Source of the DNA: Thermodesulfobacteriota bacterium
GTDB lineage: Bacteria; Desulfobacterota; WTBG01; CAIYCZ01; CAIRTM01
NCBI GenBank assembly: GCA_028282925.1
Contig: JANQGV010000012.1
Location: forward strand, 7,787-71,786
Length of the DNA stretch: 64,000 bases
Reading direction: 5' to 3'
Shown: piece by piece, positions 1 through 64,000 of the stretch
Numbering within the stretch: position 1 is the first letter of the stretch
How the letters are laid out: the number at the start of each line of letters is the position of its first letter
The notes under the pieces: generated by a model
Seen by the model: the letters and a program-made list of their open reading frames with translations, nothing else
What the model was told of the DNA's origin: nothing
The model's database searches: none
Program-made: the position numbers and the translations under genes

Positions 1-183
1 TAGCATTCCCCGTCGTCATAGCAGTCTACAACGGTCTCGTTGTCAAGCAGGAGAATCTCATCAGCATAGCTGTTTTGAGTTGCTCCAAGACTGAATGTGA
101 CGGAAATAAAAAGTAAAATCAATAGCTTAATGCTACTGGTTGCCCCTGTTGTTTGGAAAAGACGTCTGCCCCTCTTGCCGTGC
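1..183 (-). CDS. Partial N-terminal fragment of a small secreted protein; the gene runs off the window start
   Basis: Reverse-strand ATG at 183-181 gives MHGKRGRRLFQTTGATSSIKLLILLFISVTFSLGATQNSYADE..., with a hydrophobic signal-peptide-like core. The reading frame is open to position 1. It is absent from the ORF track because it is incomplete. Confidence 0.3.
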
Positions 184-555
184 ATGTTTTTTGCCTCCAA
201 TGCTGGTTTGTCAGCACGTAGCTGATGTTCTCTGCCTGTATTCCTGATACAAGCATACCTTATTTCCTAATATAAGTAGTACTTTATCCTATCAAAACGG
301 TCAAGGAAAAATACTTAATTTATTGTGAATTAAGTAAATATTACTATTATTTATTTGATTAATAATAATAAATAATTAGCGTCCGTTTTGTTTTTAAGCT
401 GCTGAATTTGCTTATATTCTGTAGTAAATACCGTCGTTACCGGGGACAAAAATGATAATTTCCGACAATACATAACGAATTATGCCTATGTGACTTTGAG
501 GGAGGGGTACTTTTACACTCAAAGAGAGCCGTTTTACCAATTATCTGCTGATGAA

Positions 556-756
556 TTAGTCTTCGCTGTCAAGCTCCATAAGCTTTGATTCAGCAACGCT
601 GGCTCTCCAGTCGCTCAACAGGACATCAATCTTATGTTCAATGCTTTCATGCTCATTTTGCAGTTCATATATCTGCTGCCTGATGGCACTTGCCTTGTTT
701 TTCAAGGTGTATATTTGTTCCAGCAGATTCTGGGGGTCTTTTTGCGTTTTTTTCAT
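556..756 (-). CDS. Small coiled-coil protein, DUF465 (YdcH)-like
   Basis: 66 aa, highly charged and helical (LLEQIYTLKNKASAIRQQIYELQNEHESIEHKIDVLL). Size and heptad pattern resemble the DUF465 family. No other evidence. Confidence 0.45.
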   Translation of the reverse strand: MKKTQKDPQNLLEQIYTLKNKASAIRQQIYELQNEHESIEHKIDVLLSDWRASVAESKLMELDSED

Positions 757-962
757 TTTTTATACCTATATGGATTTTTTTCATAGAGATGTTTCGGTTT
801 TGTGTGCCACCCTCTCAATAGTTACTGTTGCGTCAATACAACTGAATTGCATAGCATCATTTGGTAGTATAAAAGGGCTGGAAAAGCAAGATAATACTCC
901 GTACCCCACAGTGTTTGATGAGGTTTTTAATGTGGAGCTGTGTAATTGAATCCGCATGTATC

Positions 963-991
963 TTGACTTTTCGGGAATTCTTTTATACAGT
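963..991 (+). promoter_or_regulatory. Putative sigma-70 promoter for the riboswitch-btuFCD operon
   Basis: TTGACT at 963-968, a 17-nt spacer, then TACAGT at 986-991, just upstream of the riboswitch aptamer. Confidence 0.3.
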
Positions 992-999
992 CAAAACAG

Positions 1000-1205
1000 T
1001 TCAGGTGCTCATTTCGAGCATAACAGGGAACTCCGTGTGATTCGGAGACGGGCCCGCCGCTGTAATCGGGGACGAACGCCGCAACCATGTCACTGTTTCG
1101 ATGAATCGAAATGGGAAGACGCGGCCAGTAGAATGATCCGTAAGTCAGAAGACCTACCTGGGCAGAGGACACGACCGCCGTGGCACCGGAGGTTGTCCGC
1201 ATATG
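1000..1205 (+). promoter_or_regulatory. Cobalamin (B12) riboswitch, copy 1
   Basis: Conserved cobalamin-riboswitch elements read directly: AACAGGGAA...GGTGTGATTCGGAGACGGGCCCGCCGCTGTAA, then GTCACTG...GGGAAGACGCGGCC, and the B12 box AAGTCAGAAGACCTACCTGG. It lies directly upstream of a btuF-like gene. Confidence 0.8.
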
Positions 1206-1235
1206 TATATATTAAGATTTTGAGGATAAAAAAGG

Positions 1236-1277
1236 GAAATCCCCAAATCGTCTGCTGCGATTTGGGGATTTTTTTAT
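1236..1277 (+). terminator. Rho-independent terminator, expression platform of riboswitch 1
   Basis: Hairpin ATCCCCAAATCG-tctgctg-CGATTTGGGGAT followed by TTTTTTT, 20 nt before the btuF start codon. Confidence 0.6.
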
Positions 1278-1295
1278 GCAACAAACAGTTGAGCT

Positions 1296-2210
1296 ATGAT
1301 CATGCGAACAGCTTTTTTTGTTATTACTTTGCTGGCCGGTTTGTTTTTGCTGCCGCCCGGACCTTCCACCACTCACGCCGGAACTGTACGAGACCATATG
1401 AACAGGGAGGTCATGGTTCCGGAAAATCCGCAGAGAATAGTAGCGCTGGCTCCAAGTGTTACCGAGATAGTATTTGCACTGGGCCAGGGGCACCGGCTTA
1501 AAGGGGTGACCCTCTTCAGCAATTACCCTCCATCTGCTGAAAAGCTTCCCAGGGTGGGCTCTTACGTCCATCCCGAAATTGAAAGAATTGCGGCGCTGAA
1601 GCCGGACCTGTGTATCGGCATCAGGGACGGTAACCCGGTGCAGATCGTCGGGCAACTGGATACATTACGCATCCCTCTCTATATAGTCAATCCGGTGGAC
1701 CTTGAGACGGTTATGGAATCCATTGTGCTGATCGGCACCATCCTGGATGCCCGTGCGCAGGCACAGAAGCTTGTGCAAAAAATGGCTGTCGGCATTCAGC
1801 AGGTCAAGCAGCGGACTGCAATGAGCGCCCATCGGCCGCGGGTTTTTTTTCAGATCGGTATTGCCCCCATAGTTTCGGCGGGAGCACATACTTTTATTCA
1901 TGAAATCATCAAAGCAGCAGGTGGCAAAAACTGCGCGGCGGGCCCTGCGCCCTATCCGCGTTTTTCGCGCGAAGAAGTTCTGGTTCTGGCCCCGGAGGTT
2001 ATTATTATAACTTCCATGGCCCGGGCATCATCGGAACGCTTCGATGAGGTTAAAAAGGTGTGGAGTTCATGGACGAACATACCGGCGGTGCGCAACAATC
2101 GCATACATGTCGTCGATTCAGATATCTTTGATCGTCCCGGACCCCGCATGGTTGAAGGCTTAATGGTGTTGGCGAGTCTTCTGCATCCGGAGCTATACAC
2201 TCATGACTAG
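1296..2210 (+). CDS. btuF: ABC transporter periplasmic substrate-binding protein, cobalamin/siderophore class (BtuF/FecB-like)
   Basis: Signal peptide present. Class III SBP features include LAPSVTEIVFALG and PDLCIG. Sits under a B12 riboswitch and is followed by a FecCD permease and an ATPase. Confidence 0.85.
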   Translation: MIMRTAFFVITLLAGLFLLPPGPSTTHAGTVRDHMNREVMVPENPQRIVALAPSVTEIVFALGQGHRLKGVTLFSNYPPSAEKLPRVGSYVHPEIERIAALKPDLCIGIRDGNPVQIVGQLDTLRIPLYIVNPVDLETVMESIVLIGTILDARAQAQKLVQKMAVGIQQVKQRTAMSAHRPRVFFQIGIAPIVSAGAHTFIHEIIKAAGGKNCAAGPAPYPRFSREEVLVLAPEVIIITSMARASSERFDEVKKVWSSWTNIPAVRNNRIHVVDSDIFDRPGPRMVEGLMVLASLLHPELYTHD

Positions 2211-3207
2211 TACGCCTGTGCTGAATCGCATTCTGTCCGCCTCGGTAATACTTCTAATCGTATTGCTGGCGGCCGTCTTCCTCGGGATTTCCACGGGACC
2301 CGCGGGCACCGGATTCAAAGAGGTTCTCAATTCCCTCTCAGGCAAGCAGCCGGACGACCAGTTTCTGGAGTCCGTTATATGGCGTTTGCGGTTTCCCCGG
2401 GTGCTGATGGCCGCGCTGGTGGGTGCAGCACTTTCTCTGGGAGGACTGGTGTTTCAGGCAATCCTGCGCAATCCTCTTGCCGAACCGTACATACTGGGCG
2501 TTTCCGGAGGGTCCGCCATCGGTGCCATCATCGGCATTCTGCTGGGGCTTGCGCGCTTTCCCGGCGTTAGCCTGTGTGCGTTTATAGGCAGCATGGGCAC
2601 GCTGCTGCTGGTGCTTTTCATCTCCTCCGGCCGGACAATTCTCAAAAAAGATTCCCTGTTGCTTTCGGGAGTGATAATCAACGCCTTTTGTTCCGCAGTC
2701 ATTATGTTCCTGATCTCTATGGCACAGGATTACCGGCTGCACAGCATCATGTACTGGATGATGGGGGACCTTTCGTCTGCCGACCTTTCACAAATCGGTA
2801 TCCTGGCCTGTATGGTTATTCCCTGTTTTTTATTGATTTTTCTGCTTGCCCACGCCATGAATGCCCTTCTTATGGGAGAGGATATGGCCGGATCTATGGG
2901 GATACACGTACGTGCTGTCATTGCGGGGCTGCTTGTTACAACATCATTTATGGTCAGTGTTACGGTCTGCTACTGCGGCCTGCTGGGCTTTGTGGGGCTC
3001 GTGATGCCCCATATGCTGCGGTTGCTGCTGGGCCCAGACCACAGGGTTTTGGTTCCGGCATGCCTTATAGGCGGTGGAGCCTATATGATCATTTGCGATA
3101 TGCTGGCGCGGGTTCTCCCCCGGCAGGGTGAGATGCCCTGCGGGGTCATCACCGCAATGATAGGTGCCCCGGTTTTCATTTTTCTGCTGCGGAGGGCCAG
3201 ACGGTGA
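2203..3207 (+). CDS. btuC: ABC transporter permease, FecCD family (BtuC-like)
   Basis: 334 aa, about 9-10 predicted TM helices, with the typical FecCD motifs RxPRxL and GGxxYM. Translationally coupled to flanking genes (overlaps by 8 and 4 nt). Confidence 0.9.
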   Translation: MTSTPVLNRILSASVILLIVLLAAVFLGISTGPAGTGFKEVLNSLSGKQPDDQFLESVIWRLRFPRVLMAALVGAALSLGGLVFQAILRNPLAEPYILGVSGGSAIGAIIGILLGLARFPGVSLCAFIGSMGTLLLVLFISSGRTILKKDSLLLSGVIINAFCSAVIMFLISMAQDYRLHSIMYWMMGDLSSADLSQIGILACMVIPCFLLIFLLAHAMNALLMGEDMAGSMGIHVRAVIAGLLVTTSFMVSVTVCYCGLLGFVGLVMPHMLRLLLGPDHRVLVPACLIGGGAYMIICDMLARVLPRQGEMPCGVITAMIGAPVFIFLLRRARR

Positions 3208-4007
3208 ACGCTGCCTTAACCGCTCATACTCTGAGCTATTCATTCAAAAACAACCGTGTCGTGCAGGGAGTTTCATTTACCGTTAGCGCCGGGGCGTTTT
3301 TCGTCGTTATCGGTCCCAACGGATCGGGCAAAACAACCCTTCTGAAAATGCTGTGCGGCATAGCGAAGCCTGAAACGGGCACTGTAGAAATCTTTGGGCG
3401 GAAACTGCGAGAGTATGGACGCGCTGCGCTGGCAAGAGCCGTTGCGCTGGTGCCGCAGATTATGCCGCTCAACTTTCCGTTTACCGTGCAGGAAGCGGTT
3501 TTGTTGGGCCGCACACCCCATCTGGGCCTGATAGGCCTGGAGCGTCATGCGGATCTGGAGATCGCCCGACAGGCGATGGAGTTTACCGACATTGATCATC
3601 TTTCGCAAAGGAAAATAGACCAGCTAAGCGGTGGAGAGCTGCAGCGCGTTTTCATTGCACGCGCTATCTGCCAGCAGCCGCGCATCATACTGCTTGATGA
3701 GCCCACCGCATCGCTGGATCTATCGCACCAGGTGCGCATAATGGATTTAATGGAAAAATTACGAGTCGAGCAGGGAATTACCGTTGTCCTGGTTTCTCAT
3801 GACGTGAATCTGGCTGCCATGTATGCCGATACGTTGCTGCTGCTTGAAAAGGGGCACATAGCGGGCAGCGGATCTCCTGCCGGCGTGCTTTGCCGGGAGG
3901 TCATCGAATCGGTGTACGGATGTCCGGTTGTGATCGACAAAAACCCTCTGGGACAAACACCACGAGTAACGCCGGTTCCGGCCCTATCCAGCAAAATTGG
4001 AGAATGA
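3204..4007 (+). CDS. btuD: ABC transporter ATP-binding protein (BtuD/FepC-like)
   Basis: Walker A GPNGSGKTT, signature LSGGELQRV, Walker B ILLLDEP, H-loop SHD. Confidence 0.9.
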   Translation: MNAALTAHTLSYSFKNNRVVQGVSFTVSAGAFFVVIGPNGSGKTTLLKMLCGIAKPETGTVEIFGRKLREYGRAALARAVALVPQIMPLNFPFTVQEAVLLGRTPHLGLIGLERHADLEIARQAMEFTDIDHLSQRKIDQLSGGELQRVFIARAICQQPRIILLDEPTASLDLSHQVRIMDLMEKLRVEQGITVVLVSHDVNLAAMYADTLLLLEKGHIAGSGSPAGVLCREVIESVYGCPVVIDKNPLGQTPRVTPVPALSSKIGE

Positions 4008-5517
4008 TTCTATGAGATTTTTATTACACCCCATGAACGTCCCGGCAATCATAATCTTGTGTCTGGCCTGTTTGGGCTTTGCCGGGGGGGCGACACATGC
4101 GGAGACACTCTTTGTTGTGACAACCGATTATGAATCGGGGGGGCATTCGGTTCTGGATACCCAAAGCTTTTCGGCAAGCACACACCAGGGCACGATTTTT
4201 CAGGACGCTGTTGTCCGCAGCTTCGGTGACAACGTGTATGTTGTCGAGCGCTGGCACGGTGACAATATCCTTATTTATCATAAAAACAATCTGGAAAAAC
4301 CGGTGCGCCAGTTTTCAGTCGGCAGCGGAACCAATCCCCATGACTTCCTGCTTTTGAGTGAAACCCGGGCCTATGTGACGCTTTACGAGGAGTCGGAGCT
4401 TCTTATCGTAAATCCTCAAACCGGCTTACGGACCGGCTCCATAGACCTTTCGGCCTATGCCGATGCTGACGGTATTCCGGAAATGGATCTCATGATTCGA
4501 TACGGCGATTATGTATTCGTGTCCCTTCAAAGGCTCGATCGAACCAGGATGTTTCAGCCCACGGGGACAAGTGCCGTCGTTGTTATCGATTTGCGCACGG
4601 ACACCATTGTAGACACTGACCCGCGGCAGCCGGGCACCCAGGCTATCGAGCTGACCCGCACGAATCCTGTTGATATGCAGTATGTGGCGGCGACAGGTAA
4701 AATACTGGTCGCTGAAGCCGGCAGCTACTACACTACCGACGACGGCGGGCTGGAGTTTGTGGACCCGGTTGCGCTTACAGGAGAAGGCGTCCTCATGACC
4801 GAAGCCGAGCTGGGTGGGCAAATCGGCGGGGCCTTTGGAGCCTTGACCATGACGGACAGTGACCAGGGGTATGCCATAATCATGACCGAGGACTGGCTTG
4901 AGTCCCGGGTGGTACGCTTTAATATTGAAACCCGCAGCGCCCGCGCGGTGCATGCGCCGAACTCCGGATTTGTGCATTCGGATATTCTGCTGCGTAACGA
5001 TCTACTGTATGTTTGTGATCGAACGCGGTATGCCCCGGGCATACGGATTTTCGACACCCGTAGCGACAATGAGATTACTTCCCAACCGATCGAAACAGGG
5101 CTTCCACCGTTCTGCCTGACAGCCATCGGGGCCGACGACATGCCGACAGGCGTGCCCGGTTCATCCGTACCCGACAATGATACGCAGCCTGAGGAGTCGA
5201 TGCAATTTGTGACGGCCGTTCTTTCGAACTCCGACATGCCTGTATTTACAGACGTTTTTGTTTTTAATGCCGACGGGTCGTTTGTTTTGAAAAAATTTGA
5301 GCAATACGGCAGCGGTGATTTCTATTATATAACACCGACCCTTGTTCATTTTATTTTCAATAACGGCGCCGCCGTTGATATCCAGTATATCCAGGGTACC
5401 GGAATAGTTCTTAACGGCTTGACCGACCGGCTGATTTTCGGTGCGGGCAGCTATATGATAGATTACTCAATTTTCCCGATGCTCTTTGCGGGCCGGGAAG
5501 TTATGGCCCCGCAGTAA
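3997..5517 (+). CDS. Secreted surface protein with a YncE-like beta-propeller N-domain (BtuG-like candidate) and a C-terminal domain paralogous to ORF 7725-8189. True start probably at M4012 (MRFLLHP...)
   Basis: Signal peptide IIILCLACLGFAGGATHA. Residues ~80-150 (NVYVVERWHGDN...FSVGSGTNPHDFLL...LIVNPQTGL) align with the N-terminus of ORF 13105-15219. Its position between btuFCD and a BtuB-like receptor mirrors Bacteroidetes btuG. The C-terminal ~110 aa match ORF 7725-8189. Confidence 0.6.
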   Translation: MENDSMRFLLHPMNVPAIIILCLACLGFAGGATHAETLFVVTTDYESGGHSVLDTQSFSASTHQGTIFQDAVVRSFGDNVYVVERWHGDNILIYHKNNLEKPVRQFSVGSGTNPHDFLLLSETRAYVTLYEESELLIVNPQTGLRTGSIDLSAYADADGIPEMDLMIRYGDYVFVSLQRLDRTRMFQPTGTSAVVVIDLRTDTIVDTDPRQPGTQAIELTRTNPVDMQYVAATGKILVAEAGSYYTTDDGGLEFVDPVALTGEGVLMTEAELGGQIGGAFGALTMTDSDQGYAIIMTEDWLESRVVRFNIETRSARAVHAPNSGFVHSDILLRNDLLYVCDRTRYAPGIRIFDTRSDNEITSQPIETGLPPFCLTAIGADDMPTGVPGSSVPDNDTQPEESMQFVTAVLSNSDMPVFTDVFVFNADGSFVLKKFEQYGSGDFYYITPTLVHFIFNNGAAVDIQYIQGTGIVLNGLTDRLIFGAGSYMIDYSIFPMLFAGREVMAPQ

Positions 5518-5523
5518 AGATAT

Positions 5524-7656
5524 ATGACACACTGTTTCGGAGGTACCATTGCCGTTTTGTTCCATAGAGGGTTTCTGCTGATGCTTGCCGCCTCAAGCAT
5601 AATAACACTATTTCCGCCCCGGATGTATGCGCAGGAACAGTATCGGCTCGGAGAGGTGGTCGTCAGTGCCGAACAGCATGACGGCCCGACTTCCGGATCA
5701 GCCGATGCGACCGGGTTTGCAACGGTGATTCAGGTTGATGAGTTGCCTTCGCAGGTGACCTCTCTGCCGGAGGTCCTGGATCAGGCAGTGGGTGTTACGG
5801 TAAAACAGCACGGGGGGCTGGGCAGTTTCAGCACCATTTCCATCAGGGGTTCGTCTTCTGAACAGGTTGTCATCTATCTTGACGGTATTCTGTTAAACAA
5901 GGCGGTATCGGGTGTTGTCGATCTGGCGGACATTCCTCTCGACAGCCTGGAAAAAATAGAGATATACCGCGGAACCTCTCCGGCACGGTTCGGTGGATCG
6001 GGTATCGGCGGTGTTGTTAATCTCGTTACCCGGTCCGCCAAAAAACCGTTGAGCGTCAGGGCCGGGTACTCATTCGGTTCGTTCGAAACCCACAAAGCCA
6101 ATCTGTATCTTGCCGGTTCAACCGATAGCCTGACCGGCACTCTGATATATAATCGCCTGCAAAGCGATGGTGATTTCGAGTTCAAAGATGACCGGGGAAC
6201 GGCATACAACAGATCCGACGACCGCCGGACCCACCGGCGCAACAATACGCTCACCGCCGACAATCTTATCGCCAAAGGCAGCTATGCGTTCCCCGGCGGA
6301 TTGGTGCTCAGCGCCCATACCGATATCTTCAAAAAGCACCGTGGTGTTCCGGGTATCGGCAGCTACCAGTCCCGGCAGGCGCGGCTGCGGACATTCCGGA
6401 GCCTTTCGCAGGTGAGGATGACAAAAAGAAACGCATTTACCCCGGGACTGGACGTGGAATTGAGCTGCTCCTACAGTTATCAGCGCCAGAAGTTCAGGGA
6501 TCTGAAGGATGAAATCGGCCTGGGACGCCAGAACAACACGGATGACACAAAAAACAGTACCGTCAGGCTGCTGGTATCCTATATGCCGGGGGAGATACAC
6601 TCCTTCACGCTGCTTGGTGAAATTTCCCGTGAAACCTATGAGTCCCGGGACAAGCTGGCAAGCCTTTCCGAGCCGGATTCCGGCAGTACAATCAGCTGGA
6701 TGTACGGCTTTGTCGAAAATGCACGCGATAACAACCGCCGAATAACACGCACCGATGAGCAGAAACGATATAGCTATACGATGAGCCTCGAGGATGAAAT
6801 CTATCTCTTCAACGACAGACTGCTCATATCGCCTTCCGCAAAAATCAATTACTACCAAAACGATTTTAAAGGTGCCGTACCGTTTTCCTCGGTTCCCATA
6901 GCGCCCGAGGCCGATACCGCTGAAACGCATTTGACGCGTAAACTGGGTATGGCTTTTTTCATCACAGATGGACTGAAGCTGAAGGCCAACATCGGCAAGT
7001 ATTATCGAATACCCAATTTTTACGAGCTGTTCGGCGACCGCGGTGCCGTTGTGGGCAATACGGACCTGGAGCCCGAAGACGGCCTTGTCTGGGATGTCGG
7101 CCTTACATTTACCGGAAGGCCGTTTCCTTCGATTATCAAATCCTGCACCCTGGAATACTCATATTTCTATAATGATGTCGATGATCTGATTATTTTTATC
7201 CAGAACTCACAGCGCACATCCATCGCCCAAAACATTTCCAGCGCTCAAGTCAAGGGACATGAGTTTTTCTGGCGCATCCGGTTTTGCCGGCCCATACTGA
7301 TTTCCGGCAACCTTACCATTCAGGACACCCGCGACCGGAGCCGTACTGCCTACTGGCGCAACAACAGGCTGCCGGGCCGCCCGAAATATGAGCTGTTCAA
7401 CCGTGTTGAGGTTTTTTCGGAACATTTCCGACTGTTTCATGAAATTGAATTCATTGATGAGAGCTGGCTTGACCGGGCCAATATAAAAAAGATCGACCGG
7501 CGAACATTTCAAAATGCAGGCATTTCCTGGAGCCCGGTCAAACAGATTGTATTCACATTTGAGGTGAAAAACATCACCGACCGACACAGTGAAGATGTTA
7601 TCGGATACCCCCTGCCGGGGCGAACGTTTTTCGGGACACTGGATGTGTTTTATTAA
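5524..7656 (+). CDS. btuB: TonB-dependent outer-membrane receptor (BtuB-like). True start probably near 5581 (MLAASSIITLF...)
   Basis: Signal peptide, TonB box GEVVVSAE, plug-domain motifs (IRGSSSEQV, IEIYRGTS, SGIGGVVNLVT), and a long beta-barrel with a C-terminal aromatic residue. Confidence 0.85.
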   Translation: MTHCFGGTIAVLFHRGFLLMLAASSIITLFPPRMYAQEQYRLGEVVVSAEQHDGPTSGSADATGFATVIQVDELPSQVTSLPEVLDQAVGVTVKQHGGLGSFSTISIRGSSSEQVVIYLDGILLNKAVSGVVDLADIPLDSLEKIEIYRGTSPARFGGSGIGGVVNLVTRSAKKPLSVRAGYSFGSFETHKANLYLAGSTDSLTGTLIYNRLQSDGDFEFKDDRGTAYNRSDDRRTHRRNNTLTADNLIAKGSYAFPGGLVLSAHTDIFKKHRGVPGIGSYQSRQARLRTFRSLSQVRMTKRNAFTPGLDVELSCSYSYQRQKFRDLKDEIGLGRQNNTDDTKNSTVRLLVSYMPGEIHSFTLLGEISRETYESRDKLASLSEPDSGSTISWMYGFVENARDNNRRITRTDEQKRYSYTMSLEDEIYLFNDRLLISPSAKINYYQNDFKGAVPFSSVPIAPEADTAETHLTRKLGMAFFITDGLKLKANIGKYYRIPNFYELFGDRGAVVGNTDLEPEDGLVWDVGLTFTGRPFPSIIKSCTLEYSYFYNDVDDLIIFIQNSQRTSIAQNISSAQVKGHEFFWRIRFCRPILISGNLTIQDTRDRSRTAYWRNNRLPGRPKYELFNRVEVFSEHFRLFHEIEFIDESWLDRANIKKIDRRTFQNAGISWSPVKQIVFTFEVKNITDRHSEDVIGYPLPGRTFFGTLDVFY

Positions 7657-7724
7657 AATGCATGTTTACTGTTATACAACGTGAACAGTAGCGCCTGCGG
7701 GAAGCTCTGTATATAAGGACAGCC

Positions 7725-8189
7725 ATGAAATATAGTATTTTTTCAGTATGTGTAGCGGTACTTATTATGTGCCCCGGCATGAAGACCGCCCGGGCGGAAT
7801 TGTTTCAGTGCGTGCAGGGAAAAGAGTTCCATATCACGGGTTTTTCAACCGGAGCCATCCCGGTTTTTACCGAAGTGCTCGTTTTTGGCGAAGACGGTAC
7901 GTTTATCATGAAAAAAATGGAGGCCTATGGTGACGGCCGGTACTACGAATTCCGGGCCGGTATTTTTTATTTTATATTTACAAACCGGTCCGGTATAGAC
8001 GTGCAGTACGCCGAAGGCTATGGGCTGTCGCTGCTGTCCGTCGCAGGCCAGGTGATACTCGGTGCGGGAAGTTTCATGATCGATTATACGCTTGAACCGC
8101 TGATATATATCGGGCTGGAGGTGTTTGGCCCGGAGGCCATGGGGACACAAAGCGAAAGAGAGGTGGTGGGCGATGCAGCAAAAAACTGA
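7725..8189 (+). CDS. Small secreted protein of unknown function, paralogous to the C-terminal domain of ORF 3997-5517
   Basis: Signal peptide (SVCVAVLIMCPGMKTARA). VFTEVLVFGEDGTFIMKKMEAYGDGRYYEF...IDVQYAEGYGL...ILGAGSFMIDYTLEP aligns with VFTDVFVFNADGSFVLKKFEQYGSGDFYYI...VDIQYIQGTGI...IFGAGSYMIDYSIFP of the 506-aa protein. Confidence 0.6.
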   Translation: MKYSIFSVCVAVLIMCPGMKTARAELFQCVQGKEFHITGFSTGAIPVFTEVLVFGEDGTFIMKKMEAYGDGRYYEFRAGIFYFIFTNRSGIDVQYAEGYGLSLLSVAGQVILGAGSFMIDYTLEPLIYIGLEVFGPEAMGTQSEREVVGDAAKN

Positions 8190-8865
8190 GACCCGCCGGA
8201 CCGACGATGCTACACCCATACGCATAGCTGTTCTGGCCTGCACAACCATGGCCGTTCAAGGTATAGAAACCTGCCTTGCCGAAAAAGCACCGTTGTGCGT
8301 TGTCGGCGGGTATACCTGGGAAGGTCTTGATGTCGCAGAAACAGAGATTGAGGAGTCCGGGCCAGATATCCTGTATGTGTTCGATGCTCCCGGTGCGTCC
8401 CAATGTATAACGTTTCTTGAGAACATGGCAAAACGCATGCCCGATCTTACATTCATCATACAGCTGCAGGGCCGGATGAAAAATCAGGAAATGGACTACA
8501 TTCAGTGTCCTTGTGTACGAGGTTTTCTCTATCCCGAGGATGATGCCGATCAGTTCGTAAAAGCGGCCGGGGCGGTAATGCGTAACGAGCGCTGGCTGCG
8601 CCGCAGTGTGTATGAACTGTATCTCTCCCATATCAGATCATCGTCCGGCAACAGGTCGTCAGGCACCTCGACCCGGCTTACCCGGCGCGAGCAGCAAATC
8701 GCATTTCAGGCAAGCTTCGGCATCAGCAACCGGGAGATCGCTTCAAAACTGTACATCAGCGAGGCTACGGTCAAGCTCCACTTGAACAAAATTTATCGCA
8801 AGCTGGGCATAAAAAATCGAACGCAGCTTTCCAGGCTTGCGCTGCGTTATGGAGAACAGGACTAG
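8173..8865 (+). CDS. LuxR/NarL-family transcriptional regulator with an atypical receiver-like N-domain. Alternative start at ATG 8173 avoids a 65-nt overlap
   Basis: C-terminal HTH LTRREQQIAFQASFGISNREIASKLYISEATVKLHLNKIYRKLGIKNR. The N-domain has DILYVFDAPG (a possible phospho-acceptor) but lacks the N-terminal acidic pair. Confidence 0.7.
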   Translation: MQQKTETRRTDDATPIRIAVLACTTMAVQGIETCLAEKAPLCVVGGYTWEGLDVAETEIEESGPDILYVFDAPGASQCITFLENMAKRMPDLTFIIQLQGRMKNQEMDYIQCPCVRGFLYPEDDADQFVKAAGAVMRNERWLRRSVYELYLSHIRSSSGNRSSGTSTRLTRREQQIAFQASFGISNREIASKLYISEATVKLHLNKIYRKLGIKNRTQLSRLALRYGEQD

Positions 8866-8958
8866 AAATATCACGTAGCAGTTTTAGCGTTCATTGCATT
8901 CAATGCCGTACGGCAAAAGAAGACATTTTTAAGAACGTTTCCCTTGGAGGGAGTTATT

Positions 8959-9585
8959 ATGCTTGAGCTCATTACAAAAGGGGGGATGCTCATGATCCCC
9001 ATAGCGGCGTGCTCAATAATAGGGCTGGCCATTATTATTGAACGGTCTTTTCGGCTTATGAAAAATAATCATTCCATTGATGCGGTGCTCAGCCCGGTAC
9101 TTGATGAAATAGAACAGGGGAGGGCTAAAGAAGCTTTTAAAAAAATCCAGTCTGTGCCGGGGCCCATCCCACGGGTCATATCTGCCGGCATTCAGGCCTA
9201 TGTCCGCTACCGGCAGGAACAGTATGTTGAGAAAGCACTTGTCCGAACCGGGTCCCGCGAACTGGCGTTGCTGGAGCAGAACCTGCGCGGCCTGAACGTT
9301 ATTGCCAATGTTGCACCTCTGCTGGGATTGCTGGGAACCGTTACCGGCATGATCAAAGCTTTTATGCAAATACAGCTGCAGGGCGGCACCGTCAACGCCG
9401 CGAGCCTGGCCGGGGGAATCTGGGAAGCAATGCTGACAACGGCCGCCGGCCTGTGTGTGGCCATCCCCTGCCTGCTGCTGTATAATTACTACATGGGCCG
9501 GATCAATAGAGTTGAGGCCGCCATGAAAAATGCTGCAATGGACCTGGTTGAAGTTATCCGCGAGAGGAAAGATGATGGAGTTTAA
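8959..9585 (+). CDS. exbB: MotA/TolQ/ExbB proton-channel protein
   Basis: Three TM segments and conserved NVAPLLGLLGTVTGMIKAF...GGIWEAMLTTAAGL. Confidence 0.85.
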   Translation: MLELITKGGMLMIPIAACSIIGLAIIIERSFRLMKNNHSIDAVLSPVLDEIEQGRAKEAFKKIQSVPGPIPRVISAGIQAYVRYRQEQYVEKALVRTGSRELALLEQNLRGLNVIANVAPLLGLLGTVTGMIKAFMQIQLQGGTVNAASLAGGIWEAMLTTAAGLCVAIPCLLLYNYYMGRINRVEAAMKNAAMDLVEVIRERKDDGV

Positions 9586-9994
9586 CCGTCCAAACCGTCC
9601 CACCGGCGATATCAGCCTGACGCCGATTATCGATATGGTGTTTCTTTTGCTGATTTTTTTTCTGCTGACCTCCAGTTTTATGAAGGATCAGGGCATCACC
9701 GTCAACCTGCCGTCATCGGCGTCGCCCCTTGCGCAGAAGCCGGAAAGCGTGACCGTCAGTATCGATCAGGATAAAATAATCTATATCAACAGCAGCCGGA
9801 CAACACTGCCGCGACTGGAAAAGGATCTTCAGGGTGCATACCATACCACGGGGGCAAAAAACGTAATAATCAAAGCGGACACCGCCAATTCAATTCAGCT
9901 GCTGATACGGGTAATGGATGTCGTTAATGCTTCGGGGGCGGAAAGCCTTACCCTGGCAACCAAGATGGAACTATCACCGGCTCAGGACCAATGA
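9572..9994 (+). CDS. exbD: ExbD/TolR biopolymer transport protein
   Basis: LTPIIDMVFLLLIFFLLTSSF N-terminal TM segment and the periplasmic domain fold typical of ExbD. The start is set at MMEFNRP because the ORF-track start overlaps exbB. Confidence 0.85.
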   Translation: MMEFNRPNRPTGDISLTPIIDMVFLLLIFFLLTSSFMKDQGITVNLPSSASPLAQKPESVTVSIDQDKIIYINSSRTTLPRLEKDLQGAYHTTGAKNVIIKADTANSIQLLIRVMDVVNASGAESLTLATKMELSPAQDQ

Positions 9995-10707
9995 TCCCGG
10001 TCAGGCGAAATACCTTTGCCATACCTCTGCTTGTATCAACGGCCCTGCATGCCCTGCTTGCGGCACTCCTGTTTTACACACCTTCAAATGTCGCCGAGCG
10101 GCATTCATCGTCACGCCACATTACATTCAATTTCAAGCAGGTTTTGCAAAAGCAGAAACCGGTACCACAACAGAAATCGCAGGAAAAAGTGGTTTCAAAG
10201 AAGAAACATACGCAAGAACCTTTGAAAAAGCCTGTAATAGAAAAAACGCTTACATCTTCACAGCCAAAGGCGGTTTCCCTGCCTGAGCCACAGCCTGTAG
10301 AGGCGGTCGAACCTGTGCCGAAGGCGAAAAATAATCCGGTAATGAAAAAAAGGGTAGAAAATCCTGCCGCTGAATCCGCATCCGCGCCGGATTCCCGCGC
10401 TCTTGCCGAACAAAAACGCGCTATAGACGAATTCCTCGCACAGATCCTGTGTCGTATCGAACAGGCGAAACGCTATCCCCGTGCAGCCCGTCGGCGGGGC
10501 GTGACAGGAACCGTCACCTGCCGGTTTGTCATTGCCCGTGACGGTACACTGCAGAGTGCAGAGGTGCATTCCGCCGCCAGGCATGCCGCCCTCAACAGGG
10601 CGGCCCTTGCCGCAATTCGCAACGGGGCACCCTATCCAGAATTCCCGTCGTATATAAACGGGGAAACGTTCTCTTCGCTTGTTGATATTGTATTCAAGAT
10701 TAAGTAA
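9991..10707 (+). CDS. tonB: Energy transducer TonB
   Basis: N-terminal TM anchor, Pro/Lys-rich spacer (PVPQQKSQEK...PEPQPVEAVEPVPK) and C-terminal TonB domain (RYPRAARRRGVTGTVTCRFVIARDGTL...NGAPYPEFP). Confidence 0.85.
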   Translation: MIPVRRNTFAIPLLVSTALHALLAALLFYTPSNVAERHSSSRHITFNFKQVLQKQKPVPQQKSQEKVVSKKKHTQEPLKKPVIEKTLTSSQPKAVSLPEPQPVEAVEPVPKAKNNPVMKKRVENPAAESASAPDSRALAEQKRAIDEFLAQILCRIEQAKRYPRAARRRGVTGTVTCRFVIARDGTLQSAEVHSAARHAALNRAALAAIRNGAPYPEFPSYINGETFSSLVDIVFKIK

Positions 10708-10849
10708 CACAGCGCCGCATATAACTTTAGTTGTATGTGAAAAACACACCCTACGTTATATTGACGGCGGGATGCAGGGTGTGAGATACTACAGAAGTAA
10801 TAAAAAGCATATAACCGGGTGCCTTACCGGAAGGATCTTGCGATACTGA

Positions 10850-11045
10850 TCAATATCCCTCGGGTAAGCAAATAGGGAAAACGGTGCAAATCCGTTGCGG
10901 ACCCGCCGCTGTAACCCTGTCCTTTTGTGCGATTTGCAAAAAAGGAACCCTTTGGCCGTAATGCCACTGTTCCGATAGGGCGGAATGGGAAGGTGGTCAA
11001 AGGGGCTGGGAAGCCAGAAGACCTGCCCGGGTAATGAGATCCCAA
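10850..11045 (+). promoter_or_regulatory. Cobalamin riboswitch, copy 2
   Basis: AATAGGGAAAACGGTGCAAATCCGTTGCGGACCCGCCGCTGTAACC, ATGCCACTG...GGGAAGGTGG, and B12 box GAAGCCAGAAGACCTGCCCGG. A close paralogue of copy 3. Confidence 0.8.
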
Positions 11046-11093
11046 TCGGCTTTCGTGGACTAAAGCCTGCCGGGAAACAATCGGGATGAAAAC

Positions 11094-11136
11094 GGAATCC
11101 CTGCGTGAAAAGGCACGCAGGGATTCTTTTATTTTA
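11094..11136 (+). terminator. Rho-independent terminator, expression platform of riboswitch 2
   Basis: AATCCCTGCGTG-aaaagg-CACGCAGGGATT followed by CTTTTATTTT, about 17 nt before ATG 11153. Confidence 0.55.
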
Positions 11137-11152
11137 AGGGGAGTACGGTATT

Positions 11153-12991
11153 ATGAAAAAATGTTTTTTTGTATTGTCGGCAGTACTGATATGCATCCAG
11201 GGGTTGTGTATGCCATCGACAACGTGCGCTGCCGATCCTCCCCTGGAGTATGTACTGCAGGGGACGTGTTATGTTGATACGGATGCAAACGGCACGTTCG
11301 ACGTAACCGAGCAGGGCATAGACAATGCGACCGTAACGCTCACCAGGCTGCTGTTCGGTATTATTCCGGTGGAGTCACAAACTACGCATACGGATCCTGG
11401 TGGAAATTATTCATTTGCGGATCTGGGTTTCGGTTTCTATGCTGTTCACTGCGATCCCCCCCTTAAAACCGAATCCCTGTCGGCAAATCCTGCTATTGCA
11501 TTGCTTTCTTTTTTTCAGCCAAACCGCACCATTGACTTCGGATTCTCCGTGACACCGGCAGCTTATCCCGTGTCGGTTAGCATAAGCGCCGAACCGGGCC
11601 AGATAACCCGTGGTGATTCCACGGTTCTGAGCTGGAACGCGATGTATGCCGAACGGGTCAGCATCGATAACGGTATTGGAGAGGTTGCAATGTCCGGAAG
11701 TCTTACGCTCTCTCCATCGGACAATACAACCTACACCGCAATCGCAGAAAGAAAAGGGGAAACGGCAGGCGCGAGCGTTACGGTTGCTGTGCTGGTGCCG
11801 GCACCTCCGCCCACTTCTTCATCAACATCATCGGTCCCGCCAACAACAACCACCACCACGGTATCGTCCGGTGGTGGAAGCGGTAAGCCGAGTTCATCTA
11901 CAACCTCAATTCTTCCTGATCCGCCTTCTCCGGTGTCCGGTATGATAGCTGCTCCCGGCGATGCCAAGATTGGGCTGGCATGGTCAAACCCTGATGATTC
12001 CAGTTGGGCCGGCACCCTGATCGTACGCAGCCAGGACGATTATCCGTTCTCCCCCGATGAAGGGGATGTGGTTTATGACGGTATCGAATCGGACTGGGTC
12101 GATGAAGATCTGGAAAACAACATTGAATACTATTACACGGCCTTTTCTTATTCCGCAGGCCCCAGTTATGCTGCAGTAGATAATGGCTCGCGGGCAGCGG
12201 CAACCCCGCTGGCGATTACCGATTCCAGCACATCGGACTGGCGCAACCAGCCCGACCCTTTTGCCGACCGCCTTGTCACCTATGAATCGGCGGTGCTTGT
12301 ATACGATGCCGAGGGTGAACCGTATCCCTACGGCAGGGATGCTTTGCCGGATGTTGTCCTGGGGCCGCCTGTCAGCGACCAGGAGAATGGGGGCGGCTTT
12401 CATGTTTTATCCCTTGGGGCGCAAAGCTATTCTGATAACAATACCTGTGATCCATGCGGCGGGTATATTATAGTGCAATTCACCGACAACATCATCGTTA
12501 ATGGGCCGGGAGATGATTTTACCGTCTTTGAAAACCCTTTCATAATTACTGCTGGCCATCAAAATATTGGCGGTGCCTTTATGGAACCGGCGGTCGTATC
12601 GGTAAGCCAGGACGGGGACACCTTTTATCAATTTCCCTGTGATTTTGTGCCTCCTGCAATTGAGGATCCTACACGCGATGATCTTATACTGCACTGCACT
12701 AATCCCGATAATTATCCAACAGGTTTTGCCGGAATACATCCCGTTCATTCCATCGGCCTGGAGCCTGATCCGACAGACCCGGCAGTTTCAGGCGGCGACA
12801 GCTTCGACCTTGACGACCTGGACGGCATATCGCTCAGATGGATTCAATATGTAAAAATTCAGTCGACGGGCGACAACTGGATGCTGGACTCGGACGGTGA
12901 TGTTATACGTCATGATCCAGAGACATACGCATGCGCTGGAACAGAAAATTCCGGCTTTGATCTAGATGCCGTCAGCGCAATACATTACTGA
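11153..12991 (+). CDS. Large secreted multidomain protein (Ig-like domain, Thr/Ser/Pro linker, FN3-like domain) with a conserved C-terminal domain shared with ORF 13105-15219. Riboswitch-controlled candidate corrinoid-binding surface protein
   Basis: Signal peptide MKKCFFVLSAVLICIQGLCM. Low-complexity PPPTSSSTSSVPPTTTTTTVSSGGGSGKPSSSTTS linker. The C-terminal ~250 aa (GGYIIVQFTDNIIVNGPGDDFTVFENPF...GFAGIH...SGFDLDAVSAIHY) align with the second protein. The C-domain may correspond to a DUF4465-like (BtuH-type) fold; I cannot confirm this without a search. Confidence 0.7.
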   Translation: MKKCFFVLSAVLICIQGLCMPSTTCAADPPLEYVLQGTCYVDTDANGTFDVTEQGIDNATVTLTRLLFGIIPVESQTTHTDPGGNYSFADLGFGFYAVHCDPPLKTESLSANPAIALLSFFQPNRTIDFGFSVTPAAYPVSVSISAEPGQITRGDSTVLSWNAMYAERVSIDNGIGEVAMSGSLTLSPSDNTTYTAIAERKGETAGASVTVAVLVPAPPPTSSSTSSVPPTTTTTTVSSGGGSGKPSSSTTSILPDPPSPVSGMIAAPGDAKIGLAWSNPDDSSWAGTLIVRSQDDYPFSPDEGDVVYDGIESDWVDEDLENNIEYYYTAFSYSAGPSYAAVDNGSRAAATPLAITDSSTSDWRNQPDPFADRLVTYESAVLVYDAEGEPYPYGRDALPDVVLGPPVSDQENGGGFHVLSLGAQSYSDNNTCDPCGGYIIVQFTDNIIVNGPGDDFTVFENPFIITAGHQNIGGAFMEPAVVSVSQDGDTFYQFPCDFVPPAIEDPTRDDLILHCTNPDNYPTGFAGIHPVHSIGLEPDPTDPAVSGGDSFDLDDLDGISLRWIQYVKIQSTGDNWMLDSDGDVIRHDPETYACAGTENSGFDLDAVSAIHY

Positions 12992-13104
12992 TGTATTCAT
13001 AACTATAATTATCAACAAACGAAAGGGGGTGATAGTACTGAAAAGAAACAACCGGTTTTTTTTACTTCCAATAACTCATGTACAGATAAAGGAGATACAT
13101 CACT

Positions 13105-15219
13105 ATGAAAAAGGTTTTTAAAGCTATGCTCATCTGTCTGGCCCTGACATCAATTGCTTTCGGCAATGCCGGAGCCTATCCTTTCAGCGTCAGTACCGAC
13201 ATCCGGTCCGGCATCAACCAGGACAACCGGGTCGTCTGCTTCAACGAAAAAGCATATGTAATCGAACGGGCCGGCCAGTACGCTTCCGGCGACGGTACCA
13301 TTACCGTGCTGTCCCTGAACGATCTTGCCGGAACACCGGAAGCAAGCTACAGTGTCGGCACCAGCTCCAACCCCTACGACATTGCCTTTCACGACGCGAA
13401 CAAGGCCTACGTTTCACGTTACAATATGGGTGATGTGGCCATTATCGATCCGACCGACGGAACCCTGCAGGGCACCATTGCGCCGAAAGATTACGGGTGC
13501 GATACCTCCGCCACCCCGTCATATCTGCACGTCGTGCAGAACTGGAACGGGTTTTCACGGGTGGACAGCCGCCTTTTTATCGGTGTGCAGGACGGATGGG
13601 GCAATCCCGGCAAGGTGCTGGTGTTCGACACCGATACCGACGCCCATCTGGCAACCATTTCGCTGACCCTGCAAAACCCCAACGCCGACATGGACTACAA
13701 TGACGGCCAGCTGTATGTCAGTTGCACCGGCGACTGGAGTACGCCCGCAACCGCCGGTGTGGAGGTCATAGATGTCATGACCCAGTCGGGGGGTAGTTAC
13801 ACCTATTCGTCCTACGTGCTCGGCACGGCGGCCGATTTTGAGACAAATGCGGTAACAGTGCATGATATCGAAATCGTCAATAACAGCCTCTGGTTTGTGG
13901 TAGTGGGTAAAAACTGGGGATATGATTATAATATCGTCAAAATCGACCCCTATTCGGCGGCATACATTGAAAGCCTGTATGCGTCATATACTTCCGATTA
14001 TGTAGGCGAGCTGCAGGCGTACATGCCGTCGTACCTTTTTATCAGCCAGTCAGACAAAAAGAGCTCAACCGGCACGCTGTTTCCCGTGTACGATTTTATG
14101 CAGGAAGCCTTTATCGACCCGGTGAGCGCCGGAACCGAAGTAGTCTACTCGCTGACGGCGCACCGTGAGATGGTGCTGGCAACAACCTCAAACTATAGCT
14201 GGCAGAATCCGGCCGGCTATCTCGACAGCATCGAGCTTGCAAACCCGGCCTATACGTCGGCCGCAACAACAGTGGAGAGCCTGGTGCGCGGTCCCATCGA
14301 CATCAGCGATCCCGGCGGAGATCTGGCAAGCTACGGCAGCGAAGCCGACGCCCTGGGCGCATACGACGGCAACGTGGTATCATTGGGCGATGGTGGATCA
14401 ATTGTACTGAGCTTTGGTGCGAACACGGTTCTGGACAACCGGGACGGCCCTGATCTCGGAGTGTATGAAAACGGTTTTTTCCAGAACTGGCCCCTGAACG
14501 CAGGATATACGGGCTATTTTTTCGAGCTGGGTTTTGTGGAAGTATCCAGTGATGGTATTAATTTTGCCCGGTTCCCCACGAAAACGGTCCGCATGACGGC
14601 TGTTGGCGGATTTGATATGCTGCAGCCCCTGGACTACTTCGGCTTTGCCGGAAATTCGCTGGGAAGCGTCAGTTGTAATTACGACCTGGACGCTCTTGCC
14701 AATGATCCGCTGGTGCTGGACGGCACCGTTGATCTGGATCTGGTCCGCTATGTGCGTATTGTGGATGTCATCGGCGACGGCAGCACATCCGACAGCCTGG
14801 GCAGTCCGGTGTATGATCCGTATCCTACCGCCTTTTCAAGCGGCGGGTTCGACCTGGATGCGGTTGAAGCCTTTGTCAAGGAAGATCCGACCCTGATACA
14901 CCTTGCGGAACTGGAAGCCGTTCCGGGCAGCAACAGTGTAACGATTGAATGGAAAACGGAGAGCGAGATCGACAATGCCGGGTTCAATGTCTACCGGGCG
15001 GCTGCAGGAGATGCCGACTTCGTGCAGATCAACAGCACGCTGATTCCCGCCCAGGGCTCTGTCGCAGAGAGTGCGGCATACACTTTCACCGACGAGGACG
15101 CCAGAAACCGCCGGTCCTACCAGTATATGATTGAGGATATCGATCTGAACGGTACGGCAACCATGCACGGCCCCGTGAATGCCATGCCGCTTCTCATCTA
15201 CAGCCTGATACAGAAATAG
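13105..15219 (+). CDS. Large secreted protein: N-terminal YncE-like beta-propeller (paralogous to ORF 3997-5517), a conserved C-domain shared with ORF 11153-12991, and an FN3-like tail
   Basis: Signal peptide MKKVFKAMLICLALTSIAFGNAGA. KAYVIERAGQYASGDGTITVLSLNDLAG...YSVGTSSNPYDIAF aligns with the 506-aa protein. The C-domain (GNVVSLGDGGSIVLSFGAN...GPDLGVYENGFF...FGFAGNSLG...GGFDLDAVEAF) aligns with ORF 11153. RBS AAAGGAG lies 8 nt upstream. Confidence 0.7.
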   Translation: MKKVFKAMLICLALTSIAFGNAGAYPFSVSTDIRSGINQDNRVVCFNEKAYVIERAGQYASGDGTITVLSLNDLAGTPEASYSVGTSSNPYDIAFHDANKAYVSRYNMGDVAIIDPTDGTLQGTIAPKDYGCDTSATPSYLHVVQNWNGFSRVDSRLFIGVQDGWGNPGKVLVFDTDTDAHLATISLTLQNPNADMDYNDGQLYVSCTGDWSTPATAGVEVIDVMTQSGGSYTYSSYVLGTAADFETNAVTVHDIEIVNNSLWFVVVGKNWGYDYNIVKIDPYSAAYIESLYASYTSDYVGELQAYMPSYLFISQSDKKSSTGTLFPVYDFMQEAFIDPVSAGTEVVYSLTAHREMVLATTSNYSWQNPAGYLDSIELANPAYTSAATTVESLVRGPIDISDPGGDLASYGSEADALGAYDGNVVSLGDGGSIVLSFGANTVLDNRDGPDLGVYENGFFQNWPLNAGYTGYFFELGFVEVSSDGINFARFPTKTVRMTAVGGFDMLQPLDYFGFAGNSLGSVSCNYDLDALANDPLVLDGTVDLDLVRYVRIVDVIGDGSTSDSLGSPVYDPYPTAFSSGGFDLDAVEAFVKEDPTLIHLAELEAVPGSNSVTIEWKTESEIDNAGFNVYRAAAGDADFVQINSTLIPAQGSVAESAAYTFTDEDARNRRSYQYMIEDIDLNGTATMHGPVNAMPLLIYSLIQK

Positions 15220-15259
15220 AATACGCGGGTAATGATGCCTGCGTTATTCTTTATGAACA

Positions 15260-15298
15260 GGGCAAACCGAACCACCCCGGGTTTGCCCTGTTTTTTTG
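15260..15298 (+). terminator. Rho-independent terminator after the riboswitch-2 operon
   Basis: GGGCAAACCGAACCACCCCGGGTTTGCCC followed by TGTTTTTTTGCC. Confidence 0.6.
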
Positions 15299-15376
15299 CC
15301 GAGGGTTACTCATTGATATGGCGTTTTTTTTAAGATGAAATGTGCGGGACGGCCGGTACGGCGGTTCGGTGGGTTT

Positions 15377-15880
15377 TTAGAGATGCCGTATCATGCGGAC
15401 ACTATCGGCACCGTCGGCCCATTTGTGGAAGTCCATGCCCGCAGGAACAAAAGTGCAGGAAAGCAACAGCCGGAGCATGGCGGAATTATCGGCAAAGACC
15501 GATGTGTTCACGGCTTTAAAACCCTGTTCAGCAGATGAATCCAGTGTGCGCTCGATGAGCCGGCGGCCGATACCCTGCTGTTTGAATCCAGGGCGAACCC
15601 CGAGGCCGAAGAGCTCAAAACCTTCAATCGGGTCTGTTTTTAAAACCGCGATTCCGAGAATGACACCGTCGTCGGAAAGGGCACAAAAATAGCGTACCTT
15701 CTGGTCTTTATGGTTTTCAAGCCAGAAGCGTACTTCTTCCTGCTCAAAGGGTTTCAGGGTAAAAGTAAGGTATGTAAGATTGTCGGGGTGGTTCCATATA
15801 TCCAGAAACGCCGGTAACAGAAGGTTTCTGTCGTCAATGTTTTCCTGAGGAGTGAGCTCACGAATAGATATGTCTTCCAT
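15377..15880 (-). CDS. GNAT-family N-acetyltransferase
   Basis: 167 aa; acetyl-CoA-binding motif region RPGFKQQGIGRRLIERTL and the GNAT fold signature (VILGIAVL). Confidence 0.75.
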   Translation of the reverse strand: MEDISIRELTPQENIDDRNLLLPAFLDIWNHPDNLTYLTFTLKPFEQEEVRFWLENHKDQKVRYFCALSDDGVILGIAVLKTDPIEGFELFGLGVRPGFKQQGIGRRLIERTLDSSAEQGFKAVNTSVFADNSAMLRLLLSCTFVPAGMDFHKWADGADSVRMIRHL

Positions 15881-16005
15881 TGGTTACCTCCCGAGCAGAA
15901 TCCCGTTGCTTCAAAAGTATGCAGTAACAGTAGCAAATTCCGATTCGCGAGACAATCCTTAAATCAGGCAGCCGGAATTGAAGTCAAATTACCTATAAAG
16001 AACCG

Positions 16006-18420
16006 TTATGATTCCTGCTGTTGCGGCTCGTCTCCGTTTAAGACGGTGCGGGCAATGGTAACCGCCCCTTGAGCGTCAGGGGCATAGTAATCGGATTTGA
16101 TCATATCGGCTGTTTCGGGGTTTAATACAGCGCCGCCCACCATTACAACGCAGGGGAGCTGTTCCTGCCGTAAAGCTGCAATGGTTTCTTCCATGCTTTG
16201 CACCGTTGTGGTCATCAGGGCGCTCAAACCGACCAGCCGTATATTTTCAGAGCGCACTTTCGCAACAATCTCATCCGGCGCTACATCCTTGCCCATATCG
16301 ATCACATCATATCCGTAGTTTTCCAGCAGCACTTTTACAATATTTTTACCAATGTCGTGAATATCTCCTTTAACGGTTGCCAGCAATACCTTCCCACGGC
16401 TGAGTGATTCTCCTCCTTCACGGCTGACCTGCTCTTTGATGACTGCAAATGCCTCTTTTACGGTTTCAGCCGACTGGATCAGCTGGGGCAGGAACAGGTC
16501 CCCCTGCTCATAGCGCTTGCCTACTTCGTCAAGGGCCGGCATCAGCTGTTTTTCAACAATGTCCATGGGTGCCTCGGTACGAAGCAGTTTACGAGTGGCA
16601 GAAGCGGCAGTTTCACGCAAACCGTTGATAACAATCATGCGCAGTCCGTCGACACCGGATGCTCCGGTATCGCCGGAGGAGCCTTTAGCGGAAGACGGAA
16701 CCGGGGCCTTTGTGCCGGCATATGCGTCGATAAAACTGCGGGATTCACGGTCGTGACCGGCCAGGACCCGCCAGGCGGCAATGCTTTCCATCATGCCGGT
16801 TGACAGCGGATTCATGATAGGAGCGTCAATGCCCACCGCAAGAGCCATTGCCAGATAGGTACGGTTAAGAATATCCCGGCGGGGCAGACCGAACGATACA
16901 TTGCTGACTCCCAGGACAGTGCACACGCCGAGACCCTCCTTAACCATCCGAATGGCCTTCAGGGTTTCGGCAACGGCCGCCTGCTGGGCGGACGCGGTCA
17001 GCACCAGGCAGTCTATCAGCACGTTCTCCCGGGGAATGCCGGCATCCTGCGCTGCTGCGACAATCCTTTCGGCAATAGCGAACCGCTCACGGGCTGTTTC
17101 AGGTATTCCGGCCTCATCAAGAGTGAGTCCCAGGATACAGGCCCCGTATTTTTCGGCAATGGGTAAAATAGACTCAAGCGACTGTCGTTCGCCGTTAACG
17201 GAGTTAATCAGAGGTTTGCCGTTATATATCCGTGCGCCGGCTTCGATTACTTCCGGGCTGGTGCTGTCGATCTGCAGGGGCACATCCACAACCGATTGCA
17301 CCTCGCGTATAAGCCGTATCATCATTGCCTGCTCGTCGACCTCGGGCAATCCGCAGTTGATATCAAGGATATGCGCCCCGGCATCACGCTGGCTGATTGC
17401 TTCTCCAAGGATACTGTCAATATTATCGGTGCGCAGGGCCTCTTGAAGCTTTTTCTTTCCGGTCGGGTTTATACGCTCACCGATGATGGTGATATCATCG
17501 CCGATGATATGCGTTCTGGCGGCCGACGTTACAGTCGTTTTCCGCGGTACCCGTGGTACGGGTGGTTTCTGGTCGGCAACAGCCGAGCGGGAAGCCCTGA
17601 TGTACTCAGGGTCGGTCCCGCAGCATCCGCCCAGAATCCTCACGCCCTTTTGCACCATGTGCCGCACGTGGGAGGCAAATTCATCGGGGCGCATGGGAAA
17701 AACGGTTTGGCCGTCCTGCAGGAGCGGCATGCCTGCATTGGGCTGGACGATTACCGGTACATGTGCGGTGGACAGAAACTGCTCGATAATGGGCAGCATC
17801 TCTTTCGGGCCCAGGGAGCAGTTGACCCCCAGCACGTCGGCACCAAGCCCCTCCAGGACGGTAGCGGCCGTTACCGGATCGGTTCCGGTCAGGGTGCGCC
17901 CGTCCTGCTGAAATGACATGGTGCAGACAACCGGCAGGGTGGAATTTTCTTTTGCCGCAAGCACGGCTGCTTTGGCCTCAAGCAGGTCGGTCATGGTTTC
18001 GATAATCACCAGATCCGCACCAGCCGAAGCACCGGCACGTATTTGCCGGGCGAACATGTCATAGGCCTCTTCAAACGACAGGGTTCCGAGGGGCTGCAAC
18101 AGCTGTCCGATAGGCCCGATATCAAGGGCCACGAGCGCGCCTTCGACCCGGCGGGCTATTGCCACGGCCTGTTCTATGCTCTGCTCAACGGTAAGTCCTG
18201 AGCCCTTCAGCTTATACTCATTGGAGCTGAAAGAGTTGGTGGTAAGAATATCAGCCCCGGCATCTGCATACTGGCGGTAAATGTCGGCTACTATGTCGGG
18301 GCTCTCGAAATTGACCAGCTCGGGAAAATCTCCCACCTTGAGGTTCGCCCGCTGCAGCATGGTACCCATTGCTCCGTCAAAAAAGAGCAGGTTGCCGGAC
18401 GAGATCAGTTCACGAAACAC
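16006..18420 (-). CDS. metH: Cobalamin-dependent methionine synthase core (homocysteine S-methyltransferase, pterin-binding and B12-binding domains; no C-terminal reactivation domain). Likely GTG start at 18420
   Basis: N-terminal Hcy-binding domain LLFFDGAMGTMLQ...GGCCGT, pterin-binding domain INCGLPEVDE, and B12-binding DxHxxG motif VKGDIHDIGKNIVKVLLENYGYDVIDMG. The ORF-track start at 18519 would overlap the upstream gene by 110 nt. Confidence 0.85.
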   Translation of the reverse strand: MFRELISSGNLLFFDGAMGTMLQRANLKVGDFPELVNFESPDIVADIYRQYADAGADILTTNSFSSNEYKLKGSGLTVEQSIEQAVAIARRVEGALVALDIGPIGQLLQPLGTLSFEEAYDMFARQIRAGASAGADLVIIETMTDLLEAKAAVLAAKENSTLPVVCTMSFQQDGRTLTGTDPVTAATVLEGLGADVLGVNCSLGPKEMLPIIEQFLSTAHVPVIVQPNAGMPLLQDGQTVFPMRPDEFASHVRHMVQKGVRILGGCCGTDPEYIRASRSAVADQKPPVPRVPRKTTVTSAARTHIIGDDITIIGERINPTGKKKLQEALRTDNIDSILGEAISQRDAGAHILDINCGLPEVDEQAMMIRLIREVQSVVDVPLQIDSTSPEVIEAGARIYNGKPLINSVNGERQSLESILPIAEKYGACILGLTLDEAGIPETARERFAIAERIVAAAQDAGIPRENVLIDCLVLTASAQQAAVAETLKAIRMVKEGLGVCTVLGVSNVSFGLPRRDILNRTYLAMALAVGIDAPIMNPLSTGMMESIAAWRVLAGHDRESRSFIDAYAGTKAPVPSSAKGSSGDTGASGVDGLRMIVINGLRETAASATRKLLRTEAPMDIVEKQLMPALDEVGKRYEQGDLFLPQLIQSAETVKEAFAVIKEQVSREGGESLSRGKVLLATVKGDIHDIGKNIVKVLLENYGYDVIDMGKDVAPDEIVAKVRSENIRLVGLSALMTTTVQSMEETIAALRQEQLPCVVMVGGAVLNPETADMIKSDYYAPDAQGAVTIARTVLNGDEPQQQES

Positions 18421-19084
18421 AGTGTTCTCCTTTCTTTCTATAGAGACATCGCCGGGCTTTTTTACACCCTTCACACCCTGTGCGTGCTTCCGGTGCAAGT
18501 CCGGTGAGTATCCCGACAATTGCGGTTACTGATTTACGAGGCACAAGCAAACACGTATCAGTTGTTGAAACGCCTATGCGGCGGTGGATATCAAGCAATT
18601 GTGCAATATTCGGTTGAATCTGAAGAGGCAGGTCGCCATATCCCGGGCTGAAGCGATGTGTGATATGCAGTCTCTTCTTTTCGGCATATTTTTGCAGTTC
18701 TTCTTCAACACGATCACATACATACTCCACTGCAACCGTCGCGCAGGCGTCCAGCACTATGGTGTCGGCCATGCTTTTTTTGCTTATGCGCGTAAGTAAC
18801 GCGTCAACCCCGGCGCCGATGGTTGCCGCCATAAGCGCGCACTGCACTGCCGAACCCAGATGACCCTTTATGTCCTCTCCCGGCAGCATCAGCACGCCTT
18901 CGCCTATGCGGCAGCCTTCTTCGTTTGCTGTTACATCGAACAGGCCGTAGGTATACCGGGGTGTTGCCGACGCAATCAGCATTTCCGACATGTGTTCAAT
19001 TTGCCGGGTCAGCCGTTCGTCTACAGCCTGCTCACGCCTTCCGAGATACCGGAGCACTTCTGCAAAATCTATGTGAAGTTTCAC
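18410..19084 (-). CDS. Standalone methionine synthase activation (AdoMet-binding reactivation) domain protein
   Basis: 224 aa with RFSPGYGDLPLQ, comparable to the RxxPGYP region of the MetH activation domain. Located immediately upstream of, and overlapping, the truncated metH. Confidence 0.6.
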   Translation of the reverse strand: MKLHIDFAEVLRYLGRREQAVDERLTRQIEHMSEMLIASATPRYTYGLFDVTANEEGCRIGEGVLMLPGEDIKGHLGSAVQCALMAATIGAGVDALLTRISKKSMADTIVLDACATVAVEYVCDRVEEELQKYAEKKRLHITHRFSPGYGDLPLQIQPNIAQLLDIHRRIGVSTTDTCLLVPRKSVTAIVGILTGLAPEARTGCEGCKKARRCLYRKKGEHCVS

Positions 19085-19165
19085 GGCTGGTAAAAATAAA
19101 TAATGGTTATAAAATGATCTTCACGGGAGGCGCGTCCTCTAAAGGAGGCTGTTCCTGTAACGTTT

Positions 19166-19900
19166 TTAGCACTCATGTTTCATTGTTTGTTTTGCCGGCA
19201 TTCTGCCGCACGTAAACTTTTCGCCTTCCGGGCAAAAGCCCAGATTGAGGCATTTGGGGCCGGCACCCTCAAACACGGCCGGTAAACGCTGTCTGCACTG
19301 CTCCAGCATCTTATCGGCCACGTTTCGGATTTCCCACTGGGCCCGGCTGCAGCAGCGCTCCCCGAAAAAATGAATCAACTCCCGGCAGTTCATGGTCACC
19401 ACAATGCTGGAGGCCGCAGCCTGGGGCAGCACATAGCGGGCGTCCTGGTTTGCGCGTTCTCCTTTGATCCCTTTATCCGCAAAGGCCTGGGTGAGTCGGT
19501 CATAGCTATCTTGAATGCGATCCATGGTTTCGATATACATCGCCCGCATGTCGGCATCGGTGTCAATGGACGGCGGAACAATATATTCAAAAGGTGAAGC
19601 CTTGACATACCGCTGGCTCTGCTGAGAGTAGGAAGCAAGCCTGTGGCGCACCAGTTGGTGCGTCAGCGCCCGGGAAACACCACCTATGGCAAAGGTGCAT
19701 TTCACATGCTCAAGCGGGCTTTCATGACCTGCTGCGGCCACCTGGCGTACAAAATCGGCCTGCTTTTGGGGGTCCTTCGAAGACTCGACGGCTATATCTC
19801 CGGCAAAACCGGCCGAATAACATTGCCTGCAAGCGGCGTAAATCAACGCCAGAGCATTATCGGTAAAGTCCAGTACTTCGACACGCAGCTTTGATTCCAT
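19166..19900 (-). CDS. thyX: FAD-dependent thymidylate synthase ThyX
   Basis: ThyX signature RHRxxxxxxxSxRY is present as VRHRLASYSQQSQRY. 244 aa. Confidence 0.85.
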   Translation of the reverse strand: MESKLRVEVLDFTDNALALIYAACRQCYSAGFAGDIAVESSKDPQKQADFVRQVAAAGHESPLEHVKCTFAIGGVSRALTHQLVRHRLASYSQQSQRYVKASPFEYIVPPSIDTDADMRAMYIETMDRIQDSYDRLTQAFADKGIKGERANQDARYVLPQAAASSIVVTMNCRELIHFFGERCCSRAQWEIRNVADKMLEQCRQRLPAVFEGAGPKCLNLGFCPEGEKFTCGRMPAKQTMKHEC

Positions 19901-19920
19901 CTCTCCATCCCCACTTTTTT

Positions 19921-20643
19921 CTATATAACGGCTTTATAAATTTTCATTTTTTCTTTCAACTGCGGAACATGTACACCGGGTATGGTTTTAAAGCTATAGG
20001 AGTCCTTCAGGTGTTTCCTGAGGGCCTCGCTTACGCCTATTCCACGGTCTACCTTTTGGGCAAAGGCATTCATGATCAAAAAGGCCTGATTGACGGCATC
20101 TCCGTAGATATCCTTGGAAGCATAATCGGGATGCCCGATTAGTCCGAAATAGATTTCACCGGCATGCAGGCAGATGACCAGTTCCTTGTCTGAATTGATC
20201 CGGCAAATATCTGCGGCTGCAGTCAGGGCCCGGTCGGCATGATTTGCGCCCGAAAAGAAACATAAAAACCCATCGCCGGTATACTTTACGGGAATTCCGC
20301 CATGCTGAACCACCATTTCGGTCATATGATGAAAGACGATGTTGGTCCAGCGGGCAAGCTCTTTGGCCGACAGATATTTGCCTCTTTCGGCAAAGCGATT
20401 CAGGCTCGAGCTGAAGACCGTTGCCTCGAAAACATCACGTTTCTCCTCATGCATGCCCAGCAGGCTGTCCACAGAAACATCAAAGAGGGCGGCAATCTGT
20501 TTCAGCATGAAGATATCGGGAAAATTCTGGTCTTTTTCCCATTTAGAAACGGCCTGGGGGCTGACCCGCAGGCTGTTTGCGAGGTCTATCTGCTTAAGCC
20601 CGAACTTTATGCGTAATTTTTTGAGTCGATCTCCGATTTTCAT
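19921..20643 (-). CDS. XRE-family HTH regulator fused to a class III nucleotidyl-cyclase-like domain
   Basis: N-terminal HTH LKKLRIKFGLKQIDLANSLRVSPQAVSKWEKDQNFP. C-terminal region ATVFSSSLNRFAE...KYTGDGFLCFFSG...GEIYFGLIG resembles the adenylate/guanylate cyclase catalytic core. Confidence 0.6.
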   Translation of the reverse strand: MKIGDRLKKLRIKFGLKQIDLANSLRVSPQAVSKWEKDQNFPDIFMLKQIAALFDVSVDSLLGMHEEKRDVFEATVFSSSLNRFAERGKYLSAKELARWTNIVFHHMTEMVVQHGGIPVKYTGDGFLCFFSGANHADRALTAAADICRINSDKELVICLHAGEIYFGLIGHPDYASKDIYGDAVNQAFLIMNAFAQKVDRGIGVSEALRKHLKDSYSFKTIPGVHVPQLKEKMKIYKAVI

Positions 20644-20907
20644 ACCCCTATGTTACCAATGGAAGGGTAGAAAAGTCAACGACGCGTTGCTTGAAAAATA
20701 TCAACCGGCAGTTGAAATTTTCAGCTAAAAAAATTCAGTTCTTTTTTGTAAAATATATCACCGTATGCGATTGAAAGATGGTTCCGGCGCCTGTTGCTTT
20801 CAAATTGACACGTACGAAGTTTTTACCTATACTTATTTTTCCAAAATCACGGTTTTAATTTATTGTTTTGTTACTGATTTTGCAACTTTATTATAATTCC
20901 GTCGATT

Positions 20908-21327
20908 ATGATTGAATACTCAATTGATGTTTCAAAGCGCCTGATTCAAACAAGATGGTCCGGTCGAATTACTTTTGATGAAACAGGGCAGCTGTTTCGG
21001 GGCCTGTATGCCGATCCTGATTTTAATGCGGGTTTTAATTTCTGTGTATTTGTGGAAGCGGATACCAGTTCCCGTGATTTGTTCCTTAAATCCGACGATC
21101 TCCAAAAAATGCTCAAAGAGTTTTGTGAACTGATTAAGGGGGTAAAATGCGCTATTGTTGTAAGCGATCAGATGTCGCAATTAAAGGGCGCCCTTCTTCT
21201 GGATAAAGATTTGCCGGTTCATTTCTCTTTCTTTCGGGATGGTGCAAGCGCACTGGGCTGGATAGAGAATGCCGACCGTAGCGACCCGATAAACCAGGGC
21301 AGAATGCTTCGCACCGTTGATTGTTGA
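20908..21327 (+). CDS. Hypothetical protein, 139 aa
   Basis: Open frame with an AT-rich promoter-like upstream region. No recognisable motif. Confidence 0.4.
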   Translation: MIEYSIDVSKRLIQTRWSGRITFDETGQLFRGLYADPDFNAGFNFCVFVEADTSSRDLFLKSDDLQKMLKEFCELIKGVKCAIVVSDQMSQLKGALLLDKDLPVHFSFFRDGASALGWIENADRSDPINQGRMLRTVDC

Positions 21328-22624
21328 TTGTGTGCAAAACCCCGCGCTCCGCAGGGGGGTAAAAGGAAACTTCCGGAGGGGCATTGTGGAAAAGAAAATA
21401 CTTTTTGAGGATTTTTTTGACGCCGTTGGTGACGGTATATTTGTTGCCGATCCGCAGGGGCACTTGACAGCCGTAAATAAAAAGTTCGCCGACATGCTGG
21501 GGTATGGACCGAAAGAACTGCTCTGCAAACATGCCAGTGATATATCCGTGCAGCCTATTCCAGGTTTTTATGTCGACAGTGTCGTGTCGACGGTCCGGAG
21601 CACTGAATCCGGAGAACCGGCCGGAACCCATGAAATCCACTATAAAAGAAAAGACGGTTCCCTCTTTTTTGCCGAGGTGACTAGTACCTTTTTGCGTGAC
21701 GCCGATCAAAATATCACGGAATCCATCGGCATCGTACGGGACATAACGGAACATAAAAAACTGGAAGCGATGCTGCGGGAGCGTGAAGAGTTTTTGCGCA
21801 AAATTATTTATGCCGATCCTAACCTTATATTTGTCAAGCACCGTTCCGGGAAATATGTTGCCGTCAGCTCGAGCCTGGCCCGGATTTTCGGTACTACCGT
21901 TGATGATGTAATCGGGAAAACCGACCTTGATTTTGCCGAAAGGAGAAAAATGTCGGTCCGGGAGGCCCGGCAGATCAGGGAGGATGACCTGGAGGTTATC
22001 ACTACCGGCAAACCGAAGCATATACCTGATGAATCAATCACCCAGCCGGACGGCACGGTCATTTGGTACCAGACCACGAAAGTTCCGCTGTCCCGGAACA
22101 ATGAGCAGGATTATGTGCTGGGGGTGGCGGTTGATATTACCGAGCGCAAGCGGTCGGCCGACCTGCTGAAACAAAGAGAACGGGAACTGGAGGTAACAAA
22201 TGAAAACCTGGCGGAGGTTAATGCTGCTCTGAAAGTGTTACTCAAACAAAAAGATGATGACAGAATCGAGCTTGAAGAGAAGATGCTGTCAAATATAAAA
22301 ACACTGGTTGCCCCTTATCTTGAAAAATTACAGCAGCTTTGTCCTGATGTCAGAAGGCGAAACATCATTACGATAGTCGAAAAAAATCTGAAAGAGATTA
22401 TTTCCCCCTTTTCCAGGAAACTGTCCTCTCATTTTATAAATTTGACCTCGGCGGAAATCAAGGTGGCGGATCTTATAAAAAATGGCTGCCATAACAAAGA
22501 GATAGCGGGACATTTGAATATTGCCTCCGGCACGGTTGAGGCCCACCGCAAAAATATCCGCAAAAAACTCGGCCTGCAAAATACCAAAACCAACCTCAGA
22601 TCCTACCTGAAATCTATCCAATAA
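21317..22624 (+). CDS. PAS-domain sensor, LuxR-family transcriptional regulator
   Basis: Two PAS-like segments (FEDFFDAVGDGIFVADPQGHLTAVNKKFADMLGY; RKIIYADPNLIFVKHRSGKYVAVSSSLARIFG), a coiled coil, and a C-terminal LuxR HTH LTSAEIKVADLIKNGCHNKEIAGHLNIASGTVEAHRKNIRKKLGL. Confidence 0.8.
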   Translation: MIVDCVQNPALRRGVKGNFRRGIVEKKILFEDFFDAVGDGIFVADPQGHLTAVNKKFADMLGYGPKELLCKHASDISVQPIPGFYVDSVVSTVRSTESGEPAGTHEIHYKRKDGSLFFAEVTSTFLRDADQNITESIGIVRDITEHKKLEAMLREREEFLRKIIYADPNLIFVKHRSGKYVAVSSSLARIFGTTVDDVIGKTDLDFAERRKMSVREARQIREDDLEVITTGKPKHIPDESITQPDGTVIWYQTTKVPLSRNNEQDYVLGVAVDITERKRSADLLKQRERELEVTNENLAEVNAALKVLLKQKDDDRIELEEKMLSNIKTLVAPYLEKLQQLCPDVRRRNIITIVEKNLKEIISPFSRKLSSHFINLTSAEIKVADLIKNGCHNKEIAGHLNIASGTVEAHRKNIRKKLGLQNTKTNLRSYLKSIQ

Positions 22625-22824
22625 TGGAGATTAATCGTACCCAATAAATGCCCAATAATGCCCTCTTGACGCTACCTGTGATTTTTGCTCAAATCGGAAC
22701 ATGGTTGCATGAGAGTGGTGCCGCTTCACGGACACAGGCATAACAGTTGCGTAAAGGTACAAAGCCACGAAAACTGAACAATTATTGGTGTTTATCCATG
22801 TAAAAAGTGAAATGGAGGAAGGTG

Positions 22825-23721
22825 ATGAGAGTATTTATGAAAAAAACGGCGGCGGTGGCGGTGGTCGGTATGCTTATTGTTATGGGTCTTTTTTCCGCAG
22901 GGGCCCGGGCAGAAACAACCAAGATCTTGGCGCTTACCGGGGACGACCTGACCTCTGCCGACGCTGAGGAACTTATACTGACTTTTGCGGTAGCAGACAA
23001 GGTCGCCATAACCCGGACCGCTGATGCGAATTTTGTTGTGATGGCCGTGGTTGAATACAATGAAGAGTCCGGATGTGAACCAAGCCTCGTTATGACTAGT
23101 GCGGACGGCGTGCTGACTGCGACCTTTGCTGCGAGAGACAACTGTTCATCCGAAATTGATATTTCGCAGCAATGGGAAATTACCCTAGGTGATTGTGAGC
23201 CGGATACCGATATAACCATCAGGGGGGACGTGCTTGAGGGTGAAATCGACCTGGGCGGGCTTCCGTTGCGAAACCTGCTGATATCAACACCGCAGTCCGA
23301 GCTTGATGTGGATTTCAGTAGTCCCACCAAACGTTCCGTGGCGAGCATCGATATCCATACCACCGGGTGCCGGAAACTTACCATGTCGAATATAGGCAAC
23401 ACCGATTTTGAAACATTCGAATTGTTTGCCGGCGGTATGAATGTTGATCTGGATTTCCGCGGTGCTTACGGGAGTAATCGTCACGGCGTTAAAATCGAGG
23501 GGGCCGCCAACCGGTTCAACATAATCGTCCCTGCAGATGCAAGTCAAACAGTGCAGTCACTGATTACGATATCGAGTGTTTCCGTCGGACCTCTTTTGCA
23601 ATGGAACAAAAGAAAACGGGTGAATAACGCGTTTATCTATTCATCCAGCTATGAGTATGAGAACACTATTACTATCGATTTGGCGACGGTTTATTCGAGC
23701 ACAAGAATTTTCCGCAAATAA
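22825..23721 (+). CDS. Secreted hypothetical protein (possible beta-helix / putative adhesin-like fold)
   Basis: RBS GGAGGAAGG, then MRVFMKKTAAVAVVGMLIVMGLFSAGARA signal peptide, and a repetitive beta-rich body. No catalytic motif. Confidence 0.55.
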   Translation: MRVFMKKTAAVAVVGMLIVMGLFSAGARAETTKILALTGDDLTSADAEELILTFAVADKVAITRTADANFVVMAVVEYNEESGCEPSLVMTSADGVLTATFAARDNCSSEIDISQQWEITLGDCEPDTDITIRGDVLEGEIDLGGLPLRNLLISTPQSELDVDFSSPTKRSVASIDIHTTGCRKLTMSNIGNTDFETFELFAGGMNVDLDFRGAYGSNRHGVKIEGAANRFNIIVPADASQTVQSLITISSVSVGPLLQWNKRKRVNNAFIYSSSYEYENTITIDLATVYSSTRIFRK

Positions 23722-24414
23722 TTCCCATGCAGGGCAAACGCATGGGGGTAAGATTTTTGACTGATTTTCTTGTAAAAAAAGGAAAGAGACTGACTACGAG
23801 GATGCCGATAACAGAGGTTGTTGTAGTTGTTGCTTTCCTGCTTGTCCCAGCTATGGGAGTGAGCCGTTGAAATGTATTGCGACTACTATTTATGCCTGGA
23901 AACCACTGGCGCTGATGAACTGTTGTATATTGGGTTATCGTTACAACAGTACGTCTGATGATTTCGGCATGTAAACCGCACTTGTGCTTTTGCTTTGGAT
24001 GCCGACATCCCGGATGTTTTCGTTTGCAATCGCCGGGAGCGCTTCTTATGGTATGTTTACCAGGGACCGGCGACGGTGTGAATGCGAAAAGCGTGAATGT
24101 GACGCCGCCGGGGATGTCGTCCGCCATGCCGCGTGGCGATAACGTTTATGATCCACAAGGCTCATTGCTTTCTCTCCAAGGGTTCATTAAAAACACCTAT
24201 CTTAAAACGGCAGTTTCAGCTCATCAAAGTGGTGATCTCTATAGTATGCCGATTTAAAATAATTTTTATCAGCTTACTTATCGGCCCTTATTTGAAAGTA
24301 CGATAAAAAGGTGGACGCACATCCGGTATGACAGGTTGTGTTGTTGCCCAATTGATTTTGGGCCGGTAGCAGGAGTGGGTATGGATAGAGTCTGATCCTG
24401 ATGAATAATACGGA

Positions 24415-26454
24415 CTAAAATTTACAGGAGCACTTCACCCAATACGCGCGTTCGGGACCGGCGTCGGCATTGTGCTGTTCGTATTCCTCGTCGGTCAGGT
24501 TGGTCACGACCGCCTTGATGTTAAGGCGGTCAAACAGATCGAGTTGCACCGTCAGATCGGCAATGGTGAAAGCGTCCATTTCGAGAAGATTTTTTGTCAT
24601 GCGGTCCTGATAGAACATGCTGTCGGTGAAGCGCACGTCAAGTGCCGTGGTAAGAACGGCCCGGGGTGCAATGCGATGCACCGTTTGTACTCCGGCATTT
24701 ACGCGGTGCAGCGGTGTATCTCCCAGGCGGCCCTGCTCCTTATCAACTGCGTGGGTATAGGTGTAGTTTGCATAGCCCTTGAGCCAGCTGACGGGTGATA
24801 CTTCCAGGCCGACCTCAAACCCGTCGGTTTCAATTTTGTTGACGTTTTCATACCGCATAACCCCGTTTGTTATGACCGCTGTTATCAGGTCCTCGGCGTC
24901 GGTGTAAAATGCAGTCAGCTTGAATGAGGCATTTTTGTGAATTTTAACTGAAATGCCGAGATCATAGGACCAGATCACTTCGGGGTCGAGGTCCGGGTTC
25001 GACATGAAGGGTACACCGGGTATCATCTGCCAGGTCGGCTGGTGCAGTTCGGTCAGAGTGGGTGCACGAAAGGCACGACCTATGGACCCGCGTATCTGTA
25101 TGCGATCGTTAAGCCGGTACAGTATTCCCATCTTGGGAGAAAAGGAACTTTCCGATTCCGAGTTTGCATCAAAACGGCCACCGAGAGTGACGGTCAAACG
25201 CTCAAATAATTCAATCTCATGCTGCAGGTACAGGGCCTGGGTTGTCATGTCCTCATCCATGGTCCTGTCGATAACACGGCCGTCGCTACCGCGGTTTTTC
25301 CAGTAGGCCTCTTTGAAGTTCAGATCAATCCCGGCCGTCAAAAAGCTCGTGCATGACAGGGGCGTGGCCGCCTTGAGCTGCAGGCCGGTGTCGCGGCCCC
25401 AGTAATCCTGGTCTCCGTACTCATATGAATAACGCGAACCGAAAAACCCCTGATGTTCAACCATGTTTTCATCATCCGTTTCCGTACGGTCATAATTGGT
25501 GTAGAGGCGGGTTTCGAGTTCCAGTTCGTCAAACAGCAGTGTTTGTGCGGTCAGATTCAGGTAGTACAGCGTACGGTTCATGTTTCTGTCGCGTTCACGG
25601 GGAAGGTGGGTTGTCCTGCCCATGCCGGTGTCGCTTTCGGTATAGCCGCCGCTGAGCATCAGGGTCGTACGGTCGGACACCTGGTAATCGAGGCGGCCTG
25701 CAAAACGCCGGTCACGGAAAACTGCGTTAACTGTGTCGGTCTCCCTGGTGGTAAAGCCGCCGGAAAAAGGATTGTAAGAATACTTAACACGCCTGTCGGT
25801 GCGATAATGATTGCGTATGGAGCGGTATCCGGCGTTTATGCTGCCTGAAAGGCGATCTTTTTTAGCTTCCAGTCGAATGCCGGCTTCCCGGAACCCATCG
25901 CTTCCGGCGCTTATATAGGGCATCTCGCTGCGCCCCTCCATGGTACGCTTTTTGGTGATGATATTAATAACACCTCCCATGGCATTACTGCCGTAGAGGG
26001 CCGAAAACGCACCTTTGACGACTTCAATCCGTTCAATTGTTTCCGGTTGAATAATGCCCGGGATAACAAACCCCGTCAGGGCTGAATTGATCGGCATGCC
26101 GTCAACCATATACAGGACCCGGTTTGCACCGCTCACCCCCCGTATCGAGGTGCTCATGGGAAAGGTAACGGTCATGTCCGACGAGCGGGTCATCTCAACG
26201 CCGCTGAATCTACGGAGCATATCATCAATGTTGCTTGTCGGGGCGGCCTTGATATCTTGCGCGCTGAGTATTTCAACGTCGGCGGTGACCTCATCAAGAG
26301 ATTTTTCACCCCGGGTTGCGGTAACCACTACCTCATCAAATCGATATGCGGTGCTTCCGGTGCCAGGAGTAGACTGTGCTGTAGCGGTCATAGGGGAAAT
26401 GATCTGTAGCAGTACAATAGCGTTGAGTAGGGCGAGGGTGGTTTTCTTCATCAT
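24415..26454 (-). CDS. TonB-dependent outer-membrane receptor (second BtuB-like), riboswitch-controlled. True start MMKKTT at 26454
   Basis: Signal peptide MMKKTTLALLNAIVLLQIISPMTATAQ, TonB box DEVVVTATR, plug motifs (IRGVSGANRVLYMVDGMPIN, GGVINIITK), C-terminal F. RBS AAGGAG and a terminator hairpin lie just upstream of 26454, so the 26541 start in the ORF track is an in-frame read-through. Confidence 0.85.
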   Translation of the reverse strand: MMKKTTLALLNAIVLLQIISPMTATAQSTPGTGSTAYRFDEVVVTATRGEKSLDEVTADVEILSAQDIKAAPTSNIDDMLRRFSGVEMTRSSDMTVTFPMSTSIRGVSGANRVLYMVDGMPINSALTGFVIPGIIQPETIERIEVVKGAFSALYGSNAMGGVINIITKKRTMEGRSEMPYISAGSDGFREAGIRLEAKKDRLSGSINAGYRSIRNHYRTDRRVKYSYNPFSGGFTTRETDTVNAVFRDRRFAGRLDYQVSDRTTLMLSGGYTESDTGMGRTTHLPRERDRNMNRTLYYLNLTAQTLLFDELELETRLYTNYDRTETDDENMVEHQGFFGSRYSYEYGDQDYWGRDTGLQLKAATPLSCTSFLTAGIDLNFKEAYWKNRGSDGRVIDRTMDEDMTTQALYLQHEIELFERLTVTLGGRFDANSESESSFSPKMGILYRLNDRIQIRGSIGRAFRAPTLTELHQPTWQMIPGVPFMSNPDLDPEVIWSYDLGISVKIHKNASFKLTAFYTDAEDLITAVITNGVMRYENVNKIETDGFEVGLEVSPVSWLKGYANYTYTHAVDKEQGRLGDTPLHRVNAGVQTVHRIAPRAVLTTALDVRFTDSMFYQDRMTKNLLEMDAFTIADLTVQLDLFDRLNIKAVVTNLTDEEYEQHNADAGPERAYWVKCSCKF

Positions 26455-26486
26455 GTGTACAAGCTCCTTATCTTCTGGTGATGCAA

Positions 26487-26525
26487 TAAAAAATCCCCGG
26501 GACGACATGCAGTCGTCCCGGGGAT
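26487..26525 (-). terminator. Rho-independent terminator, expression platform of riboswitch 3 (hairpin flanked by A-run and T-run)
   Basis: ATCCCCGGGACGAC-atgc-AGTCGTCCCGGGGAT with a T-run downstream on the minus strand, between the aptamer and the receptor start codon. Confidence 0.55.
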
Positions 26526-26589
26526 TCCGTTTTTTATCCACGGTCTGGTATTACATGTCCCTGTTTCCCGAGGGCATGTAACGCTTTTT

Positions 26590-26780
26590 ATCCATACAGG
26601 CAGGTCTTCTGGCTTCCCTGCCCTCTGGCCGCCTTCCCATTCCGACACATCGGAACAGTGGCATGCCAGGCCAAAGGGTTCCCTTTTCTACATCAATAGA
26701 CAAGGGTTGGGTTACAGCGGCGGGTCCGCGACGGTTTTGCACCGGCTTCCCTATTAAGCCACACTGTGGCGCCTGTATTT
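26590..26780 (-). promoter_or_regulatory. Cobalamin riboswitch, copy 3 (minus strand)
   Basis: The reverse complement reads AATAGGGAAGCCGGTGCAAAACCGTCGCGGACCCGCCGCTGTAACC ... ATGCCACTGTTCCGATG ... GGGAAGGCGGCC ... GGAAGCCAGAAGACCTGCCTG. Near-identical in core to copy 2. Confidence 0.8.
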
Positions 26781-26851
26781 AATTGTATGTGCCGGGAGCG
26801 CGTGCTCTCCGGTGTAAACACAGCCGTTTATAAAAGGCTATGTGTTTTTTT

Positions 26852-28774
26852 TTAATCCTGCAGCCGATCACGTACGGCGCTTTCTATAGATGTCGCTTCT
26901 ATGTGCGACAGTTTGACATATTCAGCCTGGGAGGCTTCGGCCAGCTTTTTTGCCAGGCCCAGGGAAAGAAAATCATCCTCGGCATCAAGGACAACAAGCC
27001 GAATGCCGGCAAGGGTGAGCTGCCTGGCAAAATCCACGGCCTCGTCAAACGGAGTCGTTTCTGTCCGTGCATAGGGCACATTGGCCTTCCCGTCGCTGAG
27101 GAGCGCAATCATTATTTCAACGTCCGGGTCGCGCTGCCGGATTTGATGAGCCAGTTCCAGCCCACCTGCAAGGCCGTGAGCAAGCGGTGTTCTTCCGCCG
27201 GTGGGCAGTTCTTTGAGGTGTTCATGGGCCAGGTCGACATTGTCGGTCGGCTGAAGCAGCACCTCATGCCGGTCGTCGCGAAAAGCGAGCAATGCCACGC
27301 GGTTGCGCTTGACGTAGGCGTCCTGAAGCAGGGCAAGGGCCGCCCCTTTGGCGGCTGCCATCCGTTCAGATGCGGCCATGCTGCCGCTGGCGTCAACTGC
27401 AAGAATAACCGTGGTTCCCGCGGACTGGGTACGCTGTTTTGCTCTGATGTGGTCGGGCCGTATATGGACGACATCATTGGACGCACAGTCCATCTGGTCC
27501 GGAGCTGCGGCCCGCAGGGTGGCATCAAGGGCGATGTCGCTGCTGGAAACAGGCCCATGGGGCTCTACGGCGCGTGCTGCGCGGCCACGTCGTCCCGGTG
27601 CCGTGGTTTTTGTGCGTTTACCGCTTGATGATGCATGCTTTGGGCGTGCCTCAGTTGCAGAAAGGGTGACATCAGGCGTTTGCCCGATCTCAAATGTTCG
27701 GTCCGGGGGTGCTTCCTGCTGCAGATCGTCGGGAGCGTTTTCGGACTGCTGCTCTTGATTTTTTTCAGGCTGCTGCAGCGCGTCGTCGATTTTGTCCGGG
27801 TCGAGGCGGCTCTCTTCAAACGGCCGCCTCCGCATACGATGTGAAATCGACATCAAGGCAGCCTTTTTGATGTCATCCTCGGATACCTGTTCTCTGCCGT
27901 CAAAGGCGGCCAGGGTCAGGGCGGCACGTGTCATTACAATATCGGCCCGGTGCGAACGCACATCCAGCTCAATGCAGATTCGGGCAGCAAGCTGTATAAG
28001 TTCTTCGCTGATGGTCACCCGGGGGAGCAGCGTGCAGGCGGCACGTATATCCCGGGCGAGGTTTTGCTGCTGCTGTTGAAAACGGTCGGCAAACGCAGCA
28101 GGATCGTTTTCCCAGGCTATGCGGTTCCTGACAATCTCGGTGCGCTCGCCGATATCCATAAGAGCCCCGGCGTCAACACACAGCGAAAACCGGTCAAGGA
28201 GCTGTGGCCGCAGGTCGCCTTCTTCAGGATTCATGGTGCCGATCAGCAGGAAGCGGGCAGGGTGGGTAAAACTCAACCCCTCGCGCTCAACTGTGTTAAC
28301 CCCCATGGCCGCCGCATCAAGCAGCAGGTCCACGATATGATCGTCAAGCAGGTTCACCTCATCGATATACAGGATGCCCCGGTGTGCCGCGGCAAGCACG
28401 CCGGGTTCAAAACGGCGTTTACCGTGTTTCAGAGCATACTCTACATCGAGGGTTCCGGCCACCCGGTCCTCGGTGGCATTGGCCGGTAGCGTTATCACCG
28501 GCATAGGGCGCATTGCCGGGCGGATTTCACCGGTCGCCGAGCAATGAGGACATTCGGGCATGGGGCTGTCCGGGCTGCAGTTGAACGGGCAGCCTTCTGC
28601 TGTCTCAATTTCCGGGAGCAACTCGGCCAGCGCACGGGCCAGAGTGGATTTTGCGGTACCCTTTTCGCCCCGGATCAACACCCCGCCGATAGCGGGATTG
28701 ATTGCATTTAGAATCAGGGCCTCTTTCATCTGCGGTTGCCCTGTAATGGCGGTAAAAGGATACTGAGTCGTCAT
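26852..28774 (-). CDS. Class I chelatase ATPase/vWA subunit: Mg-chelatase ChlI-like AAA+ domain fused to a ChlD-like vWA domain
   Basis: Walker A GEKGTAKST, AAA+ box GILYIDEVNLL, Ser/Pro/acidic linker, C-terminal vWA with the MIDAS motif in ILAVDASGSM. Overlaps cobN by 4 nt. Confidence 0.85.
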   Translation of the reverse strand: MTTQYPFTAITGQPQMKEALILNAINPAIGGVLIRGEKGTAKSTLARALAELLPEIETAEGCPFNCSPDSPMPECPHCSATGEIRPAMRPMPVITLPANATEDRVAGTLDVEYALKHGKRRFEPGVLAAAHRGILYIDEVNLLDDHIVDLLLDAAAMGVNTVEREGLSFTHPARFLLIGTMNPEEGDLRPQLLDRFSLCVDAGALMDIGERTEIVRNRIAWENDPAAFADRFQQQQQNLARDIRAACTLLPRVTISEELIQLAARICIELDVRSHRADIVMTRAALTLAAFDGREQVSEDDIKKAALMSISHRMRRRPFEESRLDPDKIDDALQQPEKNQEQQSENAPDDLQQEAPPDRTFEIGQTPDVTLSATEARPKHASSSGKRTKTTAPGRRGRAARAVEPHGPVSSSDIALDATLRAAAPDQMDCASNDVVHIRPDHIRAKQRTQSAGTTVILAVDASGSMAASERMAAAKGAALALLQDAYVKRNRVALLAFRDDRHEVLLQPTDNVDLAHEHLKELPTGGRTPLAHGLAGGLELAHQIRQRDPDVEIMIALLSDGKANVPYARTETTPFDEAVDFARQLTLAGIRLVVLDAEDDFLSLGLAKKLAEASQAEYVKLSHIEATSIESAVRDRLQD

Positions 28775-31700
28775 GGATGTAATCCCTCCAGGTCGGTTTC
28801 CAGACCCATGTAGATTTCTTTCAGCCGTTCAATTGTTTCTTCATCGGGCTTCCAGTAGCCGCGGCTGTTTGCTTCCCAGAGGCGTTTGACGATTTCCAGC
28901 ATAGCATAGGGGTTGTTGCCCTTGATGCGCTCGCGCATGGCATCGTCAAAAACAAGGCGGCGGTTTACCTGGTCGAAGTTTTCCTGGCTGACCGCGCCGG
29001 TCGTAGCTGCAAGCCCGATCAGGTTTTCCATTCGTTTGGCAATTTCCTGGCCGCCATGATGGCTGTGAGAAAGCATGCCGTCAAGCCACGCCGGGTTGGT
29101 CAGCCGGGTATGTACGCCCCGGCTGATGGAATCTTTTACGTCTTCGGTGCGCACCCGGCCCTCATGGGTGTCGGAAATAACCATCATTGCTTTTTTGCCT
29201 GAGGCCTGTTCCACGCTGCACGCAAGACCTCCGAAAAATTCGTAATAATGGTCAAGGTCGGTCACTTCGTAGTCCCGGGAAGCTCGGACCTGACTGACGA
29301 CCTCCACCCGGCTGAGGTTGTCGGTTAGAAGGCCGACCATCTCCTTGCCGTAGTGGTTCGGCGTATAGGCATGCTTAAGGCTCTCGATATAGGCCCCGAC
29401 AAGATCGGTCTCTTCCTGCCAGGTGCGTTTTTTAACAATTTGCTCAACCCCGGTGCCGTACTCCGATGCGGCCGGACCAAAAAGCCGTGCAAGGGCAAAC
29501 TCCCGGGCTTCCGGTTCCGACATACCGCGCTCCCGCAGGCCGTTAAAGAGTAATCGTGCATTGGCTCGTACGCTGTTCATGTCATCGGGCTCGTCGGCAA
29601 AACCGGCCAGCTCAAAAGCCTTTTGTAAAAGCGAAAGGGTGCCCGGAAACATGTCGCGGAAGAAACCGCACATCTGGATTGTTACGTCAATCCGCGGGCG
29701 GCCCAGCTCTTCAAGGGGAATCAGCTCAAGCCGGGGCTCCCACTGTCCGTCGATGCTTTTTACGCGCACGCCCAGGCAGGTCAAAATTTGCCCGATGGTT
29801 TCTCCCTGTGTTTGGGAGGTTTCCAGCCCCCAGAGAATAAGGGCAGTGGTGCCGGGGTATCTCCCATGGTCTTCCCGGTAGCGGGCAAGGGTGTTTTCCG
29901 CAATAGCCGCACCGCTCTCAAGGGCCGAAGGGGAAGGTACATTCCGGGGGTCAAACTGTACAAGGTTGCGGCCCGAAGGCAGTATTTCAGGGCTGCGAAA
30001 AAGGTCTCCGCTGAGCCCGGGAGGAATATACCGGCCACTGAGGCAGCGCAGAACAGCATCGAGCTCGCCGTTATATGCCAGGGCCTTGGCGATTGCATCA
30101 CCACGGCGGATGTAGTCTTTGAAGTAATCACAGTCGGCAGAGTCGCTCTTGTCAAGCGGCAGACCGTGGATGATGTGGTCGGCTATCCACTGCCGCACCA
30201 TGGCATTCAGCCGTTCCCATTGCGTGGTATGACGATGCGGCTCGCTGCTGAGGATTTTCCAGTCGAAGCCCCGGTGATGTGCCAGAAGCTCAGGGAGTGC
30301 CGGGGCGCCGTTGGTGCTGTGACGGAAAATCTCCGTCAGGTAGCCGACGATTTCCTCCTCGCCGTACCCGCTCCCCAGGGTGTGCAGGCGCGATGGAATG
30401 AGCGCAGTATCAAGCTCGTGCAGGCGCTGGTGCACCGCGTCCAGACCGGACCATTCCCAGCCAAGGTCCATGGTCCGGGACTGAATATCCTCGAGGATAA
30501 CCGGGCAGCGGCCCGGGCTGAGGTTTTCGGCTTCGGCATGCTCGTCAAGCAGTTGGCGGAGGGTCAGCAGGTCGTCATACAGGGCGCCTTTTACAAACGG
30601 GGGCGGCAGGTGCCCTATCAAAACAGCATGGGAGCGCCTCTTGGCTATCATGGCCTCGGATGGGTTGCCGGTGTAATACAGGTACAGATGCGGTAGATCG
30701 TTGATCAGGGCATCCGGAAAGCAGTCTCTGGATGCGGCCTTTTCTTTGCCGGGTAGAAATTCAAGGGTCCCGTGGGTGCCGACATGCACCACCGCGTCGG
30801 CACGAAACTCACGTTCGATCCAGCGATAGAATACGGCATACTGATGGTGGGGCGGCACGGACTTGTCGTGGTATGCATTGTTGCCTGAATCCATGGTTTC
30901 ACGGGCAGGCTGCAGGCCGATAAAAACATTGCCGTTTACGATTCCCGGCAGAACAACTGCTTCGCCGCTGTTCATAACGGTACCTGGAAACGGCCCCCAT
31001 GACTGTTCGATGCGGTCGAGTACGGTCAGGTCCGCAGTCAGCTTCCGGTATGCGTTTTTATCAACGGTGATATGGTTGTCCCTGTTTCGGTTGTTCCAGG
31101 TCGTCGAATTGTTCGTGCCTCCGCCGACAAAGACATCTCTGAGCTCTTCAGCGCTCATGGGAGACGCGGTGTAACCTGCATCTGCAAGCTTTTCAAGTAG
31201 AGCGGAGATGGAGGCAAAGGTATCGAGAAACGATGCGCTGCCCACGGTTGCCTCGCCGGAGGGGTAGTTATAGAAGACAACGGCAAGCCTCTTGTCGCTG
31301 TTGGGCCGGTTTCGGAGGACGGCCCAGTTTTGCGAACGGTGTGCCAGCCTTTCAATGCGGTCGTCAATGGGCGCAAGCTCGGGGGTCTGGTCCTGGGGGG
31401 TGCCCACCGCGCCGAGGGGATACATCTCGACGGCACCGTCGAGCTCGGGCAGGAAAATCGAGATCAGAAATTCGCCGACGTCGGCCCCCTTGTTGTCTTG
31501 CAGCCATTGGGTGCAGGTGCGTTTGGTGAGAAAAAAGGGGTGGAGCACCGGCACGTTCAGGTCGCGCAGAAACCGCTCGCCCTGAACGGCATCACCGCCC
31601 ATGGGGCCCTGTGCCAGCCTGAACGATTCGGGATTGACCAGCACGTCGATAAGGGGCTTGCCGTCGGGCATCAGGAGCTTATACAATTTACTGAAATCGC

Positions 31701-32520
31701 GGCCCACCGTGCTGTCCATGGCTATGGGAATAACGTTAAACCCCGGGGAGAGCCGCTCCATAACACGGCTGATAACCGGGTGGGTGTCCAGGGGGTAGGT
31801 GCGCGAACGAAAAAAAAGGCCCAGGCCGGGTTTGGTTTCCTCAGGCGGGAAACTTTCGTGGTAGTGACTGATGCTTTTGAAAATTCTGCCGCTTGCCGGA
31901 TCCATTATTGAGCAGTCATCTATCACGGCAGGCGGCTTCGGTTTGGGGAAATCCTTGTAACCGAAATATTCGCGCCCGATGAGGTACAGCATGTTTTCAA
32001 TATTGATCCGGGTGCCGTACAGCCAGTATTTGCTGATCCAGAGGAAATTGCGCATGTCCCGCAGGGGACCGACCGGAATCGCCCGCCCGACTTTTTCCAT
32101 CCACTCGACCATTTTCATCATGCGGGCAGGATCACGAGGAGCTTTTTTTTCGGAATCGTCTTTTTTGTCCACGTCCATGCGGCGCATCATATTGAGAGAA
32201 AAGCCGCCCAGCCTGGTGAGGGAACGCACGGCGACCGAGGTTGCGTTGACCACCACAACGTGACCCTTGAAGTCCGCAATACCTTCTGCCAGGGCGTTGC
32301 CGAATGCATCGGGAACGCCCATGGTATCCAGCAATACAAGATCGCTCTGGTAGAGGCTCTGGAAAATGGCCGGCCAGGTTTCCTCGCTGAGAAAATCGCT
32401 GCCCACATAGTGGGTGCTCACCTCGCAACGGCCCGCCCAGGGTCCATCGGCCCATGTGCGGCAGCTTTTTTCGATTTCAATAATGGAGGATGCGCCGACG
32501 GCGATTATACAGAGTTTCAT
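28771..32520 (-). CDS. cobN: CobN/Mg-chelatase H-family large chelatase subunit (cobaltochelatase CobN-like)
   Basis: 1249 aa, a size typical of the family, with CobN/ChlH-wide conservation (NPSEAMIAKRR, HGTLEFLPGK). Riboswitch 4 and a terminator lie upstream. Confidence 0.85.
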   Translation of the reverse strand: MKLCIIAVGASSIIEIEKSCRTWADGPWAGRCEVSTHYVGSDFLSEETWPAIFQSLYQSDLVLLDTMGVPDAFGNALAEGIADFKGHVVVVNATSVAVRSLTRLGGFSLNMMRRMDVDKKDDSEKKAPRDPARMMKMVEWMEKVGRAIPVGPLRDMRNFLWISKYWLYGTRINIENMLYLIGREYFGYKDFPKPKPPAVIDDCSIMDPASGRIFKSISHYHESFPPEETKPGLGLFFRSRTYPLDTHPVISRVMERLSPGFNVIPIAMDSTVGRDFSKLYKLLMPDGKPLIDVLVNPESFRLAQGPMGGDAVQGERFLRDLNVPVLHPFFLTKRTCTQWLQDNKGADVGEFLISIFLPELDGAVEMYPLGAVGTPQDQTPELAPIDDRIERLAHRSQNWAVLRNRPNSDKRLAVVFYNYPSGEATVGSASFLDTFASISALLEKLADAGYTASPMSAEELRDVFVGGGTNNSTTWNNRNRDNHITVDKNAYRKLTADLTVLDRIEQSWGPFPGTVMNSGEAVVLPGIVNGNVFIGLQPARETMDSGNNAYHDKSVPPHHQYAVFYRWIEREFRADAVVHVGTHGTLEFLPGKEKAASRDCFPDALINDLPHLYLYYTGNPSEAMIAKRRSHAVLIGHLPPPFVKGALYDDLLTLRQLLDEHAEAENLSPGRCPVILEDIQSRTMDLGWEWSGLDAVHQRLHELDTALIPSRLHTLGSGYGEEEIVGYLTEIFRHSTNGAPALPELLAHHRGFDWKILSSEPHRHTTQWERLNAMVRQWIADHIIHGLPLDKSDSADCDYFKDYIRRGDAIAKALAYNGELDAVLRCLSGRYIPPGLSGDLFRSPEILPSGRNLVQFDPRNVPSPSALESGAAIAENTLARYREDHGRYPGTTALILWGLETSQTQGETIGQILTCLGVRVKSIDGQWEPRLELIPLEELGRPRIDVTIQMCGFFRDMFPGTLSLLQKAFELAGFADEPDDMNSVRANARLLFNGLRERGMSEPEAREFALARLFGPAASEYGTGVEQIVKKRTWQEETDLVGAYIESLKHAYTPNHYGKEMVGLLTDNLSRVEVVSQVRASRDYEVTDLDHYYEFFGGLACSVEQASGKKAMMVISDTHEGRVRTEDVKDSISRGVHTRLTNPAWLDGMLSHSHHGGQEIAKRMENLIGLAATTGAVSQENFDQVNRRLVFDDAMRERIKGNNPYAMLEIVKRLWEANSRGYWKPDEETIERLKEIYMGLETDLEGLHP

Positions 32521-32583
32521 ATTGCTATTATGGTGCGTGTGTTTTTCAATAACTCAATGTATGTCGGAGAATGCAGCAAAAAA

Positions 32584-32625
32584 AATCCCCAAATCGAGTG
32601 CGATTTGGGGATATCCCTTTTTTTA
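32584..32625 (-). terminator. Rho-independent terminator, expression platform of riboswitch 4. The stem is identical to the riboswitch-1 terminator stem
   Basis: ATCCCCAAATCG-agtg-CGATTTGGGGAT flanked by A/T runs. The same 12-nt arms occur at 1243-1275. Confidence 0.55.
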
Positions 32626-32689
32626 TCCTCAAAACTGTGTATTTATTCCGGAATACCACTTTGCCATGTCGGTACGCCGATAAACTATT

Positions 32690-32835
32690 CAAGCAGGTCT
32701 TCTGACTTTCGGATCATCCTAGTTACCGCGCCTTCCCATTCCGGTGAGCCGGAACAGTGGCTTCGCTACGGTTTTCGTCCCCGATTACAGCGGCGGGCCC
32801 GTACCCGAATTTCACGGGATTCCCTTTAACGCTTT
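32690..32835 (-). promoter_or_regulatory. Cobalamin riboswitch, copy 4 (minus strand), paralogue of copy 1
   Basis: The reverse complement contains ACGGGCCCGCCGCTGTAATCGGGGACGAA (29 nt identical to copy 1), GCCACTG...GGGAAGGCGCGG, and B12 box AAGTCAGAAGACCTGC. Confidence 0.8.
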
Positions 32836-32961
32836 TCAGCGCGCTTGAATACCTATTTTAATCACTTTAGCAAAATGGGGGGAAAAGTCAAGATGTATGG
32901 ATTTTTGCCAAAAAACATGCGTGCTGAAGAACAGCAGTGTGCGATTAAAAAGAATTTCCGG

Positions 32962-34425
32962 TCATTTAACTTCGTCCGGCGCAGCGCCATCGTCGGAACT
33001 GAAAAGTGTCCAGCCGCCGCCAAGGGCTTTGTAGATTTTGACCATATACCCGGAGGTGTCGCCGCGGCTGACGGCAAGGCTTTCTTCCAGCGACAGGAGT
33101 GAGCGCTGCGCATCAAGCACGTTATTGAAATCGGTCAACCCGTTACTGTATTTGTCGCGGGCAATATCAACGGCTTCTCGGGCGGCTTTGACCGCGCTGT
33201 GCAGGTGCTGGATTCTCCTGCTCTCCTGCACAAAGCCCGACAGCGCATCCCGGACTTCGGCAACCGCACTGAGCACCGTTTTTTCATACAGTGCCAGATA
33301 CTGATCTTTAACGGAGGTCTGGGCGCGCACCCGGTTTACAAGCTCTCCCGCACGAAAAACCGGCCAGATAACCCCGGGCACAATAGAGCCTGATCCGGCC
33401 CCGGCGGTAAAGAGCTCGTCGGAGCTTATTGCCTGTGTTCCGAAAAAACCGGAAAGGGAAAATTTGGGGTACAGCATGGCAACCGCTTCGCCTATGCGGG
33501 CGGATTCTGCTGCAAGTCTGCGCTCCGCCCTGCGGATATCCGGCCTGCGCCTGAGAGCGTCGGCGCTAATGCCTTCGATATCGCCTTCGGGCGGTACGGG
33601 TATCGGACGCGTTGTGCTGAAACACTCATGCAGGGTGCCTGGCCGGCGGCCGAGCAAAACCGCCAGGGCATTAAGGGCCTTTTCAAGCCCGGCATTCAGA
33701 AGTGGAATGGTTGACCGGGTCGATTCCATATTGTAGCGGGCCTGGGAAACATCAAGTGCATCCGTCAGCCCGGCGTTGTAGCGCGAGGAGAGTATTTCAA
33801 GGGTTTCCTGCTGGGCTTTCAGGTTTTTGCGGGCAACCTGCAGCCTGCGCTGGAAGGTGCGAATTTCTAAATAGTTCAGGGCAACTTCCGCAGCAAGACT
33901 AAGCCATACATCATGCAGATCGGCGATTTCCGATTCCAGCTGAGCTTCCGAGGCCTCAACCGCCCGGCGTGTGCCGCCGAAAATGTCGATCTCCCAGGAG
34001 GCGTCCAGGCCTGCCCGGTACATATGGGTATACCCGGTGCCCCCGGCGTCTTTGTTGGTTTTGGTCCGGGTGAAATCGGCTGCAGCGTCGACTTGCGGGA
34101 AAAAGTCTGAGCGGCTGATACCGAGTTCGGCCCGGGCCGCCTGTACTTTTGCAATGGCCGCCTTGATATCGGGTGAGCCCTCAAGGGCCTGGGTGATAAA
34201 CTCCACCAGCATGTCATCATTGAAACCGTTCCACCAGGTTGCGAGCATGCGCGCATTATCTGTAGTGTTGTCGGCAACGTCCAGCCCCTGAACCCGGAAG
34301 TTAGGCTCAAAAAGTTCGGGACTACGGTAATTGGGCCCCACGCTTATGCAGCCGTTTAAGAGCATACAGCAGCATACCATGGACAACAATGCAGACAGGT
34401 GTACAGAATACCATTTATGATTCAT
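32962..34425 (-). CDS. RND efflux outer-membrane factor lipoprotein (NodT/OprM family)
   Basis: Lipoprotein signal peptide ...LLNGC, then two TolC-like repeats with characteristic coiled-coil segments. Confidence 0.85.
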
Positions 34426-37400
34426 CAGACTTACTCCCTGATACGGTTTCCCGGCGGCCTTTCAGTTTTTCACGTACGGTCTGAAAAACAACGTACAGCC
34501 CCGGTACCATAACAATTCCAAAAAGTGTTGCGGCAAGCATTCCTGAAAAAACGGTCGTGCCGATGGCCCTGCGGCTTGCCGCGCCGGCCCCTACGGAAAA
34601 AACCATGGGCATCATGCCGAAGATAAAGGTGAAGGCCGTCATGAGCACGGCCCGAAAGCGCTCATAGGAACCGTTTTTGGCGGCATCCAGGATGGAGCAC
34701 CCCTTTTCGCGCTGGTTTTTGCAAAACTCGACTATCAAAATGGCGTTCTTGCCCGCAAGCCCCACCATAAGAATGAGACCCAGCTGGGCATAAATGCTCA
34801 GCGGGAGACCGGTAATCATCAGCCCGATAAGCGACCCCAGCATGGCCACTGAAATCGACAGCATAACCGGCAAAGGAATGGTCCAGCTTTCGTACTGGGC
34901 CACGAGAAAAAGATAGCCGAATATGAGTGCCAGCAGCACAAGAATCGTTACCTGGCCCGAGGCTTTCCGCTCCTGGTAGCTGGCTCCGGCCCATTCGATG
35001 GCATAGCCGTCGGGAAGCTTTTCGTGGGAAATGTTTTCAGCCAGCTGCATGGCCATGCCGGTGCTGGCAAAGGGTGAGGCCAGGGCGTTGATGGAAGCGC
35101 TTGAAAACTGGTTGAAGCGCTCGATAATACGCGGGGCCACCATGCTTCTGGTTGTTACGATGCTTGAGAGGGGCACCATGTTGCCGTTTCTGTTTTTTAC
35201 ATACAGGCTGCCGATGTCGTCGGCATCTTTGCGATGCTTCCAGTCGGCCTGTACATACACCCGGTTTACCTGGCTGCCGAGGTTGATATCATTAACGTAA
35301 CGGGATCCAAGATTGTCCTGCAGGCATCTGAAAATATCAATGACCCGTACGTTCATTGCTTCGGCCTTGGCCCGGTCGATGTCCAGAAATAGGTGCGGCG
35401 TGCGGGCGGAATAGGTGCTGAAAGCCATAGCGATTTCCGGCGACTGGTTCAAGTGCCCCAGAAAGCCGCCCAGTACGGACTCGAGCTTTTGGGGGTCGGA
35501 ATCTGCGGTGGCCTGAAGACGAATATCCATGCCGCCTATCATGCCGAGTCCCATAATGGCCGGGGGCGAAAACAGGTTGATCATGGCTCCGGGAATGGCA
35601 GCCATGTCTCCGGTCAGTTTTCCGATGATATCATTAATATGCATCCCCGGGTCCGTGCGCAGGTCCCAGTCGTCGAGGCCGGATATGATGAGGCCCATAT
35701 TTTCGCCGCTTCCGAAGAAACTCCAGCCGCAGACGGAAATAACGAAATCTACTCCGGGAGTATCGAGAAATTTTTGAGAAACCTGCTCCATGACCGCTGC
35801 GGTTCTGTCCAGGGTAGCGCCTTCGGGCAATTGCACGCTGCCGAAAATGGCCCCCTGGTCTTCATCCGGGATAAAAGCGGTGGGGGTTGTGGAAAAAAGA
35901 AACCATGCCGCTGCAACAGTTACCAGCAGGAAGAACACCACCAGAAAGCCCCGGCGTGCCAGCCGCTGGGACGCCGATACATAGGTGCCCCGGGCCCTGC
36001 TCAGCAGGCCGTTGAACCAGGCCAGCGGGCCCCGCGAAACCGGTTTCGGTATGCGCAGTATGGAGGCGCACAGGGCCGGAGACAGGGTCAGGGCGGTGAT
36101 GGTTGAAAACAGAACCGCAGAGGAAATGCTGACCGCAAACTGCTGGTAAATTTTACCGGTCATGCCCGGTACAAAGGCAATGGGTACAAAAATGGCCAGC
36201 AGCACCAGCGTGGTGGCGATTACCGGACCGGTAACCTGCTCCATGGCCTTAATGGTGGCATTGTAGCGGTCGAGCCCCTCGCGCTCCATCAAAAACAGCA
36301 CGCGTTCCACCACGACGATGGCATCGTCCACCACAAGCCCCACGGCAAGCACCAGGGCAAACAGCGTCAGGATATTGATGCTGTAGCCGAATGTCATCAG
36401 GACCGTAAAGGTTGCGCAGAGGGAGACCGGAATGGTCACTGCCGGAACAAGGGTTGCGCGCAAATCCTGCAGAAAGGTAAAACAGACCAGCACAACCAGC
36501 AGCAGGGTCAGGCTGATGGTGAATACGATTTCCTTAATGGTCGACCGCACAAAATCGGTGGAATCGAAAGAAAGAAAACACTCGAAGTCTTCGGGGAAGT
36601 TTTTCTCAAGGCGCTTTATTTCGGCCTGAATCGCGGCAATCGTTTCAAGAGCGTTTGATCCGGCAGTCTGGTTCAGCCCGACCGCAACGCTGGGATCGCC
36701 ATTGTACAGGTCGTAGGTAGAGTAGTATTCAAGGCCCATTTCCACATCGGCCACGTCGCACAGGCGCACCTGGGAGCCGCGGCCGGCTGAGCGCACAATA
36801 ATGTTTTTAAAATCTTCGGGGTCGTTCAGGCGTCCCTTGGTTTGCAGGGTATACAGGACTTTGCGGTCAGGCGGCCCCGGAGCGGCCCCCACCGAGCCGA
36901 TGGAAGCCTGCACGTTCTGGGCTTCAATGGCGCTGATTACCTCGGTTACGCTCAGACCCATGGCGCTCAGGCGGTCGGAATCGAGCCAGACCCGCATGCT
37001 GTATTTGGACGAGAAAACATTGGCCTTGCCCACACCGGGTATACGTGTAATGGCACTCTTGATGTAATCGTGGGTGTAGTTGCTCAGGAATTTACGGCTG
37101 TGTGTGCCGCCCGGGGAGCGTATCATTAAAAGCCCCAGGAAGTCGGAGAACTCAATTGAAACGGTAACGCCCTGCCGGGTCACATCGGACGGCAGCCGAG
37201 GGGTGGCAAGCTGCACACGGTTTTGCACCTTCACCAAGGCAATGTCCGGATCGGTGCCCACGGCAAAGGGGATCGTCAGGGTGTAGGTGCCGTTGTTTTC
37301 ACATTTCGACATCATATAGAGCATGTTCTCAACGCCGTTGATTTCATCTTCAAGGGGGGCCGCAACGGTTGTGGCCAGCACTTCGGCGCTGGCACCCGGG

Positions 37401-37549
37401 TAGTTGGCGGTGACAACGATCTGAGGCGGAGCAAGCTTGGGATACATCTCGACCGGCAGCGCGAAAATCGACAAAATTCCGGCCAGGGTCAGCACAATAG
37501 AGACGACCATTGCGAGGCGCGGACGATTAATGAAGACAAGCGAAATCAT
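34415..37549 (-). CDS. RND efflux permease (AcrB/HAE1 family)
   Basis: 1044 aa, 12-TM architecture with two large periplasmic loops. Overlaps neighbouring genes by 4-11 nt. Confidence 0.9.
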
Positions 37550-38742
37550 TGTTGTTTCCCTTCAGATACAGCGGCGGCAGCGTCGATTGCATTGACGGTT
37601 ATGCCGGGCATGGCTTTCTGCACACCTTCCGTAATAATTGTTTCCCCCGCAGCAAGGCCGGATGTTACAATCACGTTTCCATTGAGTACGGTCCCAAGCG
37701 TGATTTTTCGCTGCTGGACTTTTGATTCCTTATCAACCACAAAAACATAATCGCCATTGGCGTCTGAAATAACTGCGGCCTGGGGCACGCTTAACGCCCG
37801 GGGACGGTCCTGATTGCCCAGGAGCAGCTTGACGTAGGAGCCCGGTATCAGAAGGCCCTCCGGGTTGTCGAAACGCAGCCAGACGGATATGGTGCCGGTC
37901 TCGGGGTCCATTTCGTTGTCGACAAAATCACGGCGGCCCGCCGCCTTGAACTCGTCGCCGCCGGGCAGCAGAACCCGGGCGCTGATTCGCGGCATGGTGC
38001 CGTTATGCATTTTTTCAAGCAGCTTAAGGTAAAGACGGTCGGCGGGTGAGAAGTTGACCCGCACGGGGTCCACTTGCACGATACGTGCAAGGCGCTGCGT
38101 ACCGGAGTTGACATAGTTGCCCGCTTTAACTTCCGCCGGGCCTATGCGCCCGCTGATCGGGGCCGTTATGCGGGTGTAACCCAGATCAATGCGTGCCAGC
38201 TCTAAGCTGGCGCGGGCCATTTCAACCGCGGCCTTTGAGCTTTGCACGTCGCTTACCGCGGTATCAAGATCCGCCTGAGAGATGCTGCGGGCCTCGGCCG
38301 ATTCGAGGCGTTTAAGATATTTTTCGGCGCGCACAAGCCGGGCCTCGGCCTGGGCAAGTTCGGCGGCCCGCAGGTCAACCGTTGCCCGGTATTCCCGGGG
38401 ATCTATCGTGAACAGAACCTGCCCCTTTTCTACCAGGCTGCCCTCGTCGAAATGCACATCGGCAAGATACCCTTCGATCCTGGGGTGCAGGTCAACCTCC
38501 TGGATGGGTTCCACGTAGGCGATATACTCTTTTTCCTTGTCGATAAAATCTTCTTGCACCTTCTGCACGTTCACGGCAGGCGGTCCGCCCATTCCCATCA
38601 TGCCCGGAGGCATACCGCCCATGCCGGGTCCCATCATGCGGAGAGCCACAAACCAGCCCGCGGCAAACGCCCCTGCTATGATCGCAATGATAATAACCTG
38701 AGAAGAAAATTTCTTCCTGGGATTGTTTTTATGAATACTCAT
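37546..38742 (-). CDS. RND efflux periplasmic adaptor (membrane fusion protein). Start refined to M at 38742
   Basis: N-terminal TM segment, coiled-coil hairpin ([25 protein letters not shown]), then lipoyl and beta-barrel domains. The ORF-track start would overlap the TetR gene. Confidence 0.85.
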
Positions 38743-38777
38743 GGTGGCACCTTTTATCGCGTAATATGTTTTTTGGT

Positions 38778-39329
38778 TTAAACGGCCTTTTCTGCGAAGC
38801 CGTTTAGAAAAGTATCTACAAGCATTTGGGCGGCTGCATTGACGGCCACGTCGCCGTCGTGGACACACTCGCCCATACCCCAGACCGTCAAATCCAGATT
38901 CTTTGCCGCCCAGTGAATATTGATATCATTTTTAATGACGCCTTCCTGTTGAAGACGTTTGATCAGCCTTTGCAGGAGCTGCAGGGCGTTGTTGATGACG
39001 GATTGATTAACCGGGTCCTGCTGAATAAAGGGTTCATACAGGAGAAAATTGAACTGCACGTTTTGCCGGACCATAATCCCGGTGATTTTTTTCAGCATTT
39101 CAATGGCCGGAATGTCCTCATCCAGAACAGGCGTCAACTGGGTGCGTATTTGGTTGTCGAATTCGAGGACTATTTTTTGAAACAGTTTTTCACGCGAAGG
39201 AAAATAGCGAAAAAGGGTTGTGCGGCTTATGCCCGCATGATGCGCTATGTCTTCCAGCAACGCCCCCGGATTTCTGGACAAATAGGCAATGGCCGCCTTG
39301 GTGATTTGATCCTCTTTTGAAGAAGGCAT
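38778..39329 (-). CDS. TetR/AcrR-family transcriptional repressor
   Basis: N-terminal HTH IAHHAGISRTTLFRYFPSREKLF, 183 aa. Located upstream of the RND operon. Confidence 0.85.
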   Translation of the reverse strand: MPSSKEDQITKAAIAYLSRNPGALLEDIAHHAGISRTTLFRYFPSREKLFQKIVLEFDNQIRTQLTPVLDEDIPAIEMLKKITGIMVRQNVQFNFLLYEPFIQQDPVNQSVINNALQLLQRLIKRLQQEGVIKNDINIHWAAKNLDLTVWGMGECVHDGDVAVNAAAQMLVDTFLNGFAEKAV

Positions 39330-39625
39330 TTCAATGCTCCTTTTGAAACATTAAAATCAACTATGAAACATCAAAGTACCATATGGACTATTTAGTGTCA
39401 ATATTATTTACACCTTTTTTGTTCGACAGGAAGGTATCGAATAGAACGGATATTTTACTGTTTTTTGAGATGTGGGCAGGGAAGAGGGGTATTTAGCATG
39501 TTTTGTTTGCCTCCTTGCGCAAAGCGTCAAGGAGGCAAAAGGAAACTGTCCACTGTCGTGGACCCGGGCCTTTCGGCCTCCGGCTGAAGTCCCGATCCGG
39601 GCTCTCTGAGCCCGTTTTTTTGCTT

Positions 39626-40324
39626 TCAAGGGCTTGTAATGTTCAGCTTGTACCCGACTCCGTATACAGTGGCTATTGCCTCCTGCCCCGGCAAAAGGGC
39701 GCCGATTTTTTTTCGCAAATTCTTTATGTGTGAATCTACGGTACGGTCGTAGCCTTCGTAGTCGTACCCCTGGACCCGCTGTACAAGTTCATCCCGAGAA
39801 AAAACCTTGGAGGGGGCAGACATGAATACCTGCAGCAGTTTGAATTCGCTGGGGGTAAGGGTCATTTGCGTGTCGTTTACCGTGACCTGCCGGCTGTCCG
39901 TATCAAGCACAATGGGGCCCTGAACCAGTTTTTGTTCCAGCGGTTCAGGGCGGGTTCTGCGCAAAACAGCTTTTACCCGTGCAACCACTTCCCGTGGGCT
40001 GGACGGCTTGCAGATATAATCGTCGGCGCCCATCTCAAGGCCCAAAAGGCGGTCGAGTTCCTCGACCTTGGCGGTCAGCATAATAATGGGAAGATGTGAA
40101 AATTTCCGTATCTCACGGCAAATCGACATACCGTCCAGGCCCGGCAGCATGAGATCGAGCAGGACGAGGTCGGGTGGCGACTTTTTTACGGCAGGGAGCA
40201 CCATGTCGCCGCGGCTGACAATGGTGGTGCCAAAGCCGTCCTGTTGCAGGTAGTCCTGAATGAGGTCGGCGATTTTCTGTTCGTCTTCTACGATAAGGAT
40301 GTGGTTTTGTGTCATGGTAGTCAT
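39626..40324 (-). CDS. OmpR/PhoB-family response regulator (BaeR/CpxR-like)
   Basis: Receiver domain (ILIVEDE...DLVLLDLMLPGLDG...LTAK) with a winged-helix C-terminus (ATVYGVGYKL). Confidence 0.9.
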   Translation of the reverse strand: MTTMTQNHILIVEDEQKIADLIQDYLQQDGFGTTIVSRGDMVLPAVKKSPPDLVLLDLMLPGLDGMSICREIRKFSHLPIIMLTAKVEELDRLLGLEMGADDYICKPSSPREVVARVKAVLRRTRPEPLEQKLVQGPIVLDTDSRQVTVNDTQMTLTPSEFKLLQVFMSAPSKVFSRDELVQRVQGYDYEGYDRTVDSHIKNLRKKIGALLPGQEAIATVYGVGYKLNITSP

Positions 40325-40344
40325 TCCCTTATAGTAATGTGCGT

Positions 40345-41934
40345 TCAGTTGAAAACACATTTTTTTGTATTGCAGGGCAATACAATTTCCATATGCAGTC
40401 CGCCTAAAGAGCTGTTGCCCGCCCGGATGGTGCCGCCGTGGGCTTCTATGATTGATTTGCAGATAGCAAGCCCCAGCCCGCTGCCGCCATGCGTACGGCT
40501 GCGAGAGGTGTCTACCCGGTACAGCCTCTCAAAAAGCTTCTCAAGAGACGCAGCCGGCACACCGGGTTTTGAATCCTCAAAGTGAAGGATGAGCCGGGAT
40601 TGTGTTACAGTGCCCCCGATTTTTATGGTGCCCGGCTGCTCGGTATAGCGCAGTGTATTTTCAAGCAGATTCGTAAATACCTGCACAATCCGGCTACGAT
40701 CGCCGGTTATTGTTTGGGGCGCGTTCTCGCCAAGTTCATCAATCAATACAATATTTGCAGCGTCGAAGCGGGCTCTGAATGTATTCATGACATCGCGCAG
40801 TACTGGAATAGGGGCCAAAGGCGCCAGGCTGTAGTGCATGGCCCCGGATTCAGCCATCGACAGATCATGCAGGTCGCGGACAATTTTGCCCAGGTGCTTG
40901 ACTTCTGCATGCAAAGAAGCAAGGGAGTCGGGTGTAATCTGCCTGACCCCATCCTGAAGGGCCTCGATTTCGCCCTGCAGCACCGCCAGCGGTGTCCTCA
41001 ACTCGTGGGCAATGTCGGATATCCACTGGTGCTGCATCTGTTCATAACCGTCAAGGGTGTGTGCCATCCGATTAAAATGCCCGGCGAGCTGCCCCAGCTC
41101 ATCATTTGATTGCACCGCGATGCGCGTTTCAAATTTGCGCGATGCAATTGCCCGGGTGCCGGCGGTCAACTTCTTGATAGGGGCCAGCAGGTGGCGCGCA
41201 AATAAAAAAGACACTCCTGCCGCCAGCACCAGCATGAGGACCCCGGTAATGTAGAAGGTCCGGGACTGTTGCTGAAGAAAGGCTACATCAAGGGGCTGAG
41301 ACAGGCGGTCTTCTTTTCTCAACCCCAGCCAGCCAACGGTTTGACCGTCGACTACGATTTCTTTCAGTGTATGGCCAAGTGGAGACGGGGCAGGCCCCAC
41401 AACTCTTTTTTTATCGGTGTCAAACAGGGTCAGGCGGTGCTCGATAGCCAGGGGCCGGGGTTTTCCCGCCCGGGGCCTCTGGTGATCACGGGCCGGACGC
41501 GGCCGATCCCGGGAAAAGTCCTCGCGGAGCGGTGGCGGGCGGCGTCCCCGGCCGTTTCTAAACCGTTCATCTTCGGATGGCCGCGGCGGAGGAGGGGGTC
41601 GCCAGTTTCGGTCCTGCAACGGTTCTGCTGCAGACGGTGATGAAAGCGGCCGGGGTGGTCGGGGTTTTTCCGATCCGGGCCGGAGCGGCCGCAGGATATA
41701 CTGCCATTGATTCCGGCTGTTGCGCAGGGACTCCCACCCCGGATTTTCCTGATATTCTTCGCTTAAGATTTCGGCAAGCACGTTGAGCCGGTACTCTTCC
41801 ATGGTGTGGACATATCTGGTGAAATTAAGCCTGGCGCTGTACAGCATAATCACCACCATCAATACGACAATGGTGAGCGAGGTCAGCAGAAAGGCCAGGA
41901 AAAATTTCAGGGGAAGTCTTAATTGTAACGCCAT
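40345..41934 (-). CDS. Sensor histidine kinase (BaeS/CpxA-like) with a Pro/Arg-rich low-complexity periplasmic segment
   Basis: Two TM segments, HAMP, H-box SDIAHELRTPL, and N/G boxes (NLLENTLRYT, GGSGLGLAICKSI). Unusual PRPPRPLSS...RPPPPPRPSEDERFRNGRGRRPPPLRED...RPRAGKPRPL stretch. Confidence 0.85.
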   Translation of the reverse strand: MALQLRLPLKFFLAFLLTSLTIVVLMVVIMLYSARLNFTRYVHTMEEYRLNVLAEILSEEYQENPGWESLRNSRNQWQYILRPLRPGSEKPRPPRPLSSPSAAEPLQDRNWRPPPPPRPSEDERFRNGRGRRPPPLREDFSRDRPRPARDHQRPRAGKPRPLAIEHRLTLFDTDKKRVVGPAPSPLGHTLKEIVVDGQTVGWLGLRKEDRLSQPLDVAFLQQQSRTFYITGVLMLVLAAGVSFLFARHLLAPIKKLTAGTRAIASRKFETRIAVQSNDELGQLAGHFNRMAHTLDGYEQMQHQWISDIAHELRTPLAVLQGEIEALQDGVRQITPDSLASLHAEVKHLGKIVRDLHDLSMAESGAMHYSLAPLAPIPVLRDVMNTFRARFDAANIVLIDELGENAPQTITGDRSRIVQVFTNLLENTLRYTEQPGTIKIGGTVTQSRLILHFEDSKPGVPAASLEKLFERLYRVDTSRSRTHGGSGLGLAICKSIIEAHGGTIRAGNSSLGGLHMEIVLPCNTKKCVFN

Positions 41935-42111
41935 GGGTACATGATCCGTCAGGTGTTTTTGTTTGAGACTATAGCATATAAACGAGTTTCTGTATATTTC
42001 TCCACATTCTTAACAGATTGTCTCCACATTTTCTCCTCATTTGGATGGTACATACTCAAGTAACGCAGCCGGTGTAATGCAAATCGGTAAAATCGAACCT
42101 TTTTAAGGAGA

Positions 42112-42636
42112 ATGCTCATGGAAAAACAAAACAGGAAAAAGGTAATGGTACTGACAGTTGCGCTGTTTTTTACCCTGGGGCTCGGTGCGGCCACGGCACA
42201 GCCCGGTCCCAAAAATCCCTTCGGACAGGGCGGGAACGGTAATTCCGACACGAGGCCCGTCGCCGGGCACAACCGCCCGGATCCCTTCATCGGATGTGTG
42301 ATGCAGCTTGAATTGTCTTCCGACACGACCGGTGCGATAGAAACTCTGCTTGAGGAGAGCCGAACAGCCAGGGAGGAGCACCGCGATGTCATGCAAGAGG
42401 CACGGGATGCATACGTTGCCGCACTGACGTCGGAGGTAATGGATGAGGACGCGCTCATTGCAGCCCAGGAGACCCTGACGGAATTAAGACAGGAACATGG
42501 TGAAAACCGATTCGCTCTTGAACAGGCTATAGTCGAACTGCTCAGCTCAGATGAGAAAGCCGACCTTTCTGATTGTCTGTCCAACCGTACGCCGCAGGGC
42601 GAACCATCTGAGGACAGCCAGACGGAAGCTGAATAA
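42112..42636 (+). CDS. Periplasmic helical protein, Spy/CpxP-like (LTxxQ-type) candidate
   Basis: Signal peptide MVLTVALFFTLGLGAATA, an all-helical, acidic, charged body with LT..(x)Q-like segments (ALTSEVMDEDALIAAQETLTELRQEHG). Divergent from the HK-RR operon, as spy/cpxP are from their two-component regulators. Confidence 0.45.
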   Translation: MLMEKQNRKKVMVLTVALFFTLGLGAATAQPGPKNPFGQGGNGNSDTRPVAGHNRPDPFIGCVMQLELSSDTTGAIETLLEESRTAREEHRDVMQEARDAYVAALTSEVMDEDALIAAQETLTELRQEHGENRFALEQAIVELLSSDEKADLSDCLSNRTPQGEPSEDSQTEAE

Positions 42637-42660
42637 AATACCTGCCTGTGTCTTGTGTTA

Positions 42661-42700
42661 TAAAAGCCGATTGTTCTGCAGATGAGCAATCGGCTTTTTG
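42661..42700 (+). terminator. Rho-independent terminator after ORF 42112-42636
   Basis: AAAAGCCGATTG-ttctgcagatgag-CAATCGGCTTTTTG. Confidence 0.6.
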
Positions 42701-42958
42701 TAATGACACACCGAAATCACTATCTGTTTTGACAATAATGCAGATAATGACAAATGAGTGATGTGCAAGGGATAACAAGTGGTTATTTTGATGCTGCTAT
42801 GGGCCGGTCGATAATCCAAGGCAGTTCAAAAAGCATCACAGCTTTAACATGATTCCTCCATATTTTTACCATATTCTTCTGCTATCCTGAAGACAAATAC
42901 AGAAACGGAGCATCAAAGTGATGTCCGGAAATTAAAAAAACAGACAGGAGAATCGGCC

Positions 42959-43420
42959 ATGAAAAAAAGATTGAAGAGCATTTTAGTGATGGTTGTTGTT
43001 GCAGGGATGGTGCTGCCCGCAGCAGCTTTTGAAGGCGATTACGGCAAACGAGGGGGGCAGGATTACAGACCACGCCGGCAGCAACGGTCCGGACCGCCGC
43101 GAAACGCAGGTATGCTCATGGGTGCATTTTTACATGATGCCATGGTTGCCGAGGTGCTTGCAGAGCTAACGGGCAAGCCTGTTGCGACATTCAAGGAAGT
43201 TACCGGTCGTGGCTGTGTGCAGGACATAATGGCAAACTCAGGAATCAATCCGGAACAGTTTCGCAGCGCCATGGACAAAAAAACACTCAGCCTTGTTGAA
43301 AAGCTTCGGCAAAGTGGTATTGTAAGTGTAGAACAAGCAGCGGAAATTACTGCACAACTGAATAAGCCACGAAAAAACAGGAAACAGCACAGGGAATTCA
43401 GAAATCCGCCTGTACAGTGA
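42959..43420 (+). CDS. Small secreted hypothetical protein
   Basis: Signal peptide MKKRLKSILVMVVVAGMVLPAAA; basic/charged tail. No motif recognised. Confidence 0.5.
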   Translation: MKKRLKSILVMVVVAGMVLPAAAFEGDYGKRGGQDYRPRRQQRSGPPRNAGMLMGAFLHDAMVAEVLAELTGKPVATFKEVTGRGCVQDIMANSGINPEQFRSAMDKKTLSLVEKLRQSGIVSVEQAAEITAQLNKPRKNRKQHREFRNPPVQ

Positions 43421-43458
43421 AATACAGCGAATGACGAATAAGGAGAAAGGTAAATAAC

Positions 43459-45498
43459 ATGAAATCCTTATATGTATCAGTATCGAAATGTGAAAAAAAT
43501 GGTGACTTCTGCCTGTTCATGTTCATTGCCGTATTCATCGCTGTTTGCTGTAGTGCGGCAGCTCCGGCGTATGGGGCCTACACCCAAGAAACCTGTATCG
43601 ACAACACGGCCGATGAGCCGGCCTGCAAGGACTGCTGTGACTGCCTGGACATCGACGGCGATGCACGCGCCGTGTGCCGGGATGCGTGTGCCGGACATGA
43701 TTTCAGCGCAAATACCGATATTATTACAGTGGATGCTCCTTCAACGCTGGGTCCCGACGGCGATTACAGCGTTTGTATCTCTGGTGCTGAAAGTGAAGCC
43801 GTCTGTAAGGACTGTTGCGACGATTCCGTGGACCTCGAATGCGGTGACCGCCGCTATTGTCGCGATGCCTGTAAGGAAGCCTATGGTGATGATGTCGGCG
43901 GCAGCCATGATCCGCCTGAGGACCCTAACGGCGGCGGCAATGATGACGGCTTCACTATAGAAGACAGCCTGTCGGATGAGGGGCAGGAAAAAACCATTGC
44001 CTTTGACGGGCTGGCGTTCCTGACCGGAGATCTGTGCATGGACACGTTTTTTCCGCCGGGAAAGGTCTCCGATTTTTTCGGCTTCCAGTATCTGCGCGAC
44101 AACGATTCCGACGGCATGGGCCACAATACCGATTTTGCCTACAAAATCGGCCTCAGCATCCTGGACATCCTCACTGGCGAGCAGGTGGATGAGCTGGTGG
44201 AACTGGCAAAAAGCCAGGTTTCTTTGATCGATGAGTACGGATATGGTCGCTTTGTTTTGATCAAAGCTTTCCGGCGCCTGCTGGAAGGCGAATTGCCTGC
44301 CGGGGCAACGGGGCTGGACAAAGAAGCGGTGATGGAGTATTCAGCCGAGCTGTACGGCATTGATGCCGACATCAGCTTTCAGCGGGCTAAAATTATCGGC
44401 GGTATTATCGCCGAGCTTGATTCCGGCCAGAAAGACGCCATAAACAGCTTGGCAGCGACCGGCTTTTTGTCGTGGCCGGACCCTCCCGAAGTGGTGGACC
44501 CCAAAATCCTCACACCGGGCGAACACGTGACCCTCATTACCTTCGCCGATCAGCTTCATAGCTGGTATGTGGGCTCGGTGGCGGCGGACACCTATTTCTG
44601 TCCGGAGCGGCACGGCACGTACTTCGGCTCTTTTTACCTGAAGGACATCCCGGCCATGATGGCCGAAGAAGCCGTGTCCATCAATGAAAACATGACAGCC
44701 GAGATGGGGGAAGATTTTTTAAATCTGCTGACCACGGAGCAGGCCGCGCTGGTAACGGACCTTGTTGATATCCAGAAAACGACCCTGAACGGAATCGTGG
44801 CTACGCGGCAGGAGATTTCGGAACTGCTGCGGAAATTCATGGACGGCACATCTGTTGATGAGGATGAGGTGTCGGTGCTGGTGGAAGAGTACGGGGCGCT
44901 GGATGGTGAAATAGTATACAACTATGCCGTACATTTTTCCAAAGTCGGGAACTCACTTTCAAGTGACCAGGAGACGGCCCTGACGGCACTCAGAACCTCG
45001 TATAACGACTATGAGTGCACCGGCGCATATCTGTATTCGGAAAATGTGACAATGCCTGATATCCCGGATACCGATTTCCTGTTCGGCACCGCAGGCTCTA
45101 CGGACGATACCGGTGACAACAATACGGACTGTCCCGCTGAAGCAGCGCTTGGCAAGGGTAGCGTCGGGCTCAATGTGTTGCGGGCTTTCAGGGACCGTGA
45201 GCTCAACCAAACGGTTGCCGGGAAAATATACGTACGGTTGTACTATCATTTTGCCGATGAGGTCAGCAGTATTATTTCCGCAGATGCCGACCTGCGACTG
45301 GAATGTGAAAACGTGCTCAGGGCGGTAGTGCCGTTAACCCAGGCAGCCCTGACAGGCAATACCATCCAAATCGACCCGGATCTTTCCAAACGAATTGTCA
45401 GCCTGCTTGAAAGGATGAGTGACGGTGCCAGCTTCGGCTTGAAATCAGCACTATTCAAAGCAAAGCATGATATTCGCAAAGGAAAGCTTCCCTTCTGA
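43459..45498 (+). CDS. Secreted protein with a duplicated Cys-rich N-terminal module (CKDCCD...C..C....CRDAC) and a large C-terminal domain of unknown function
   Basis: Hydrophobic leader MFIAVFIAVCCSAAAPAYG. Two tandem ~60-aa repeats: EPACKDCCDCLDIDGDARAVCRDACAGHDF and EAVCKDCCDDSVDLECGDRRYCRDACKEAYG. Confidence 0.6.
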   Translation: MKSLYVSVSKCEKNGDFCLFMFIAVFIAVCCSAAAPAYGAYTQETCIDNTADEPACKDCCDCLDIDGDARAVCRDACAGHDFSANTDIITVDAPSTLGPDGDYSVCISGAESEAVCKDCCDDSVDLECGDRRYCRDACKEAYGDDVGGSHDPPEDPNGGGNDDGFTIEDSLSDEGQEKTIAFDGLAFLTGDLCMDTFFPPGKVSDFFGFQYLRDNDSDGMGHNTDFAYKIGLSILDILTGEQVDELVELAKSQVSLIDEYGYGRFVLIKAFRRLLEGELPAGATGLDKEAVMEYSAELYGIDADISFQRAKIIGGIIAELDSGQKDAINSLAATGFLSWPDPPEVVDPKILTPGEHVTLITFADQLHSWYVGSVAADTYFCPERHGTYFGSFYLKDIPAMMAEEAVSINENMTAEMGEDFLNLLTTEQAALVTDLVDIQKTTLNGIVATRQEISELLRKFMDGTSVDEDEVSVLVEEYGALDGEIVYNYAVHFSKVGNSLSSDQETALTALRTSYNDYECTGAYLYSENVTMPDIPDTDFLFGTAGSTDDTGDNNTDCPAEAALGKGSVGLNVLRAFRDRELNQTVAGKIYVRLYYHFADEVSSIISADADLRLECENVLRAVVPLTQAALTGNTIQIDPDLSKRIVSLLERMSDGASFGLKSALFKAKHDIRKGKLPF

Positions 45499-45680
45499 AA
45501 ATATAGTGTCTTTTAAAATGCCTTACGCTGAGGAATGAGACTAAGAGGGAAGGATTACTGGTAGGATGTATACAGTGAACGAAAAGGGACAGGTCAGGTA
45601 TTGACTGTTATGGTACGCCTGATAACGTGACATATATAGTGTGGATGATCTGAATTGTGTATTGTGGTGTATCTTAGCAA

Positions 45681-48026
45681 CTAGTCGCACAACGGTCTAA
45701 GAACCGGTTTGTCCTTTTGCAGGTCGATTTTCTCATCCCTGTGCCAGATTGTCAGGCCGTCGCCATCCTTCAGAAGGTAGGTAATACCATCGTGAGAAAA
45801 GTCAATTGCAAGCACCATGCCGCGGATGGTCAGGTTAAACTTGACACGCCTGGTGAGCTCATGCATCTTTGGGTGAAATGAAAAGGTTCCATCGTGATCG
45901 CGCATACCGCAATACCCGTATACCAGGGTCATCCATGTGCCTCCCATACAGGCAATGTGGGCACCATCTTTGACATTTCCGCCTATATCAGAAAGGTCCA
46001 TAAGAAGAGCATAGCGGGAATAGGTGATAGCCTTGTCCATATAGCCGATTTCGGCGGCCAGTATAGACTGAATGCAGGCCGAAAGCGATGAATCACCGGT
46101 AGTCAGCGGGTCGTAATAATCAAAATTACGCCGCTTCTGTTCCTGAGAGAATTCTTTCCCGAACAAGAACATAGCCAGCACAATGTCTGCCTGCTTGATA
46201 ACCTGGTGGCGGTAAATCACCAGCGGGTGATAATACAGCAGCAATGGGAACTTTTCCGGTGGAGTATTTTTAAGGTTCCATTTTTTTTTCTCGAGAAAAC
46301 TGTCATCCTGGGGATGAATGCCCAGCTCTTCATTGTAGGGTATATGCATCTTTTCAGCAGCCCGTTTCCATTCTTCGACTTCCCGCAGATCAAGCCTGGT
46401 TTTATGTACCAGGGCGGCATACTTTTCTGAACAGTGCTCGCGCATGTGTTCCACTGTACGGAAGGCATAGGTGAGGTTAAAGCAGGCCATCATGTTTGTG
46501 TACGTATTATTATTAACAATGGCATTATATTCGTCGGGCCCGGTTACACCGTGAATGTGAAACTGATTATCATCTCCATCGGAAAAGTGGCCCAGGTCAT
46601 GCCAGAGGCGTGCTGTTTCAACGAGCATCTCAGCGCCGATATCGTACAGGAAATCATTGTCGCCGGTCACATCAACATACTTTTTAAGAGCATACATAAT
46701 ATCTGCATTAATATGATATTGGGCGGTACCGGCGGCAAAATACGCCGATGCCTCTTCCCCGTTGATGGTCCTCCAGGGAAACAGGGCACCCTTCTGATTC
46801 ACTTCCCGCGCGCGCCGGCGTGCTTTGTCAAGCATGCTGAACCGAAACTTTAACAAGTTTTTTGCAATGCGCGGTTCGTTATAAATGAGAAACGGCAGCA
46901 GGTAGATTTCCGTGTCCCAGAAATAATGCCCCTCATACGCCTGGCCGGTAAGCCCCTTGGCGCCGACCCCTGTCCCTTCCGCCCTGCCGGCGGCCTGGAT
47001 TATCGTAAAAATATTGTAATGCAGGCATTGATTTACACGCGAATCGTTGGCAACAACATCAACTCCATGGCGGTCCCAGAACCCGGCCATATACCTCTTT
47101 TGACTGTCGAGCAGGCTGTCGAGCCCCATATCAAGCGCCCGGTCAAGGGTGCGGTCGGCACGCCCGCACAGTTCCTCCGGCGGAGCGCTTCGTGAATTGT
47201 GATAGGTAATATACTTGATAATTTTTATGGGAACACCCTGGTGAGCGTATGCGGTAAATACGCTTTTGCCTCCGCCCTCCGACAGCTCACTTTCATGGGA
47301 ACAGGGACATTCGGTTTCAATAATGTGGTCAACGCCGACCGCAAGGGTCATGCCGCTTCTTTTGGTTGCGTACCCCAGAACCATTCGCAGGTCATCAACA
47401 GCCGTTTCTTTGGTGAGCAGAACTTTATCGTCAAACCGTCGAGCCTTGCGCGGGTCACCGTCATTTGATGTATCGTTTGCGGATTCAACAATTTTAGATG
47501 AAATAACAACCGGCGCTTCCGCGTTTAATATCGTTACTTCATAATAAATTGCTGCAAGGTGACGGTGCTCAAAAGATACCAGGCGGCGAGACTTTATGGC
47601 CACCTGCTTGCCTGATGCCGTTTCCCAGATTATAGAACGGTCAAGCGTACCGGCACGCATATCGAGAACCCGTTCATACTTCGGCATTGTGGCGGTTGGA
47701 ATGTAAAACGGTTCATCATCAACATACAGGTTGATGATCTTCGTTTCGGGAACGTTCAGCATCGTCTGGCCGGTCTTGGCAAAACCGTACGCCTCCTCAC
47801 CATATACTATCGGCCATGATTCATGAAATCCGTTTATGAATGTACCGCTTTGAAAAGCAGGCCTGCCTTCATCAAAATTACCGCGCATTCCCAAGTAGCC
47901 GTTTGCAACCGTGAACATGGTTTCATTCTGGGCCAGGAACTCGGGGTGAAAGGATTTTTCTGTGAGTTTCCAGTCATCTATCGGGTATATGTGTTCCGGT
48001 GGAAGTTCTGCTTTGCGTTTAATCAT
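45681..48026 (-). CDS. Glycoside hydrolase family 65 disaccharide phosphorylase (trehalose/kojibiose/maltose phosphorylase type)
   Basis: 781 aa. N-terminal MFTVANGYLGMRGNFDEG and a catalytic-domain region rich in conserved aromatics, typical of GH65. Beta-phosphoglucomutase lies immediately downstream. Confidence 0.85.
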   Translation of the reverse strand: MIKRKAELPPEHIYPIDDWKLTEKSFHPEFLAQNETMFTVANGYLGMRGNFDEGRPAFQSGTFINGFHESWPIVYGEEAYGFAKTGQTMLNVPETKIINLYVDDEPFYIPTATMPKYERVLDMRAGTLDRSIIWETASGKQVAIKSRRLVSFEHRHLAAIYYEVTILNAEAPVVISSKIVESANDTSNDGDPRKARRFDDKVLLTKETAVDDLRMVLGYATKRSGMTLAVGVDHIIETECPCSHESELSEGGGKSVFTAYAHQGVPIKIIKYITYHNSRSAPPEELCGRADRTLDRALDMGLDSLLDSQKRYMAGFWDRHGVDVVANDSRVNQCLHYNIFTIIQAAGRAEGTGVGAKGLTGQAYEGHYFWDTEIYLLPFLIYNEPRIAKNLLKFRFSMLDKARRRAREVNQKGALFPWRTINGEEASAYFAAGTAQYHINADIMYALKKYVDVTGDNDFLYDIGAEMLVETARLWHDLGHFSDGDDNQFHIHGVTGPDEYNAIVNNNTYTNMMACFNLTYAFRTVEHMREHCSEKYAALVHKTRLDLREVEEWKRAAEKMHIPYNEELGIHPQDDSFLEKKKWNLKNTPPEKFPLLLYYHPLVIYRHQVIKQADIVLAMFLFGKEFSQEQKRRNFDYYDPLTTGDSSLSACIQSILAAEIGYMDKAITYSRYALLMDLSDIGGNVKDGAHIACMGGTWMTLVYGYCGMRDHDGTFSFHPKMHELTRRVKFNLTIRGMVLAIDFSHDGITYLLKDGDGLTIWHRDEKIDLQKDKPVLRPLCD

Positions 48027-48053
48027 ACGGGTAGTCCTTATATGAGGGTGCCG

Positions 48054-48830
48054 TTATTTGTTTTCTGCCGACAGCAATTCTTCCAGATCGTCAACGGTGA
48101 TGTCGGCCCCGTTTTGGAGCAGCGCGTCACGGTCGCCGGAGCGGTTTACCCCGACAACGAGCCCGAAATTACCGTTTCTGCCTGCCTGAACACCTGAAAT
48201 TGCATCCTCCACCACAACCGCCTGATCCGGAGAAGCACCAAGTATTTCCGCGGCCTTCAGATAGGTATCGGGTGCCGGTTTTCCGGAAAGATTCAAGTGT
48301 CGTGCGACATTTTCGTCCATGATTGTATCAAACAGCTCTTTAATCCCTGCCGCTTCAAGTACGGCCACACAGCTTTTGCTTGACGAAACAACAGCCATTT
48401 TCACTCCGCGTTCTTTGAGATGCCGGACAAGCCTCATCGAGCCGGGATAGGCTTCAACACCGTCGCGTTGAATCACAACATCCACCAGTTCCTTCTTGCG
48501 GTTGCCCAGGCCGCACACTGTTTCCCAATCCGACGGTCCGTCAGGAGAACCCTCAGGAAGCTGAATGCCCCGCGATTTCAGAAAGCTGCGCACACCATCA
48601 TAACGCGGTTTGCCGTCAACATATTCTTTGTAATCATCTTTAATATCAAACTCCGTAACAGGCACACCGGTTTTTTTTGACCGGCGGTGCAAATACTCAT
48701 CAAACATTTCTTTCCAGCAGGCAGCATGGATTTTTGCCGTCGGTGTCAGGACACCGTCAAGATCAAACAATATTGCATGATATTCCTGCAGGTTTGCCGG
48801 CGGCGGGGGTGTGGTATGAGATGAGCCCAT
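48054..48830 (-). CDS. pgmB: Beta-phosphoglucomutase (HAD superfamily)
   Basis: HAD motif I ILFDLDGVLT, motif II SSS, and motif III/IV (K...VEDAISGVQAG). Paired with the GH65 gene. Confidence 0.8.
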   Translation of the reverse strand: MGSSHTTPPPPANLQEYHAILFDLDGVLTPTAKIHAACWKEMFDEYLHRRSKKTGVPVTEFDIKDDYKEYVDGKPRYDGVRSFLKSRGIQLPEGSPDGPSDWETVCGLGNRKKELVDVVIQRDGVEAYPGSMRLVRHLKERGVKMAVVSSSKSCVAVLEAAGIKELFDTIMDENVARHLNLSGKPAPDTYLKAAEILGASPDQAVVVEDAISGVQAGRNGNFGLVVGVNRSGDRDALLQNGADITVDDLEELLSAENK

Positions 48831-49217
48831 AGTAATCCTCCCTTTGGTGTATGATTATAAGCTATAAAAAAACATAGCAGAGATTGTTTTTATTGACAAA
48901 TTTTTATTATGATTCACGGGAGTATAACCCGTCTCCCCGTCTCTCTTCAGCGTAGTTTTTTCGGAGTTGCAGGTTAAGATCATAGGTTCATCTCCCTCTG
49001 TTTTCCGGCCATTTTAATTGTAAAAGCAAACGCAAGAAAGGGCAGCTGGAATTACCATCTTTTTTTTAATGGTCCATGGCTCACCAGTGCGGACTACCTT
49101 CGGCTACTTTGAGAAAAACCGCAATAAATGACAATTAACTTGTCATATTGACAACCTAATTGTCGTATGTTATATATATAAAAAGACAAAGTAATCTATA
49201 CGTAAAAGGAGATTCAG

Positions 49218-49712
49218 ATGAATACAAAAACAGTAGCGAACGAACGCTTCGCCGATTCACCTGGAGTTACTATCAAGCCGCCGCACATATTTTTCATATG
49301 CCTTGTTGCAGGGGGTGTAATGGAAATCGTGTTCCCCTGCCAATTTCCATTCTTACCAATTTCTTTGCGAATTATCCTGGGTGTATTTCTTAGCTGTAGC
49401 GGATTTGCATTTATGACGTGGGCCCATGAAAAATTCAAGAAGATCGAAACCAACGTATCAACCAACCTTCCGGCAACAACTGTAGTCATGCAGGGTGCCT
49501 ATCGCGTATGCCGCAATCCCATGTACGTTGGGGGTTCCATATTTTTTATCGGTTTAGGTGTTGCTTTCGGCAGTATCTGGCTGCTTGGTGCCTATATACC
49601 ACTTGGTTTGTACGTGGCATTATATGTCGTTCCCCGGGAAGAAGCATACATGACCAGGGCGTTCGGCGTTGACTATACAACCTATTGTAATCAGGTAAGA
49701 CGCTGGATTTAA
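49218..49712 (+). CDS. Membrane methyltransferase of the ICMT/PEMT (isoprenylcysteine carboxyl methyltransferase-like) family
   Basis: 4-5 TM segments and the C-terminal motif region GAYRVCRNPMYVGG...EE. Confidence 0.7.
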   Translation: MNTKTVANERFADSPGVTIKPPHIFFICLVAGGVMEIVFPCQFPFLPISLRIILGVFLSCSGFAFMTWAHEKFKKIETNVSTNLPATTVVMQGAYRVCRNPMYVGGSIFFIGLGVAFGSIWLLGAYIPLGLYVALYVVPREEAYMTRAFGVDYTTYCNQVRRWI

Positions 49713-49714
49713 CG

Positions 49715-50188
49715 ATGGCAAAAAAAAACACACTTACGGCTGGAGAGGCGCTACATACCCTGTTTCAGGAGGTTTTCAAATTGCAGGCCTCCTTGTCCGA
49801 CATAATAGACAGGGTCCATGAACATGTCGGGCTAACCACATCGAATTTGAGAATAATGGGAGTGCTGATAGAAAAAGGAGCAGCTTCAGTTCCGGACATT
49901 GCTGCACATTTGGGAGTTTCGCGTCAATTTGTTCAAACCGTTTGCAATGATCTATCGTCCCAGGGATTATTGGAATTCTTTGAAAATCCACGTCATAAAC
50001 GATCAAAGTTGGCAGATTTGACGACGGAAGGACGAGATGCATTTTTTACTGCAAGAAAAAAGGAAAATCAGCTCATTGAAAGGGCCTTACCTCACATTGC
50101 GTCTGATCAGGCGCATGCAGCATCTCAGTTGCTTCACCACATCAATGAAGAACTGAAAAAACGATCCGGGCCAGTGGCACTGCAGTGA
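49715..50188 (+). CDS. MarR-family transcriptional regulator
   Basis: 157 aa, winged HTH (LRIMGVLIEKGAASVPDIAAHLGVSRQFVQTVCNDLSSQGLLE). Confidence 0.75.
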   Translation: MAKKNTLTAGEALHTLFQEVFKLQASLSDIIDRVHEHVGLTTSNLRIMGVLIEKGAASVPDIAAHLGVSRQFVQTVCNDLSSQGLLEFFENPRHKRSKLADLTTEGRDAFFTARKKENQLIERALPHIASDQAHAASQLLHHINEELKKRSGPVALQ

Positions 50189-50260
50189 ATTGTATGGGAA
50201 GAAATATTTTGACAACGCTGACTTAAACACTGATACAGAGTATGGTGTCCGGTCCAGGGG

Positions 50261-52354
50261 TCAAAAAAGTATTCCCTTTATGCGCTGTATTTGATGTACT
50301 GTGCGCCAATGTTTTTGCAGACAGGAAGGCTTTTCGGCCATTTTAGCCATCACTCTGTTTCTGATCCTGTTCTGCAGTCCAGCCTTGATGCTTTTACCGA
50401 ACTTCTCCCCGGAAGGATTTTTAATGATTGTACTCAAGGGTAGATAGTCGGTCATGTTTTGAAACGTGCCAAGTTTATGTTGCTTTTCGAGGTCATCGCC
50501 AACCTGATCAAGGTCCAGATCATGTAACCGTTTGCGAGTCAAAAGTCCTTCTAAGGAAAGTCCATGATATGCATAGTATTCATCAAGCATTCCCGGTTTC
50601 TTGATATCAATCCCTTCCGCCCATGAATCAGGTTCAGGCCTTTTGGTGAAAGTATCCGGCTCTTTTTCCATTCCTCTCAGAATATTAATAGTGCGTTCAA
50701 TCTGATATCCTCGCTCTGCCGCTATCAAGAGGTCCTTGCCGTCGACATCAAATCCTGTCGCAGCCCTTACGGCTTCAGCAATATGTTCAGGAAGCCAGTT
50801 GCCATGGGACAGTAAGGTTTGTGAGAGATAAAAACAGGTGCCTATATTGTCATTGATAAGTTTATAGTTTTCATGCCACCAAACGGCCCTGCCCTTTGCT
50901 GTGTGAGAGGAGGTGTCAAACGTTTGAGGCGTGGCTCCGAAAAGCTCTTGAGCAATGATTTTATCATTTGATTGTGCCAGCAGGTGGGGTATGGCCTTCA
51001 AAAAATCGCCGCCCCTGGTGGAAACGGTAAAGGCTAACACATAGGGAGGGGCCGAATTACCAGGCCAGTGCATACCTTTCATGTGAAGTGCATAGCGGGA
51101 AGCATTGCCCCCGATTTTTTCAGCAGCCGACCTGGTGCCTTCTGCCAATATATTGCCTATGCCCTGGCGGCGGGCGACCTTTTCAGCCACTGTTTCCATC
51201 GCCTTCACAGTGCCCCAATTGAGTTCAAGTTCTTCCATGGTCTTCTTATCAAGACTCCCCTGTTTGCCGGCATCTATGGCCATACCGACGGTTCCTGCAA
51301 ATTCCTTGATGTCGATACCCAGAAGGTTTAGTTTATTGACCAGGTGAAGAATTGAGGGGACATCTCGAATGCCCAGGGTAAGGCCTAAGGACATGATATA
51401 GGCAACTTCATAGCCATATCCTTTTTCACCTTTGAATTGTCCTTCTTTGATGGACCAATGCTTGCCGCATTTTAACGGGCAACGGTAACATCCGTGATCC
51501 TTTGATTCCGTTGCTTCATAATAGGCGCCGATATCAAGGGAGGTGATATCCTCATAGGCGACTTTACAACGGCCGTTATTTGCGTAGATCAATCCTTGTG
51601 CGACCACTGGGTTGATAAACATTGCTGTGCCGTATTTTCTGAATAATTTTGGAAAGGCAAGGTCCTGGGTCCATTGTTTCACGCTATCAGATACTTCTTT
51701 CAGCAAGATCGGGTCTTTTATCATTATTTTATTACTACCGAGTACCACGACGGCCTTTAGCTTTTTGGAACCCATTACCGCCCCCATGCCTGTCTGAGAA
51801 AAGCTGTTGGCGTTATTGTTAGACATGATACATGCATATCTGACCAGATTTTCACCTGCCGGACCAATTGTGGCGACAGCAGCGTTTGGATATTGTGCTT
51901 TTAGTATCTTTTGTGTTGTCAGGGTATCTTTCCCCCACAAATTGCCGGCATCTTCAATGGTACAAACACCATCAGGCCCCAAGAGCAGATAACAGGGTTT
52001 ATCTGAAGCGCCCTTGATCATTATGTGATCATAGCCTGAGCGTTTGACCATAACTCCCAAAAAACCCCCGCCATTGGAGTCTCCAAAAATTCCAGTTAGT
52101 GGGCTTAGTGCGGTAAAGGTAGATCGAGAAGCGGTGGGGAAGGGGGTTCCGACAAGTGGGCCTGTCCCAAAAATGAGAGGGTTTCCCGGATCTAAGGCCT
52201 GCACAGACGGTGTAAGATTCTGGTACAGCAACCATGCATTATGCCCGGCTCCACCGGTAAATTTCAGCAACTCATTTTCTGGAAGTTCAAAGATTTTAGA
52301 TTTTCGTTGGCTCAAATCAATCTCCAGCATTTTCCCTCTATATCCAAATGCCAT
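50261..52354 (-). CDS. aor: Aldehyde:ferredoxin oxidoreductase (tungstopterin AOR family)
   Basis: N-terminal MAFGYRGKMLEIDLS...GGAGHNAWLLY typical of AOR; 697 aa; [4Fe-4S] Cys ligands (CYRCPLKC). RBS present. Confidence 0.85.
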   Translation of the reverse strand: MAFGYRGKMLEIDLSQRKSKIFELPENELLKFTGGAGHNAWLLYQNLTPSVQALDPGNPLIFGTGPLVGTPFPTASRSTFTALSPLTGIFGDSNGGGFLGVMVKRSGYDHIMIKGASDKPCYLLLGPDGVCTIEDAGNLWGKDTLTTQKILKAQYPNAAVATIGPAGENLVRYACIMSNNNANSFSQTGMGAVMGSKKLKAVVVLGSNKIMIKDPILLKEVSDSVKQWTQDLAFPKLFRKYGTAMFINPVVAQGLIYANNGRCKVAYEDITSLDIGAYYEATESKDHGCYRCPLKCGKHWSIKEGQFKGEKGYGYEVAYIMSLGLTLGIRDVPSILHLVNKLNLLGIDIKEFAGTVGMAIDAGKQGSLDKKTMEELELNWGTVKAMETVAEKVARRQGIGNILAEGTRSAAEKIGGNASRYALHMKGMHWPGNSAPPYVLAFTVSTRGGDFLKAIPHLLAQSNDKIIAQELFGATPQTFDTSSHTAKGRAVWWHENYKLINDNIGTCFYLSQTLLSHGNWLPEHIAEAVRAATGFDVDGKDLLIAAERGYQIERTINILRGMEKEPDTFTKRPEPDSWAEGIDIKKPGMLDEYYAYHGLSLEGLLTRKRLHDLDLDQVGDDLEKQHKLGTFQNMTDYLPLSTIIKNPSGEKFGKSIKAGLQNRIRNRVMAKMAEKPSCLQKHWRTVHQIQRIKGILF

Positions 52355-52423
52355 GATTTTGCTCCCTTTTTATTTTTTTTGCGGCCGATAAAACCAGGCT
52401 TTGTCGTTCATAGTTTGGATTAG

Positions 52424-52438
52424 GCAACCGACGTGCCA
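52424..52438 (-). promoter_or_regulatory. Sigma-54 (-24/-12) promoter driving aor
   Basis: The minus strand reads TGGCACGTCGGTTGC, which is TGGCAC-N5-TTGC. It lies ~70 nt upstream of the aor start, and a divergent sigma-54 activator gene is adjacent. Confidence 0.65.
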
Positions 52439-52613
52439 AAGCGCTTGATAAAAAATTGTCATTTAATATCAATTATTTATGGTCCGCCAAAAGAATTATA
52501 TGAAAAAGAGCAAATATTATGTGCCATAAAAAACAGTTCTGACTGTATAATATGATAGATATGCATTGCAAGTGCCAAATATGACAAAATTAACGTGCGT
52601 TTAGGAGGAAAGA

Positions 52614-54167
52614 ATGTTGGTAGATGAAAAAGTTTTTTTCCGAGAGGCCACCCTTAGAATTTCCAGCAGCCTGGAGATTGAAAAAGCGTTATGGCAATGC
52701 TTACTCTATATTCAACATTTTGTTCCTGCAGAAGAAGCCTATATGCACTACTATGACCCCGTCTCAGGCGCCTCAATCATATTTGTTGGGGCTGACAGCC
52801 AACAGGGTAAGCTCCTAAATCTCAGCGCTCCCTGGCCCAATGAGTTCCGTGCTCAGGCAGAGCGTGGCCAATTCCCCAAAGCCTTTATTGCAAACAGGGC
52901 TGATGAGCACCCTATGGCTCAGCCAATACTCAAGGCCTTGAAAAAAGGAAAATCATCAATAATGACGGTTCGCCTGACCCTTGAGGATGATTGGGTGGGT
53001 GGTGTGTCCTTTTGGGCAGGCAATCGGGAAAAATTTAATGCGGAACAGTTGGAACTTCTCTCTCTTCTAAGGCAGCCGTTGGCTATTGCCCTCTCAAACA
53101 GCCGCAGGTATCGAGAGCTTCTGGAACTTAAGAATTTGCTGGCAGACGACAACCGCTACCTTCAGAACGAACTTCGTCAAATAAGCGGCGGTGAAATTAT
53201 CGGTGCGGACTTTGGGTTAAGGAGGGTCATGGACCTGGTGCGCCAGGTTGCCCCGCTTGATAGTCCGGTGATTCTTCTGGGAGAGACAGGAACAGGCAAA
53301 GAGCTTTTTGCCAATGCAATTCATAACCTTTCCACCAGGAGTGCAGGTCCTTTTATCAAAGTCAATTGCGGAGCGATTCCGGATAGCCTCATGGACAGCG
53401 AGCTTTTCGGCCATGAAAAAGGTGCCTTTACCGGAGCCATTTCCCAAAAGCGCGGACGCTTTGAAAGAGCAGATGGTGGCACTATCTTTCTTGATGAAAT
53501 CGGAGAATTGTCCCCTGAAGCACAAGTCAGGCTATTGAGAGTGTTACAGGAAAAAGAAATTGAACGTGTGGGCGGTAACAAACCCTTACAGTTGGATATC
53601 AGGGTCATTGCTGCGACACATCGAAACCTTCAGACTATGCTTGAAAAGGGTGAGTTTCGGGAAGACCTTTTTTTCCGGCTACAGGTTTTTCCCATCGCCA
53701 TTCCACCGCTTAGAGAGAGGGTTGACGATATCCCAAACCTGGTGCAACATTTTATGCAAAAGAAAGCGCGTGAAATGAAATTGACGGCAATCCCTACTTT
53801 GGCACCTGCTGCAATAAATCTTTTAATGACCTATTTGTGGCCGGGCAATGTCCGAGAGCTTGAAAACGCGGTGGAACGGGCTTTAATCCTCAGCCGGGGA
53901 AATCCCCTTAGCTTTTCTGAGTTTCAGTCGTTTACAGATAAGTTCCACGATAGCAACAGGTTGCAACCCCTTGAAGCAAAGGAACCTTTGAATCTGGATT
54001 GTGTAATTGCACATCATATTCAAAGGGTTCTCAAAATGACCGGAGGGAGAGTAGAGGGCAAGGGTGGAACGGCGGAGCTGCTGGGGATAAAGGCCAGTAC
54101 TCTTAGGAATCGCATGCGAAAGCTGTCTATACCCTTTGGAAGGAAAGCTGATAGATCGAATACATAA
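52614..54167 (+). CDS. Sigma-54-dependent transcriptional activator (GAF-like sensor + AAA+ sigma-54 interaction domain + Fis-type HTH)
   Basis: Walker A GETGTGKELFA, GAFTGA motif (EKGAFTGA), Walker B IFLDEIGEL, and a C-terminal HTH. RBS AGGAGGAAAGA. Possible extended -10 promoter TGTATAAT at 52546-52553. Confidence 0.9.
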   Translation: MLVDEKVFFREATLRISSSLEIEKALWQCLLYIQHFVPAEEAYMHYYDPVSGASIIFVGADSQQGKLLNLSAPWPNEFRAQAERGQFPKAFIANRADEHPMAQPILKALKKGKSSIMTVRLTLEDDWVGGVSFWAGNREKFNAEQLELLSLLRQPLAIALSNSRRYRELLELKNLLADDNRYLQNELRQISGGEIIGADFGLRRVMDLVRQVAPLDSPVILLGETGTGKELFANAIHNLSTRSAGPFIKVNCGAIPDSLMDSELFGHEKGAFTGAISQKRGRFERADGGTIFLDEIGELSPEAQVRLLRVLQEKEIERVGGNKPLQLDIRVIAATHRNLQTMLEKGEFREDLFFRLQVFPIAIPPLRERVDDIPNLVQHFMQKKAREMKLTAIPTLAPAAINLLMTYLWPGNVRELENAVERALILSRGNPLSFSEFQSFTDKFHDSNRLQPLEAKEPLNLDCVIAHHIQRVLKMTGGRVEGKGGTAELLGIKASTLRNRMRKLSIPFGRKADRSNT

Positions 54168-54250
54168 GATCTCTTAAAATGATAAGATTCGTGGAGAAAG
54201 CGGTGGCGTTTTTTTGAAGGGCGGATTTTTAATTTATTTAATTATGAAAT

Positions 54251-54280
54251 AATGGTAGAGGCGGGGGGAGGCAAACACCC
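54251..54280. repeat. Degenerate copy of a tRNA/tmRNA 3'-end-like attachment-site repeat (direct repeat copy 1)
   Basis: AATGGTAGAGGCGGGGGGAGGCAAAC compared with AATGGTGGAGGCGGGGGGAGTCGAAC at 58132: about 24 of 27 positions identical, same orientation, 3.85 kb apart. Confidence 0.5.
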
Positions 54281-54533
54281 GTCCGAGAGTCCACCAGGGT
54301 AACATCTACATGCTTATCCCTGATTTGACGTTTCGCCTTTAAGTGTCTGCCAGTAGCAGGACCCTATTACAGACTATCGGGAAAAATGCGACAGATTGAT
54401 CCTCTTTTCTCTTCTTCCGTATGCCGACGGACTTATTGACATACACGCCAACCTCGGTTAAAATTTAATAACCGCAAGCAGCAGCGTATCATGTGTCAAT
54501 CTGTACGGCCACGACGGCCTCGAAAGTAAGAAC

Positions 54534-55202
54534 ATGGGTGTATCCAACTCTTCCGCTTCAAAAAAGAAATTTATTCACTTTTTGGCGATCCTTTTCACCG
54601 GAGGGGTAATCGGCTTGTTTGTCTGTGGCCGGTTTATGGACTTGTCGCCGGAAGCCTTCCATGCCTTCATTGGGTCTCTTGGGCTTCTCGGTCCGGTAAT
54701 CTATATCAGTCTCTTCATTATCCGGCCGTTTTTCCTTATCTCGTCAATCGCCCTCTTTATTGCCGGCGGCCTGGCATTCGGGCCGGTGTTGGGGCCTTCA
54801 TTTGCCGCTTTTGGTGCGGCTATCGGCGGTTCAATTGGTTTTTTCTTCGCCAGATTCATGGGGCATGAGTATATCTATGGTAAACTGAAAACCAAAAAGC
54901 ATTTCATCGAAAATCAAAACTTCTCTTTTTCAATTGTCCTGTTATTAAGCCTGCTGCCTCTTATGCCGGTAACCCTCATCAATATCGGGGCCGGGCTATC
55001 GGATATGAAGTACAGGCCCTATATTCTTGCCCATATGCTGGGCGTTACGCCACGGGCTTTCGCGTACGGCTTTTTCGGCAGCACGCTTTTTGCAACCGGA
55101 ACCCTGAAATTTAAAATCGCGCTGATCCTTATCCTGATTATGGTTCTCGTAACAGGGTACTATACGCGAAAATCAAAAAAACAAAGCCGGGAATCTGCTT
55201 GA
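54534..55202 (+). CDS. DedA/TVP38/TMEM64-family membrane protein
   Basis: 222 aa, 5-6 TM segments, with a glycine-rich re-entrant motif region (LFIAGGLAFGPVLG). Confidence 0.7.
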   Translation: MGVSNSSASKKKFIHFLAILFTGGVIGLFVCGRFMDLSPEAFHAFIGSLGLLGPVIYISLFIIRPFFLISSIALFIAGGLAFGPVLGPSFAAFGAAIGGSIGFFFARFMGHEYIYGKLKTKKHFIENQNFSFSIVLLLSLLPLMPVTLINIGAGLSDMKYRPYILAHMLGVTPRAFAYGFFGSTLFATGTLKFKIALILILIMVLVTGYYTRKSKKQSRESA

Positions 55203-55314
55203 ATGTGCGCCGGTTTCCGGGAGAGTTGAGAACCGTGCGTGACTGTTCACGCCTCGTACAGTCCTCCTGTATGTTATCCGGCTTCCCAATGACACCTTTG
55301 GCACTTCAACCATC

Positions 55315-56022
55315 ATGCATGCTCAATCCACAAAACAGTTGACAAAAGACGGTACAAAAACGCTGATTGCCCCGTTCCGGTGGACGGCTGCGATGGCGCT
55401 CTGTTTCTTTCTGGCTGCGGGTCGGCTGGATGTTCCCAGGGCCTGGCTGTTTTTCGGCATCTATCTTACCGGCGCAATTGCGGGCGCAGCGATCATGCGG
55501 CGCTATGCCCCGGATCTGGCAAACCGGCGGGCCTCGATCAAGGAGGGAACCAAGACCTGGGACAAGGTGTTTTTGGCTGTATACTTCCTGATCTCATTGT
55601 TTGTCGCCCCGATAGTTGCCGGTCTGGATGTGGGCAGATACCAGTGGTCGTATCTGGGGCCGTCATTCGCAATCATCGGTTTCGTCCTCTATGCCGCTTC
55701 GTTTGTGCTGGCATACTGGGCAATGGTGGTAAATGAACATTTTGAAGCAACCGTTCGAATTCAAACAGACCGGGGCCATAAGGTCATTACCACAGGGCCG
55801 TATCGATTTGTGAGGCATCCGGGCTACCTGGGTATGATCATCGGCGGGTTCGGGGTCTCGTTTCTTCTCGGCTCAGCCTACTCGCTCATTCCCGTTGCCG
55901 GAGCAACACTTGCCGTGGTGGTCCGGACGTATCTTGAAGACCGGCTGCTGTGCAACGAGCTGGAGGGATATGCCGACTATGCCCGGACAACCCGGTACCG
56001 GCTGATAATCGGTGTCTGGTGA
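55315..56022 (+). CDS. Membrane methyltransferase of the ICMT/PEMT family (distant paralogue of ORF 49218-49712)
   Basis: Multiple TM segments and the C-terminal motif GPYRFVRHPGYLGMIIGGFG...EDRLL...E. Confidence 0.7.
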   Translation: MHAQSTKQLTKDGTKTLIAPFRWTAAMALCFFLAAGRLDVPRAWLFFGIYLTGAIAGAAIMRRYAPDLANRRASIKEGTKTWDKVFLAVYFLISLFVAPIVAGLDVGRYQWSYLGPSFAIIGFVLYAASFVLAYWAMVVNEHFEATVRIQTDRGHKVITTGPYRFVRHPGYLGMIIGGFGVSFLLGSAYSLIPVAGATLAVVVRTYLEDRLLCNELEGYADYARTTRYRLIIGVW

Positions 56023-56170
56023 AAAAGAGTGTCAGGCCTTTTTGCCGTGACCGGCGGTGGGCAGGCGGTTTGAAACGTATTGAATCAGATTCGTATTTGT
56101 GTGGATACGTATCCCTCAAACTCAATTCCTGAGTCCTTTGATATATCTTTGCCGGACACAATTTTTCTCT

Positions 56171-57829
56171 TTACCGGTTGCACCCATATCCTTTGATAAT
56201 TTCTCCCCATTTTGCATCCACCTGTGCCAGGGCGTCAGGCGCCCCCTGTTCAAGCAGCGTGCGGTTCAGCTCCGGATACACATCCGGGCCGCCCTCTTCG
56301 GGCCATTGCCGGGTGGCGTCGATAACGATCTTGCTGGTCTTGCCGCGCACCTTCGAGCTTGGGTCCAGAGGTAAGCCCCGCGCCTCCTTGATAATGTGAC
56401 TGGCGGTGCCGGGCAGCCAGCGCGTGATAAGGGAATTATCCACCTGGGCCGAGTCCAGGATATCGATATCCTCGTCCACAACGATCACCACCTTGAAGAT
56501 CGGTACCATAGAGGCCAGCTTTTTGCCGGCTTCGAGGCCCTGGCCCGCGGCCGTTTTTTTTATCCGGACATATGTTAGGCCGGGAGCGTGGACCGGGGAA
56601 TGCAGCTCGATCAGCTGAGGAATGAACCGCTTAAATGCAGTGTTGAAAATCACTGCGGTGGGGCCTGTGACGAATCCCCGGGTCGCACCGGTAAACACAT
56701 TCAGGAGCCAGGGGTCTTGGCGGTGGGTCACCGTCGTGACGTTCATGAAAAAGTTCTCTTTCTTCTGCGGTCCCAGATAACCGCACATCTCGCCAAAAGG
56801 TCCCTCGGGAAGTCCGGGCTGGTCCAGCGGGATTTCACCCTTAATGACGAGCTCCGCGTGAGCAGGAACCAGAATATCGCTGGTTTCACAGCGCACGACT
56901 TCCAGCGCCTTGCCCCGCAGCCCGCCTGCTATGGCCAGCTCGTCGATGGGTCCCTTGCGCCTGCGATTGGCAACCTTTGAGCCGCTGACCACCCATACAT
57001 AGGGATCCTGGCCCAGCACAAGCGCGACTTTGGCGCTTTTTTCGCCCCGCTTTTTGGCCGCCATCAGATGTTTCCAGCCGGTCTGGTTCGGTTCGGGATT
57101 GATGCCGATGATACGGGGCCCCCGGAGCTGGCATCGATAGGTGCCGAAATTCATTCCCATCTTCGGGTCAGAGGTAAAAACCGAGGCCGAGTTGATGTAG
57201 CGCCCTCCATCGGAAGGGTTGCTCTGTATAAAGGCAAAGCGGGTGACATCGACCTCATTCCCCCGCAGCACGACCTGTTTACACAGGGCCTGTTCCTTTT
57301 GAACTTCAATAGGCTTGATCGGCGGATACTCGCCTTTCTTCAACCGCCCCTGAAGGTGAGCCATTGCTTTGCGATAGGTCCCGCGGGGGTCACCGGGAAT
57401 CGGCTCCACTCCGAAGAGGATAGCTTCGGTATCCAGGTGCCCCTGGTGATTAGCAACCAGCGGCCCCCGGACCCACTGTCCGTTGATTTTAACCTGTTCG
57501 GCCAAAATTGCCGGTGCTTCTTCATGGCCGTATTCATCAATAAGCCGGTACATCAGGGCGCTCATTTCATAGGCATCCTGATCCAGTTTTTCAAAGCGCA
57601 GCAAAAGGCCGCGTTCCTCAAGGGCCCTGACATAGTCACGAAAGGTGTCGAACGGCGCCGACAAGGTGGCCGTTCGCGATGTTGTGCCTGCACCTGATGC
57701 AGGGGAGGGGGATCGGGTCCCTAATACGCAGCCGGCGGTGACAGCGGCTACGCCGACAGCGCCGGTGGTCAGAAAGTTACGTCGGGATATGCTGCAACTG
57801 CTTTTTACGGAGTGCGTTTTTTCAGCCAT
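56171..57829 (-). CDS. UbiD-family (prFMN-dependent) decarboxylase with a twin-arginine (Tat) signal peptide. True start MAEKTH at 57829, with a GGAGG RBS
   Basis: Tat motif SRRNFLTTGAVGVAAVTAG. UbiD core with EGPFGEMCGYLG (compare the canonical EGPFGExTGYY) and ELAIAGGLRGKALEVV. Confidence 0.8.
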   Translation of the reverse strand: MAEKTHSVKSSCSISRRNFLTTGAVGVAAVTAGCVLGTRSPSPASGAGTTSRTATLSAPFDTFRDYVRALEERGLLLRFEKLDQDAYEMSALMYRLIDEYGHEEAPAILAEQVKINGQWVRGPLVANHQGHLDTEAILFGVEPIPGDPRGTYRKAMAHLQGRLKKGEYPPIKPIEVQKEQALCKQVVLRGNEVDVTRFAFIQSNPSDGGRYINSASVFTSDPKMGMNFGTYRCQLRGPRIIGINPEPNQTGWKHLMAAKKRGEKSAKVALVLGQDPYVWVVSGSKVANRRRKGPIDELAIAGGLRGKALEVVRCETSDILVPAHAELVIKGEIPLDQPGLPEGPFGEMCGYLGPQKKENFFMNVTTVTHRQDPWLLNVFTGATRGFVTGPTAVIFNTAFKRFIPQLIELHSPVHAPGLTYVRIKKTAAGQGLEAGKKLASMVPIFKVVIVVDEDIDILDSAQVDNSLITRWLPGTASHIIKEARGLPLDPSSKVRGKTSKIVIDATRQWPEEGGPDVYPELNRTLLEQGAPDALAQVDAKWGEIIKGYGCNR

Positions 57830-58074
57830 GGATAACCTCCATTGGGTGGAAAAAGAAAAGATTGTTAAATTAATCAATGTATAGTGAGATGTCTTTTTGA
57901 TGATTAATTTTAAGTGGAAAATATAGATAAAACACATTGATGTGTCAATAGAAGTGAACCTGCCCTTTGCAAGAACTAAAATCCGAATGATTTTTGCCTA
58001 ACAATATACTGGGACGAATAAGGGACATAATTATTTTCAGGAAGGATGGTTTTCTATTAAACATGGCGGTGGTG

Positions 58075-58138
58075 CACCATTCGACTCACGTTGTTCACTC
58101 AGGGTTTACCATGAGCGAGCGTAGCGAGTCGAATGGTG
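58075..58138. repeat. Long imperfect hairpin (13-bp arms, ~38-nt loop) abutting the att-like repeat
   Basis: CACCATTCGACTC at 58075-58087 is the reverse complement of GAGTCGAATGGTG at 58126-58138. The GAGTCGAA core recurs a third time at 58151. Confidence 0.45.
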
Positions 58139-58158
58139 GAGGCGGGGGGAGTCGAACA
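58136..58158 (-). repeat. Fragment of the 3' terminus of a tRNA/tmRNA (T-loop, T-stem 3' half, acceptor 3' half, ACCA), probably an attachment-site scar at the island boundary
   Basis: The reverse complement reads TTCGACT-CCCCC-CGCCTCC-A-CCA: a T-loop fitting TTCRANY, five Cs, a 7-nt acceptor half, discriminator A, then CCA. It has no matching 5' half (no GGGGG before the T-loop), so it is a 3' fragment and not a gene. The AT-rich DNA begins at 58161. Confidence 0.55.
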
Positions 58159-58324
58159 TGGCATCTATATATTTGTAATATAATAATTATATATAGAATT
58201 TAGTTTTCATGTACCCCCAGTTAAAGTTAATGCCCCCTGGAAATGTAAAGAGTATCCTAGTAGCAAGTATACACTCTGGGTCGCATGGAATTAAAGCTTT
58301 CCGTGGAGCGATCGCTACCAGGGG

Positions 58325-59398
58325 CTATAATATTTCGTACTTCCAATAATCTTTAATCGGGATTCCGTAATCGTTGGCATTTTTTAAGTCATAGGTAACT
58401 TCAAAAGTGCAACACATGCATTTTATCTGCCAGCTGTATTTATATGCCCGCTCATATCTACCATCAGGGGTCTCTCCTTCCACCTCAATATTATCATAAA
58501 CGACCAAGGCCGTTACTCCGCACACAGGACATTTATCTATTTGTTCAAAATGATTTTTTTGGGCTTGTGCTGCAGCTTCTGACTGTTTGATTATCTCGTT
58601 ATTTAAGAACTTTCCATGCATTTTTTCATCTGTAATTGGATTTTCGTATGCTGCTCTACCTAGTGCTTTTGCATAAGCGAATTTACCGACATCATAATCA
58701 TTTTTTTCATTATATAGAAAATCCAAAGGATCAAAATTTATATTCAACGGTTTGTATTTCCATAATATGTTTCGCCCCCTATATCTATCTAGTGCAATAA
58801 CTTTTCTCAAAAAGGGTAAAAAATATTTGCAGATGAATTTGTCTAATGAATCATATCTCAGAATAAAGGATCCTCTATGCCAAATTCTGTTTCTTAGGGT
58901 ATTTAACTTTTCCAACATATTTTTTTTATCAATGATGAATTGATATGATAAATGATTTTCAATTTCTTCATTTTTTATAAGATCAGCTAACCTTTTTAAT
59001 GACTCCGAAAATTCGATTGATCTGATGCCTGATTCTTCTTCGGGTCTTAACTGTTCCCCGGTGAGAAGTTTTTTTAAGACTATTGTTTGTGTTGAGGCAG
59101 TGTCTGCCAACAATGGATGTACGGTCCTGAGAATATCTTTTATTATAAGTTCTGTAAAATGATGAAGGTGTAATATGGTTTCAGCTGCATATTCAAAATA
59201 CTCAAAATGTGTGTTGAAGTCCTTTTTTTCGTTATCTTCATCATTCATGAAAACACTTAGGCTATACTTCATTGCTTTATACGTAGAAAAGTAGGCATGA
59301 AGTCCAAGCCTAAGCGAATAAAATGCAAACCCAGCGATGTTTTTTTCTCTTTTGTCTAATAGTATACCGTCTTTACAAATTCTGGAAAGTTCTAACAT
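58325..59398 (-). CDS. Hypothetical protein with a HEPN-like Rx4H motif and a C-terminal Cys4 zinc-ribbon; candidate Abi/defence RNase
   Basis: LRNRIWHRG contains the R-N-x3-H motif typical of the HEPN family. C-terminal CPVCG...(26 aa)...CMCC. AT-rich codon usage like the rest of the island. Confidence 0.5.
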   Translation of the reverse strand: MLELSRICKDGILLDKREKNIAGFAFYSLRLGLHAYFSTYKAMKYSLSVFMNDEDNEKKDFNTHFEYFEYAAETILHLHHFTELIIKDILRTVHPLLADTASTQTIVLKKLLTGEQLRPEEESGIRSIEFSESLKRLADLIKNEEIENHLSYQFIIDKKNMLEKLNTLRNRIWHRGSFILRYDSLDKFICKYFLPFLRKVIALDRYRGRNILWKYKPLNINFDPLDFLYNEKNDYDVGKFAYAKALGRAAYENPITDEKMHGKFLNNEIIKQSEAAAQAQKNHFEQIDKCPVCGVTALVVYDNIEVEGETPDGRYERAYKYSWQIKCMCCTFEVTYDLKNANDYGIPIKDYWKYEIL

Positions 59399-59603
59399 TT
59401 TTTTTGATCCCTATAAGCTATTTAATTTGTCCGTATCTCAATCTAGGTGTCGCACTCATCGGACTCTTCACCGTTGATACACCCTTCATGAGATGCGTAT
59501 GATGTATTGAGAACACCGTCTTCATGGTACATCTCTGCTTTCCTTTCTCTAATCATGAGGCGTGTTCCGAATCGTGACAGTGGGTTAATGTTAGGTTTTA
59601 GCT

Positions 59604-62531
59604 TCAGCCCTTAAGTAATTCTCGAAATTCAAGATAACCACGACTGCCCAGATAATGAATAAAATCCTCAGCCGCTGAAGCTGCTGGTGATCGTAGAACC
59701 TTTATCAAGATAGACTTTGCATGGTCACGCCAGCCATATACGCCCCAGCCTTCCCGATCACCTCTAGCCATCAGTTCAAGGCAGGTAACAGTCTCGGTTG
59801 GCATTGAAGGAGCAAGTTCTTCTAGCTTTTCCAACACTTCGTCTTCCGGCTCAATCTTCCCGGCGATCCTTATTGCTTCAATCAATTGTGCCAGTGCCCA
59901 GCAATCATCATAAACACCTGAAGCAAACCACCATCCGAATTCTCGCATTTCATATTTATACTTGTCATGTTCCGCACTCTCTTTGGCAGCTGCAAGTCTC
60001 TCTTCCCAAAATAGTTTTAAACGATCTAGGATTTCAGGCAATACTGTTTGCTTATAATCATACAAGCTTCGACCTACGTATTCTACAGCATCTCCCCGTA
60101 GTTCAGGGTCTGCCTTTTCCCAAAATTGATCAAATATAACCCTAGTTTCTTCACCGCTAAGTTTGCCTCGCCAATAAAGTGTCATTACATGCTCAGCGAG
60201 ATGCCTGTCCGCATCATATATGCTGTGACCGCTACCCTGTATATCAATCTGCTTAACAGCATACTTGTACTGGTCTGTAAGTAATTCAAAGACATTATCA
60301 TACACGGAACAGTAAACAACGTAAGTATTCCATGCTGCATAAAAATATTTTTCAGAAAGGTTATCCAATGGAAAGATGTTGAATATCTGCTCAGCAGACC
60401 AACTAGAATCAAGCAGAACCAGCCAGGGGAACCATTGACCATAGACGGCCCTGATTGCAATGGAGGGATCTTTTGATACATCAAGATGGCGCTCAAGCAT
60501 TGTTCGCACTTCTTGCATTTCATCAAAGCCACGGCTGATAAGCTCTGGTGAATCAGATTGCTTATCAAAATATCGTCGGAGCCAAAGAGCATAACGCACA
60601 ACAGCATGCATTGCTTCACCGCGGGTCGTGTTGATAGAAAGGGTAACCGGATCCAAGTTTTCATCACCATACTGTTCTTCATCCTCCGGTGCCGGATCAG
60701 GGTCGTCTGTCAGCGACTCAAGTATTTGCCATACGATTTCACGATCTTCTATAGCAAAGCCTCCAACCTCTTCATCGAACCCAGCTGACAAAAGTCCTGC
60801 AATGGCCTTCCGAGTCCAGCCCCAGTCAGGGTCCATATCAAAATCCTTGTCTGGCCTGCCAGGTATCTCGTGTGGCTGATCCATTATCCAGCGGCAAAGA
60901 TCAATTACAGATTTCCATTGAAAATATTTACCTAATTTTAAAGCCGATTGAAGACCGGATAACAATGACCGCACATATGTTGGATCAAGTTCTTTAAAAG
61001 AATGGGCGTTTTTTGCATATGTTTCTGGGTTTTGAGTTGCAATCGCGGAAAGTTCTCTGCCCAAACCTTCAGGAGAAGATTTAAAAGGACCCTCAGGCGG
61101 TGCCCATGTTCTGAGGAATTCGACAAGTTCTTCAATCGACATTTTTTTTAAATTTTCAGCGTTTACAGGGCTTGTCGGCCCTACCCAACTGCATGTGATT
61201 CTTCCCTCAGGTTTTGGTTCTCCATATTCTGATACCAATTTATCATAATACGTTTTCCAGCCTTCAGGCAGACTCTCTTTAATCCAATTGAGCCGAAAAA
61301 GTTGCCAGGTCTTTGTATATCGTGCGTTGTCATCATCGGTAACCTTTTCGCCGGTTCTCCGTTCTCTACTTTGTTTATATGAAGCCACTTCCGGTCCTTG
61401 TTCAATCCAACTCAATATTTTTTGTTTCTGCGCAATAGTTAAATTATCAAAATGTTCTCTGATTAACAGCGAATATTCATGTTCTAAGCATCGGTCATTG
61501 AACAGTTCCATAGATGTAAGATAGTTTGCAGCTGTCTCCGGAACAACATTAGAGTACAATCGTAGTATGTGGAGGGATATGCGTTTGAAAATTTTCCATG
61601 GATAGCGTTCAAGTGTTTGAATTAGTACAGGAACTTTGGATGTATCCTGCTGTGCAATCTGCTCAGCCCCAGCACGTACTGCTTTAACCAAGGCATGGTT
61701 GATTCTGCGGCCACGGTTCTGTTCATTCTCCTCAACAGACGGGCGCCATATATAGGAATAATCTTCAAAACCGTTATCCTTTGTATTTCTGCCTGACAAG
61801 TCAATGTAGGATTGCAGCAGATCACAGAACAGCTCTAACGCTTCAAAATCACCTGCTCGAACAAGCTCGGGCATAATCTTTTCTAGAATTTTATTATATT
61901 GGTAATTATCAAACCTGGCTTTTGGCTCATAAGGATAACTATGTTTTTGTTCTTTCTCTGAATCGTTTTTTGAATGTGAATCCGGCAGGATTTCAAACAT
62001 CACCCGGGCCAAGTCCAAAGCAGACGCTGTTTGTCCACCCTTTGCCAAGTTTACTATAAAGTGAGCAAGTTTTTCTGTAAGTGACATTTGATATTTTGTG
62101 CCCGCCCAAGTTTTAGCTTTATCCAGTAATCTGACAGAAATTTCAGGCGGCATCTTAATGGCCACATCCGCAAGGTCTTCATACACCCGGACATTATTCG
62201 TATCCGGTATCTGCAAAACAATTGCAAGAACCTTTTCCGGTTCGATTGCAGCCATCCGAGCCAGATAGCGTGATTCTGGCCAAGGGGGTAGGCTGATTGT
62301 TCCTTTAACTTCATCAATCTCAGCTTTTGGTGGTTTTGTAAAAAAACCCTCTGTTTTAAGGGGGTCTATCCACTCAGGAGCATCAAGTCGATCAAAAAAG
62401 TACTTGCAAACACCTTCATCTTCTATAAGTTTTTTTATTCTCTCTAAGCTATCTGCAATTGGATGTTGTATGAGCAATCTATCTATTTCGCTTATTCTGT
62501 TAAAAAATTTATCTTGGCTCAATTCACCCAC
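59604..62531 (-). CDS. Large (975 aa) all-helical protein, translationally coupled downstream of the SIR2 gene; candidate sensor/partner subunit (DSR2 C-terminal-domain analogue?)
   Basis: No Walker A/B or other catalytic motif. Trp-rich and predicted alpha-helical throughout. Its start codon lies 7 nt after the SIR2 stop. Confidence 0.6.
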   Translation of the reverse strand: MGELSQDKFFNRISEIDRLLIQHPIADSLERIKKLIEDEGVCKYFFDRLDAPEWIDPLKTEGFFTKPPKAEIDEVKGTISLPPWPESRYLARMAAIEPEKVLAIVLQIPDTNNVRVYEDLADVAIKMPPEISVRLLDKAKTWAGTKYQMSLTEKLAHFIVNLAKGGQTASALDLARVMFEILPDSHSKNDSEKEQKHSYPYEPKARFDNYQYNKILEKIMPELVRAGDFEALELFCDLLQSYIDLSGRNTKDNGFEDYSYIWRPSVEENEQNRGRRINHALVKAVRAGAEQIAQQDTSKVPVLIQTLERYPWKIFKRISLHILRLYSNVVPETAANYLTSMELFNDRCLEHEYSLLIREHFDNLTIAQKQKILSWIEQGPEVASYKQSRERRTGEKVTDDDNARYTKTWQLFRLNWIKESLPEGWKTYYDKLVSEYGEPKPEGRITCSWVGPTSPVNAENLKKMSIEELVEFLRTWAPPEGPFKSSPEGLGRELSAIATQNPETYAKNAHSFKELDPTYVRSLLSGLQSALKLGKYFQWKSVIDLCRWIMDQPHEIPGRPDKDFDMDPDWGWTRKAIAGLLSAGFDEEVGGFAIEDREIVWQILESLTDDPDPAPEDEEQYGDENLDPVTLSINTTRGEAMHAVVRYALWLRRYFDKQSDSPELISRGFDEMQEVRTMLERHLDVSKDPSIAIRAVYGQWFPWLVLLDSSWSAEQIFNIFPLDNLSEKYFYAAWNTYVVYCSVYDNVFELLTDQYKYAVKQIDIQGSGHSIYDADRHLAEHVMTLYWRGKLSGEETRVIFDQFWEKADPELRGDAVEYVGRSLYDYKQTVLPEILDRLKLFWEERLAAAKESAEHDKYKYEMREFGWWFASGVYDDCWALAQLIEAIRIAGKIEPEDEVLEKLEELAPSMPTETVTCLELMARGDREGWGVYGWRDHAKSILIKVLRSPAASAAEDFIHYLGSRGYLEFRELLKG

Positions 62532-62537
62532 CTCCCT

Positions 62538-63434
62538 TTATATGTCAAAGCCACTTTTAAAAGGTGCTGGCCTTTTTTTCATATCACTATGTTCAACACA
62601 TCCGCGTAGTATTTCTTCAAGCCCCCTAAAATCATCACCTTTTGGATCAAATATGATTGGTTCAATTTCCAAAGCGCTAAAAAGGGCTATCATTTCATCA
62701 TATTCTTCTTTTTGTTCCCCAGTCTTTTGATTTAATGCCGGCCACAAAATGTGTTTAGTAAATATTTTCGATATGCTTGTTTTTGGTTTGATCTCCAATT
62801 GAATTGTATTCGCATATGTGATTAACTCACTAAGATATCTTTCTGTTGGATTAAACCCAATGAATAACACTTTTTCATAAACAAAAAGGTTCAGTAAAAA
62901 CCCTGGCAATAAGCTTTCTTTGCCATACGCACCTTTAAAAGCCCTTTGACCAAAAATCAATTTGTGGTGTTCGTAATTATTCTTTTCAGAGTCATAGCAT
63001 CCATGAATATAATACAAAGCCTGTTCCAACCCTTTCGACATAGATATATCTGGATAAGCATATCTTGCATTGATATCTTCATGCCTGAAGTGATTCTCAA
63101 CCCAAGGATCAAAATTTGTTGTGATAAAAGCTTTAAAAGGGAGTCGTGGTATATAATTTAAAGCTGGTCTGGAAGTTGCAATGTCTTTTGGGAAGAATTC
63201 TTGAAATGTTTTTTCATATTCTGATGGATTAGCATCAAAACATGCATCAATAACCTGTGGTAGGTTCTCAGAGTCAAAATCAACCCTACAACGGTCTGCA
63301 ATTTTCTTAACGCTTTCTTTCCATAGCTCCCCCGGAGGAATAGATAATCCTGCACCAAAAAAGACAATACAGTCCCCACCTAAAACAACTTTTTTTATTT
63401 TGTCAATCGCATCTGTTTCTGCAGTGCGTTTCAT
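62538..63434 (-). CDS. SIR2-family (defence-type SIR2_2-like) NADase-domain protein
   Basis: Rossmann motif VFFGAGLSIPPGELW, ITTNFDPW (compare TTNYD of ThsA/DSR2 SIR2 domains), catalytic-His context YYIHGCYD, and VLFIGFNP (compare FIGYS). 298 aa. Confidence 0.75.
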   Translation of the reverse strand: MKRTAETDAIDKIKKVVLGGDCIVFFGAGLSIPPGELWKESVKKIADRCRVDFDSENLPQVIDACFDANPSEYEKTFQEFFPKDIATSRPALNYIPRLPFKAFITTNFDPWVENHFRHEDINARYAYPDISMSKGLEQALYYIHGCYDSEKNNYEHHKLIFGQRAFKGAYGKESLLPGFLLNLFVYEKVLFIGFNPTERYLSELITYANTIQLEIKPKTSISKIFTKHILWPALNQKTGEQKEEYDEMIALFSALEIEPIIFDPKGDDFRGLEEILRGCVEHSDMKKRPAPFKSGFDI

Positions 63435-63607
63435 TGCACTTCACCTCGGGGAAATTTCATCAGAGACGGACAGTCGTTGGACTACAAAATTGATTCATTT
63501 CAGGTTTATGTGTTTGCTTATTTCCCGCAACAAAATAGTTATCAAATTAATACATATGATGCTTTTTATTTTTCTGAGCGAAAAAAATAAGGATGTCCTT
63601 ATGTATT

Positions 63608-64000
63608 TCAAGAGCTCGATCCGGGGTGCGCGAATGTTGTTTCGCGAGTTATTTTGTTTTCTTTTTCCAGATGAACCAAAACCCAAGGTAATATTTTGTT
63701 CAAAGCCTTTTCATTAGGGTAAGCAGTAATTAGAGAATTTTCAATTTCAGTTTTTCCTGCTTCTGAATTTTCAATCAATAGCTCTGAGGTTTCGGGCGGG
63801 ATGTATTCATAAATATTAAATTTTTGCTTAATAAAAAACAGATTTTCATTGATTACGGGAATTGCTCTTTGCTGCTGTTCGGCGTTTAATGCGTTTAAAA
63901 GTGTTTCTGTCAGATATACTCCATGTGGTAACCCGACCATGGCATCATGTGCATATTGGATCCCCCTGCCACCACATAGACTTACGCTTGTATGTTGTGA
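63608..64000 (-). CDS. Hypothetical protein, 5' end beyond the window (the frame stays open through 64000)
   Basis: Minus-strand reading frame with no stop between 63940 and 64000 (…STTYKRKSMWWQGIQYAHDAMVGLPHGVYL…). Upstream of, and in the same orientation as, the SIR2 operon. Confidence 0.4.
   Translation of the reverse strand, partial: SQHTSVSLCGGRGIQYAHDAMVGLPHGVYLTETLLNALNAEQQQRAIPVINENLFFIKQKFNIYEYIPPETSELLIENSEAGKTEIENSLITAYPNEKALNKILPWVLVHLEKENKITRETTFAHPGSSS

What the first reader, a model, noticed from the sequence alone, without database searches (positions are those of the whole stretch)
26852..32835. CobN plus a fused ChlI/ChlD chelatase operon under a B12 riboswitch in an apparently anaerobic genome
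CobN-type class I chelatases belong to the aerobic (late cobalt insertion) pathway, yet this genome context (AOR, sigma-54, ThyX, split MetH) looks strictly anaerobic. The operon is also paired with uptake systems, not biosynthesis genes. Riboswitch-regulated orphan cobN-chlID loci have been noted in comparative genomics as unexplained. Possible roles include cobalt insertion during corrinoid salvage or remodelling, or metal handling for another tetrapyrrole.
Basis: partly seen in the sequence, partly recalled or inferred. Interest (0 to 1): 0.5.

Follow-up and report, generated by a model that had tools for sequence, protein, structure and literature searches.

The report
B12-repressed ATP-driven chelatase operon, anaerobe type
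A vitamin-B12-sensing RNA switch controls two genes for an ATP-powered enzyme that puts a metal (probably cobalt) into a B12-like ring; this enzyme type is common in oxygen-avoiding microbes and sits next to uptake genes, and nobody has yet measured what it does.

Summary
A cobalamin riboswitch (32675-32863, minus strand) with a promoter-like site and an intrinsic terminator precedes two overlapping genes. One is a 1249-aa CobN/ChlH-superfamily large subunit. The other is a 640-aa protein that joins a ChlI-type AAA+ ATPase to a ChlD-type VWA/MIDAS domain. A second riboswitch and a TonB-dependent receptor follow, and the closest relative keeps this order.

The large subunit is not a canonical aerobic CobN. 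It scores below every CobN model cut-off. It sits in its own clade (100/100 bootstrap), apart from CobN, BchH and HmuS references. Its third active-site residue is His, as in ChlH and HmuS, where CobN has Asp.

The clade is common in Clostridia, Desulfobacterota, Chloroflexi, spirochaetes and methanogens. It usually lies in operons with BtuFCD-type importers and ChlI/ChlD, and sometimes beside anaerobic cbi genes, including cbiK.

Rodionov and colleagues predicted such B12-regulated cobN-chlID sets in 2003. A Dehalobacter homologue operon is strongly induced by corrinoid starvation.

My best reading is a B12-starvation-induced, ATP-driven cobalt chelatase coupled to uptake; its substrate is unknown. 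It is a new member of a known but uncharacterised kind, of moderate interest.

Side result: a BtuG-like B12-binding propeller elsewhere in the window.

The parts
32864..32891 (-). Sigma-70-like promoter (TTGACT, 16-nt spacer with TG, TAAAGT) just upstream of the riboswitch
   Evidence: Consensus scan, 9 of 12 matches; sequence read. A pattern match only, not shown to function.
32675..32863 (-). Cobalamin riboswitch aptamer (RF00174) controlling the chelatase operon
   Evidence: Rfam 100.4 bits against gathering score 31.5, E 6.5e-24, full model 1-189. Aligns with the three other riboswitches in the window.
32577..32612 (-). Intrinsic terminator, the riboswitch expression platform: 12-bp stem AUCCCCAAAUCG...CGAUUUGGGGAU followed by U8
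   Evidence: Terminator scan, sequence, and hairpin present in both the MFE and centroid folds. It lies 57 nt upstream of the start codon.
28771..32520 (-). Large chelatase subunit, 1249 aa, CobN/ChlH superfamily, anaerobe-type clade. Predicted catalytic residues H583, E587, E622 and H1091; clade-specific E593, H611, D1088 and H1155. No TM helix or signal peptide.
   Evidence: Pfam PF02514, E=0. NCBIfam BchH 850 against 829 cut-off; CobN 572 against 822. PDB ranking ChlH > CobN > HmuS. Tree and bootstrap. Residue mapping. Hydropathy.
26852..28774 (-). Motor/adaptor subunit, 640 aa. ChlI-type AAA+ module with Walker A GEKGTAKST, Walker B ILYIDEVN, RPQLLDRF, and a Cys4 insertion (CPFNC...CPHC, about residues 62-79). 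Then an acidic/Pro linker and a ChlD-type VWA domain with MIDAS DASGS. Translationally coupled to the large subunit (ATGA overlap).
   Evidence: Pfam. NCBIfam TIGR02442 'putative cobaltochelatase' 754 against 779 cut-off, aligned 1-640/641; BchI model covers residues 5-322. PDB ChlI/BchI E about 1e-95 and BchD VWA. Translation. Alignment with separate ChlI and ChlD subunits.
26582..26791 (-). Second cobalamin riboswitch, 60 nt downstream of the chlID stop codon, controlling the receptor gene
   Evidence: Rfam 92.5 bits, E 1.2e-21. No strong terminator between the chlID stop and this aptamer, so read-through from the chelatase operon is possible; this is inference.
26483..26526 (-). Intrinsic terminator, expression platform of the second riboswitch (15-bp GC-rich stem plus T run)
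   Evidence: Sequence; the same hairpin is listed by the scan on the opposite strand.
24415..26454 (-). TonB-dependent outer-membrane receptor (plug plus barrel) of the B12/haem-receptor type. True start is at MMKKTT with a signal peptide. Syntenic partner of the chelatase operon.
   Evidence: Pfam Plug and TonB_dep_Rec. NCBIfam best models are TonB-hemin and TonB-B12, both below cut-off. Start and signal peptide. 65% identical to the receptor after cobN-chlID-riboswitch in L001, and only 21% identical to the window's other receptor.

Best explanation
The locus is a two-gene operon for a cytoplasmic class I (AAA+-driven) tetrapyrrole metal chelatase, switched on when the cell runs short of B12.

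Shown from sequence:
- A promoter-like site is followed by a cobalamin riboswitch whose expression platform is an intrinsic terminator. Corrinoid-replete cells should therefore stop transcription before the genes.
- The large subunit carries the universal class I catalytic His/Glu residues.
- The second protein supplies both the ATPase motor (ChlI-type AAA+ with intact Walker A/B and arginine finger) and the adaptor (ChlD-type VWA with MIDAS) in one chain.
- The pair is followed by its own riboswitch-controlled TonB-dependent receptor, and the closest relative keeps this order.
- Across the clade the chelatase genes sit in operons with BtuFCD-type importers.

Inferred:
- The enzyme uses ATP to insert Co2+ into a cobalt-free tetrapyrrole or corrinoid, raising corrinoid supply during starvation.
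- Its substrate is probably something brought in by the linked uptake systems, not the hydrogenobyrinic acid a,c-diamide of a complete aerobic pathway.

It works like CobN-ChlID cobaltochelatases but belongs to a separate clade with a ChlH-like active site. Metal, substrate and direction are unproven.
For: - Domain identity and completeness.
- Riboswitch, promoter-like site and terminator. Gene overlap.
- Intact ATPase and MIDAS motifs, and an I-type Cys4 insertion.
- Catalytic H583/E587/E622/H1091 conserved in 76-80 of 80 clade members.
- Synteny riboswitch-cobN-chlID-riboswitch-receptor in L001, with the receptor 65% identical.
- Among 69 bacterial clade members, 48 have ChlI/D and 43 have FecCD-type ABC components in the same directon. 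36 of 80 loci hold at least one cobalamin riboswitch.
- Neighbours point to corrinoid metabolism and metal insertion: CbiK, CbiD, CbiG, corrin methylases and CbiA nearby; genes whose N-termini I read (no family search) as cbiP, cbiB, cobO and cobD directly after cobN in L008; COG0523/CobW-type metallochaperones next to cobN in Bacillales loci.
- Experimental data from a relative. Dehalobacter restrictus operon-2 (riboswitch, Fep/Btu-type transporters, two CbiZ, CobN, Mg-chelatase subunits) rose 346-fold in mRNA and 46-fold in protein on corrinoid starvation, in a strain that cannot make the corrin ring (PMC4285132).
- Rodionov 2003 proposed ChlI/ChlD as subunits of a CobN-dependent cobaltochelatase (quoted in PMC9227772).
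Against: - No member of this clade has been assayed.
- The active site is ChlH/HmuS-like (His1091; NPSEA and LEFLPGKE motifs), not CobN-like (Asp; DPGEG, LEWLPGK). The substrate may therefore be porphyrin-like rather than a corrin.
- In anaerobic-pathway organisms every intermediate after sirohydrochlorin already holds cobalt, and natural sources of metal-free corrinoids in anoxic habitats are poorly documented (my own knowledge).
- Some loci co-transcribe a cytoplasmic CbiK (L030), so a second cobalt chelatase looks redundant.
- The Bacillales subclade has no B12 riboswitch and none was detected in the archaeal loci, so the B12 link is not universal in the clade.
- The rest of the source genome was not available.
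Confidence: 0.52

Rival explanations
1. It is an ordinary late-insertion cobaltochelatase, equivalent to CobNST with ChlID replacing CobS/CobT. [quoted passage not shown]
For: - The partner resembles TIGR02442 'putative cobaltochelatase' over its full length.
- Aerobic bacteria such as Ralstonia and Spirosoma pair CobN with the same kind of hybrid protein.
- B12 riboswitch control.
- L008 places cobN directly before genes that look, from their N-termini, like cbiP, cbiB, cobO and cobD, the steps after cobalt insertion.
Against: - Every CobN equivalog model scores far below its cut-off (best 622 against 1468; TIGR02257 572 against 822).
- The clade splits from five CobN references in 100/100 bootstraps.
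- CobN's Asp (Brucella D1100) is His here.
- No cobW, cobG or cobF in the window.
- The lineage and context look anaerobic.
- Clade members sit beside cbiK, cbiD and cbiG, which mark the early-insertion route.
Confidence: 0.1
2. It removes or exchanges the metal of imported metallo-tetrapyrroles, in the manner of the HmuS haem dechelatase. This would recover cobalt or iron, or a usable macrocycle, under B12 limitation.
For: - HmuS shows that the superfamily includes dechelatases (PMC12583661).
- His at the ChlH-H1174 position is shared with HmuS.
- The linkage to a TonB-dependent receptor and to ABC importers resembles hmu/btuS loci.
- Exported CbiK-like proteins occur in some loci (L006, L016).
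Against: - The protein has no TM anchors or signal peptide (KD19 maximum 1.3, against 3.0 for the HmuS-like reference) and so faces the cytoplasm.
- It is translationally coupled to an intact AAA+/VWA motor, which HmuS lacks; HmuS needs NADH rather than ATP.
- It is the most distant of the three PDB families (345 bits).
- COG0523 metallochaperones beside Bacillales members fit metal delivery.
- Enzymatic removal of cobalt from a corrin is unknown (my own knowledge).
Confidence: 0.12
3. It is a class I chelatase for a different metal or macrocycle (Ni, Fe or Zn; a sirohydrochlorin- or porphyrin-type ring). The B12 riboswitch would reflect only indirect co-regulation in this lineage.
For: - Invariant clade-specific extra His/Glu residues (E593, H611, H1155), absent from CobN, and absent from BchH and HmuS apart from H611, which HmuS shares.
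- BchH-like motifs.
- The Bacillales subclade has no riboswitch and none was detected in the archaeal loci.
- Published statements that archaeal and anaerobe CobN homologues have unclear function.
Against: - In the window's own subclade the riboswitch sits directly upstream: window, L001, L002 and L069 immediately, L006 and L052 at the head of the operon.
- Neighbours are corrinoid genes.
- The nickel chelatase of F430 synthesis is the class II CfbA (PMC8179277 abstract).
Confidence: 0.14
4. It is a magnesium chelatase H subunit, as NCBI's pipeline names its relatives.
For: - TIGR02025 BchH scores 850.3 against a cut-off of 829.
- ChlH is the top PDB match.
- It has the ChlH-type H/E/H triad.
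- Relatives are labelled 'magnesium chelatase subunit H'.
Against: - True BchH references lie in bchB-H-L-M clusters. No bch gene lies in the window or beside clade members.
- Hosts are mostly non-phototrophs: Desulfobacterota, Clostridia, methanogens.
- A grouping with BchH gets 11% bootstrap.
- The operon is B12-regulated.
Confidence: 0.02

Closest known systems
B12-regulated CobN plus ChlI/ChlD 'putative cobaltochelatase' sets (Rodionov et al. 2003 prediction; NCBIfam TIGR02442; Dehalobacter restrictus operon-2, Dehre_0287)
   Same: A CobN-superfamily large subunit sits next to a ChlI/ChlD-type AAA+/VWA partner behind a cobalamin riboswitch, often with Fep/Btu-type transporters. The Dehalobacter operon is induced by corrinoid starvation.
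   Different: Here the system is reduced to two genes, with one I/D hybrid instead of separate ChlI and ChlD. It is paired with a TonB-dependent receptor rather than an ABC importer. TIGR02442 scores just below its cut-off (754 against 779). No biochemical function has been shown for any of these sets.
Aerobic cobaltochelatase CobNST (Pseudomonas denitrificans, Brucella melitensis; EC 6.6.1.2)
   Same: Same three functional modules (catalytic large subunit, AAA+ motor, VWA adaptor), the same H...E catalytic pair with 39-residue spacing, and B12-related regulation.
   Different: About 26-28% identity and a separate clade at 100% bootstrap. The partner is ChlI/D-type, not CobS/CobT. His replaces Asp at the third metal-site position. 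No cobW, cobG or cobF nearby.
Magnesium chelatase H subunit (ChlH/BchH; Synechocystis 4ZHJ)
   Same: Best PDB and NCBIfam match. Identical catalytic set (ChlH H621/E625/E660/H1174 corresponds to H583/E587/E622/H1091). Shared NPSE..IAKRR and LEF.PGK motifs. The partner AAA+ module is ChlI-like.
   Different: About 30% identity and not sister in the tree (11%). No bch gene context, a non-phototrophic host and riboswitch control by B12. Clade-specific E593, H611 and H1155 differ from BchH's Q, N and E.
HmuS/BtuS haem dechelatase of Bacteroidota (PDB 9D26)
   Same: Same superfamily fold. His at the position of ChlH H1174. Genomic linkage to a TonB-dependent receptor.
   Different: HmuS is membrane-anchored and faces the periplasm, has no AAA+/VWA partner and does not need ATP. 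The window protein is soluble and cytoplasmic with a coupled motor. HmuS is the most distant of the three solved families.

Membership tests
Class I (ATP-dependent) tetrapyrrole chelatase, large-subunit superfamily (Pfam PF02514) | Full-length match to the CobN/Mg-chelatase domain | tested here: met
   PF02514, E=0, 1043 bits, profile 2-1090/1090.
Class I (ATP-dependent) tetrapyrrole chelatase, large-subunit superfamily (Pfam PF02514) | Conserved catalytic His and Glu residues (ChlH H621, E625, E660; Brucella CobN H554, E593) | tested here: met
   H583, E587 and E622 are present, with the H-to-E spacing of 39 seen in all references, and are invariant in 80/80 clade members.
Class I (ATP-dependent) tetrapyrrole chelatase, large-subunit superfamily (Pfam PF02514) | AAA+ motor and VWA/MIDAS adaptor partner encoded alongside | tested here: met
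   The 640-aa protein has Walker A and B, an arginine finger and MIDAS DASGS, and overlaps the large-subunit gene by 4 nt.
Aerobic cobaltochelatase CobN (CobNST, EC 6.6.1.2) | Score above the curated cut-off of a CobN equivalog model | tested here: not met
   TIGR02257 572 against 822; NF004646 622 against 1468; the other CobN models score lower still.
Aerobic cobaltochelatase CobN (CobNST, EC 6.6.1.2) | Groups with characterised-type CobN sequences in a phylogeny | tested here: not met
   Neighbour-joining tree of 93 sequences over 1226 columns. The window clade separates from five CobN references in 100/100 bootstraps, and the CobN references form their own 100% group.
Aerobic cobaltochelatase CobN (CobNST, EC 6.6.1.2) | Asp at the third metal-site position (Brucella CobN D1100) | tested here: not met
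   His1091 here (76/80 in the clade), against Asp in all five CobN references. The correspondence to Brucella D1100 holds to within one residue, judged from the 9uk9 alignment range.
Aerobic cobaltochelatase CobN (CobNST, EC 6.6.1.2) | CobS/CobT partners and cobW/cobG/cobF in the genome | tested here: inconclusive
   None in the 64-kb window, and the partner is ChlI/D-type. The rest of the genome was not available.
Aerobic cobaltochelatase CobN (CobNST, EC 6.6.1.2) | [quoted passage not shown] | not testable with these tools
   Needs an enzyme assay.
Magnesium chelatase H subunit (BchH/ChlH) | Score above the TIGR02025 cut-off | tested here: met
   850.3 against 829, a marginal pass.
Magnesium chelatase H subunit (BchH/ChlH) | Groups with BchH/ChlH in a phylogeny | tested here: not met
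   The split 'window clade plus BchH' appears in only 11/100 bootstraps.
Magnesium chelatase H subunit (BchH/ChlH) | Encoded with (bacterio)chlorophyll genes in a phototroph | tested here: not met
   No bch genes in the window. True BchH references lie in bchB-H-L-M clusters. The nearest relatives are Thermodesulfobacteriota MAGs.
ChlID-type 'putative cobaltochelatase' (NCBIfam TIGR02442) | Full-length architecture (ChlI-like AAA+ plus VWA) and a score above cut-off | tested here: inconclusive
   Aligned over 1-640/641, but 754.3 bits against a cut-off of 779.45. The architecture is confirmed.
ChlID-type 'putative cobaltochelatase' (NCBIfam TIGR02442) | Adjacent to cobN or to B12/cobalt genes | tested here: met
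   Overlaps the CobN-like gene and lies behind a cobalamin riboswitch.
HmuS/BtuS haem dechelatase | N- and C-terminal membrane anchors and periplasmic location | tested here: not met
   No hydrophobic segment (maximum 19-residue Kyte-Doolittle mean 1.31, against 2.97 in the HmuS-like reference).
HmuS/BtuS haem dechelatase | hmu-type operon without an AAA+/VWA partner (receptor, ExbB-like genes) | tested here: not met
   A receptor is adjacent, but the gene is coupled to an AAA+/VWA protein. Compare the B. finegoldii locus.
HmuS/BtuS haem dechelatase | HmuS-specific haem ligands (Met-79, His-254) and the Met-rich insertion | not tested
   Not mapped residue by residue. My Bacteroides reference is a BtuS/HmuS-like paralogue, not the solved protein.
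Cobalamin riboswitch (Rfam RF00174) | Covariance-model score above the gathering threshold over the full model | tested here: met
   100.4 bits against 31.5, model positions 1-189/189.
Cobalamin riboswitch (Rfam RF00174) | Ligand-dependent repression of the downstream genes | not testable with these tools
   A terminator-type expression platform is present. The response to corrinoids needs an experiment. A homologous operon in D. restrictus does respond.

The most novel reading that the evidence does not exclude
The clade is a fourth functional class of class I chelatase, beside CobN, ChlH and HmuS. It would be a cytoplasmic, ATP-driven salvage chelatase that metallates, or re-metallates, tetrapyrroles or corrinoids imported through dedicated B12-riboswitch-controlled receptors and ABC importers. 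Anaerobes, including corrin-ring auxotrophs, could then turn cobalt-free or wrongly metallated corrinoids from their surroundings into usable cobamides. The ChlH-like His1091 and the clade-specific E593/H611/H1155 would define its distinct metal site.
Probability: 0.22. Interest if true: 0.7.

Novelty: new member of a known kind. Interest (0 to 1): 0.4.

Why it matters
CobN homologues in strict anaerobes and archaea have been an open annotation problem since 2003. A 2025 survey of the superfamily still says most of these sequences cannot be assigned a function.

Pipelines name this clade inconsistently. Relatives here are labelled either 'cobaltochelatase CobN' or 'magnesium chelatase subunit H'. 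Metagenomic surveys also use CobN as a marker of aerobic B12 synthesis, so members of this clade could be mis-scored as aerobic producers.

If the enzyme proves to be a salvage chelatase coupled to uptake, it would add a new step to corrinoid cross-feeding in anoxic communities. This locus is a compact version of the system: two genes, a riboswitch and a dedicated receptor. The residue differences found here (His1091 against Asp; E593, H611, H1155) give concrete mutagenesis targets.

On its own the locus is one more example of a recognised but uncharacterised type.

Tried and rejected
- An exact-protein contig look-up for the CobN-like protein found nothing on record. The cluster look-up gave no name or accession.
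- I looked for a programmed frameshift that could yield a ChlI-sized product from the single chlID gene, as in the fs-chlD genes of PMC9227772. An A7 run (A_AAA_AAT heptamer) lies exactly at the AAA+/linker boundary (residue 338, about 27758-27764 on the minus strand), with a -1-frame stop 22 codons later. It is absent from the closest relatives L001 and L002. I treat it as probably chance.
- My riboswitch detection with a home-made nhmmer profile could have missed divergent copies. Iterating it added only five hits. An Rfam scan of six Bacillales loci found none, so the absence there seems real.
- Rodionov 2003 (PubMed 12869542) is not held in the paper library. Its claims are cited second-hand.
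- I considered and rejected a Mg-chelatase, a canonical CobNST and a periplasmic HmuS-type dechelatase (see rivals).
- I did not model the 1249-aa protein because it exceeds the 1200-residue limit, and a model would not settle the substrate.
- Caveats on my own analysis. My ORF calling in the loci is crude (longest ORFs, greedy choice) and many contigs are cut, so the context counts are lower bounds. The tree is neighbour-joining on Kimura distances, not maximum likelihood.

Full report
**What is there**

The minus strand between 24.4 and 32.9 kb carries eight features in this order:
- a sigma-70-like promoter match (32891-32864)
- a cobalamin riboswitch aptamer (32675-32863; RF00174, 100.4 bits against a gathering score of 31.5)
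- a 12-bp hairpin followed by eight U (32612-32577)
- a 1249-aa ORF (28771-32520)
- a 640-aa ORF (26852-28774) that overlaps the first by ATGA
- 60 nt further on, a second cobalamin riboswitch (26582-26791, 92.5 bits)
- its own GC-rich terminator (about 26526-26483)
- a TonB-dependent receptor, whose real start is the MMKKTT signal peptide at 26454

The large protein is a full-length CobN/Mg-chelatase domain protein (PF02514, E=0). The second protein has a ChlI-like AAA+ module, an AAA lid and a VWA domain. The window holds four cobalamin riboswitches in all. The other two control a btuF-fecCD-ABC-unknown-receptor operon (986-7656) and two unknown secreted proteins (10800-15219). Only the right-hand coordinate needs extending.

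**Organism and context**

The exact protein exists in NCBI on a 95-kb contig, but its genome could not be retrieved. The nearest relatives (68-72% identity) are uncultured Thermodesulfobacteriota MAGs.

One of them, assembly GCA_964621615.1, reproduces two parts of the window. The riboswitch-cobN-chlID-riboswitch-receptor block is on one contig (L001), with the receptor 65% identical. The btuFCD-unknown-receptor block is on another contig (L089).

The window also holds an aldehyde:ferredoxin oxidoreductase, a sigma-54 activator, ThyX, UbiD and a split B12-dependent MetH. That fits an anaerobic Desulfobacterota-type organism. No corrin-ring biosynthesis gene was found among the window's ORFs of 150 aa or more.

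**The small subunit**

The 640-aa protein has:
- Walker A GEKGTAKST
- Walker B ILYIDEVN
- the RPQLLDRF arginine-finger region
- a sensor-2 SHRAD
- an acidic, Pro-rich linker
- a VWA domain with MIDAS DASGS

I aligned it with the separate ChlI (about 345 aa) and ChlD (about 620 aa) proteins of related loci. Its N-terminal module carries the Cys4 insertion (CPFNC...CPHC) that is typical of the ChlI subunits and absent from the ChlD subunits of two-gene systems. Among 56 ChlD-sized genes in the loci, 9 have this insertion. All 9 lie in loci without a separate chlI.

So it is a true I/D hybrid, one chain supplying both motor and adaptor. This is the TIGR02442 'putative cobaltochelatase' architecture (754 bits against a cut-off of 779, aligned end to end), also seen next to CobN in Ralstonia and Spirosoma. 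No second chlI-like gene is in the window.

**The large subunit is neither CobN nor BchH nor HmuS**

*Profile scores.* NCBIfam ranks BchH first (850 against a cut-off of 829). All CobN equivalogs fall far below their cut-offs. In the PDB the order is ChlH (549 bits), then M. tuberculosis CobN (455), then a second CobN entry (9uk9, 428; probably the B. melitensis protein), then HmuS (345).

*References.* I took sequences with clear genomic context from plasmid records:
- two BchH in bchB-H-L-M clusters
- CobN from Paracoccus (cobW-cobN-cobG) and Azotobacter (cobW-cobN-AAA-VWA)
- CobN from Ralstonia and Spirosoma (with a ChlID hybrid)
- Haloferax CobN
- a Bacteroides HmuS/BtuS-like gene next to a receptor and ExbB

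*Tree.* I built a neighbour-joining tree of these with the 85 homologues of at least 1000 aa from the window and the 80 loci (93 sequences, 1226 columns). The window protein falls in a clade of 80 sequences. That clade is split from all references in 100 of 100 bootstraps. The CobN references form their own 100% group. A union of the clade with BchH is recovered only 11 times. Identity to any reference is 25-30%.

**Active site**

Published work names H621, E625, E660 and H1174 as the key residues of Synechocystis ChlH (PMC13297055). It names H554, E593 and D1100 as the cobalt-binding residues of Brucella CobN (bioRxiv 10.64898/2026.07.21.739949).

In the window protein these correspond to H583, E587, E622 and H1091. 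The His-Glu spacing of 39 is identical in all references. The H1091-H1174 equivalence was checked against 4ZHJ numbering, allowing for what I take to be a 20-residue tag (chain 1351 residues). The CobN Asp maps to the same column within one residue.

The first three residues are invariant across the whole superfamily. The fourth is His in BchH, in HmuS and in 76 of 80 clade members, but Asp in all five CobN references.

The flanking motifs are BchH-like (NPSEAMIAKRR, LEFLPGKE), not CobN-like (DPGEG.QAKRR, LEWLPGK).

The clade also has its own near-invariant residues:

| Residue | In the clade | BchH | HmuS | CobN |
|---|---|---|---|---|
| E593 | 80/80 | Q | Q | S/G/T/A |
| H611 | 74/80 | N | H | N/L/V |
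| D1088 | 80/80 | S/T | S | D (L in Paracoccus) |
| H1155 | 77/80 | E | S | K/R |

. These are objective differences from CobN. They do not reveal the metal or the substrate.

**Location**

The protein has no hydrophobic segment (maximum 19-residue hydropathy 1.31). The HmuS-like reference has clear terminal anchors (2.97). Together with the AAA+ partner, this places the enzyme in the cytoplasm.

**Conserved neighbourhood**

A scan of one genome per species returned 80 loci. They come from Clostridia, Bacillales/Paenibacillus, Desulfobacterota, Chloroflexi, spirochaetes, Chitinivibrionales, Methanothrix, ANME-related archaea and Asgard archaea.

I called ORFs, clustered the proteins and marked riboswitches with an nhmmer profile built from the window's four copies. 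The dominant layout is:

[cobalamin riboswitch] - BtuF-like binding protein - FecCD permease - ABC ATPase - CobN-like - ChlI - ChlD

In Clostridia and a few others a 165-215-aa lipoprotein without any Pfam or NCBIfam match follows.

Counts among the 69 bacterial members (lower bounds, given crude ORF calls and cut contigs):
- 48 have ChlI/D in the same directon
- 43 have ABC-importer components in the same directon
- 24 have a riboswitch upstream in the same directon

Counting all 80 loci, 36 hold at least one riboswitch after iterating the profile.

In Gram-negative members the partner is a TonB-dependent receptor: the window, L001, L006, L052, and L064 and L069 with a riboswitch-controlled receptor plus an Opp/Nik-type ABC system. 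A 2x[4Fe-4S] ferredoxin occurs in three loci. It lies between chlD and cobN in two of them (L011, L033).

CbiK-type genes occur in nine loci, and in six they share the directon. Two of the nine carry signal peptides; the others are cytoplasmic. CbiD, CbiG, corrin methylases and CbiA lie next to the operon in several Oscillospiraceae, Treponemataceae and Chitinivibrionales loci. In L008 cobN is followed by genes whose N-termini look like cbiP, cbiB, cobO and cobD; I read these from sequence and did not run a family search.

So the clade coexists with the early-insertion (anaerobic) pathway.

The Bacillales subclade differs. Six loci had no cobalamin riboswitch by Rfam. Four Bacillales loci instead carry COG0523/CobW-family GTPases, and three others a divergent Crp-family regulator. 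No riboswitch was detected in the archaeal loci either.

**Literature**

- Rodionov et al. 2003 proposed ChlI/ChlD as subunits of a CobN-dependent cobaltochelatase. They also set apart a third, BtuS-type CobN relative linked to uptake (quoted in PMC9227772, and PMC6460266).
- In Dehalobacter restrictus a riboswitch-controlled operon encodes Fep/Btu-type transporters, two CbiZ, CobN (Dehre_0287) and Mg-chelatase subunits. It rose 346-fold in mRNA and 46-fold in protein on corrinoid starvation. The strain has a truncated cbiH and needs external corrinoid, and the operon is syntenic with Acetobacterium woodii (PMC4285132).
- HmuS of Bacteroides is a haem dechelatase that does not need ATP. The same paper states that most other bacterial and archaeal members of the superfamily cannot yet be annotated (PMC12583661).
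- I found no assay of any member of the clade described here.

**Most likely mechanism**

*Shown.* The operon is a riboswitch-gated, translationally coupled pair. It encodes a complete class I chelatase with catalytic subunit, motor and adaptor, intact catalytic and ATPase motifs and a cytoplasmic location. It is genomically tied to corrinoid-type uptake.

*Inferred.* At low B12 the terminator does not form. The enzyme is made and uses ATP to insert Co2+ into a cobalt-free macrocycle. The strong linkage to importers, and the Dehalobacter case where ring synthesis is broken, point to an imported substrate rather than a de novo intermediate.

I give this reading about 0.5. The rivals are:
- a different metal or macrocycle (0.14)
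- a dechelatase or metal-exchange role (0.12)
- a standard late-insertion CobN (0.10)
- a Mg-chelatase (0.02)

**Novelty and score**

This is a verified example of a gene set recognised for two decades and annotated in NCBIfam, with no known function. Here I add five points:
- the clade's clean separation from CobN, BchH and HmuS
- its ChlH-type fourth catalytic residue and clade-specific residues
- the I-type nature of the hybrid subunit
- the quantified link to importers
- the coexistence with anaerobic cbi genes

I rate it a new member of a known kind, interest about 0.4.

**Side result**

The 506-aa secreted protein at 3997-5517 lies between the ABC ATPase and the receptor of the first riboswitch operon. 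It has no Pfam or NCBIfam match.

With a 35-sequence alignment AlphaFold gives a confident beta-propeller (mean pLDDT 85). Its best PDB matches are the cobalamin-binding BtuG surface lipoproteins of Bacteroides thetaiotaomicron (8okv, 8bmz, 8bai; E about 1e-13, target TM 0.70-0.76, 16-19% identity).

Homologues in other phyla also sit directly beside a TonB-dependent receptor and behind a cobalamin riboswitch (L089, L091, L093). The 704-aa protein at 13105-15219, behind the window's second riboswitch, is a paralogue. This looks like a BtuG-like family outside Bacteroidota and may deserve its own follow-up.

Noticed in passing
window 3997-5517 (+); paralogue at window 13105-15219 (+); also L089:6001-7497, L091:6001-7302, L093:6001-7254: This is a secreted 506-aa protein with no Pfam or NCBIfam match, encoded between btuFCD-type genes and a TonB-dependent receptor behind a cobalamin riboswitch. 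The AlphaFold model (pLDDT 85) is a beta-propeller. Its best PDB matches are the cobalamin-binding BtuG lipoproteins of Bacteroides (E about 1e-13, TM 0.70-0.76, 16-19% identity). Homologues in other phyla also abut a receptor and have a cobalamin riboswitch upstream. It looks like a BtuG-like B12-capture protein outside Bacteroidota.
   Followed up: yes
window 10800-15219 (+): A cobalamin riboswitch (10800-11044) controls two secreted proteins of unknown function. One is 612 aa (SdrD_B-like and LIC_13355 lipoprotein-like regions only). The other is the 704-aa BtuG-like paralogue. No transporter gene lies in this operon.
   Followed up: partly
L046:16766-17317 and 13 other loci (for example L024, L027, L028, L029, L058, L014, L076): A conserved lipoprotein of 165-215 aa (signal peptide with a Cys lipobox, and a conserved domain of about 140 aa) is the last gene of many PBP-FecCD-ABC-CobN-ChlI-ChlD operons in Clostridia, Dehalococcoidales and Thermoleophilia. 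It has no Pfam or NCBIfam match and is absent from the window.
   Followed up: partly
window 59604-63434 (-), inside a low-GC stretch (about 58-64 kb, GC 0.38-0.42): A SIR2_2-domain protein (298 aa) is followed by a 975-aa protein that matches the C-terminal two-thirds of the PADLOC Dsr1 defence protein (E 4e-57). It looks like a split Dsr1-like anti-phage system in a probable genomic island.
   Followed up: partly
window 27758-27764 (-), codon 338 of the chlID gene: An A7 run (slippery heptamer A_AAA_AAT) lies exactly at the boundary between the AAA+ module and the linker. A -1 shift would stop after 22 codons and give a ChlI-sized product. Similar A7 runs occur in the archaeal hybrids L053 and L071 (and one, earlier in the gene, in L066), but not in the closest relatives L001 and L002. 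Probably chance.
   Followed up: partly
window 28771-32520 (-) and relatives P0004, P0012, P0013: The NCBIfam BchH equivalog model TIGR02025 scores this clade just above its cut-off (850 against 829). Relatives from non-phototrophs are consequently named 'magnesium chelatase subunit H' in NCBI, while JGI calls them 'cobaltochelatase CobN'. This is likely a systematic misnaming.
   Followed up: yes
L036, L038, L047, L061, L068, L073 (Bacillales and Paenibacillus loci); also L031, L077, L041, L055: The Bacillales branch of the clade keeps the PBP-FecCD-ABC-ChlI-ChlD-CobN operon but has no cobalamin riboswitch. Four loci carry COG0523/CobW-family GTPases nearby (three copies in L077) and three carry a divergent Crp-family regulator. 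Regulation, and perhaps function, may differ there.
   Followed up: partly
L003:9717-14000 (-): In a Chloroflexi MAG the cobN-chlID-FecCD-ABC block lies next to genes whose N-termini look NifH-like (fused, 731 aa) and NifD-like (430 aa). This resembles the reductases of tetrapyrrole pathways. Read from the sequence only; not annotated with a profile.
   Followed up: no
window 16006-19084 (-): The B12-dependent methionine synthase is split. An 837-aa core holds the homocysteine, pterin and B12 domains, and a separate 224-aa ORF carries the reactivation domain. The two ORFs overlap as called.
   Followed up: no
L006:5107-6111, L016:17719-18654: CbiK-family proteins in two riboswitch-controlled operons, one of which (L006) also encodes the chelatase, carry signal peptides (a lipobox in L006). 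They are probably exported tetrapyrrole-binding proteins rather than biosynthetic chelatases. Other loci have cytoplasmic CbiK.
   Followed up: partly

Follow-up and report, generated by a model that had tools for sequence, protein, structure and literature searches.

Remnants of tmRNA gene 3' ends and a probable array of decayed integrative elements in a Thermodesulfobacteriota genome

With moderate confidence, we read the region from ~54.4 kb to ~68.1 kb of the locus described here as two or more decayed integrative elements arrayed in a tmRNA gene (ssrA) at its 3' end, the gene itself lying on the minus strand just past the end of the window (the whole 64,000-nucleotide stretch of DNA that was analyzed). 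On entering a tRNA or tmRNA gene (tDNA), an element supplies a 3' end of its own, and the old 3' end of the gene is pushed to the far side of the element. Each further entry displaces another 3' fragment, so that a row of them accumulates in direct orientation. This pattern has been published as the signature by which tDNA islands and their tandem arrays are recognized (PMC4383910, PMC3146451, PMC7192596). The order seen here is fragment A, block A, fragment B, island B, and a tDNA end with a third copy of the repeat, and the outer copy, copy A, is the more mutated, both as predicted by an earlier sequence-only reading of this DNA.

Direct repeats derived from the ssrA 3' end

The repeats AATGGTAGAGGCGGGGGGAGGCAAACA (54251-54277) and AATGGTGGAGGCGGGGGGAGTCGAACA (58132-58158) are in direct orientation and identical at 24 of 27 bases, and in an alignment of copy A with copy B the likeness ends at both edges of the 27-mer. 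The sequence-only reading, which had reported this pair, had also raised the question of whether the similarity would stand out against a background of G-rich motifs. Taken alone, the 14-nt G-rich core does not: with 2 mismatches allowed, two or more hits were obtained in 13 of 100 shuffles, a frequency compatible with chance similarity. In contrast, a search for the 23-mer TTCGACTCCCCCCGCCTCCACCA that allowed up to 3 mismatches found these two sites alone in the window, against no hits in 100 dinucleotide shuffles, and copies A and B each match tmRNA independently. Chance resemblance of G-rich motifs, whose probability we consider negligible, was rejected on the basis of the 23-mer shuffles and the match to the tmRNA profile.

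Read on the minus strand, both copies are 3' ends of tmRNA in the same direct orientation, both reach ACCA, and both lie on the 3' side (downstream) of the third copy, as do the same-orientation 3' fragments of tDNA islands. The earlier proposal of repeated integration at one tRNA gene therefore stands insofar as both repeats are 3' fragments of a single tDNA, accompanied by a third copy and an integrase vestige; the tDNA itself is a tmRNA gene on the minus strand, and its full length is not contained in the window. Indeed, there is no full-length tRNA or tmRNA gene within the 64-kb window, over which ARAGORN calls nothing. Searches with a tmRNA profile detected no 5' tmRNA piece anywhere in the window, and 23-mer and profile searches detected no further tmRNA fragment or element end to the left of copy A.

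Copy B, integrase remnants, and island B

Copy B (58134..58157, minus strand; GTTCGACTCCCCCCGCCTCCACCA) is a clean fragment extending from the tmRNA T loop through ACCA. Its tmRNA homology begins exactly at the T loop (TTCGACT), which is the T-loop subsite of tDNA integration, and an independent fragment in another metagenome-assembled genome (MAG), L013, has the same starting point. Copy B marks the end of island B at which the displaced fragment lies (attR type). The 26 nt that follow its CCA (58108..58133, minus strand; TTCGACTCGCTACGCTCGCTCATGGT) recur after the third copy, after the tmRNA of the MAG L012, and after the L013 fragment. Overlapping the end of copy B is an imperfect 31-nt inverted repeat (58075..58138; 77% complementary) that contains GAGTCGAATGGTG twice; this motif is found nowhere else in the window and, among the loci compared, only at tmRNA 3' ends or fragments.

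The third copy comes from Logan contig L001, which is 100% identical to window positions 61254-64000 and extends past the window end. Its first 45 positions, 4.1 kb beyond the window, consist of the last 19 nt of a tmRNA followed by the same 26-nt flank (positions 20-45), and positions 1-545 run collinear with the sequence that follows the intact L012 tmRNA. Although searches did not recover the intact gene, of which these 19 nt are all that was seen, a full ssrA probably precedes L001. The proximal flank and a GIY-YIG gene are shared with L012 and not with L021 or L025; this module therefore moves between genomes.

Island B occupies 58158..64000 (minus strand) within the window and continues for ~4.1 kb to L001 position 1, for a total of ~10 kb. 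Its composition is atypical, with a GC content of 0.31-0.46 and a tetranucleotide distance of 0.40-0.48 versus a core maximum of 0.296. On the minus strand it encodes a 357-aa unknown protein (58325-59398), a 975-aa DSR1-like C-terminal part (59604-62531; PADLOC Dsr1, 4.2e-57), and a 298-aa SIR2_2 protein (62538-63434; Pfam SIR2_2, with SIR2/ThsA-type PADLOC hits). This cargo matches the models of the anti-phage DSR1 (defense-associated sirtuin 1) genes in PADLOC-DB, the 975-aa protein covering positions 295-1119 of the 1227 in the Dsr1 model and the 298-aa protein bearing the SIR2 part. Unlike DSR1, in which an N-terminal SIR2 domain and the long C-terminal region share a single protein, however, the gene is split between two adjacent ORFs, and the likeness concerns island B, not block A.

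An integrase stub sits at the proximal end of island B (L001 609-749) and comprises 46 codons, MSFEVIGKMFGHSDIRTTQKYAQV through the tail GQNYFQEG and a stop codon; it matches positions 146-169 of the 172 in Pfam Phage_integrase with an E value of 0.0025, short of the cutoff. Beside copy B, at 58022..58048 (plus strand), is a vestige of the last codons of a tyrosine recombinase gene (..GHNYFQEG, stop codon lost) that is identical to L001 610-636 at 26 of 27 positions (E 8.5e-9). Neither unit retains a tyrosine integrase of its own, the stub and the 27-nt vestige being all that remain. The location of the vestige supports a putative tandem array of related elements.

Copy A and the adjoining block

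Copy A, previously described as a 26-nt unit, is instead the end of a longer tmRNA-derived stretch, the decayed 3'-terminal 116 nt of the gene (54253..54368, minus strand). Using an nhmmer profile built from 5 related tmRNAs, window positions 54368-54257 were aligned to model positions 249-360 of 361 (50.2 bits, E 4.6e-15); the stretch contains the end of PK4, UAAGCAUGUAG/the P2 3' strand, GGAC, the T arm, the acceptor 3' strand, and ACCA. The 5' two-thirds of the gene are absent: the 5' acceptor strand, the tag reading frame, and PK1-3 were searched for in the window and not found, and upstream of 54390 the tmRNA match is no better than that of shuffles. Moreover, the start of the neighboring DedA/VTT module at 54419 limits copy A to at most 54253-54418. 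Copy A is ~73% identical to the tmRNAs of the clade, which are 93-96% identical to one another over the same stretch, and this low identity may reflect either great age or a different origin.

A still-working structured RNA to which copy A would belong, for instance a divergent or two-piece tmRNA or a tRNA-like element, is in our view a very unlikely alternative to a fossil. Although copy A preserves the conserved motifs UAAGCAUGUAG and CGGACGGG and the acceptor 3' strand, ACCA included, its T loop is ruined, reading TTTGCCT in place of TTCGACT, where copy B and the clade tmRNAs have TTCGAC or TTCAAC. Furthermore, the blank ARAGORN result and the missing 5' elements speak against a functional molecule, as does the Rfam tmRNA model (RF00023), which gave a 5'-truncated hit of 12.4 bits, below the gathering score of 47, and the space upstream of copy A is occupied by the conserved DedA promoter module.

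The tmRNA homology of copy A runs ~92 nt past the T-loop crossover of copy B and thus does not end at a canonical subsite; for the anticodon-loop subsite, tmRNA offers no obvious equivalent. Since copy A reaches 116 nt into the tmRNA, it is not explained by simple repetition of the same integration event, as had been supposed. The flank beyond it (54168..54252; minus strand, TTATTTCATAATTAAATAAATT...) is unrelated to the flank of copy B and the third copy in a flank alignment and runs to the stop codon of a sigma-54 activator gene (52614-54167, plus strand), whose closest homologues (74% and 66%) have unrelated neighbors.

Between copies A and B, Pfam searches confirmed the three genes claimed earlier. 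The DedA/VTT module (54419..55273, plus strand; VTT_dom, 1.1e-18) contains a coding sequence from 54534 or 54615 to 55202 and, in a promoter scan, a promoter-like TTGACA-17-TAAAAT at 54436-54464. It is 81-83% identical in nucleotides to the JGI contigs L026 and L027, the homology ending at 54419 and 55273; the gene downstream of DedA in L026 differs from that in the window, and in L027 the upstream sequence differs, with no sign of tmRNA in the 66 nt available. Next is a 235-aa ICMT/PEMT-family membrane methyltransferase (55315..56022, plus strand; ICMT, 5.2e-12; PEMT, 1.8e-10), which shares just 30% identity over 83 aa with the other PEMT-family gene of the window (~49.2 kb). The third is a UbiD-family decarboxylase with a Tat signal (56171..57937, minus strand; UbiD, 6.6e-51; UbiD_C; TAT_signal), for which the longest ORF is 588 aa and a likely start near 57832 gives 553 aa. 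Window positions 56171-57902 are 86% identical in nucleotides to a gene in other deltaproteobacterial MAGs (L014-L020), where it sits beside RecQ, an amidohydrolase, and metallophosphoesterases and where DedA, PEMT, and tmRNA are all missing.

We tentatively infer that this block is inserted DNA. The homologues of DedA and UbiD, 81-86% identical and set among other neighbors elsewhere, with breaks at the module borders, count in favor of insertion, and the tDNA fragments and vestige lend some weight to the suggestion that 54.3-58.1 kb is an older island. The host-like composition, the lack of a mobility gene, and the overlong copy A count against that status. The block encodes ordinary membrane and enzyme functions, and its one trace of mobility is the vestige; no integrase domain was found by Pfam in the ORFs of 54-64 kb. 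Its tetranucleotide distance of 0.178 is fully typical of the host (core, 0.190 ± 0.032), and the earlier term "composition-ameliorated" therefore adds nothing. Homologue searches found no close relative free of the insertions.

Possible histories and comparison with known islands

In the history that we propose, copy A would be the earliest of the ssrA 3' ends to have been displaced; no longer under selection, it would be decaying, still beside its original downstream flank and the sigma-54 activator. The vestige would be the remainder of an earlier related element that adjoined the gene before island B came, and the DedA, ICMT/PEMT, and Tat-UbiD genes would be cargo or later accretion in inserted DNA that lost its integrase and is now fixed. 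Island B, with its low GC content, its split defense gene, and an integrase apparently cut down to 46 codons, would be the youngest element, and copy B with its flank would be the fragment that it displaced by a crossover in the T loop. The event that created copy A probably made its cut no less than 116 nt away from the 3' end and would have been of a kind other than T-loop integration, or else was followed by deletions in the array. Because copy A extends so far beyond the T-loop crossover, yet the vestige is nearly identical to the tail of a T-loop-type integrase, a single, simple second integration is a poor fit, and further events have to be invoked.

It is possible, if doubtful, that a native tmRNA gene once lay at ~54253-54615 beside DedA and that an incoming element brought all or a large part of an L012-type tmRNA gene, whereupon the redundant native gene lost its 5' two-thirds in place and decayed. 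DedA, ICMT/PEMT, and perhaps UbiD would then be native, with foreign DNA only to the right of ~57.9 kb. This would suit the native composition of block A, as well as the length of copy A and its ~27% divergence from the clade type, to which the visible resident end is identical; the proximal flank and GIY-YIG module of L012 is itself mobile, and there is a report, cited in PMC7192596, of an island-borne tmRNA gene taking the place of a disrupted one. However, this history requires an element that arrived 3.9 kb away from the native gene, in matching orientation, yet did not target it, and the absence of any 5' tmRNA piece from the window, the different sequence upstream of DedA in L027 (no sign of tmRNA in the 66 nt available), and the differing neighbors of UbiD in relatives all weigh against it. 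The conserved positions in copy A are not significantly clustered (P ~0.09-0.29); such clustering would favor a once-functional foreign allele. The corresponding claim about copy A, likewise improbable in our estimation, is that it is the fossil of the lineage's own tmRNA 3' third, displaced when an incoming element swapped 116 nt or more of ssrA, or even the entire gene, for foreign sequence of the L012 type. If true, part of a core RNA gene would have been replaced horizontally through a noncanonical crossover in the PK4/P2 region, as opposed to the usual restoration of 20-45 nt.

We think it distinctly unlikely that copy A was never in the ssrA of this genome and instead arrived as a passenger att scar in a composite array mobilized as one block from another host. 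Tandem arrays can mobilize together by accretion (PMC3146451), elements can bring tmRNA fragments to other sites, as in the SopE-phi case (PMC7192596), and copy A has strongly diverged from the local type. Even so, copy A is outermost and its flank is unlike the element-associated one, as expected of an original chromosomal end, and neither a fragment nor an element end is seen farther to the left.

Serial insertion into ssrA, our preferred reading, makes this an ordinary locus of an already well-described kind, the repeats being leftovers of the ssrA 3' end and thus the usual scars of such insertion, and current understanding is not challenged by it. Two puzzling G-rich repeats are thereby explained as tDNA scars, and the annotation of an uncultured, Thermodesulfobacteriota/Deltaproteobacteria-like genome can mark the ~14 kb beside ssrA as accreted DNA. 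Islands residing in genes for tRNA and tmRNA are reportedly the subject of Williams' 2003 "Traffic at the tmRNA gene." In the Islander/TIGER framework, such islands, tandem arrays included, are recognized by the tDNA that was regenerated together with the 3' fragment that was displaced (PMC4383910, PMC7192596). The present locus shares with them the tmRNA gene target, the direct-orientation 3' fragments downstream, the copy B crossover in the T-loop region, the integrase gene adjoining the tDNA end, and several units in a row with the outer copies more damaged. It differs in that neither unit has an intact integrase, the intact tDNA is not seen, and copy A extends well past the T-loop/junction subsites. 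With integrases reduced to a stub and a vestige, both units would therefore fail the integrase filter of Islander; arrays with decayed integrases escape standard island finders.

The tandem ssrA islands of Dehalococcoides, whose recombinase is of the serine type (DsiB) and whose repeat is 20 bp long, are likewise bounded by multiple direct ssrA 3'-end repeats within tens of kilobases downstream and share the T-loop insertion point; some of their units, like those here, are without integration modules and are regarded as fixed or cis-mobilizable (PMC3146451). Here, in contrast, the recombinase remnants are of the tyrosine type, the repeat includes 26 nt past CCA, and one fragment is 116 nt long. 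The case of Mao et al. 2009, cited in PMC7192596, in which a disrupted tmRNA gene reportedly gave way to an island-borne one, would explain a long, nonrestoring, older-allele ssrA fragment beside inserted DNA, although the island-borne full tmRNA gene and the 5' fragment of the old gene are not seen here. The length of the 116-nt fragment is a hint that exchange at ssrA may reach beyond the short 3' end that is usual.

The repeats and the end of the tmRNA gene

The direct repeats reported by the sequence-only reading at 54251 and 58132 are real, with 24 of 27 positions identical. Their G-rich core would be compatible with chance similarity, since a 14-mer searched with 2 mismatches gave at least two matches in 13 of 100 shuffles and is therefore not unusual alone. 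The 23-mer TTCGACTCCCCCCGCCTCCACCA (up to 3 mismatches), however, found only 54253–54275 and 58134–58156 in the window, both on the minus strand, and had zero matches in the shuffles, leaving chance almost no room as an explanation. The genes between the repeats (block A) also proved to be those described earlier: a VTT/DedA protein, an ICMT/PEMT-family methyltransferase, and a UbiD-family protein with a Tat signal.

Copy B (58134–58157, minus strand) reads GTTCGACTCCCCCCGCCTCCACCA. From T loop through the 3′ T-stem half and the 3′ acceptor strand to ACCA, this is how a tmRNA (ssrA) gene ends. ARAGORN found neither tRNA nor tmRNA in the window, and Rfam at gathering thresholds returned only four cobalamin riboswitches; with permissive settings, Rfam reported a weak tmRNA match at copy A, truncated at the 5′ end (12.4 bits versus a gathering score of 47). 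A tmRNA profile was built from five intact genes of related uncultured Deltaproteobacteria (contigs L012, L021, L023, L024, and L025), with the tag ADDYNYALAA in 5 of 5. Because this profile matches the window at 54368–54257 on the minus strand (model positions 249–360 of 361, 50.2 bits, E 4.6e-15), copy A (54253–54368, minus strand) is no 26-nt unit but the terminal 116 nt of a tmRNA gene.

Copy A retains UAAGCAUGUAG, CGGACGGG, and the acceptor strand, with TTTGCCT in the T loop. Its identity to the tmRNAs is about 73%, and they share 93–96% among themselves over the same stretch; that copy A is a functional RNA seems highly improbable. An extension of copy A into a full pseudogene was rejected: tmRNA similarity upstream of 54390 was no better than in shuffles, and from 54419 on the sequence belongs to the conserved promoter module of DedA. 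The 5′ part of the tmRNA was absent from the window in the profile search.

Island B and the probable resident tmRNA gene

The same sample yielded Logan contig L001, which matches window positions 61254–64000 with 100% identity and runs 4,128 nt beyond them. Its first 45 nt, consisting of the last 19 nt of the tmRNA and the 26-nt flank TTCGACTCGCTnnGCTCGCTCATGGT, match window positions 58152–58108 at 43 of 45 positions, and over the following 500 nt it is collinear with what comes after the intact tmRNA gene of L012, another MAG, including a 99-aa GIY-YIG gene. Because of this third tmRNA end with its flank and the collinearity with L012, a full tmRNA gene most probably precedes L001. Scanning genome contigs with a 30-mer spanning the tmRNA end and flank matched two other MAGs, L012 and L013. 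The 297-aa protein encoded directly upstream of the L012 tmRNA has 45 homologues; among the contigs of other lineages found through it (L021–L025 and L029), no neighbouring gene occurs in the window.

The tmRNA homology of copy B begins exactly at the T loop, as does that of an independent orphan fragment in L013. Copy B and island B, the approximately 10 kb between copy B and the third copy, show the usual layout of a tDNA island, in which crossover takes place in the T loop and the old 3′ fragment is displaced (PMC4383910). The GC content of island B is 0.31–0.46, and its tetranucleotide distance from the rest of the window is 0.40–0.48 (core maximum, 0.296). A 298-aa SIR2_2 protein followed by a 975-aa protein (59604–63434, minus strand; PADLOC Dsr1) jointly match DSR1 defence models, the latter over positions 295–1119 of the 1227 in PADLOC Dsr1 (E 4e-57), and this cargo resembles an anti-phage gene of the DSR1 type broken into two ORFs. 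An adjoining 357-aa protein (58325–59398) had no family match. The tmRNA-proximal end of the island holds what remains of a tyrosine recombinase, a C-terminal stub of 46 codons (..GHSDIRTTQKYAQV..).

In L013 (CAZFIB010000045), positions 700–1563 hold the orphan fragment, which extends from the T loop to CCA and carries the same 26-nt flank as copy B. It is preceded by a gene for a HicB-type antitoxin and, upstream, by a small ORF that is possibly its HicA partner; an antidote gene of an addiction module and a DDE transposase come after it. The fragment indicates that a putative T-loop-targeting element of the same kind was present in that genome.

Two unrelated versions of the DNA directly after the tmRNA gene were seen among related MAGs, in a comparison of L001 (1–545), L012 (3370–3990), L021 (8338–9508), L025 (about 9000–9506), and window positions 58075–58138. 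In one version, CCA is not encoded and a GTCTTCGCG...CGCGAAGAC hairpin is present; in the other, an encoded CCA is followed by TTCGACTCGCTnnGCTCGCTCATGGTG, short palindromic repeats of the GAGTCGAAKGGTG type, and the approximately 99-aa GIY-YIG gene. L012 has the second version, and its contig, which extends 3.9 kb past the tmRNA on the downstream side, shows no displaced fragment there. Because two flank versions exist and L012 carries the second without a displaced fragment, the flank and GIY-YIG gene may form a module at the 3′ end of ssrA that can be replaced and is possibly of the homing type. The GAGTCGAAKGGTG motif was also considered as a genome-wide REP and rejected, as it was seen only at the tmRNA-end copies.

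Origin of the block between copies A and B

Approximately 110 nt after copy B, a 27-nt stretch (58022–58048) is identical at 26 of 27 positions to the last codons of the island B integrase stub (E 8.5e-9). A second, related integrase gene therefore once adjoined the tmRNA end now seen as copy B, as would be predicted if related elements had formed a tandem array. Copy A sits at the outer end of the array, and its flank (TTATTTCATAATTAAATAAATT...), unlike that common to copies B and C, L012, and L013, runs straight into the sigma-54 activator gene; such a position and flank would be expected where the chromosome originally continued. For ssrA, tandem arrays are well documented, including units without integration genes (PMC3146451 and PMC7192596).

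The proposal of serial integration at one tDNA is partly supported by the tmRNA fragments, the integrase vestige, and the outer copy with its own flank, but its simplest form does not accommodate copy A. Approximately 92 nt of tmRNA sequence lie upstream of the T loop in copy A, whereas an element with the specificity of the island B integrase would have left only about 24 nt in total. The oldest event may have used a non-canonical site, cutting ssrA 116 nt or more before its end. Alternatively, an element may have carried in all or much of a tmRNA gene, after which the native copy decayed; a passage in PMC7192596 cites a tmRNA gene replacement of this sort in another bacterium. Deletions within the array could also have removed a further fragment and most of two elements.

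Weighing whether block A was inserted, its location between two tDNA fragments with an integrase vestige at the expected end counts for an island. Counting against one are the lack of any mobility gene in the block, the ordinary functions of its genes, and the failure to find a close relative without the insertions among the homologue-bearing loci searched. The suggestion that block A is a composition-ameliorated island drew no support from its composition, which also counts against an island: a GC content of 0.537 and a tetranucleotide distance of 0.178 (core, 0.190 ± 0.032) are fully typical and give no sign of foreign DNA. The DedA module (54419–55273; promoter and coding region) is 81–83% conserved in two JGI contigs, and both it and the UbiD gene (56171–57902) have homologues of 81–86% nucleotide identity in other lineages known from metagenomes, with different neighbours and no tmRNA nearby, and homology stops at the module borders; block A is thus modular, which counts for an island. 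The sigma-54 activator next to it, in contrast, shares no more than 74% protein and 72% DNA identity with its best homologue. In the synteny comparison suggested by the sequence-only reading, the best homologues of the activator (74% in contigs L004–L007 and 66% in L008–L011) have unrelated neighbours and no tmRNA.

On balance, we lean toward an array of decayed elements in which block A is inserted DNA. That the native ssrA instead decayed in place after replacement, with block A itself native, is rather unlikely. An imported scar as the source of copy A is more doubtful still. A 26-mer of the copy A type, sought as a mark of an intact tmRNA of that type, had no match in metagenome contigs, and of two such 20-mers searched in viral contigs, one had no match and the other a single chance match (contig L030) that is not a tmRNA. 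A 34-mer of the copy B type likewise had no match in viral contigs. Avoidance of conserved motifs by the copy A mismatches, a sign of a once-functional foreign or different allele, was not significant.

The locus works like the tRNA- and tmRNA-gene islands catalogued by Islander and TIGER and resembles the tandem ssrA islands of Dehalococcoides. It differs from Islander-type islands in that neither unit has an intact integrase, one of the defining filters; only the last 19 nt of the tDNA are seen here (in L001), and the copy A subsite is non-canonical. The locus adds a decayed case to an established class, and the 116-nt fragment is its only unusual element.

Other features of the window

The DNA to the left of copy A (48000–54200) encodes a HAD hydrolase, a 164-aa PEMT-family protein, MarR, an aldehyde:ferredoxin oxidoreductase, and the sigma-54 activator. 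It has the lowest GC content (0.45–0.46) and largest dinucleotide deviation of the window's non-island part, so this stretch too may be accessory. Recent paralogy of the window's two PEMT-family genes was rejected, as they share only 30% identity over 83 aa.

UbiD belongs to a family of cytoplasmic prFMN enzymes, in which an export signal is unusual. The UbiD-family decarboxylase here (56171–57937, minus strand) carries a twin-arginine export signal, and homologues at 86–89% identity bear the same annotation in several Deltaproteobacteria MAGs. The four cobalamin riboswitches lie within 32 kb, at 986–1175 and 10800–11044 on the plus strand and at 26582–26791 and 32675–32863 on the minus strand, and score 85–109 bits in Rfam against a gathering score of 31.5.

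What the first reader, a model, noticed from the sequence alone, without database searches (positions are those of the whole stretch)
56171..57829. UbiD-family decarboxylase carrying a Tat signal peptide
SRRNFLTTGAVGVAAVTAG is a canonical twin-arginine leader on an otherwise typical UbiD-fold enzyme (EGPFGEMCGYLG). UbiD enzymes need the prFMN cofactor made in the cytoplasm, and Tat export of the folded holoenzyme would fit this. Periplasmic or extracytoplasmic UbiD homologues are rare and may act on aromatic or phenolic substrates outside the cell. The gene sits inside the putative older island, and no ubiX is visible nearby.
Basis: partly seen in the sequence, partly recalled or inferred. Interest (0 to 1): 0.5.

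Follow-up and report, generated by a model that had tools for sequence, protein, structure and literature searches.

The report
Tat-exported, lipid-anchored UbiD-family decarboxylase
This gene encodes a normal-looking UbiD-type (prenylated-flavin) decarboxylase with a conserved twin-arginine export signal and lipoprotein anchor, and it belongs to a widespread, unstudied clade that probably works outside the cytoplasm, where no enzyme of this cofactor class has been described.

Summary
Window 56171-57829 (minus strand) encodes a 552-aa protein with its own near-consensus sigma-70 promoter and a GGAGG ribosome-binding site. Residues 58-552 form a confident UbiD fold, closest to VdcC, E. coli UbiD and HmfF. 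The Arg-Glu-Glu catalytic network and the Asn/Glu metal ligands are invariant; the usual metal-binding His is Gln. A disordered 23-residue Ser/Thr/Pro tether follows.

The leader is not chance. R-R is present in 111 of 119 anchored sequences (118 homologues plus the query), and the 8 without it are N-terminally shorter. 73 have the lipobox Cys. The clade occurs at 347 loci in species-representative genomes, mostly uncultured Gamma- and Deltaproteobacteria. It is sharply separated from cytoplasmic UbiDs. It has no conserved neighbours, no VdcD-like subunit and almost never an adjacent ubiX.

Best reading: the enzyme is loaded with cofactor in the cytoplasm, exported folded by Tat, and lipid-anchored facing the periplasm, where it (de)carboxylates an unknown aromatic or unsaturated acid. 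Export, cofactor and substrate are inferred, not shown. I found no literature precedent. It is a new variant of a known kind, of moderate interest.

The parts
56171..57829 (-). CDS of the UbiD-family protein: 552 aa plus stop codon at 56171-56173
   Evidence: ORF list. Pfam UbiD, UbiD_C and UbiD_N. Same 552-aa product in the public gene call (P0391).
57920..57948 (-). Sigma-70-type promoter, TTGACA-17-TATATT (11/12 match)
   Evidence: It places the upstream in-frame ATG (57937) before the transcript start. The gene is monocistronic, because the next gene downstream is convergent.
57836..57840 (-). Shine-Dalgarno sequence GGAGG, 6 nt before the ATG at 57829
   Evidence: Sequence read directly.
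57731..57829 (-). Signal peptide, residues 1-33: n-region MAEKTHSVKSSCSIS, twin-arginine motif, Gly/Ala/Val/Thr-rich h-region
   Evidence: TIGR01409 scores 19.3 bits against a cut-off of 16.7. Pfam TAT_signal and UCR_Fe-S_N hits are below their cut-offs. pLDDT is below 50 for residues 1-51.
57770..57787 (-). Twin-arginine motif S15-R16-R17-N18-F19-L20
   Evidence: R16 and R17 are invariant in A1. Across the 111 sequences with the motif, Ser at -1 is 86%, Phe 71% and Leu 84%.
57728..57739 (-). Lipobox T31-A32-G33-C34; Cys34 is the predicted lipidated first residue of the mature protein
   Evidence: Fits the PROSITE PS51257 pattern by manual check of the sequence. A lipobox Cys at the equivalent place occurs in 73 of the 111 leader-bearing sequences.
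57659..57727 (-). Disordered Ser/Thr/Pro/Gly/Ala-rich tether, residues 35-57
   Evidence: Low pLDDT. Composition and a clade-wide linker of median 28 residues between Cys and the folded domain.
56174..57658 (-). Folded UbiD catalytic body, residues 58-552 (prFMN-binding domain plus oligomerisation domain)
   Evidence: AF2 mean pLDDT 83 and pTM 0.81. Foldseek top hits are ShVdcC 7ae7/7ae5 (E 8e-39, TM 0.83), E. coli UbiD 5m1d and HmfF 6h6v.
57134..57151 (-). N227-F-G-T-Y-R232, equivalent to A. niger Fdc1 N168 (metal ligand) and R173 (ionic network)
   Evidence: Alignment to Fdc1, whose sequence was verified against 4za4. Invariant in 34/34 clade members.
57083..57088 (-). N248-Q249 at the position of the Mn2+-ligand His (Fdc1 H191, VdcC H185, HmfF H169)
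   Evidence: N-Q-T is invariant in A1. A clade representative has N-H here, and many generic UbiD representatives have Q-D.
56939..56941 (-). E297, equivalent to Fdc1 E233 (Mn2+/K+ ligand)
   Evidence: invariant in 34/34.
56789..56806 (-). E342-G-P-F-G-E347, equivalent to Fdc1 E277 and E282 (catalytic acid/base of the R-Xn-E-X4-E network)
   Evidence: invariant in 34/34. The role of the network is described in PMC5818171.
58134..58157 (-). tmRNA/tRNA-Ala-like 3' end fragment GTTCGACTCCCCCCGCCTCCACCA. It is an att-like repeat at the border of the low-GC defence island, about 190 nt upstream of the promoter.
   Evidence: 0 matches expected by chance. Not called as a tRNA or tmRNA.
54253..54276 (-). 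Degenerate second copy of the same 24-mer (3 mismatches). With the copy at 58134-58157 it brackets the DedA-like, ICMT-like and UbiD-like genes.

Best explanation
The gene encodes a catalytically competent UbiD-family (prenylated-FMN-dependent) reversible decarboxylase that works outside the cytoplasm.

Proposed pathway:
1. The apoprotein folds in the cytoplasm. There it binds prFMN, made by a UbiX encoded elsewhere in the genome, together with its metal ions.
2. The S-R-R-N-F-L leader targets the folded, possibly oligomeric, enzyme to the Tat translocase.
3. The lipobox (TAG|C34) is then processed by Lgt and signal peptidase II. The mature enzyme hangs from the membrane by a lipidated Cys34 and a ~23-residue flexible tether, facing the periplasm.
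4. It (de)carboxylates an aromatic, heteroaromatic or alpha,beta-unsaturated acid using the conserved Arg232-Glu342-Glu347 network. The likely substrate is an exogenous or periplasmic compound, for detoxification or scavenging.

Shown here: gene structure and start, UbiD fold, conserved catalytic and metal residues, leader anatomy and its clade-wide conservation, stand-alone gene organisation.

Inferred: actual Tat export, lipidation, prFMN occupancy at export, and substrate class.
For: Start and expression signals:
- SD, promoter and an identical public gene call.

UbiD identity:
- Pfam and NCBIfam hits.
- PDB sequence hits to HmfF, VdcC and E. coli UbiD.
- AF2 model with pTM 0.81 and Foldseek TM 0.83 to VdcC.

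Active site:
- N227, R232, E297, E342 and E347 map to Fdc1 N168, R173, E233, E277 and E282 and are invariant in 34/34.
- PMC5818171 shows the Glu-Arg-Glu network is required for catalysis and cofactor maturation.

Leader:
- TIGR01409 scores above its curated cut-off.
- R-R is present in 111 of the 119 anchored sequences, and all 111 fit the S-R-R-x-F-L consensus. R16 and R17 are invariant in A1.
- The 8 sequences without R-R are N-terminally shorter; several start inside the h-region, i.e. mis-called starts.
- 73/111 have a lipobox Cys followed by a low-complexity linker. The leader and tether are disordered in the model.

Clade structure:
- Only this clade among 107 full-length UbiD representatives has a leader.
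- Its nearest leaderless relatives score 254-463 bits, against 590-776 within the clade. This points to one evolutionary acquisition that has been kept under selection.
- The clade has 347 species-level loci. Identity between Delta- and Gammaproteobacteria is 55-60%, which suggests a conserved specific function.

Tat fits the biology because it exports prefolded, cofactor-loaded proteins (established knowledge).
Against: - There is no experimental localisation, and I had no dedicated predictor (SignalP/TatP).
- Pfam TAT_signal is just under its gathering score (21.2 vs 22.7). TIGR01409 detects only 7 of 34 clade members at E<=0.01, although it is a short, insensitive model.
- The Mn2+-ligand His is replaced by Gln249. 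Cofactor and metal binding could therefore differ, although Gln is common at this site in other UbiD representatives.
- No ubiX lies in the window, and ubiX is within 10 kb in only 2 of 88 loci. prFMN supply is assumed, not shown.
- No conserved neighbours, transporter or Tat chaperone give a substrate clue.
- 38/111 clade members lack the Cys, so lipid anchoring is not universal.
- A few members (P0026, P0027, P0030, P0038) seem to have lost the leader.
- Several characterised UbiD enzymes are O2- or light-sensitive. That makes an exposed location less obvious for the aerobic members of the clade.
Confidence: 0.6

Rival explanations
1. The protein is exported or anchored by Tat, but it is not a classical prFMN/Mn2+ decarboxylase. 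The changed metal site (Gln instead of His) and the lack of a linked ubiX would mean it carries a different cofactor state (plain FMN, another metal, or none). Its periplasmic role would then be binding, non-decarboxylative or otherwise divergent.
For: - N-Q-T is invariant at the His position.
- TIGR00148 scores below its curated cut-off, 207 vs 244.85.
- The clade is well separated from all characterised enzymes, with no more than 27% identity to any solved structure.
- HmfF was crystallised with FMN (6h6v), so UbiD folds can hold unmodified flavin.
Against: - The whole Arg-Glu-Glu network and the Asn and Glu ligands are invariant under long divergence. That would not be expected if catalysis were lost.
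- Gln or Gln-Asp at the His site is frequent in generic UbiD representatives, and one clade representative keeps His.
Confidence: 0.17
2. The leader is not cleaved and serves as an N-terminal membrane anchor, as in the Rieske protein. Alternatively it is cleaved by signal peptidase I to give a soluble periplasmic enzyme. Either way the protein is not a lipoprotein. This changes the anchoring step only, not the exported-decarboxylase reading.
For: - A weak hit to the Rieske Tat-anchor family PF10399 (E 1.7e-4, below cut-off).
- 38/111 clade members have no Cys and end the h-region with AxA-like sequences, so the function does not depend on lipidation.
Against: - The window protein fits the lipobox pattern exactly (T-A-G-C34 with an uncharged h-region before it).
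- All its closest relatives at 70-92% identity keep the Cys.
- A Ser/Thr/Pro tether follows, as is typical of lipoproteins.
Confidence: 0.12
3. The enzyme is cytoplasmic. Either the real start lies downstream of the leader, or the RR stretch is an inert N-terminal extension or a tether to the inner face of the membrane for quinone biosynthesis.
For: - All characterised UbiD enzymes are cytoplasmic or peripherally membrane-associated (established knowledge).
- JGI names relatives '4-hydroxy-3-polyprenylbenzoate decarboxylase'.
- A few relatives lack the leader.
Against: - SD and promoter fit the ATG at 57829.
- No in-frame start with an SD lies between the leader and the conserved domain, which begins at P59.
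- The leader is conserved as protein, with invariant R-R, across more than 100 homologues.
- The positive-inside rule would put the domain outside.
- The UbiD equivalog model NF008175 scores 109.6 against a cut-off of 788, and the MqnL model scores 151.7 against 495.9. It is therefore not the quinone-pathway enzyme.
Confidence: 0.06
4. The gene is a decaying passenger in an old tmRNA-integrated island and has no current function in this organism.
For: - att-like repeats bracket the segment.
- An IS91 transposase fragment lies next to the gene in the closest relatives.
- The neighbourhood varies between loci.
Against: - The ORF is full length and collinear with homologues, with no frameshift.
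- The promoter and SD are strong.
- All catalytic residues are intact.
- GC and GC3 are like core genes.
Confidence: 0.05

Closest known systems
VdcC, the UbiD-like subunit of vanillate/4-hydroxybenzoate decarboxylase VdcCD (Sedimentibacter hydroxybenzoicus; PDB 7ae4, 7ae5, 7ae7)
   Same: - Best structural match (Foldseek E 8e-39, TM 0.83).
- Best profile match in the PDB (181.8 bits).
- Same three-domain fold, the same N-x-G-T-Y-R and E-G-P-F-G-E motifs, and a conserved Glu metal ligand.
   Different: - Only 25% identity.
- The NCBIfam VdcC model scores 197.7 against a cut-off of 650.
- VdcC is cytoplasmic, needs the Zn-ribbon subunit VdcD and is encoded with a UbiX-type VdcB (PMC8379154).
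- Here there is no VdcD-like or UbiX-like neighbour, and there is a Tat/lipobox leader.
- Gln replaces the His metal ligand.
E. coli UbiD (4-hydroxy-3-polyprenylbenzoate decarboxylase; PDB 2idb, 5m1c-e)
   Same: - Same fold and the same R-Xn-E-X4-(E/D) network.
- This is the name given to relatives by JGI's automatic annotation.
   Different: - The equivalog model NF008175 scores 109.6 against a cut-off of 788.
- 26% identity.
- E. coli UbiD has no signal peptide and acts on a membrane-bound polyprenyl substrate from the cytoplasmic side.
- The automatic name is an over-annotation.
HmfF, 2,5-furandicarboxylate decarboxylase (Pelotomaculum thermopropionicum; PDB 6h6v, 6h6x)
   Same: - Best single-sequence PDB hit (4e-36).
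- Same fold and catalytic motifs.
- An example of a UbiD enzyme acting on a small soluble heteroaromatic diacid.
   Different: - 25-27% identity.
- Cytoplasmic, with no leader.
- Has His at the metal site.
Cofactor-containing Tat substrates, including the known Tat-dependent lipoproteins of Streptomyces and haloarchaea (from general knowledge, not tested here)
   Same: - S-R-R-x-F-L motif and a moderately hydrophobic Gly/Ala-rich h-region.
- A cargo that must fold and bind a complex cofactor before export.
- A lipobox directly after a Tat h-region.
   Different: - The cargo cofactor would be prFMN with Mn2+/K+. I could not find this described for any Tat substrate.
- No dedicated chaperone gene is linked.

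Membership tests
UbiD family of prFMN-dependent (de)carboxylases (Pfam PF20695/PF01977/PF20696; TIGR00148) | Three-part UbiD architecture and fold | tested here: met
   Pfam UbiD 5.9e-51, UbiD_C 1.4e-19 and a weak UbiD_N. AF2 pTM 0.81, and Foldseek TM 0.80-0.86 to VdcC, UbiD and HmfF.
UbiD family of prFMN-dependent (de)carboxylases (Pfam PF20695/PF01977/PF20696; TIGR00148) | Conserved R-Xn-E-X4-(E/D) ionic network (Fdc1 R173, E277, E282) | tested here: met
   R232, E342 and E347 are invariant in 34/34 clade members. The motif definition is in PMC5818171.
UbiD family of prFMN-dependent (de)carboxylases (Pfam PF20695/PF01977/PF20696; TIGR00148) | Metal/phosphate site ligands (Fdc1 N168, H191, E233) | tested here: inconclusive
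   N227 and E297 are invariant, but the His position holds an invariant Gln249 (N-Q-T). Gln also occurs at this site in many other UbiD representatives, and His occurs in one clade representative. The ligand assignment for Fdc1 comes from my knowledge of the 4za4 structure paper and was not re-read here.
UbiD family of prFMN-dependent (de)carboxylases (Pfam PF20695/PF01977/PF20696; TIGR00148) | Score above the curated family cut-off of TIGR00148 | tested here: not met
   207.1 bits against a cut-off of 244.85. The Pfam domain cut-offs are passed, so this is a divergent subfamily rather than a non-member.
UbiD family of prFMN-dependent (de)carboxylases (Pfam PF20695/PF01977/PF20696; TIGR00148) | prFMN supplied by a UbiX-type flavin prenyltransferase in the same genome; measured decarboxylase activity | not testable with these tools
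   No ubiX is in the 64-kb window. The rest of the genome is not available. ubiX lies within 10 kb in only 2 of 88 loci.
Tat (twin-arginine) signal peptides | Z-R-R-x-phi-phi motif between a polar n-region and an uncharged h-region | tested here: met
   S15-R-R-N-F-L20 is followed by 13 uncharged residues. TIGR01409 scores 19.3 against 16.7. Pfam PF10518 scores 21.2 against 22.7, just below its cut-off.
Tat (twin-arginine) signal peptides | Conservation of the motif in orthologues | tested here: met
   R-R is found in 111 of the 119 anchored sequences. Among those 111, Ser at -1 is 86%, Phe 71% and Leu 84%. R16 and R17 are invariant in A1.
Tat (twin-arginine) signal peptides | Tat-dependent export; tatABC present | not testable with these tools
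   This needs reporter fusions or fractionation, and the whole genome.
Bacterial lipoproteins (signal peptidase II substrates; PROSITE PS51257) | Lipobox [LVI..][ASTG..][GAS]-C within the first 35 residues, after an uncharged stretch, with K/R in the n-region | tested here: met
   T31-A32-G33-C34, no charged residue from 18 to 33, and K4 in the n-region. This was a manual pattern check on the sequence. The Cys is conserved in 73/111 leader-bearing sequences and in all relatives at 70% identity or more.
Bacterial lipoproteins (signal peptidase II substrates; PROSITE PS51257) | Lgt/LspA processing and acylation | not testable with these tools
   This needs palmitate labelling, globomycin treatment or mass spectrometry.
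VdcBCD-type hydroxyarylic acid decarboxylase | VdcC equivalog score, plus adjacent VdcD (Zn-ribbon) and VdcB (UbiX-like) genes | tested here: not met
   NF041204 scores 197.7 against a cut-off of 650. No VdcD- or VdcB-like neighbour is present. The small Cys-rich ORF next to the closest relatives is an IS91 transposase fragment.
Quinone-pathway decarboxylases (UbiD proper, NF008175; MqnL/SCO4490, TIGR03701) | Equivalog-level score | tested here: not met
   109.6 against 788, and 151.7 against 495.9.

The most novel reading that the evidence does not exclude
This is the first recognised clade of extracytoplasmic prFMN enzymes. A UbiD-type decarboxylase would be loaded with prenylated flavin and metal in the cytoplasm and exported as a folded, possibly oligomeric, holoenzyme by Tat. 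In many members it would be lipid-anchored, and it would decarboxylate (or carboxylate) exogenous aromatic or unsaturated acids in the periplasm. Candidate substrates are plant- or humic-derived phenolic acids, or carboxylated redox-active antibiotics. This would add prFMN to the list of cofactors carried by Tat cargo and would open a compartment not previously considered for this chemistry.
Probability: 0.5. Interest if true: 0.65.

Novelty: new variant of a known kind. Interest (0 to 1): 0.5.

Why it matters
All characterised UbiD/prFMN enzymes work in the cytoplasm. The cofactor is made there by UbiX and is labile.

A conserved, widespread clade (347 species-level loci) with a Tat leader, often a lipobox, and an intact catalytic site would have several implications:
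- Holo-prFMN enzymes can be exported, which would be a new cargo type for Tat.
- Reversible (de)carboxylation of aromatic or unsaturated acids also happens in the periplasm of many uncultured Gamma- and Deltaproteobacteria from sediments, soils and waters.
- This bears on the turnover of phenolic and humic acids and on detoxification.
- It also offers biocatalysis a naturally secretion-compatible UbiD scaffold.

The idea is directly testable with standard leader-fusion and co-expression experiments.

The finding also corrects an over-annotation. Many members are named 4-hydroxy-3-polyprenylbenzoate decarboxylase, which the equivalog scores do not support.

Tried and rejected
1. Conserved gene neighbourhood. 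I clustered all ORFs within 7 kb across 82 loci and read Pfam contexts of six look-ups. There was no conserved partner. The top family (SDR) occurs in 18/82 loci at varying positions, and the trp and mod genes reflect lineage synteny.

2. VdcD-like small subunit. The Cys-rich ORF downstream in L001-L004/L006 is an IS91 transposase Zn-finger fragment. A 2-TM Zn-ribbon ORF occurs in only about 9 gamma loci and not in the window.

3. Linked ubiX. There is none in the window, and only 2 of 88 loci have one within 10 kb.

4. Sigma-54 control by the nearby activator. No good -24/-12 site lies upstream of the gene; the good sites lie upstream of the AOR gene.

5. tRNA/tmRNA at the island border. ARAGORN and Rfam call nothing, so only a 24-nt 3'-end fragment is present. 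No ssrA lies near the gene in relatives.

6. Codon-position test of leader translation against L006/L001. It was uninformative, with only 9 differences split 3/3/3.

7. 'Loss of the Mn2+ His means an inactive enzyme'. I rejected this after seeing Gln at this site in many UbiD representatives and His in a clade representative.

8. Identifying the source organism. The exact protein is in NCBI on a 95-kb contig but carries no name. The nearest named relatives are Deltaproteobacteria MAGs.

9. Literature. Seven full-text searches and one paper check found no description of a Tat-targeted or periplasmic UbiD.
Full report
**1. Observation**

The window has a minus-strand ORF at 56171-57829 encoding 552 aa.

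The mechanical ORF extends upstream to an ATG at 57937, but three things point to 57829 as the start:
- GGAGG lies at 57836-57840, 6 nt before the ATG at 57829.
- A near-consensus sigma-70 promoter (TTGACA-17-TATATT, 11/12) occupies 57948-57920 on the same strand, so the upstream ATG lies inside it.
- The public gene call for this exact sequence has the same 552-aa product (P0391 on a 95-kb NCBI contig).

The next gene downstream is convergent (ICMT-like, 55315-56022 +), so the gene is monocistronic.

**2. It is a genuine UbiD-family enzyme**

- Pfam gives UbiD (5.9e-51), UbiD_C (1.4e-19) and a weak UbiD_N.
- NCBIfam gives the general UbiD model at 207 bits, below its 244.85 cut-off. All equivalog models fall far below theirs: VdcC 197.7/650, MqnL 151.7/495.9, UbiD proper 109.6/788, phenylphosphate carboxylase about 97/470-565. 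It is therefore a divergent subfamily with no assigned function. The name '4-hydroxy-3-polyprenylbenzoate decarboxylase' that JGI gives to relatives is not supported.
- The best solved relatives by sequence are HmfF (4e-36), VdcC and E. coli UbiD.
- An AlphaFold2 model built on a 34-sequence clade alignment has mean pLDDT 83 and pTM 0.81. Residues 1-51 are disordered and about 55-549 are confidently folded.
- Foldseek against the PDB returns ShVdcC (E 8e-39, TM 0.83), E. coli UbiD and HmfF, then Fdc1, AroY and InD.

**3. Active site**

I verified the A. niger Fdc1 sequence against 4za4 (499/500 identical as I recalled it, then corrected). I aligned it, together with E. coli UbiD, VdcC and HmfF, to the clade.

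| Fdc1 residue | Role | Window protein |
|---|---|---|
| N168 | metal ligand | N227 |
| R173 | ionic network | R232 |
| E233 | Mn2+/K+ ligand | E297 |
| E277 | ionic network | E342 |
| E282 | catalytic acid/base | E347 |

All five are invariant in 34/34 clade members. The Glu-Arg-Glu network is the family's catalytic signature and is also needed for cofactor maturation (PMC5818171).

The one deviation is the Mn2+-ligand His (Fdc1 H191, VdcC H185, HmfF H169). The clade has an invariant N248-Q249-T250 and no His. This is unlikely to be disabling:
- One 50%-identity clade representative has N-H at this position.
- Many unrelated UbiD representatives have Q-D.
- A Gln side-chain oxygen can ligate a divalent metal (general chemistry).

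It does leave the identity of the metal open.

**4. The leader**

The N-terminus is laid out as follows:
- Residues 1-14: polar n-region.
- Residues 15-20: S-R-R-N-F-L.
- Residues 21-33: uncharged Gly/Ala/Val/Thr-rich h-region.
- Residues 31-34: T-A-G-C, which fits the lipoprotein lipobox.
- Residues 35-57: VLGTRSPSPASGAGTTSRTATLS, a low-complexity tether that is disordered in the model.

The conserved domain begins at A58-P59-F60-D61.

TIGR01409 (TAT_signal_seq) passes its curated cut-off (19.3 vs 16.7). Pfam TAT_signal is just below (21.2 vs 22.7).

The decisive evidence is comparative. Among the 120 best homologues (55-92% identity, 545-580 aa) plus the query, 119 have the mature-domain anchor and 111 of those carry R-R. 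Around the motif, Ser at -1 is 86%, Phe 71% and Leu 84%.
- The 8 exceptions are N-terminally shorter. Some start inside the h-region (mis-called starts), and four seem to have deleted the leader.
- 73 of the 111 have a lipobox Cys, including all relatives at 70% identity or more with a leader. 38 end in AxA-like sequences.
- The linker from Cys to the fold has a median of 28 residues.
- R16 and R17 are invariant columns in alignment A1.

A cleavage/anchor site exists. No in-frame start with a ribosome-binding site lies between the leader and the conserved domain.

**5. Extent and separation of the clade**

A scan of one genome per species found 347 loci. The best 80 are all MAGs, mainly Gammaproteobacteria (Steroidobacteraceae, Chromatiales, Acidibacter, Nevskiaceae, Oceanicoccus) with some Delta- and Alphaproteobacteria. 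Several genomes carry two paralogues.

In an exhaustive search of 1.84 billion 50%-identity representatives, the family splits clearly:

| Group | Bit score | Leader |
|---|---|---|
| Clade representatives | 590-776 | Tat plus lipobox in P0121, P0123 and P0124 |
| Leaderless intermediates (P0128, P0131, P0134, P0139) | 254-463 | none |
| Generic UbiD proteins | 220 or less | none |

Among 107 full-length representatives, only the clade has a leader. This points to a single acquisition of the leader that has been retained under selection. The unusually high sequence conservation (55-60% identity between Delta and Gamma members) suggests a specific conserved function.

**6. Context**

There is no conserved neighbour. 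ORF clustering over 82 loci gives at most 18/82 for any family (an SDR at variable positions), and the rest is lineage synteny.

Pfam contexts are heterogeneous:
- RND and MacB efflux systems with a TetR regulator.
- Methyltransferases.
- Runs of small detoxification-type enzymes (GST, glyoxalase, cupin, acetyltransferases).
- Metallophosphoesterases.

ubiX is absent from the window and lies within 10 kb in only 2 of 88 loci.

VdcC needs the Zn-ribbon subunit VdcD (PMC8379154), but no such gene is linked here. The Cys-rich ORF beside the closest relatives is an IS91 transposase fragment.

In the window the neighbours are a DedA/VTT membrane protein and an ICMT-family methyltransferase. They are not conserved with the gene elsewhere.

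The sigma-54 activator and AOR gene further along have their own -24/-12 sites and are unrelated to this gene.

**7. Island question**

Upstream of the promoter, at 58134-58157 (minus strand), lies GTTCGACTCCCCCCGCCTCCACCA. This is the T-arm half plus acceptor 3' end of a tmRNA or tRNA-Ala-like gene (a G3:U70-compatible T, A73, CCA).

A degenerate copy with 3 mismatches lies at 54253-54276 on the same strand; 0 matches are expected by chance. No intact tRNA or tmRNA is in the window.

Beyond 58.16 kb the GC drops to 0.39, and the genes there are a split DSR1-type defence sirtuin. That is a young defence island, and its border is the 58-kb repeat.

However, the gene's GC (0.58) and GC3 (0.67) equal those of core genes such as the methionine synthase and RND pump genes. 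Any acquisition is therefore old. This point stays open.

The IS91 fragment next to the 86%-identical relatives and the variable neighbourhoods are consistent with mobility.

**8. Mechanism proposed**

Shown: the gene structure, fold, catalytic residues, leader anatomy and leader conservation.

Inferred, in order:
1. Folding and prFMN/metal loading in the cytoplasm, because UbiX and its substrates are cytoplasmic.
2. Tat export of the folded enzyme.
3. Lgt/LspA processing at Cys34, followed by tethering to a membrane facing the periplasm.
4. Reversible decarboxylation of a soluble aromatic, heteroaromatic or unsaturated acid through the Arg232-Glu342-Glu347 network.

The substrate is unknown. 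The stand-alone organisation and the frequent efflux and detoxification neighbours weakly favour handling of exogenous acids rather than a step in a dedicated catabolic operon.

Rivals (details in the rival section):
- An exported protein with a divergent cofactor or metal state.
- An uncleaved anchor or a soluble periplasmic form instead of a lipoprotein.
- A cytoplasmic enzyme.
- A decaying island passenger.

**9. Comparison and novelty**

It works like a UbiD enzyme and passes the fold and catalytic-network tests for the family. It fails every equivalog test for the characterised members (VdcC, UbiD, MqnL, PpcA/B, BagN).

What is different is the compartment. Seven full-text searches found no report of a Tat-targeted, periplasmic or lipoprotein UbiD/prFMN enzyme. 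The only trace is NCBI's automatic label 'twin-arginine translocation signal domain-containing protein' on one relative.

I classify it as a new variant of a known kind. It is of moderate interest (0.5) because localisation, cofactor and substrate are all still inferred, but the hypothesis is sharp, conserved across hundreds of species and easy to test.

Noticed in passing
window 58134-58157 (-) and 54253-54276 (-): Two direct copies, one exact and one with 3 mismatches, of a tmRNA/tRNA-Ala-like 3' end (GTTCGACTCCCCCCGCCTCCACCA). They look like att remnants of tandem integrations at an ssrA or tRNA gene that must lie beyond the window end. The 54-kb copy keeps more of the upstream T-arm (GGACGGGTGTTTGCCTCCCC).
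   Followed up: partly
window 59604-63434 (-): The low-GC (0.39) island encodes a split DSR1-type defence sirtuin. It consists of a 298-aa SIR2 ORF (hits to ThsA, LmuA and Dsr1) followed by a 975-aa ORF matching Dsr1 profile positions 295-1119 (4e-57).
   Followed up: partly
window 58325-59398 (-): A 357-aa ORF in the same island has no Pfam or PADLOC hit. It has a C-terminal CxxC...C cluster and may be an accessory to the Dsr1-like pair.
   Followed up: no
window 58078-58135: An inverted repeat (CATTCGACTC...GAGTCGAATG) lies directly next to the att-like fragment. Its only Rfam hit is a spurious miRNA match (E 0.23).
   Followed up: no
window 52423-52438 (-) and 52562-52577 (-): Two sigma-54 -24/-12-like sites (1 mismatch each) lie upstream of the aldehyde:ferredoxin oxidoreductase gene (50261-52354 -). 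A GAF/sigma-54 activator is transcribed divergently (52614-54167 +). This is a likely regulator-target pair in a lower-GC (0.45) block.
   Followed up: no
window 986-1175 (+), 10800-11044 (+), 26582-26791 (-), 32675-32863 (-): Four cobalamin riboswitches occur in one 64-kb window. They sit in front of ABC/TonB-type uptake genes, a CobN/ChlI-ChlD-like chelatase pair and large secreted proteins, which suggests an unusually dense B12-regulated region.
   Followed up: no
L001 11529-11876, L002 6719-7039, L006 6342-6689: In the closest relatives (86% identity), the UbiD-like gene's 3' end overlaps an IS91-family transposase N-terminal Zn-finger fragment. This indicates a mobile context.
   Followed up: partly
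L019 11612-11896 and 8 other gamma loci (L005, L009, L013, L014, L015, L018, L021): A conserved ~94-aa ORF with two predicted TM helices and a CxxC...CxxC zinc ribbon lies about 70 nt downstream on the same strand. It is a possible lineage-specific partner of the exported UbiD and is absent from the window.
   Followed up: partly
15 loci, e.g. L037 9578-9859, L005 9671-9916, L087 6982-7239: A small GIY-YIG-domain ORF lies directly upstream on the same strand in many gammaproteobacterial loci. This is probably synteny rather than function.
   Followed up: no
proteins P0026, P0027, P0030, P0038: Four close clade members (69-75% identity) keep the polar n-region but lack the RR motif, h-region and linker. 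These are apparent secondary losses of the leader, or assembly or gene-call artefacts, and would be natural controls for localisation.
   Followed up: no
L020/L083 (JAYZVL010000015.1), L070/L075 (CP070671.1), L025/L077, L023/L060, L034/L074, L012/L039, L016/L068: Several genomes carry two diverged paralogues of the Tat-UbiD clade, which suggests diversification of substrate specificity within the clade.
   Followed up: no
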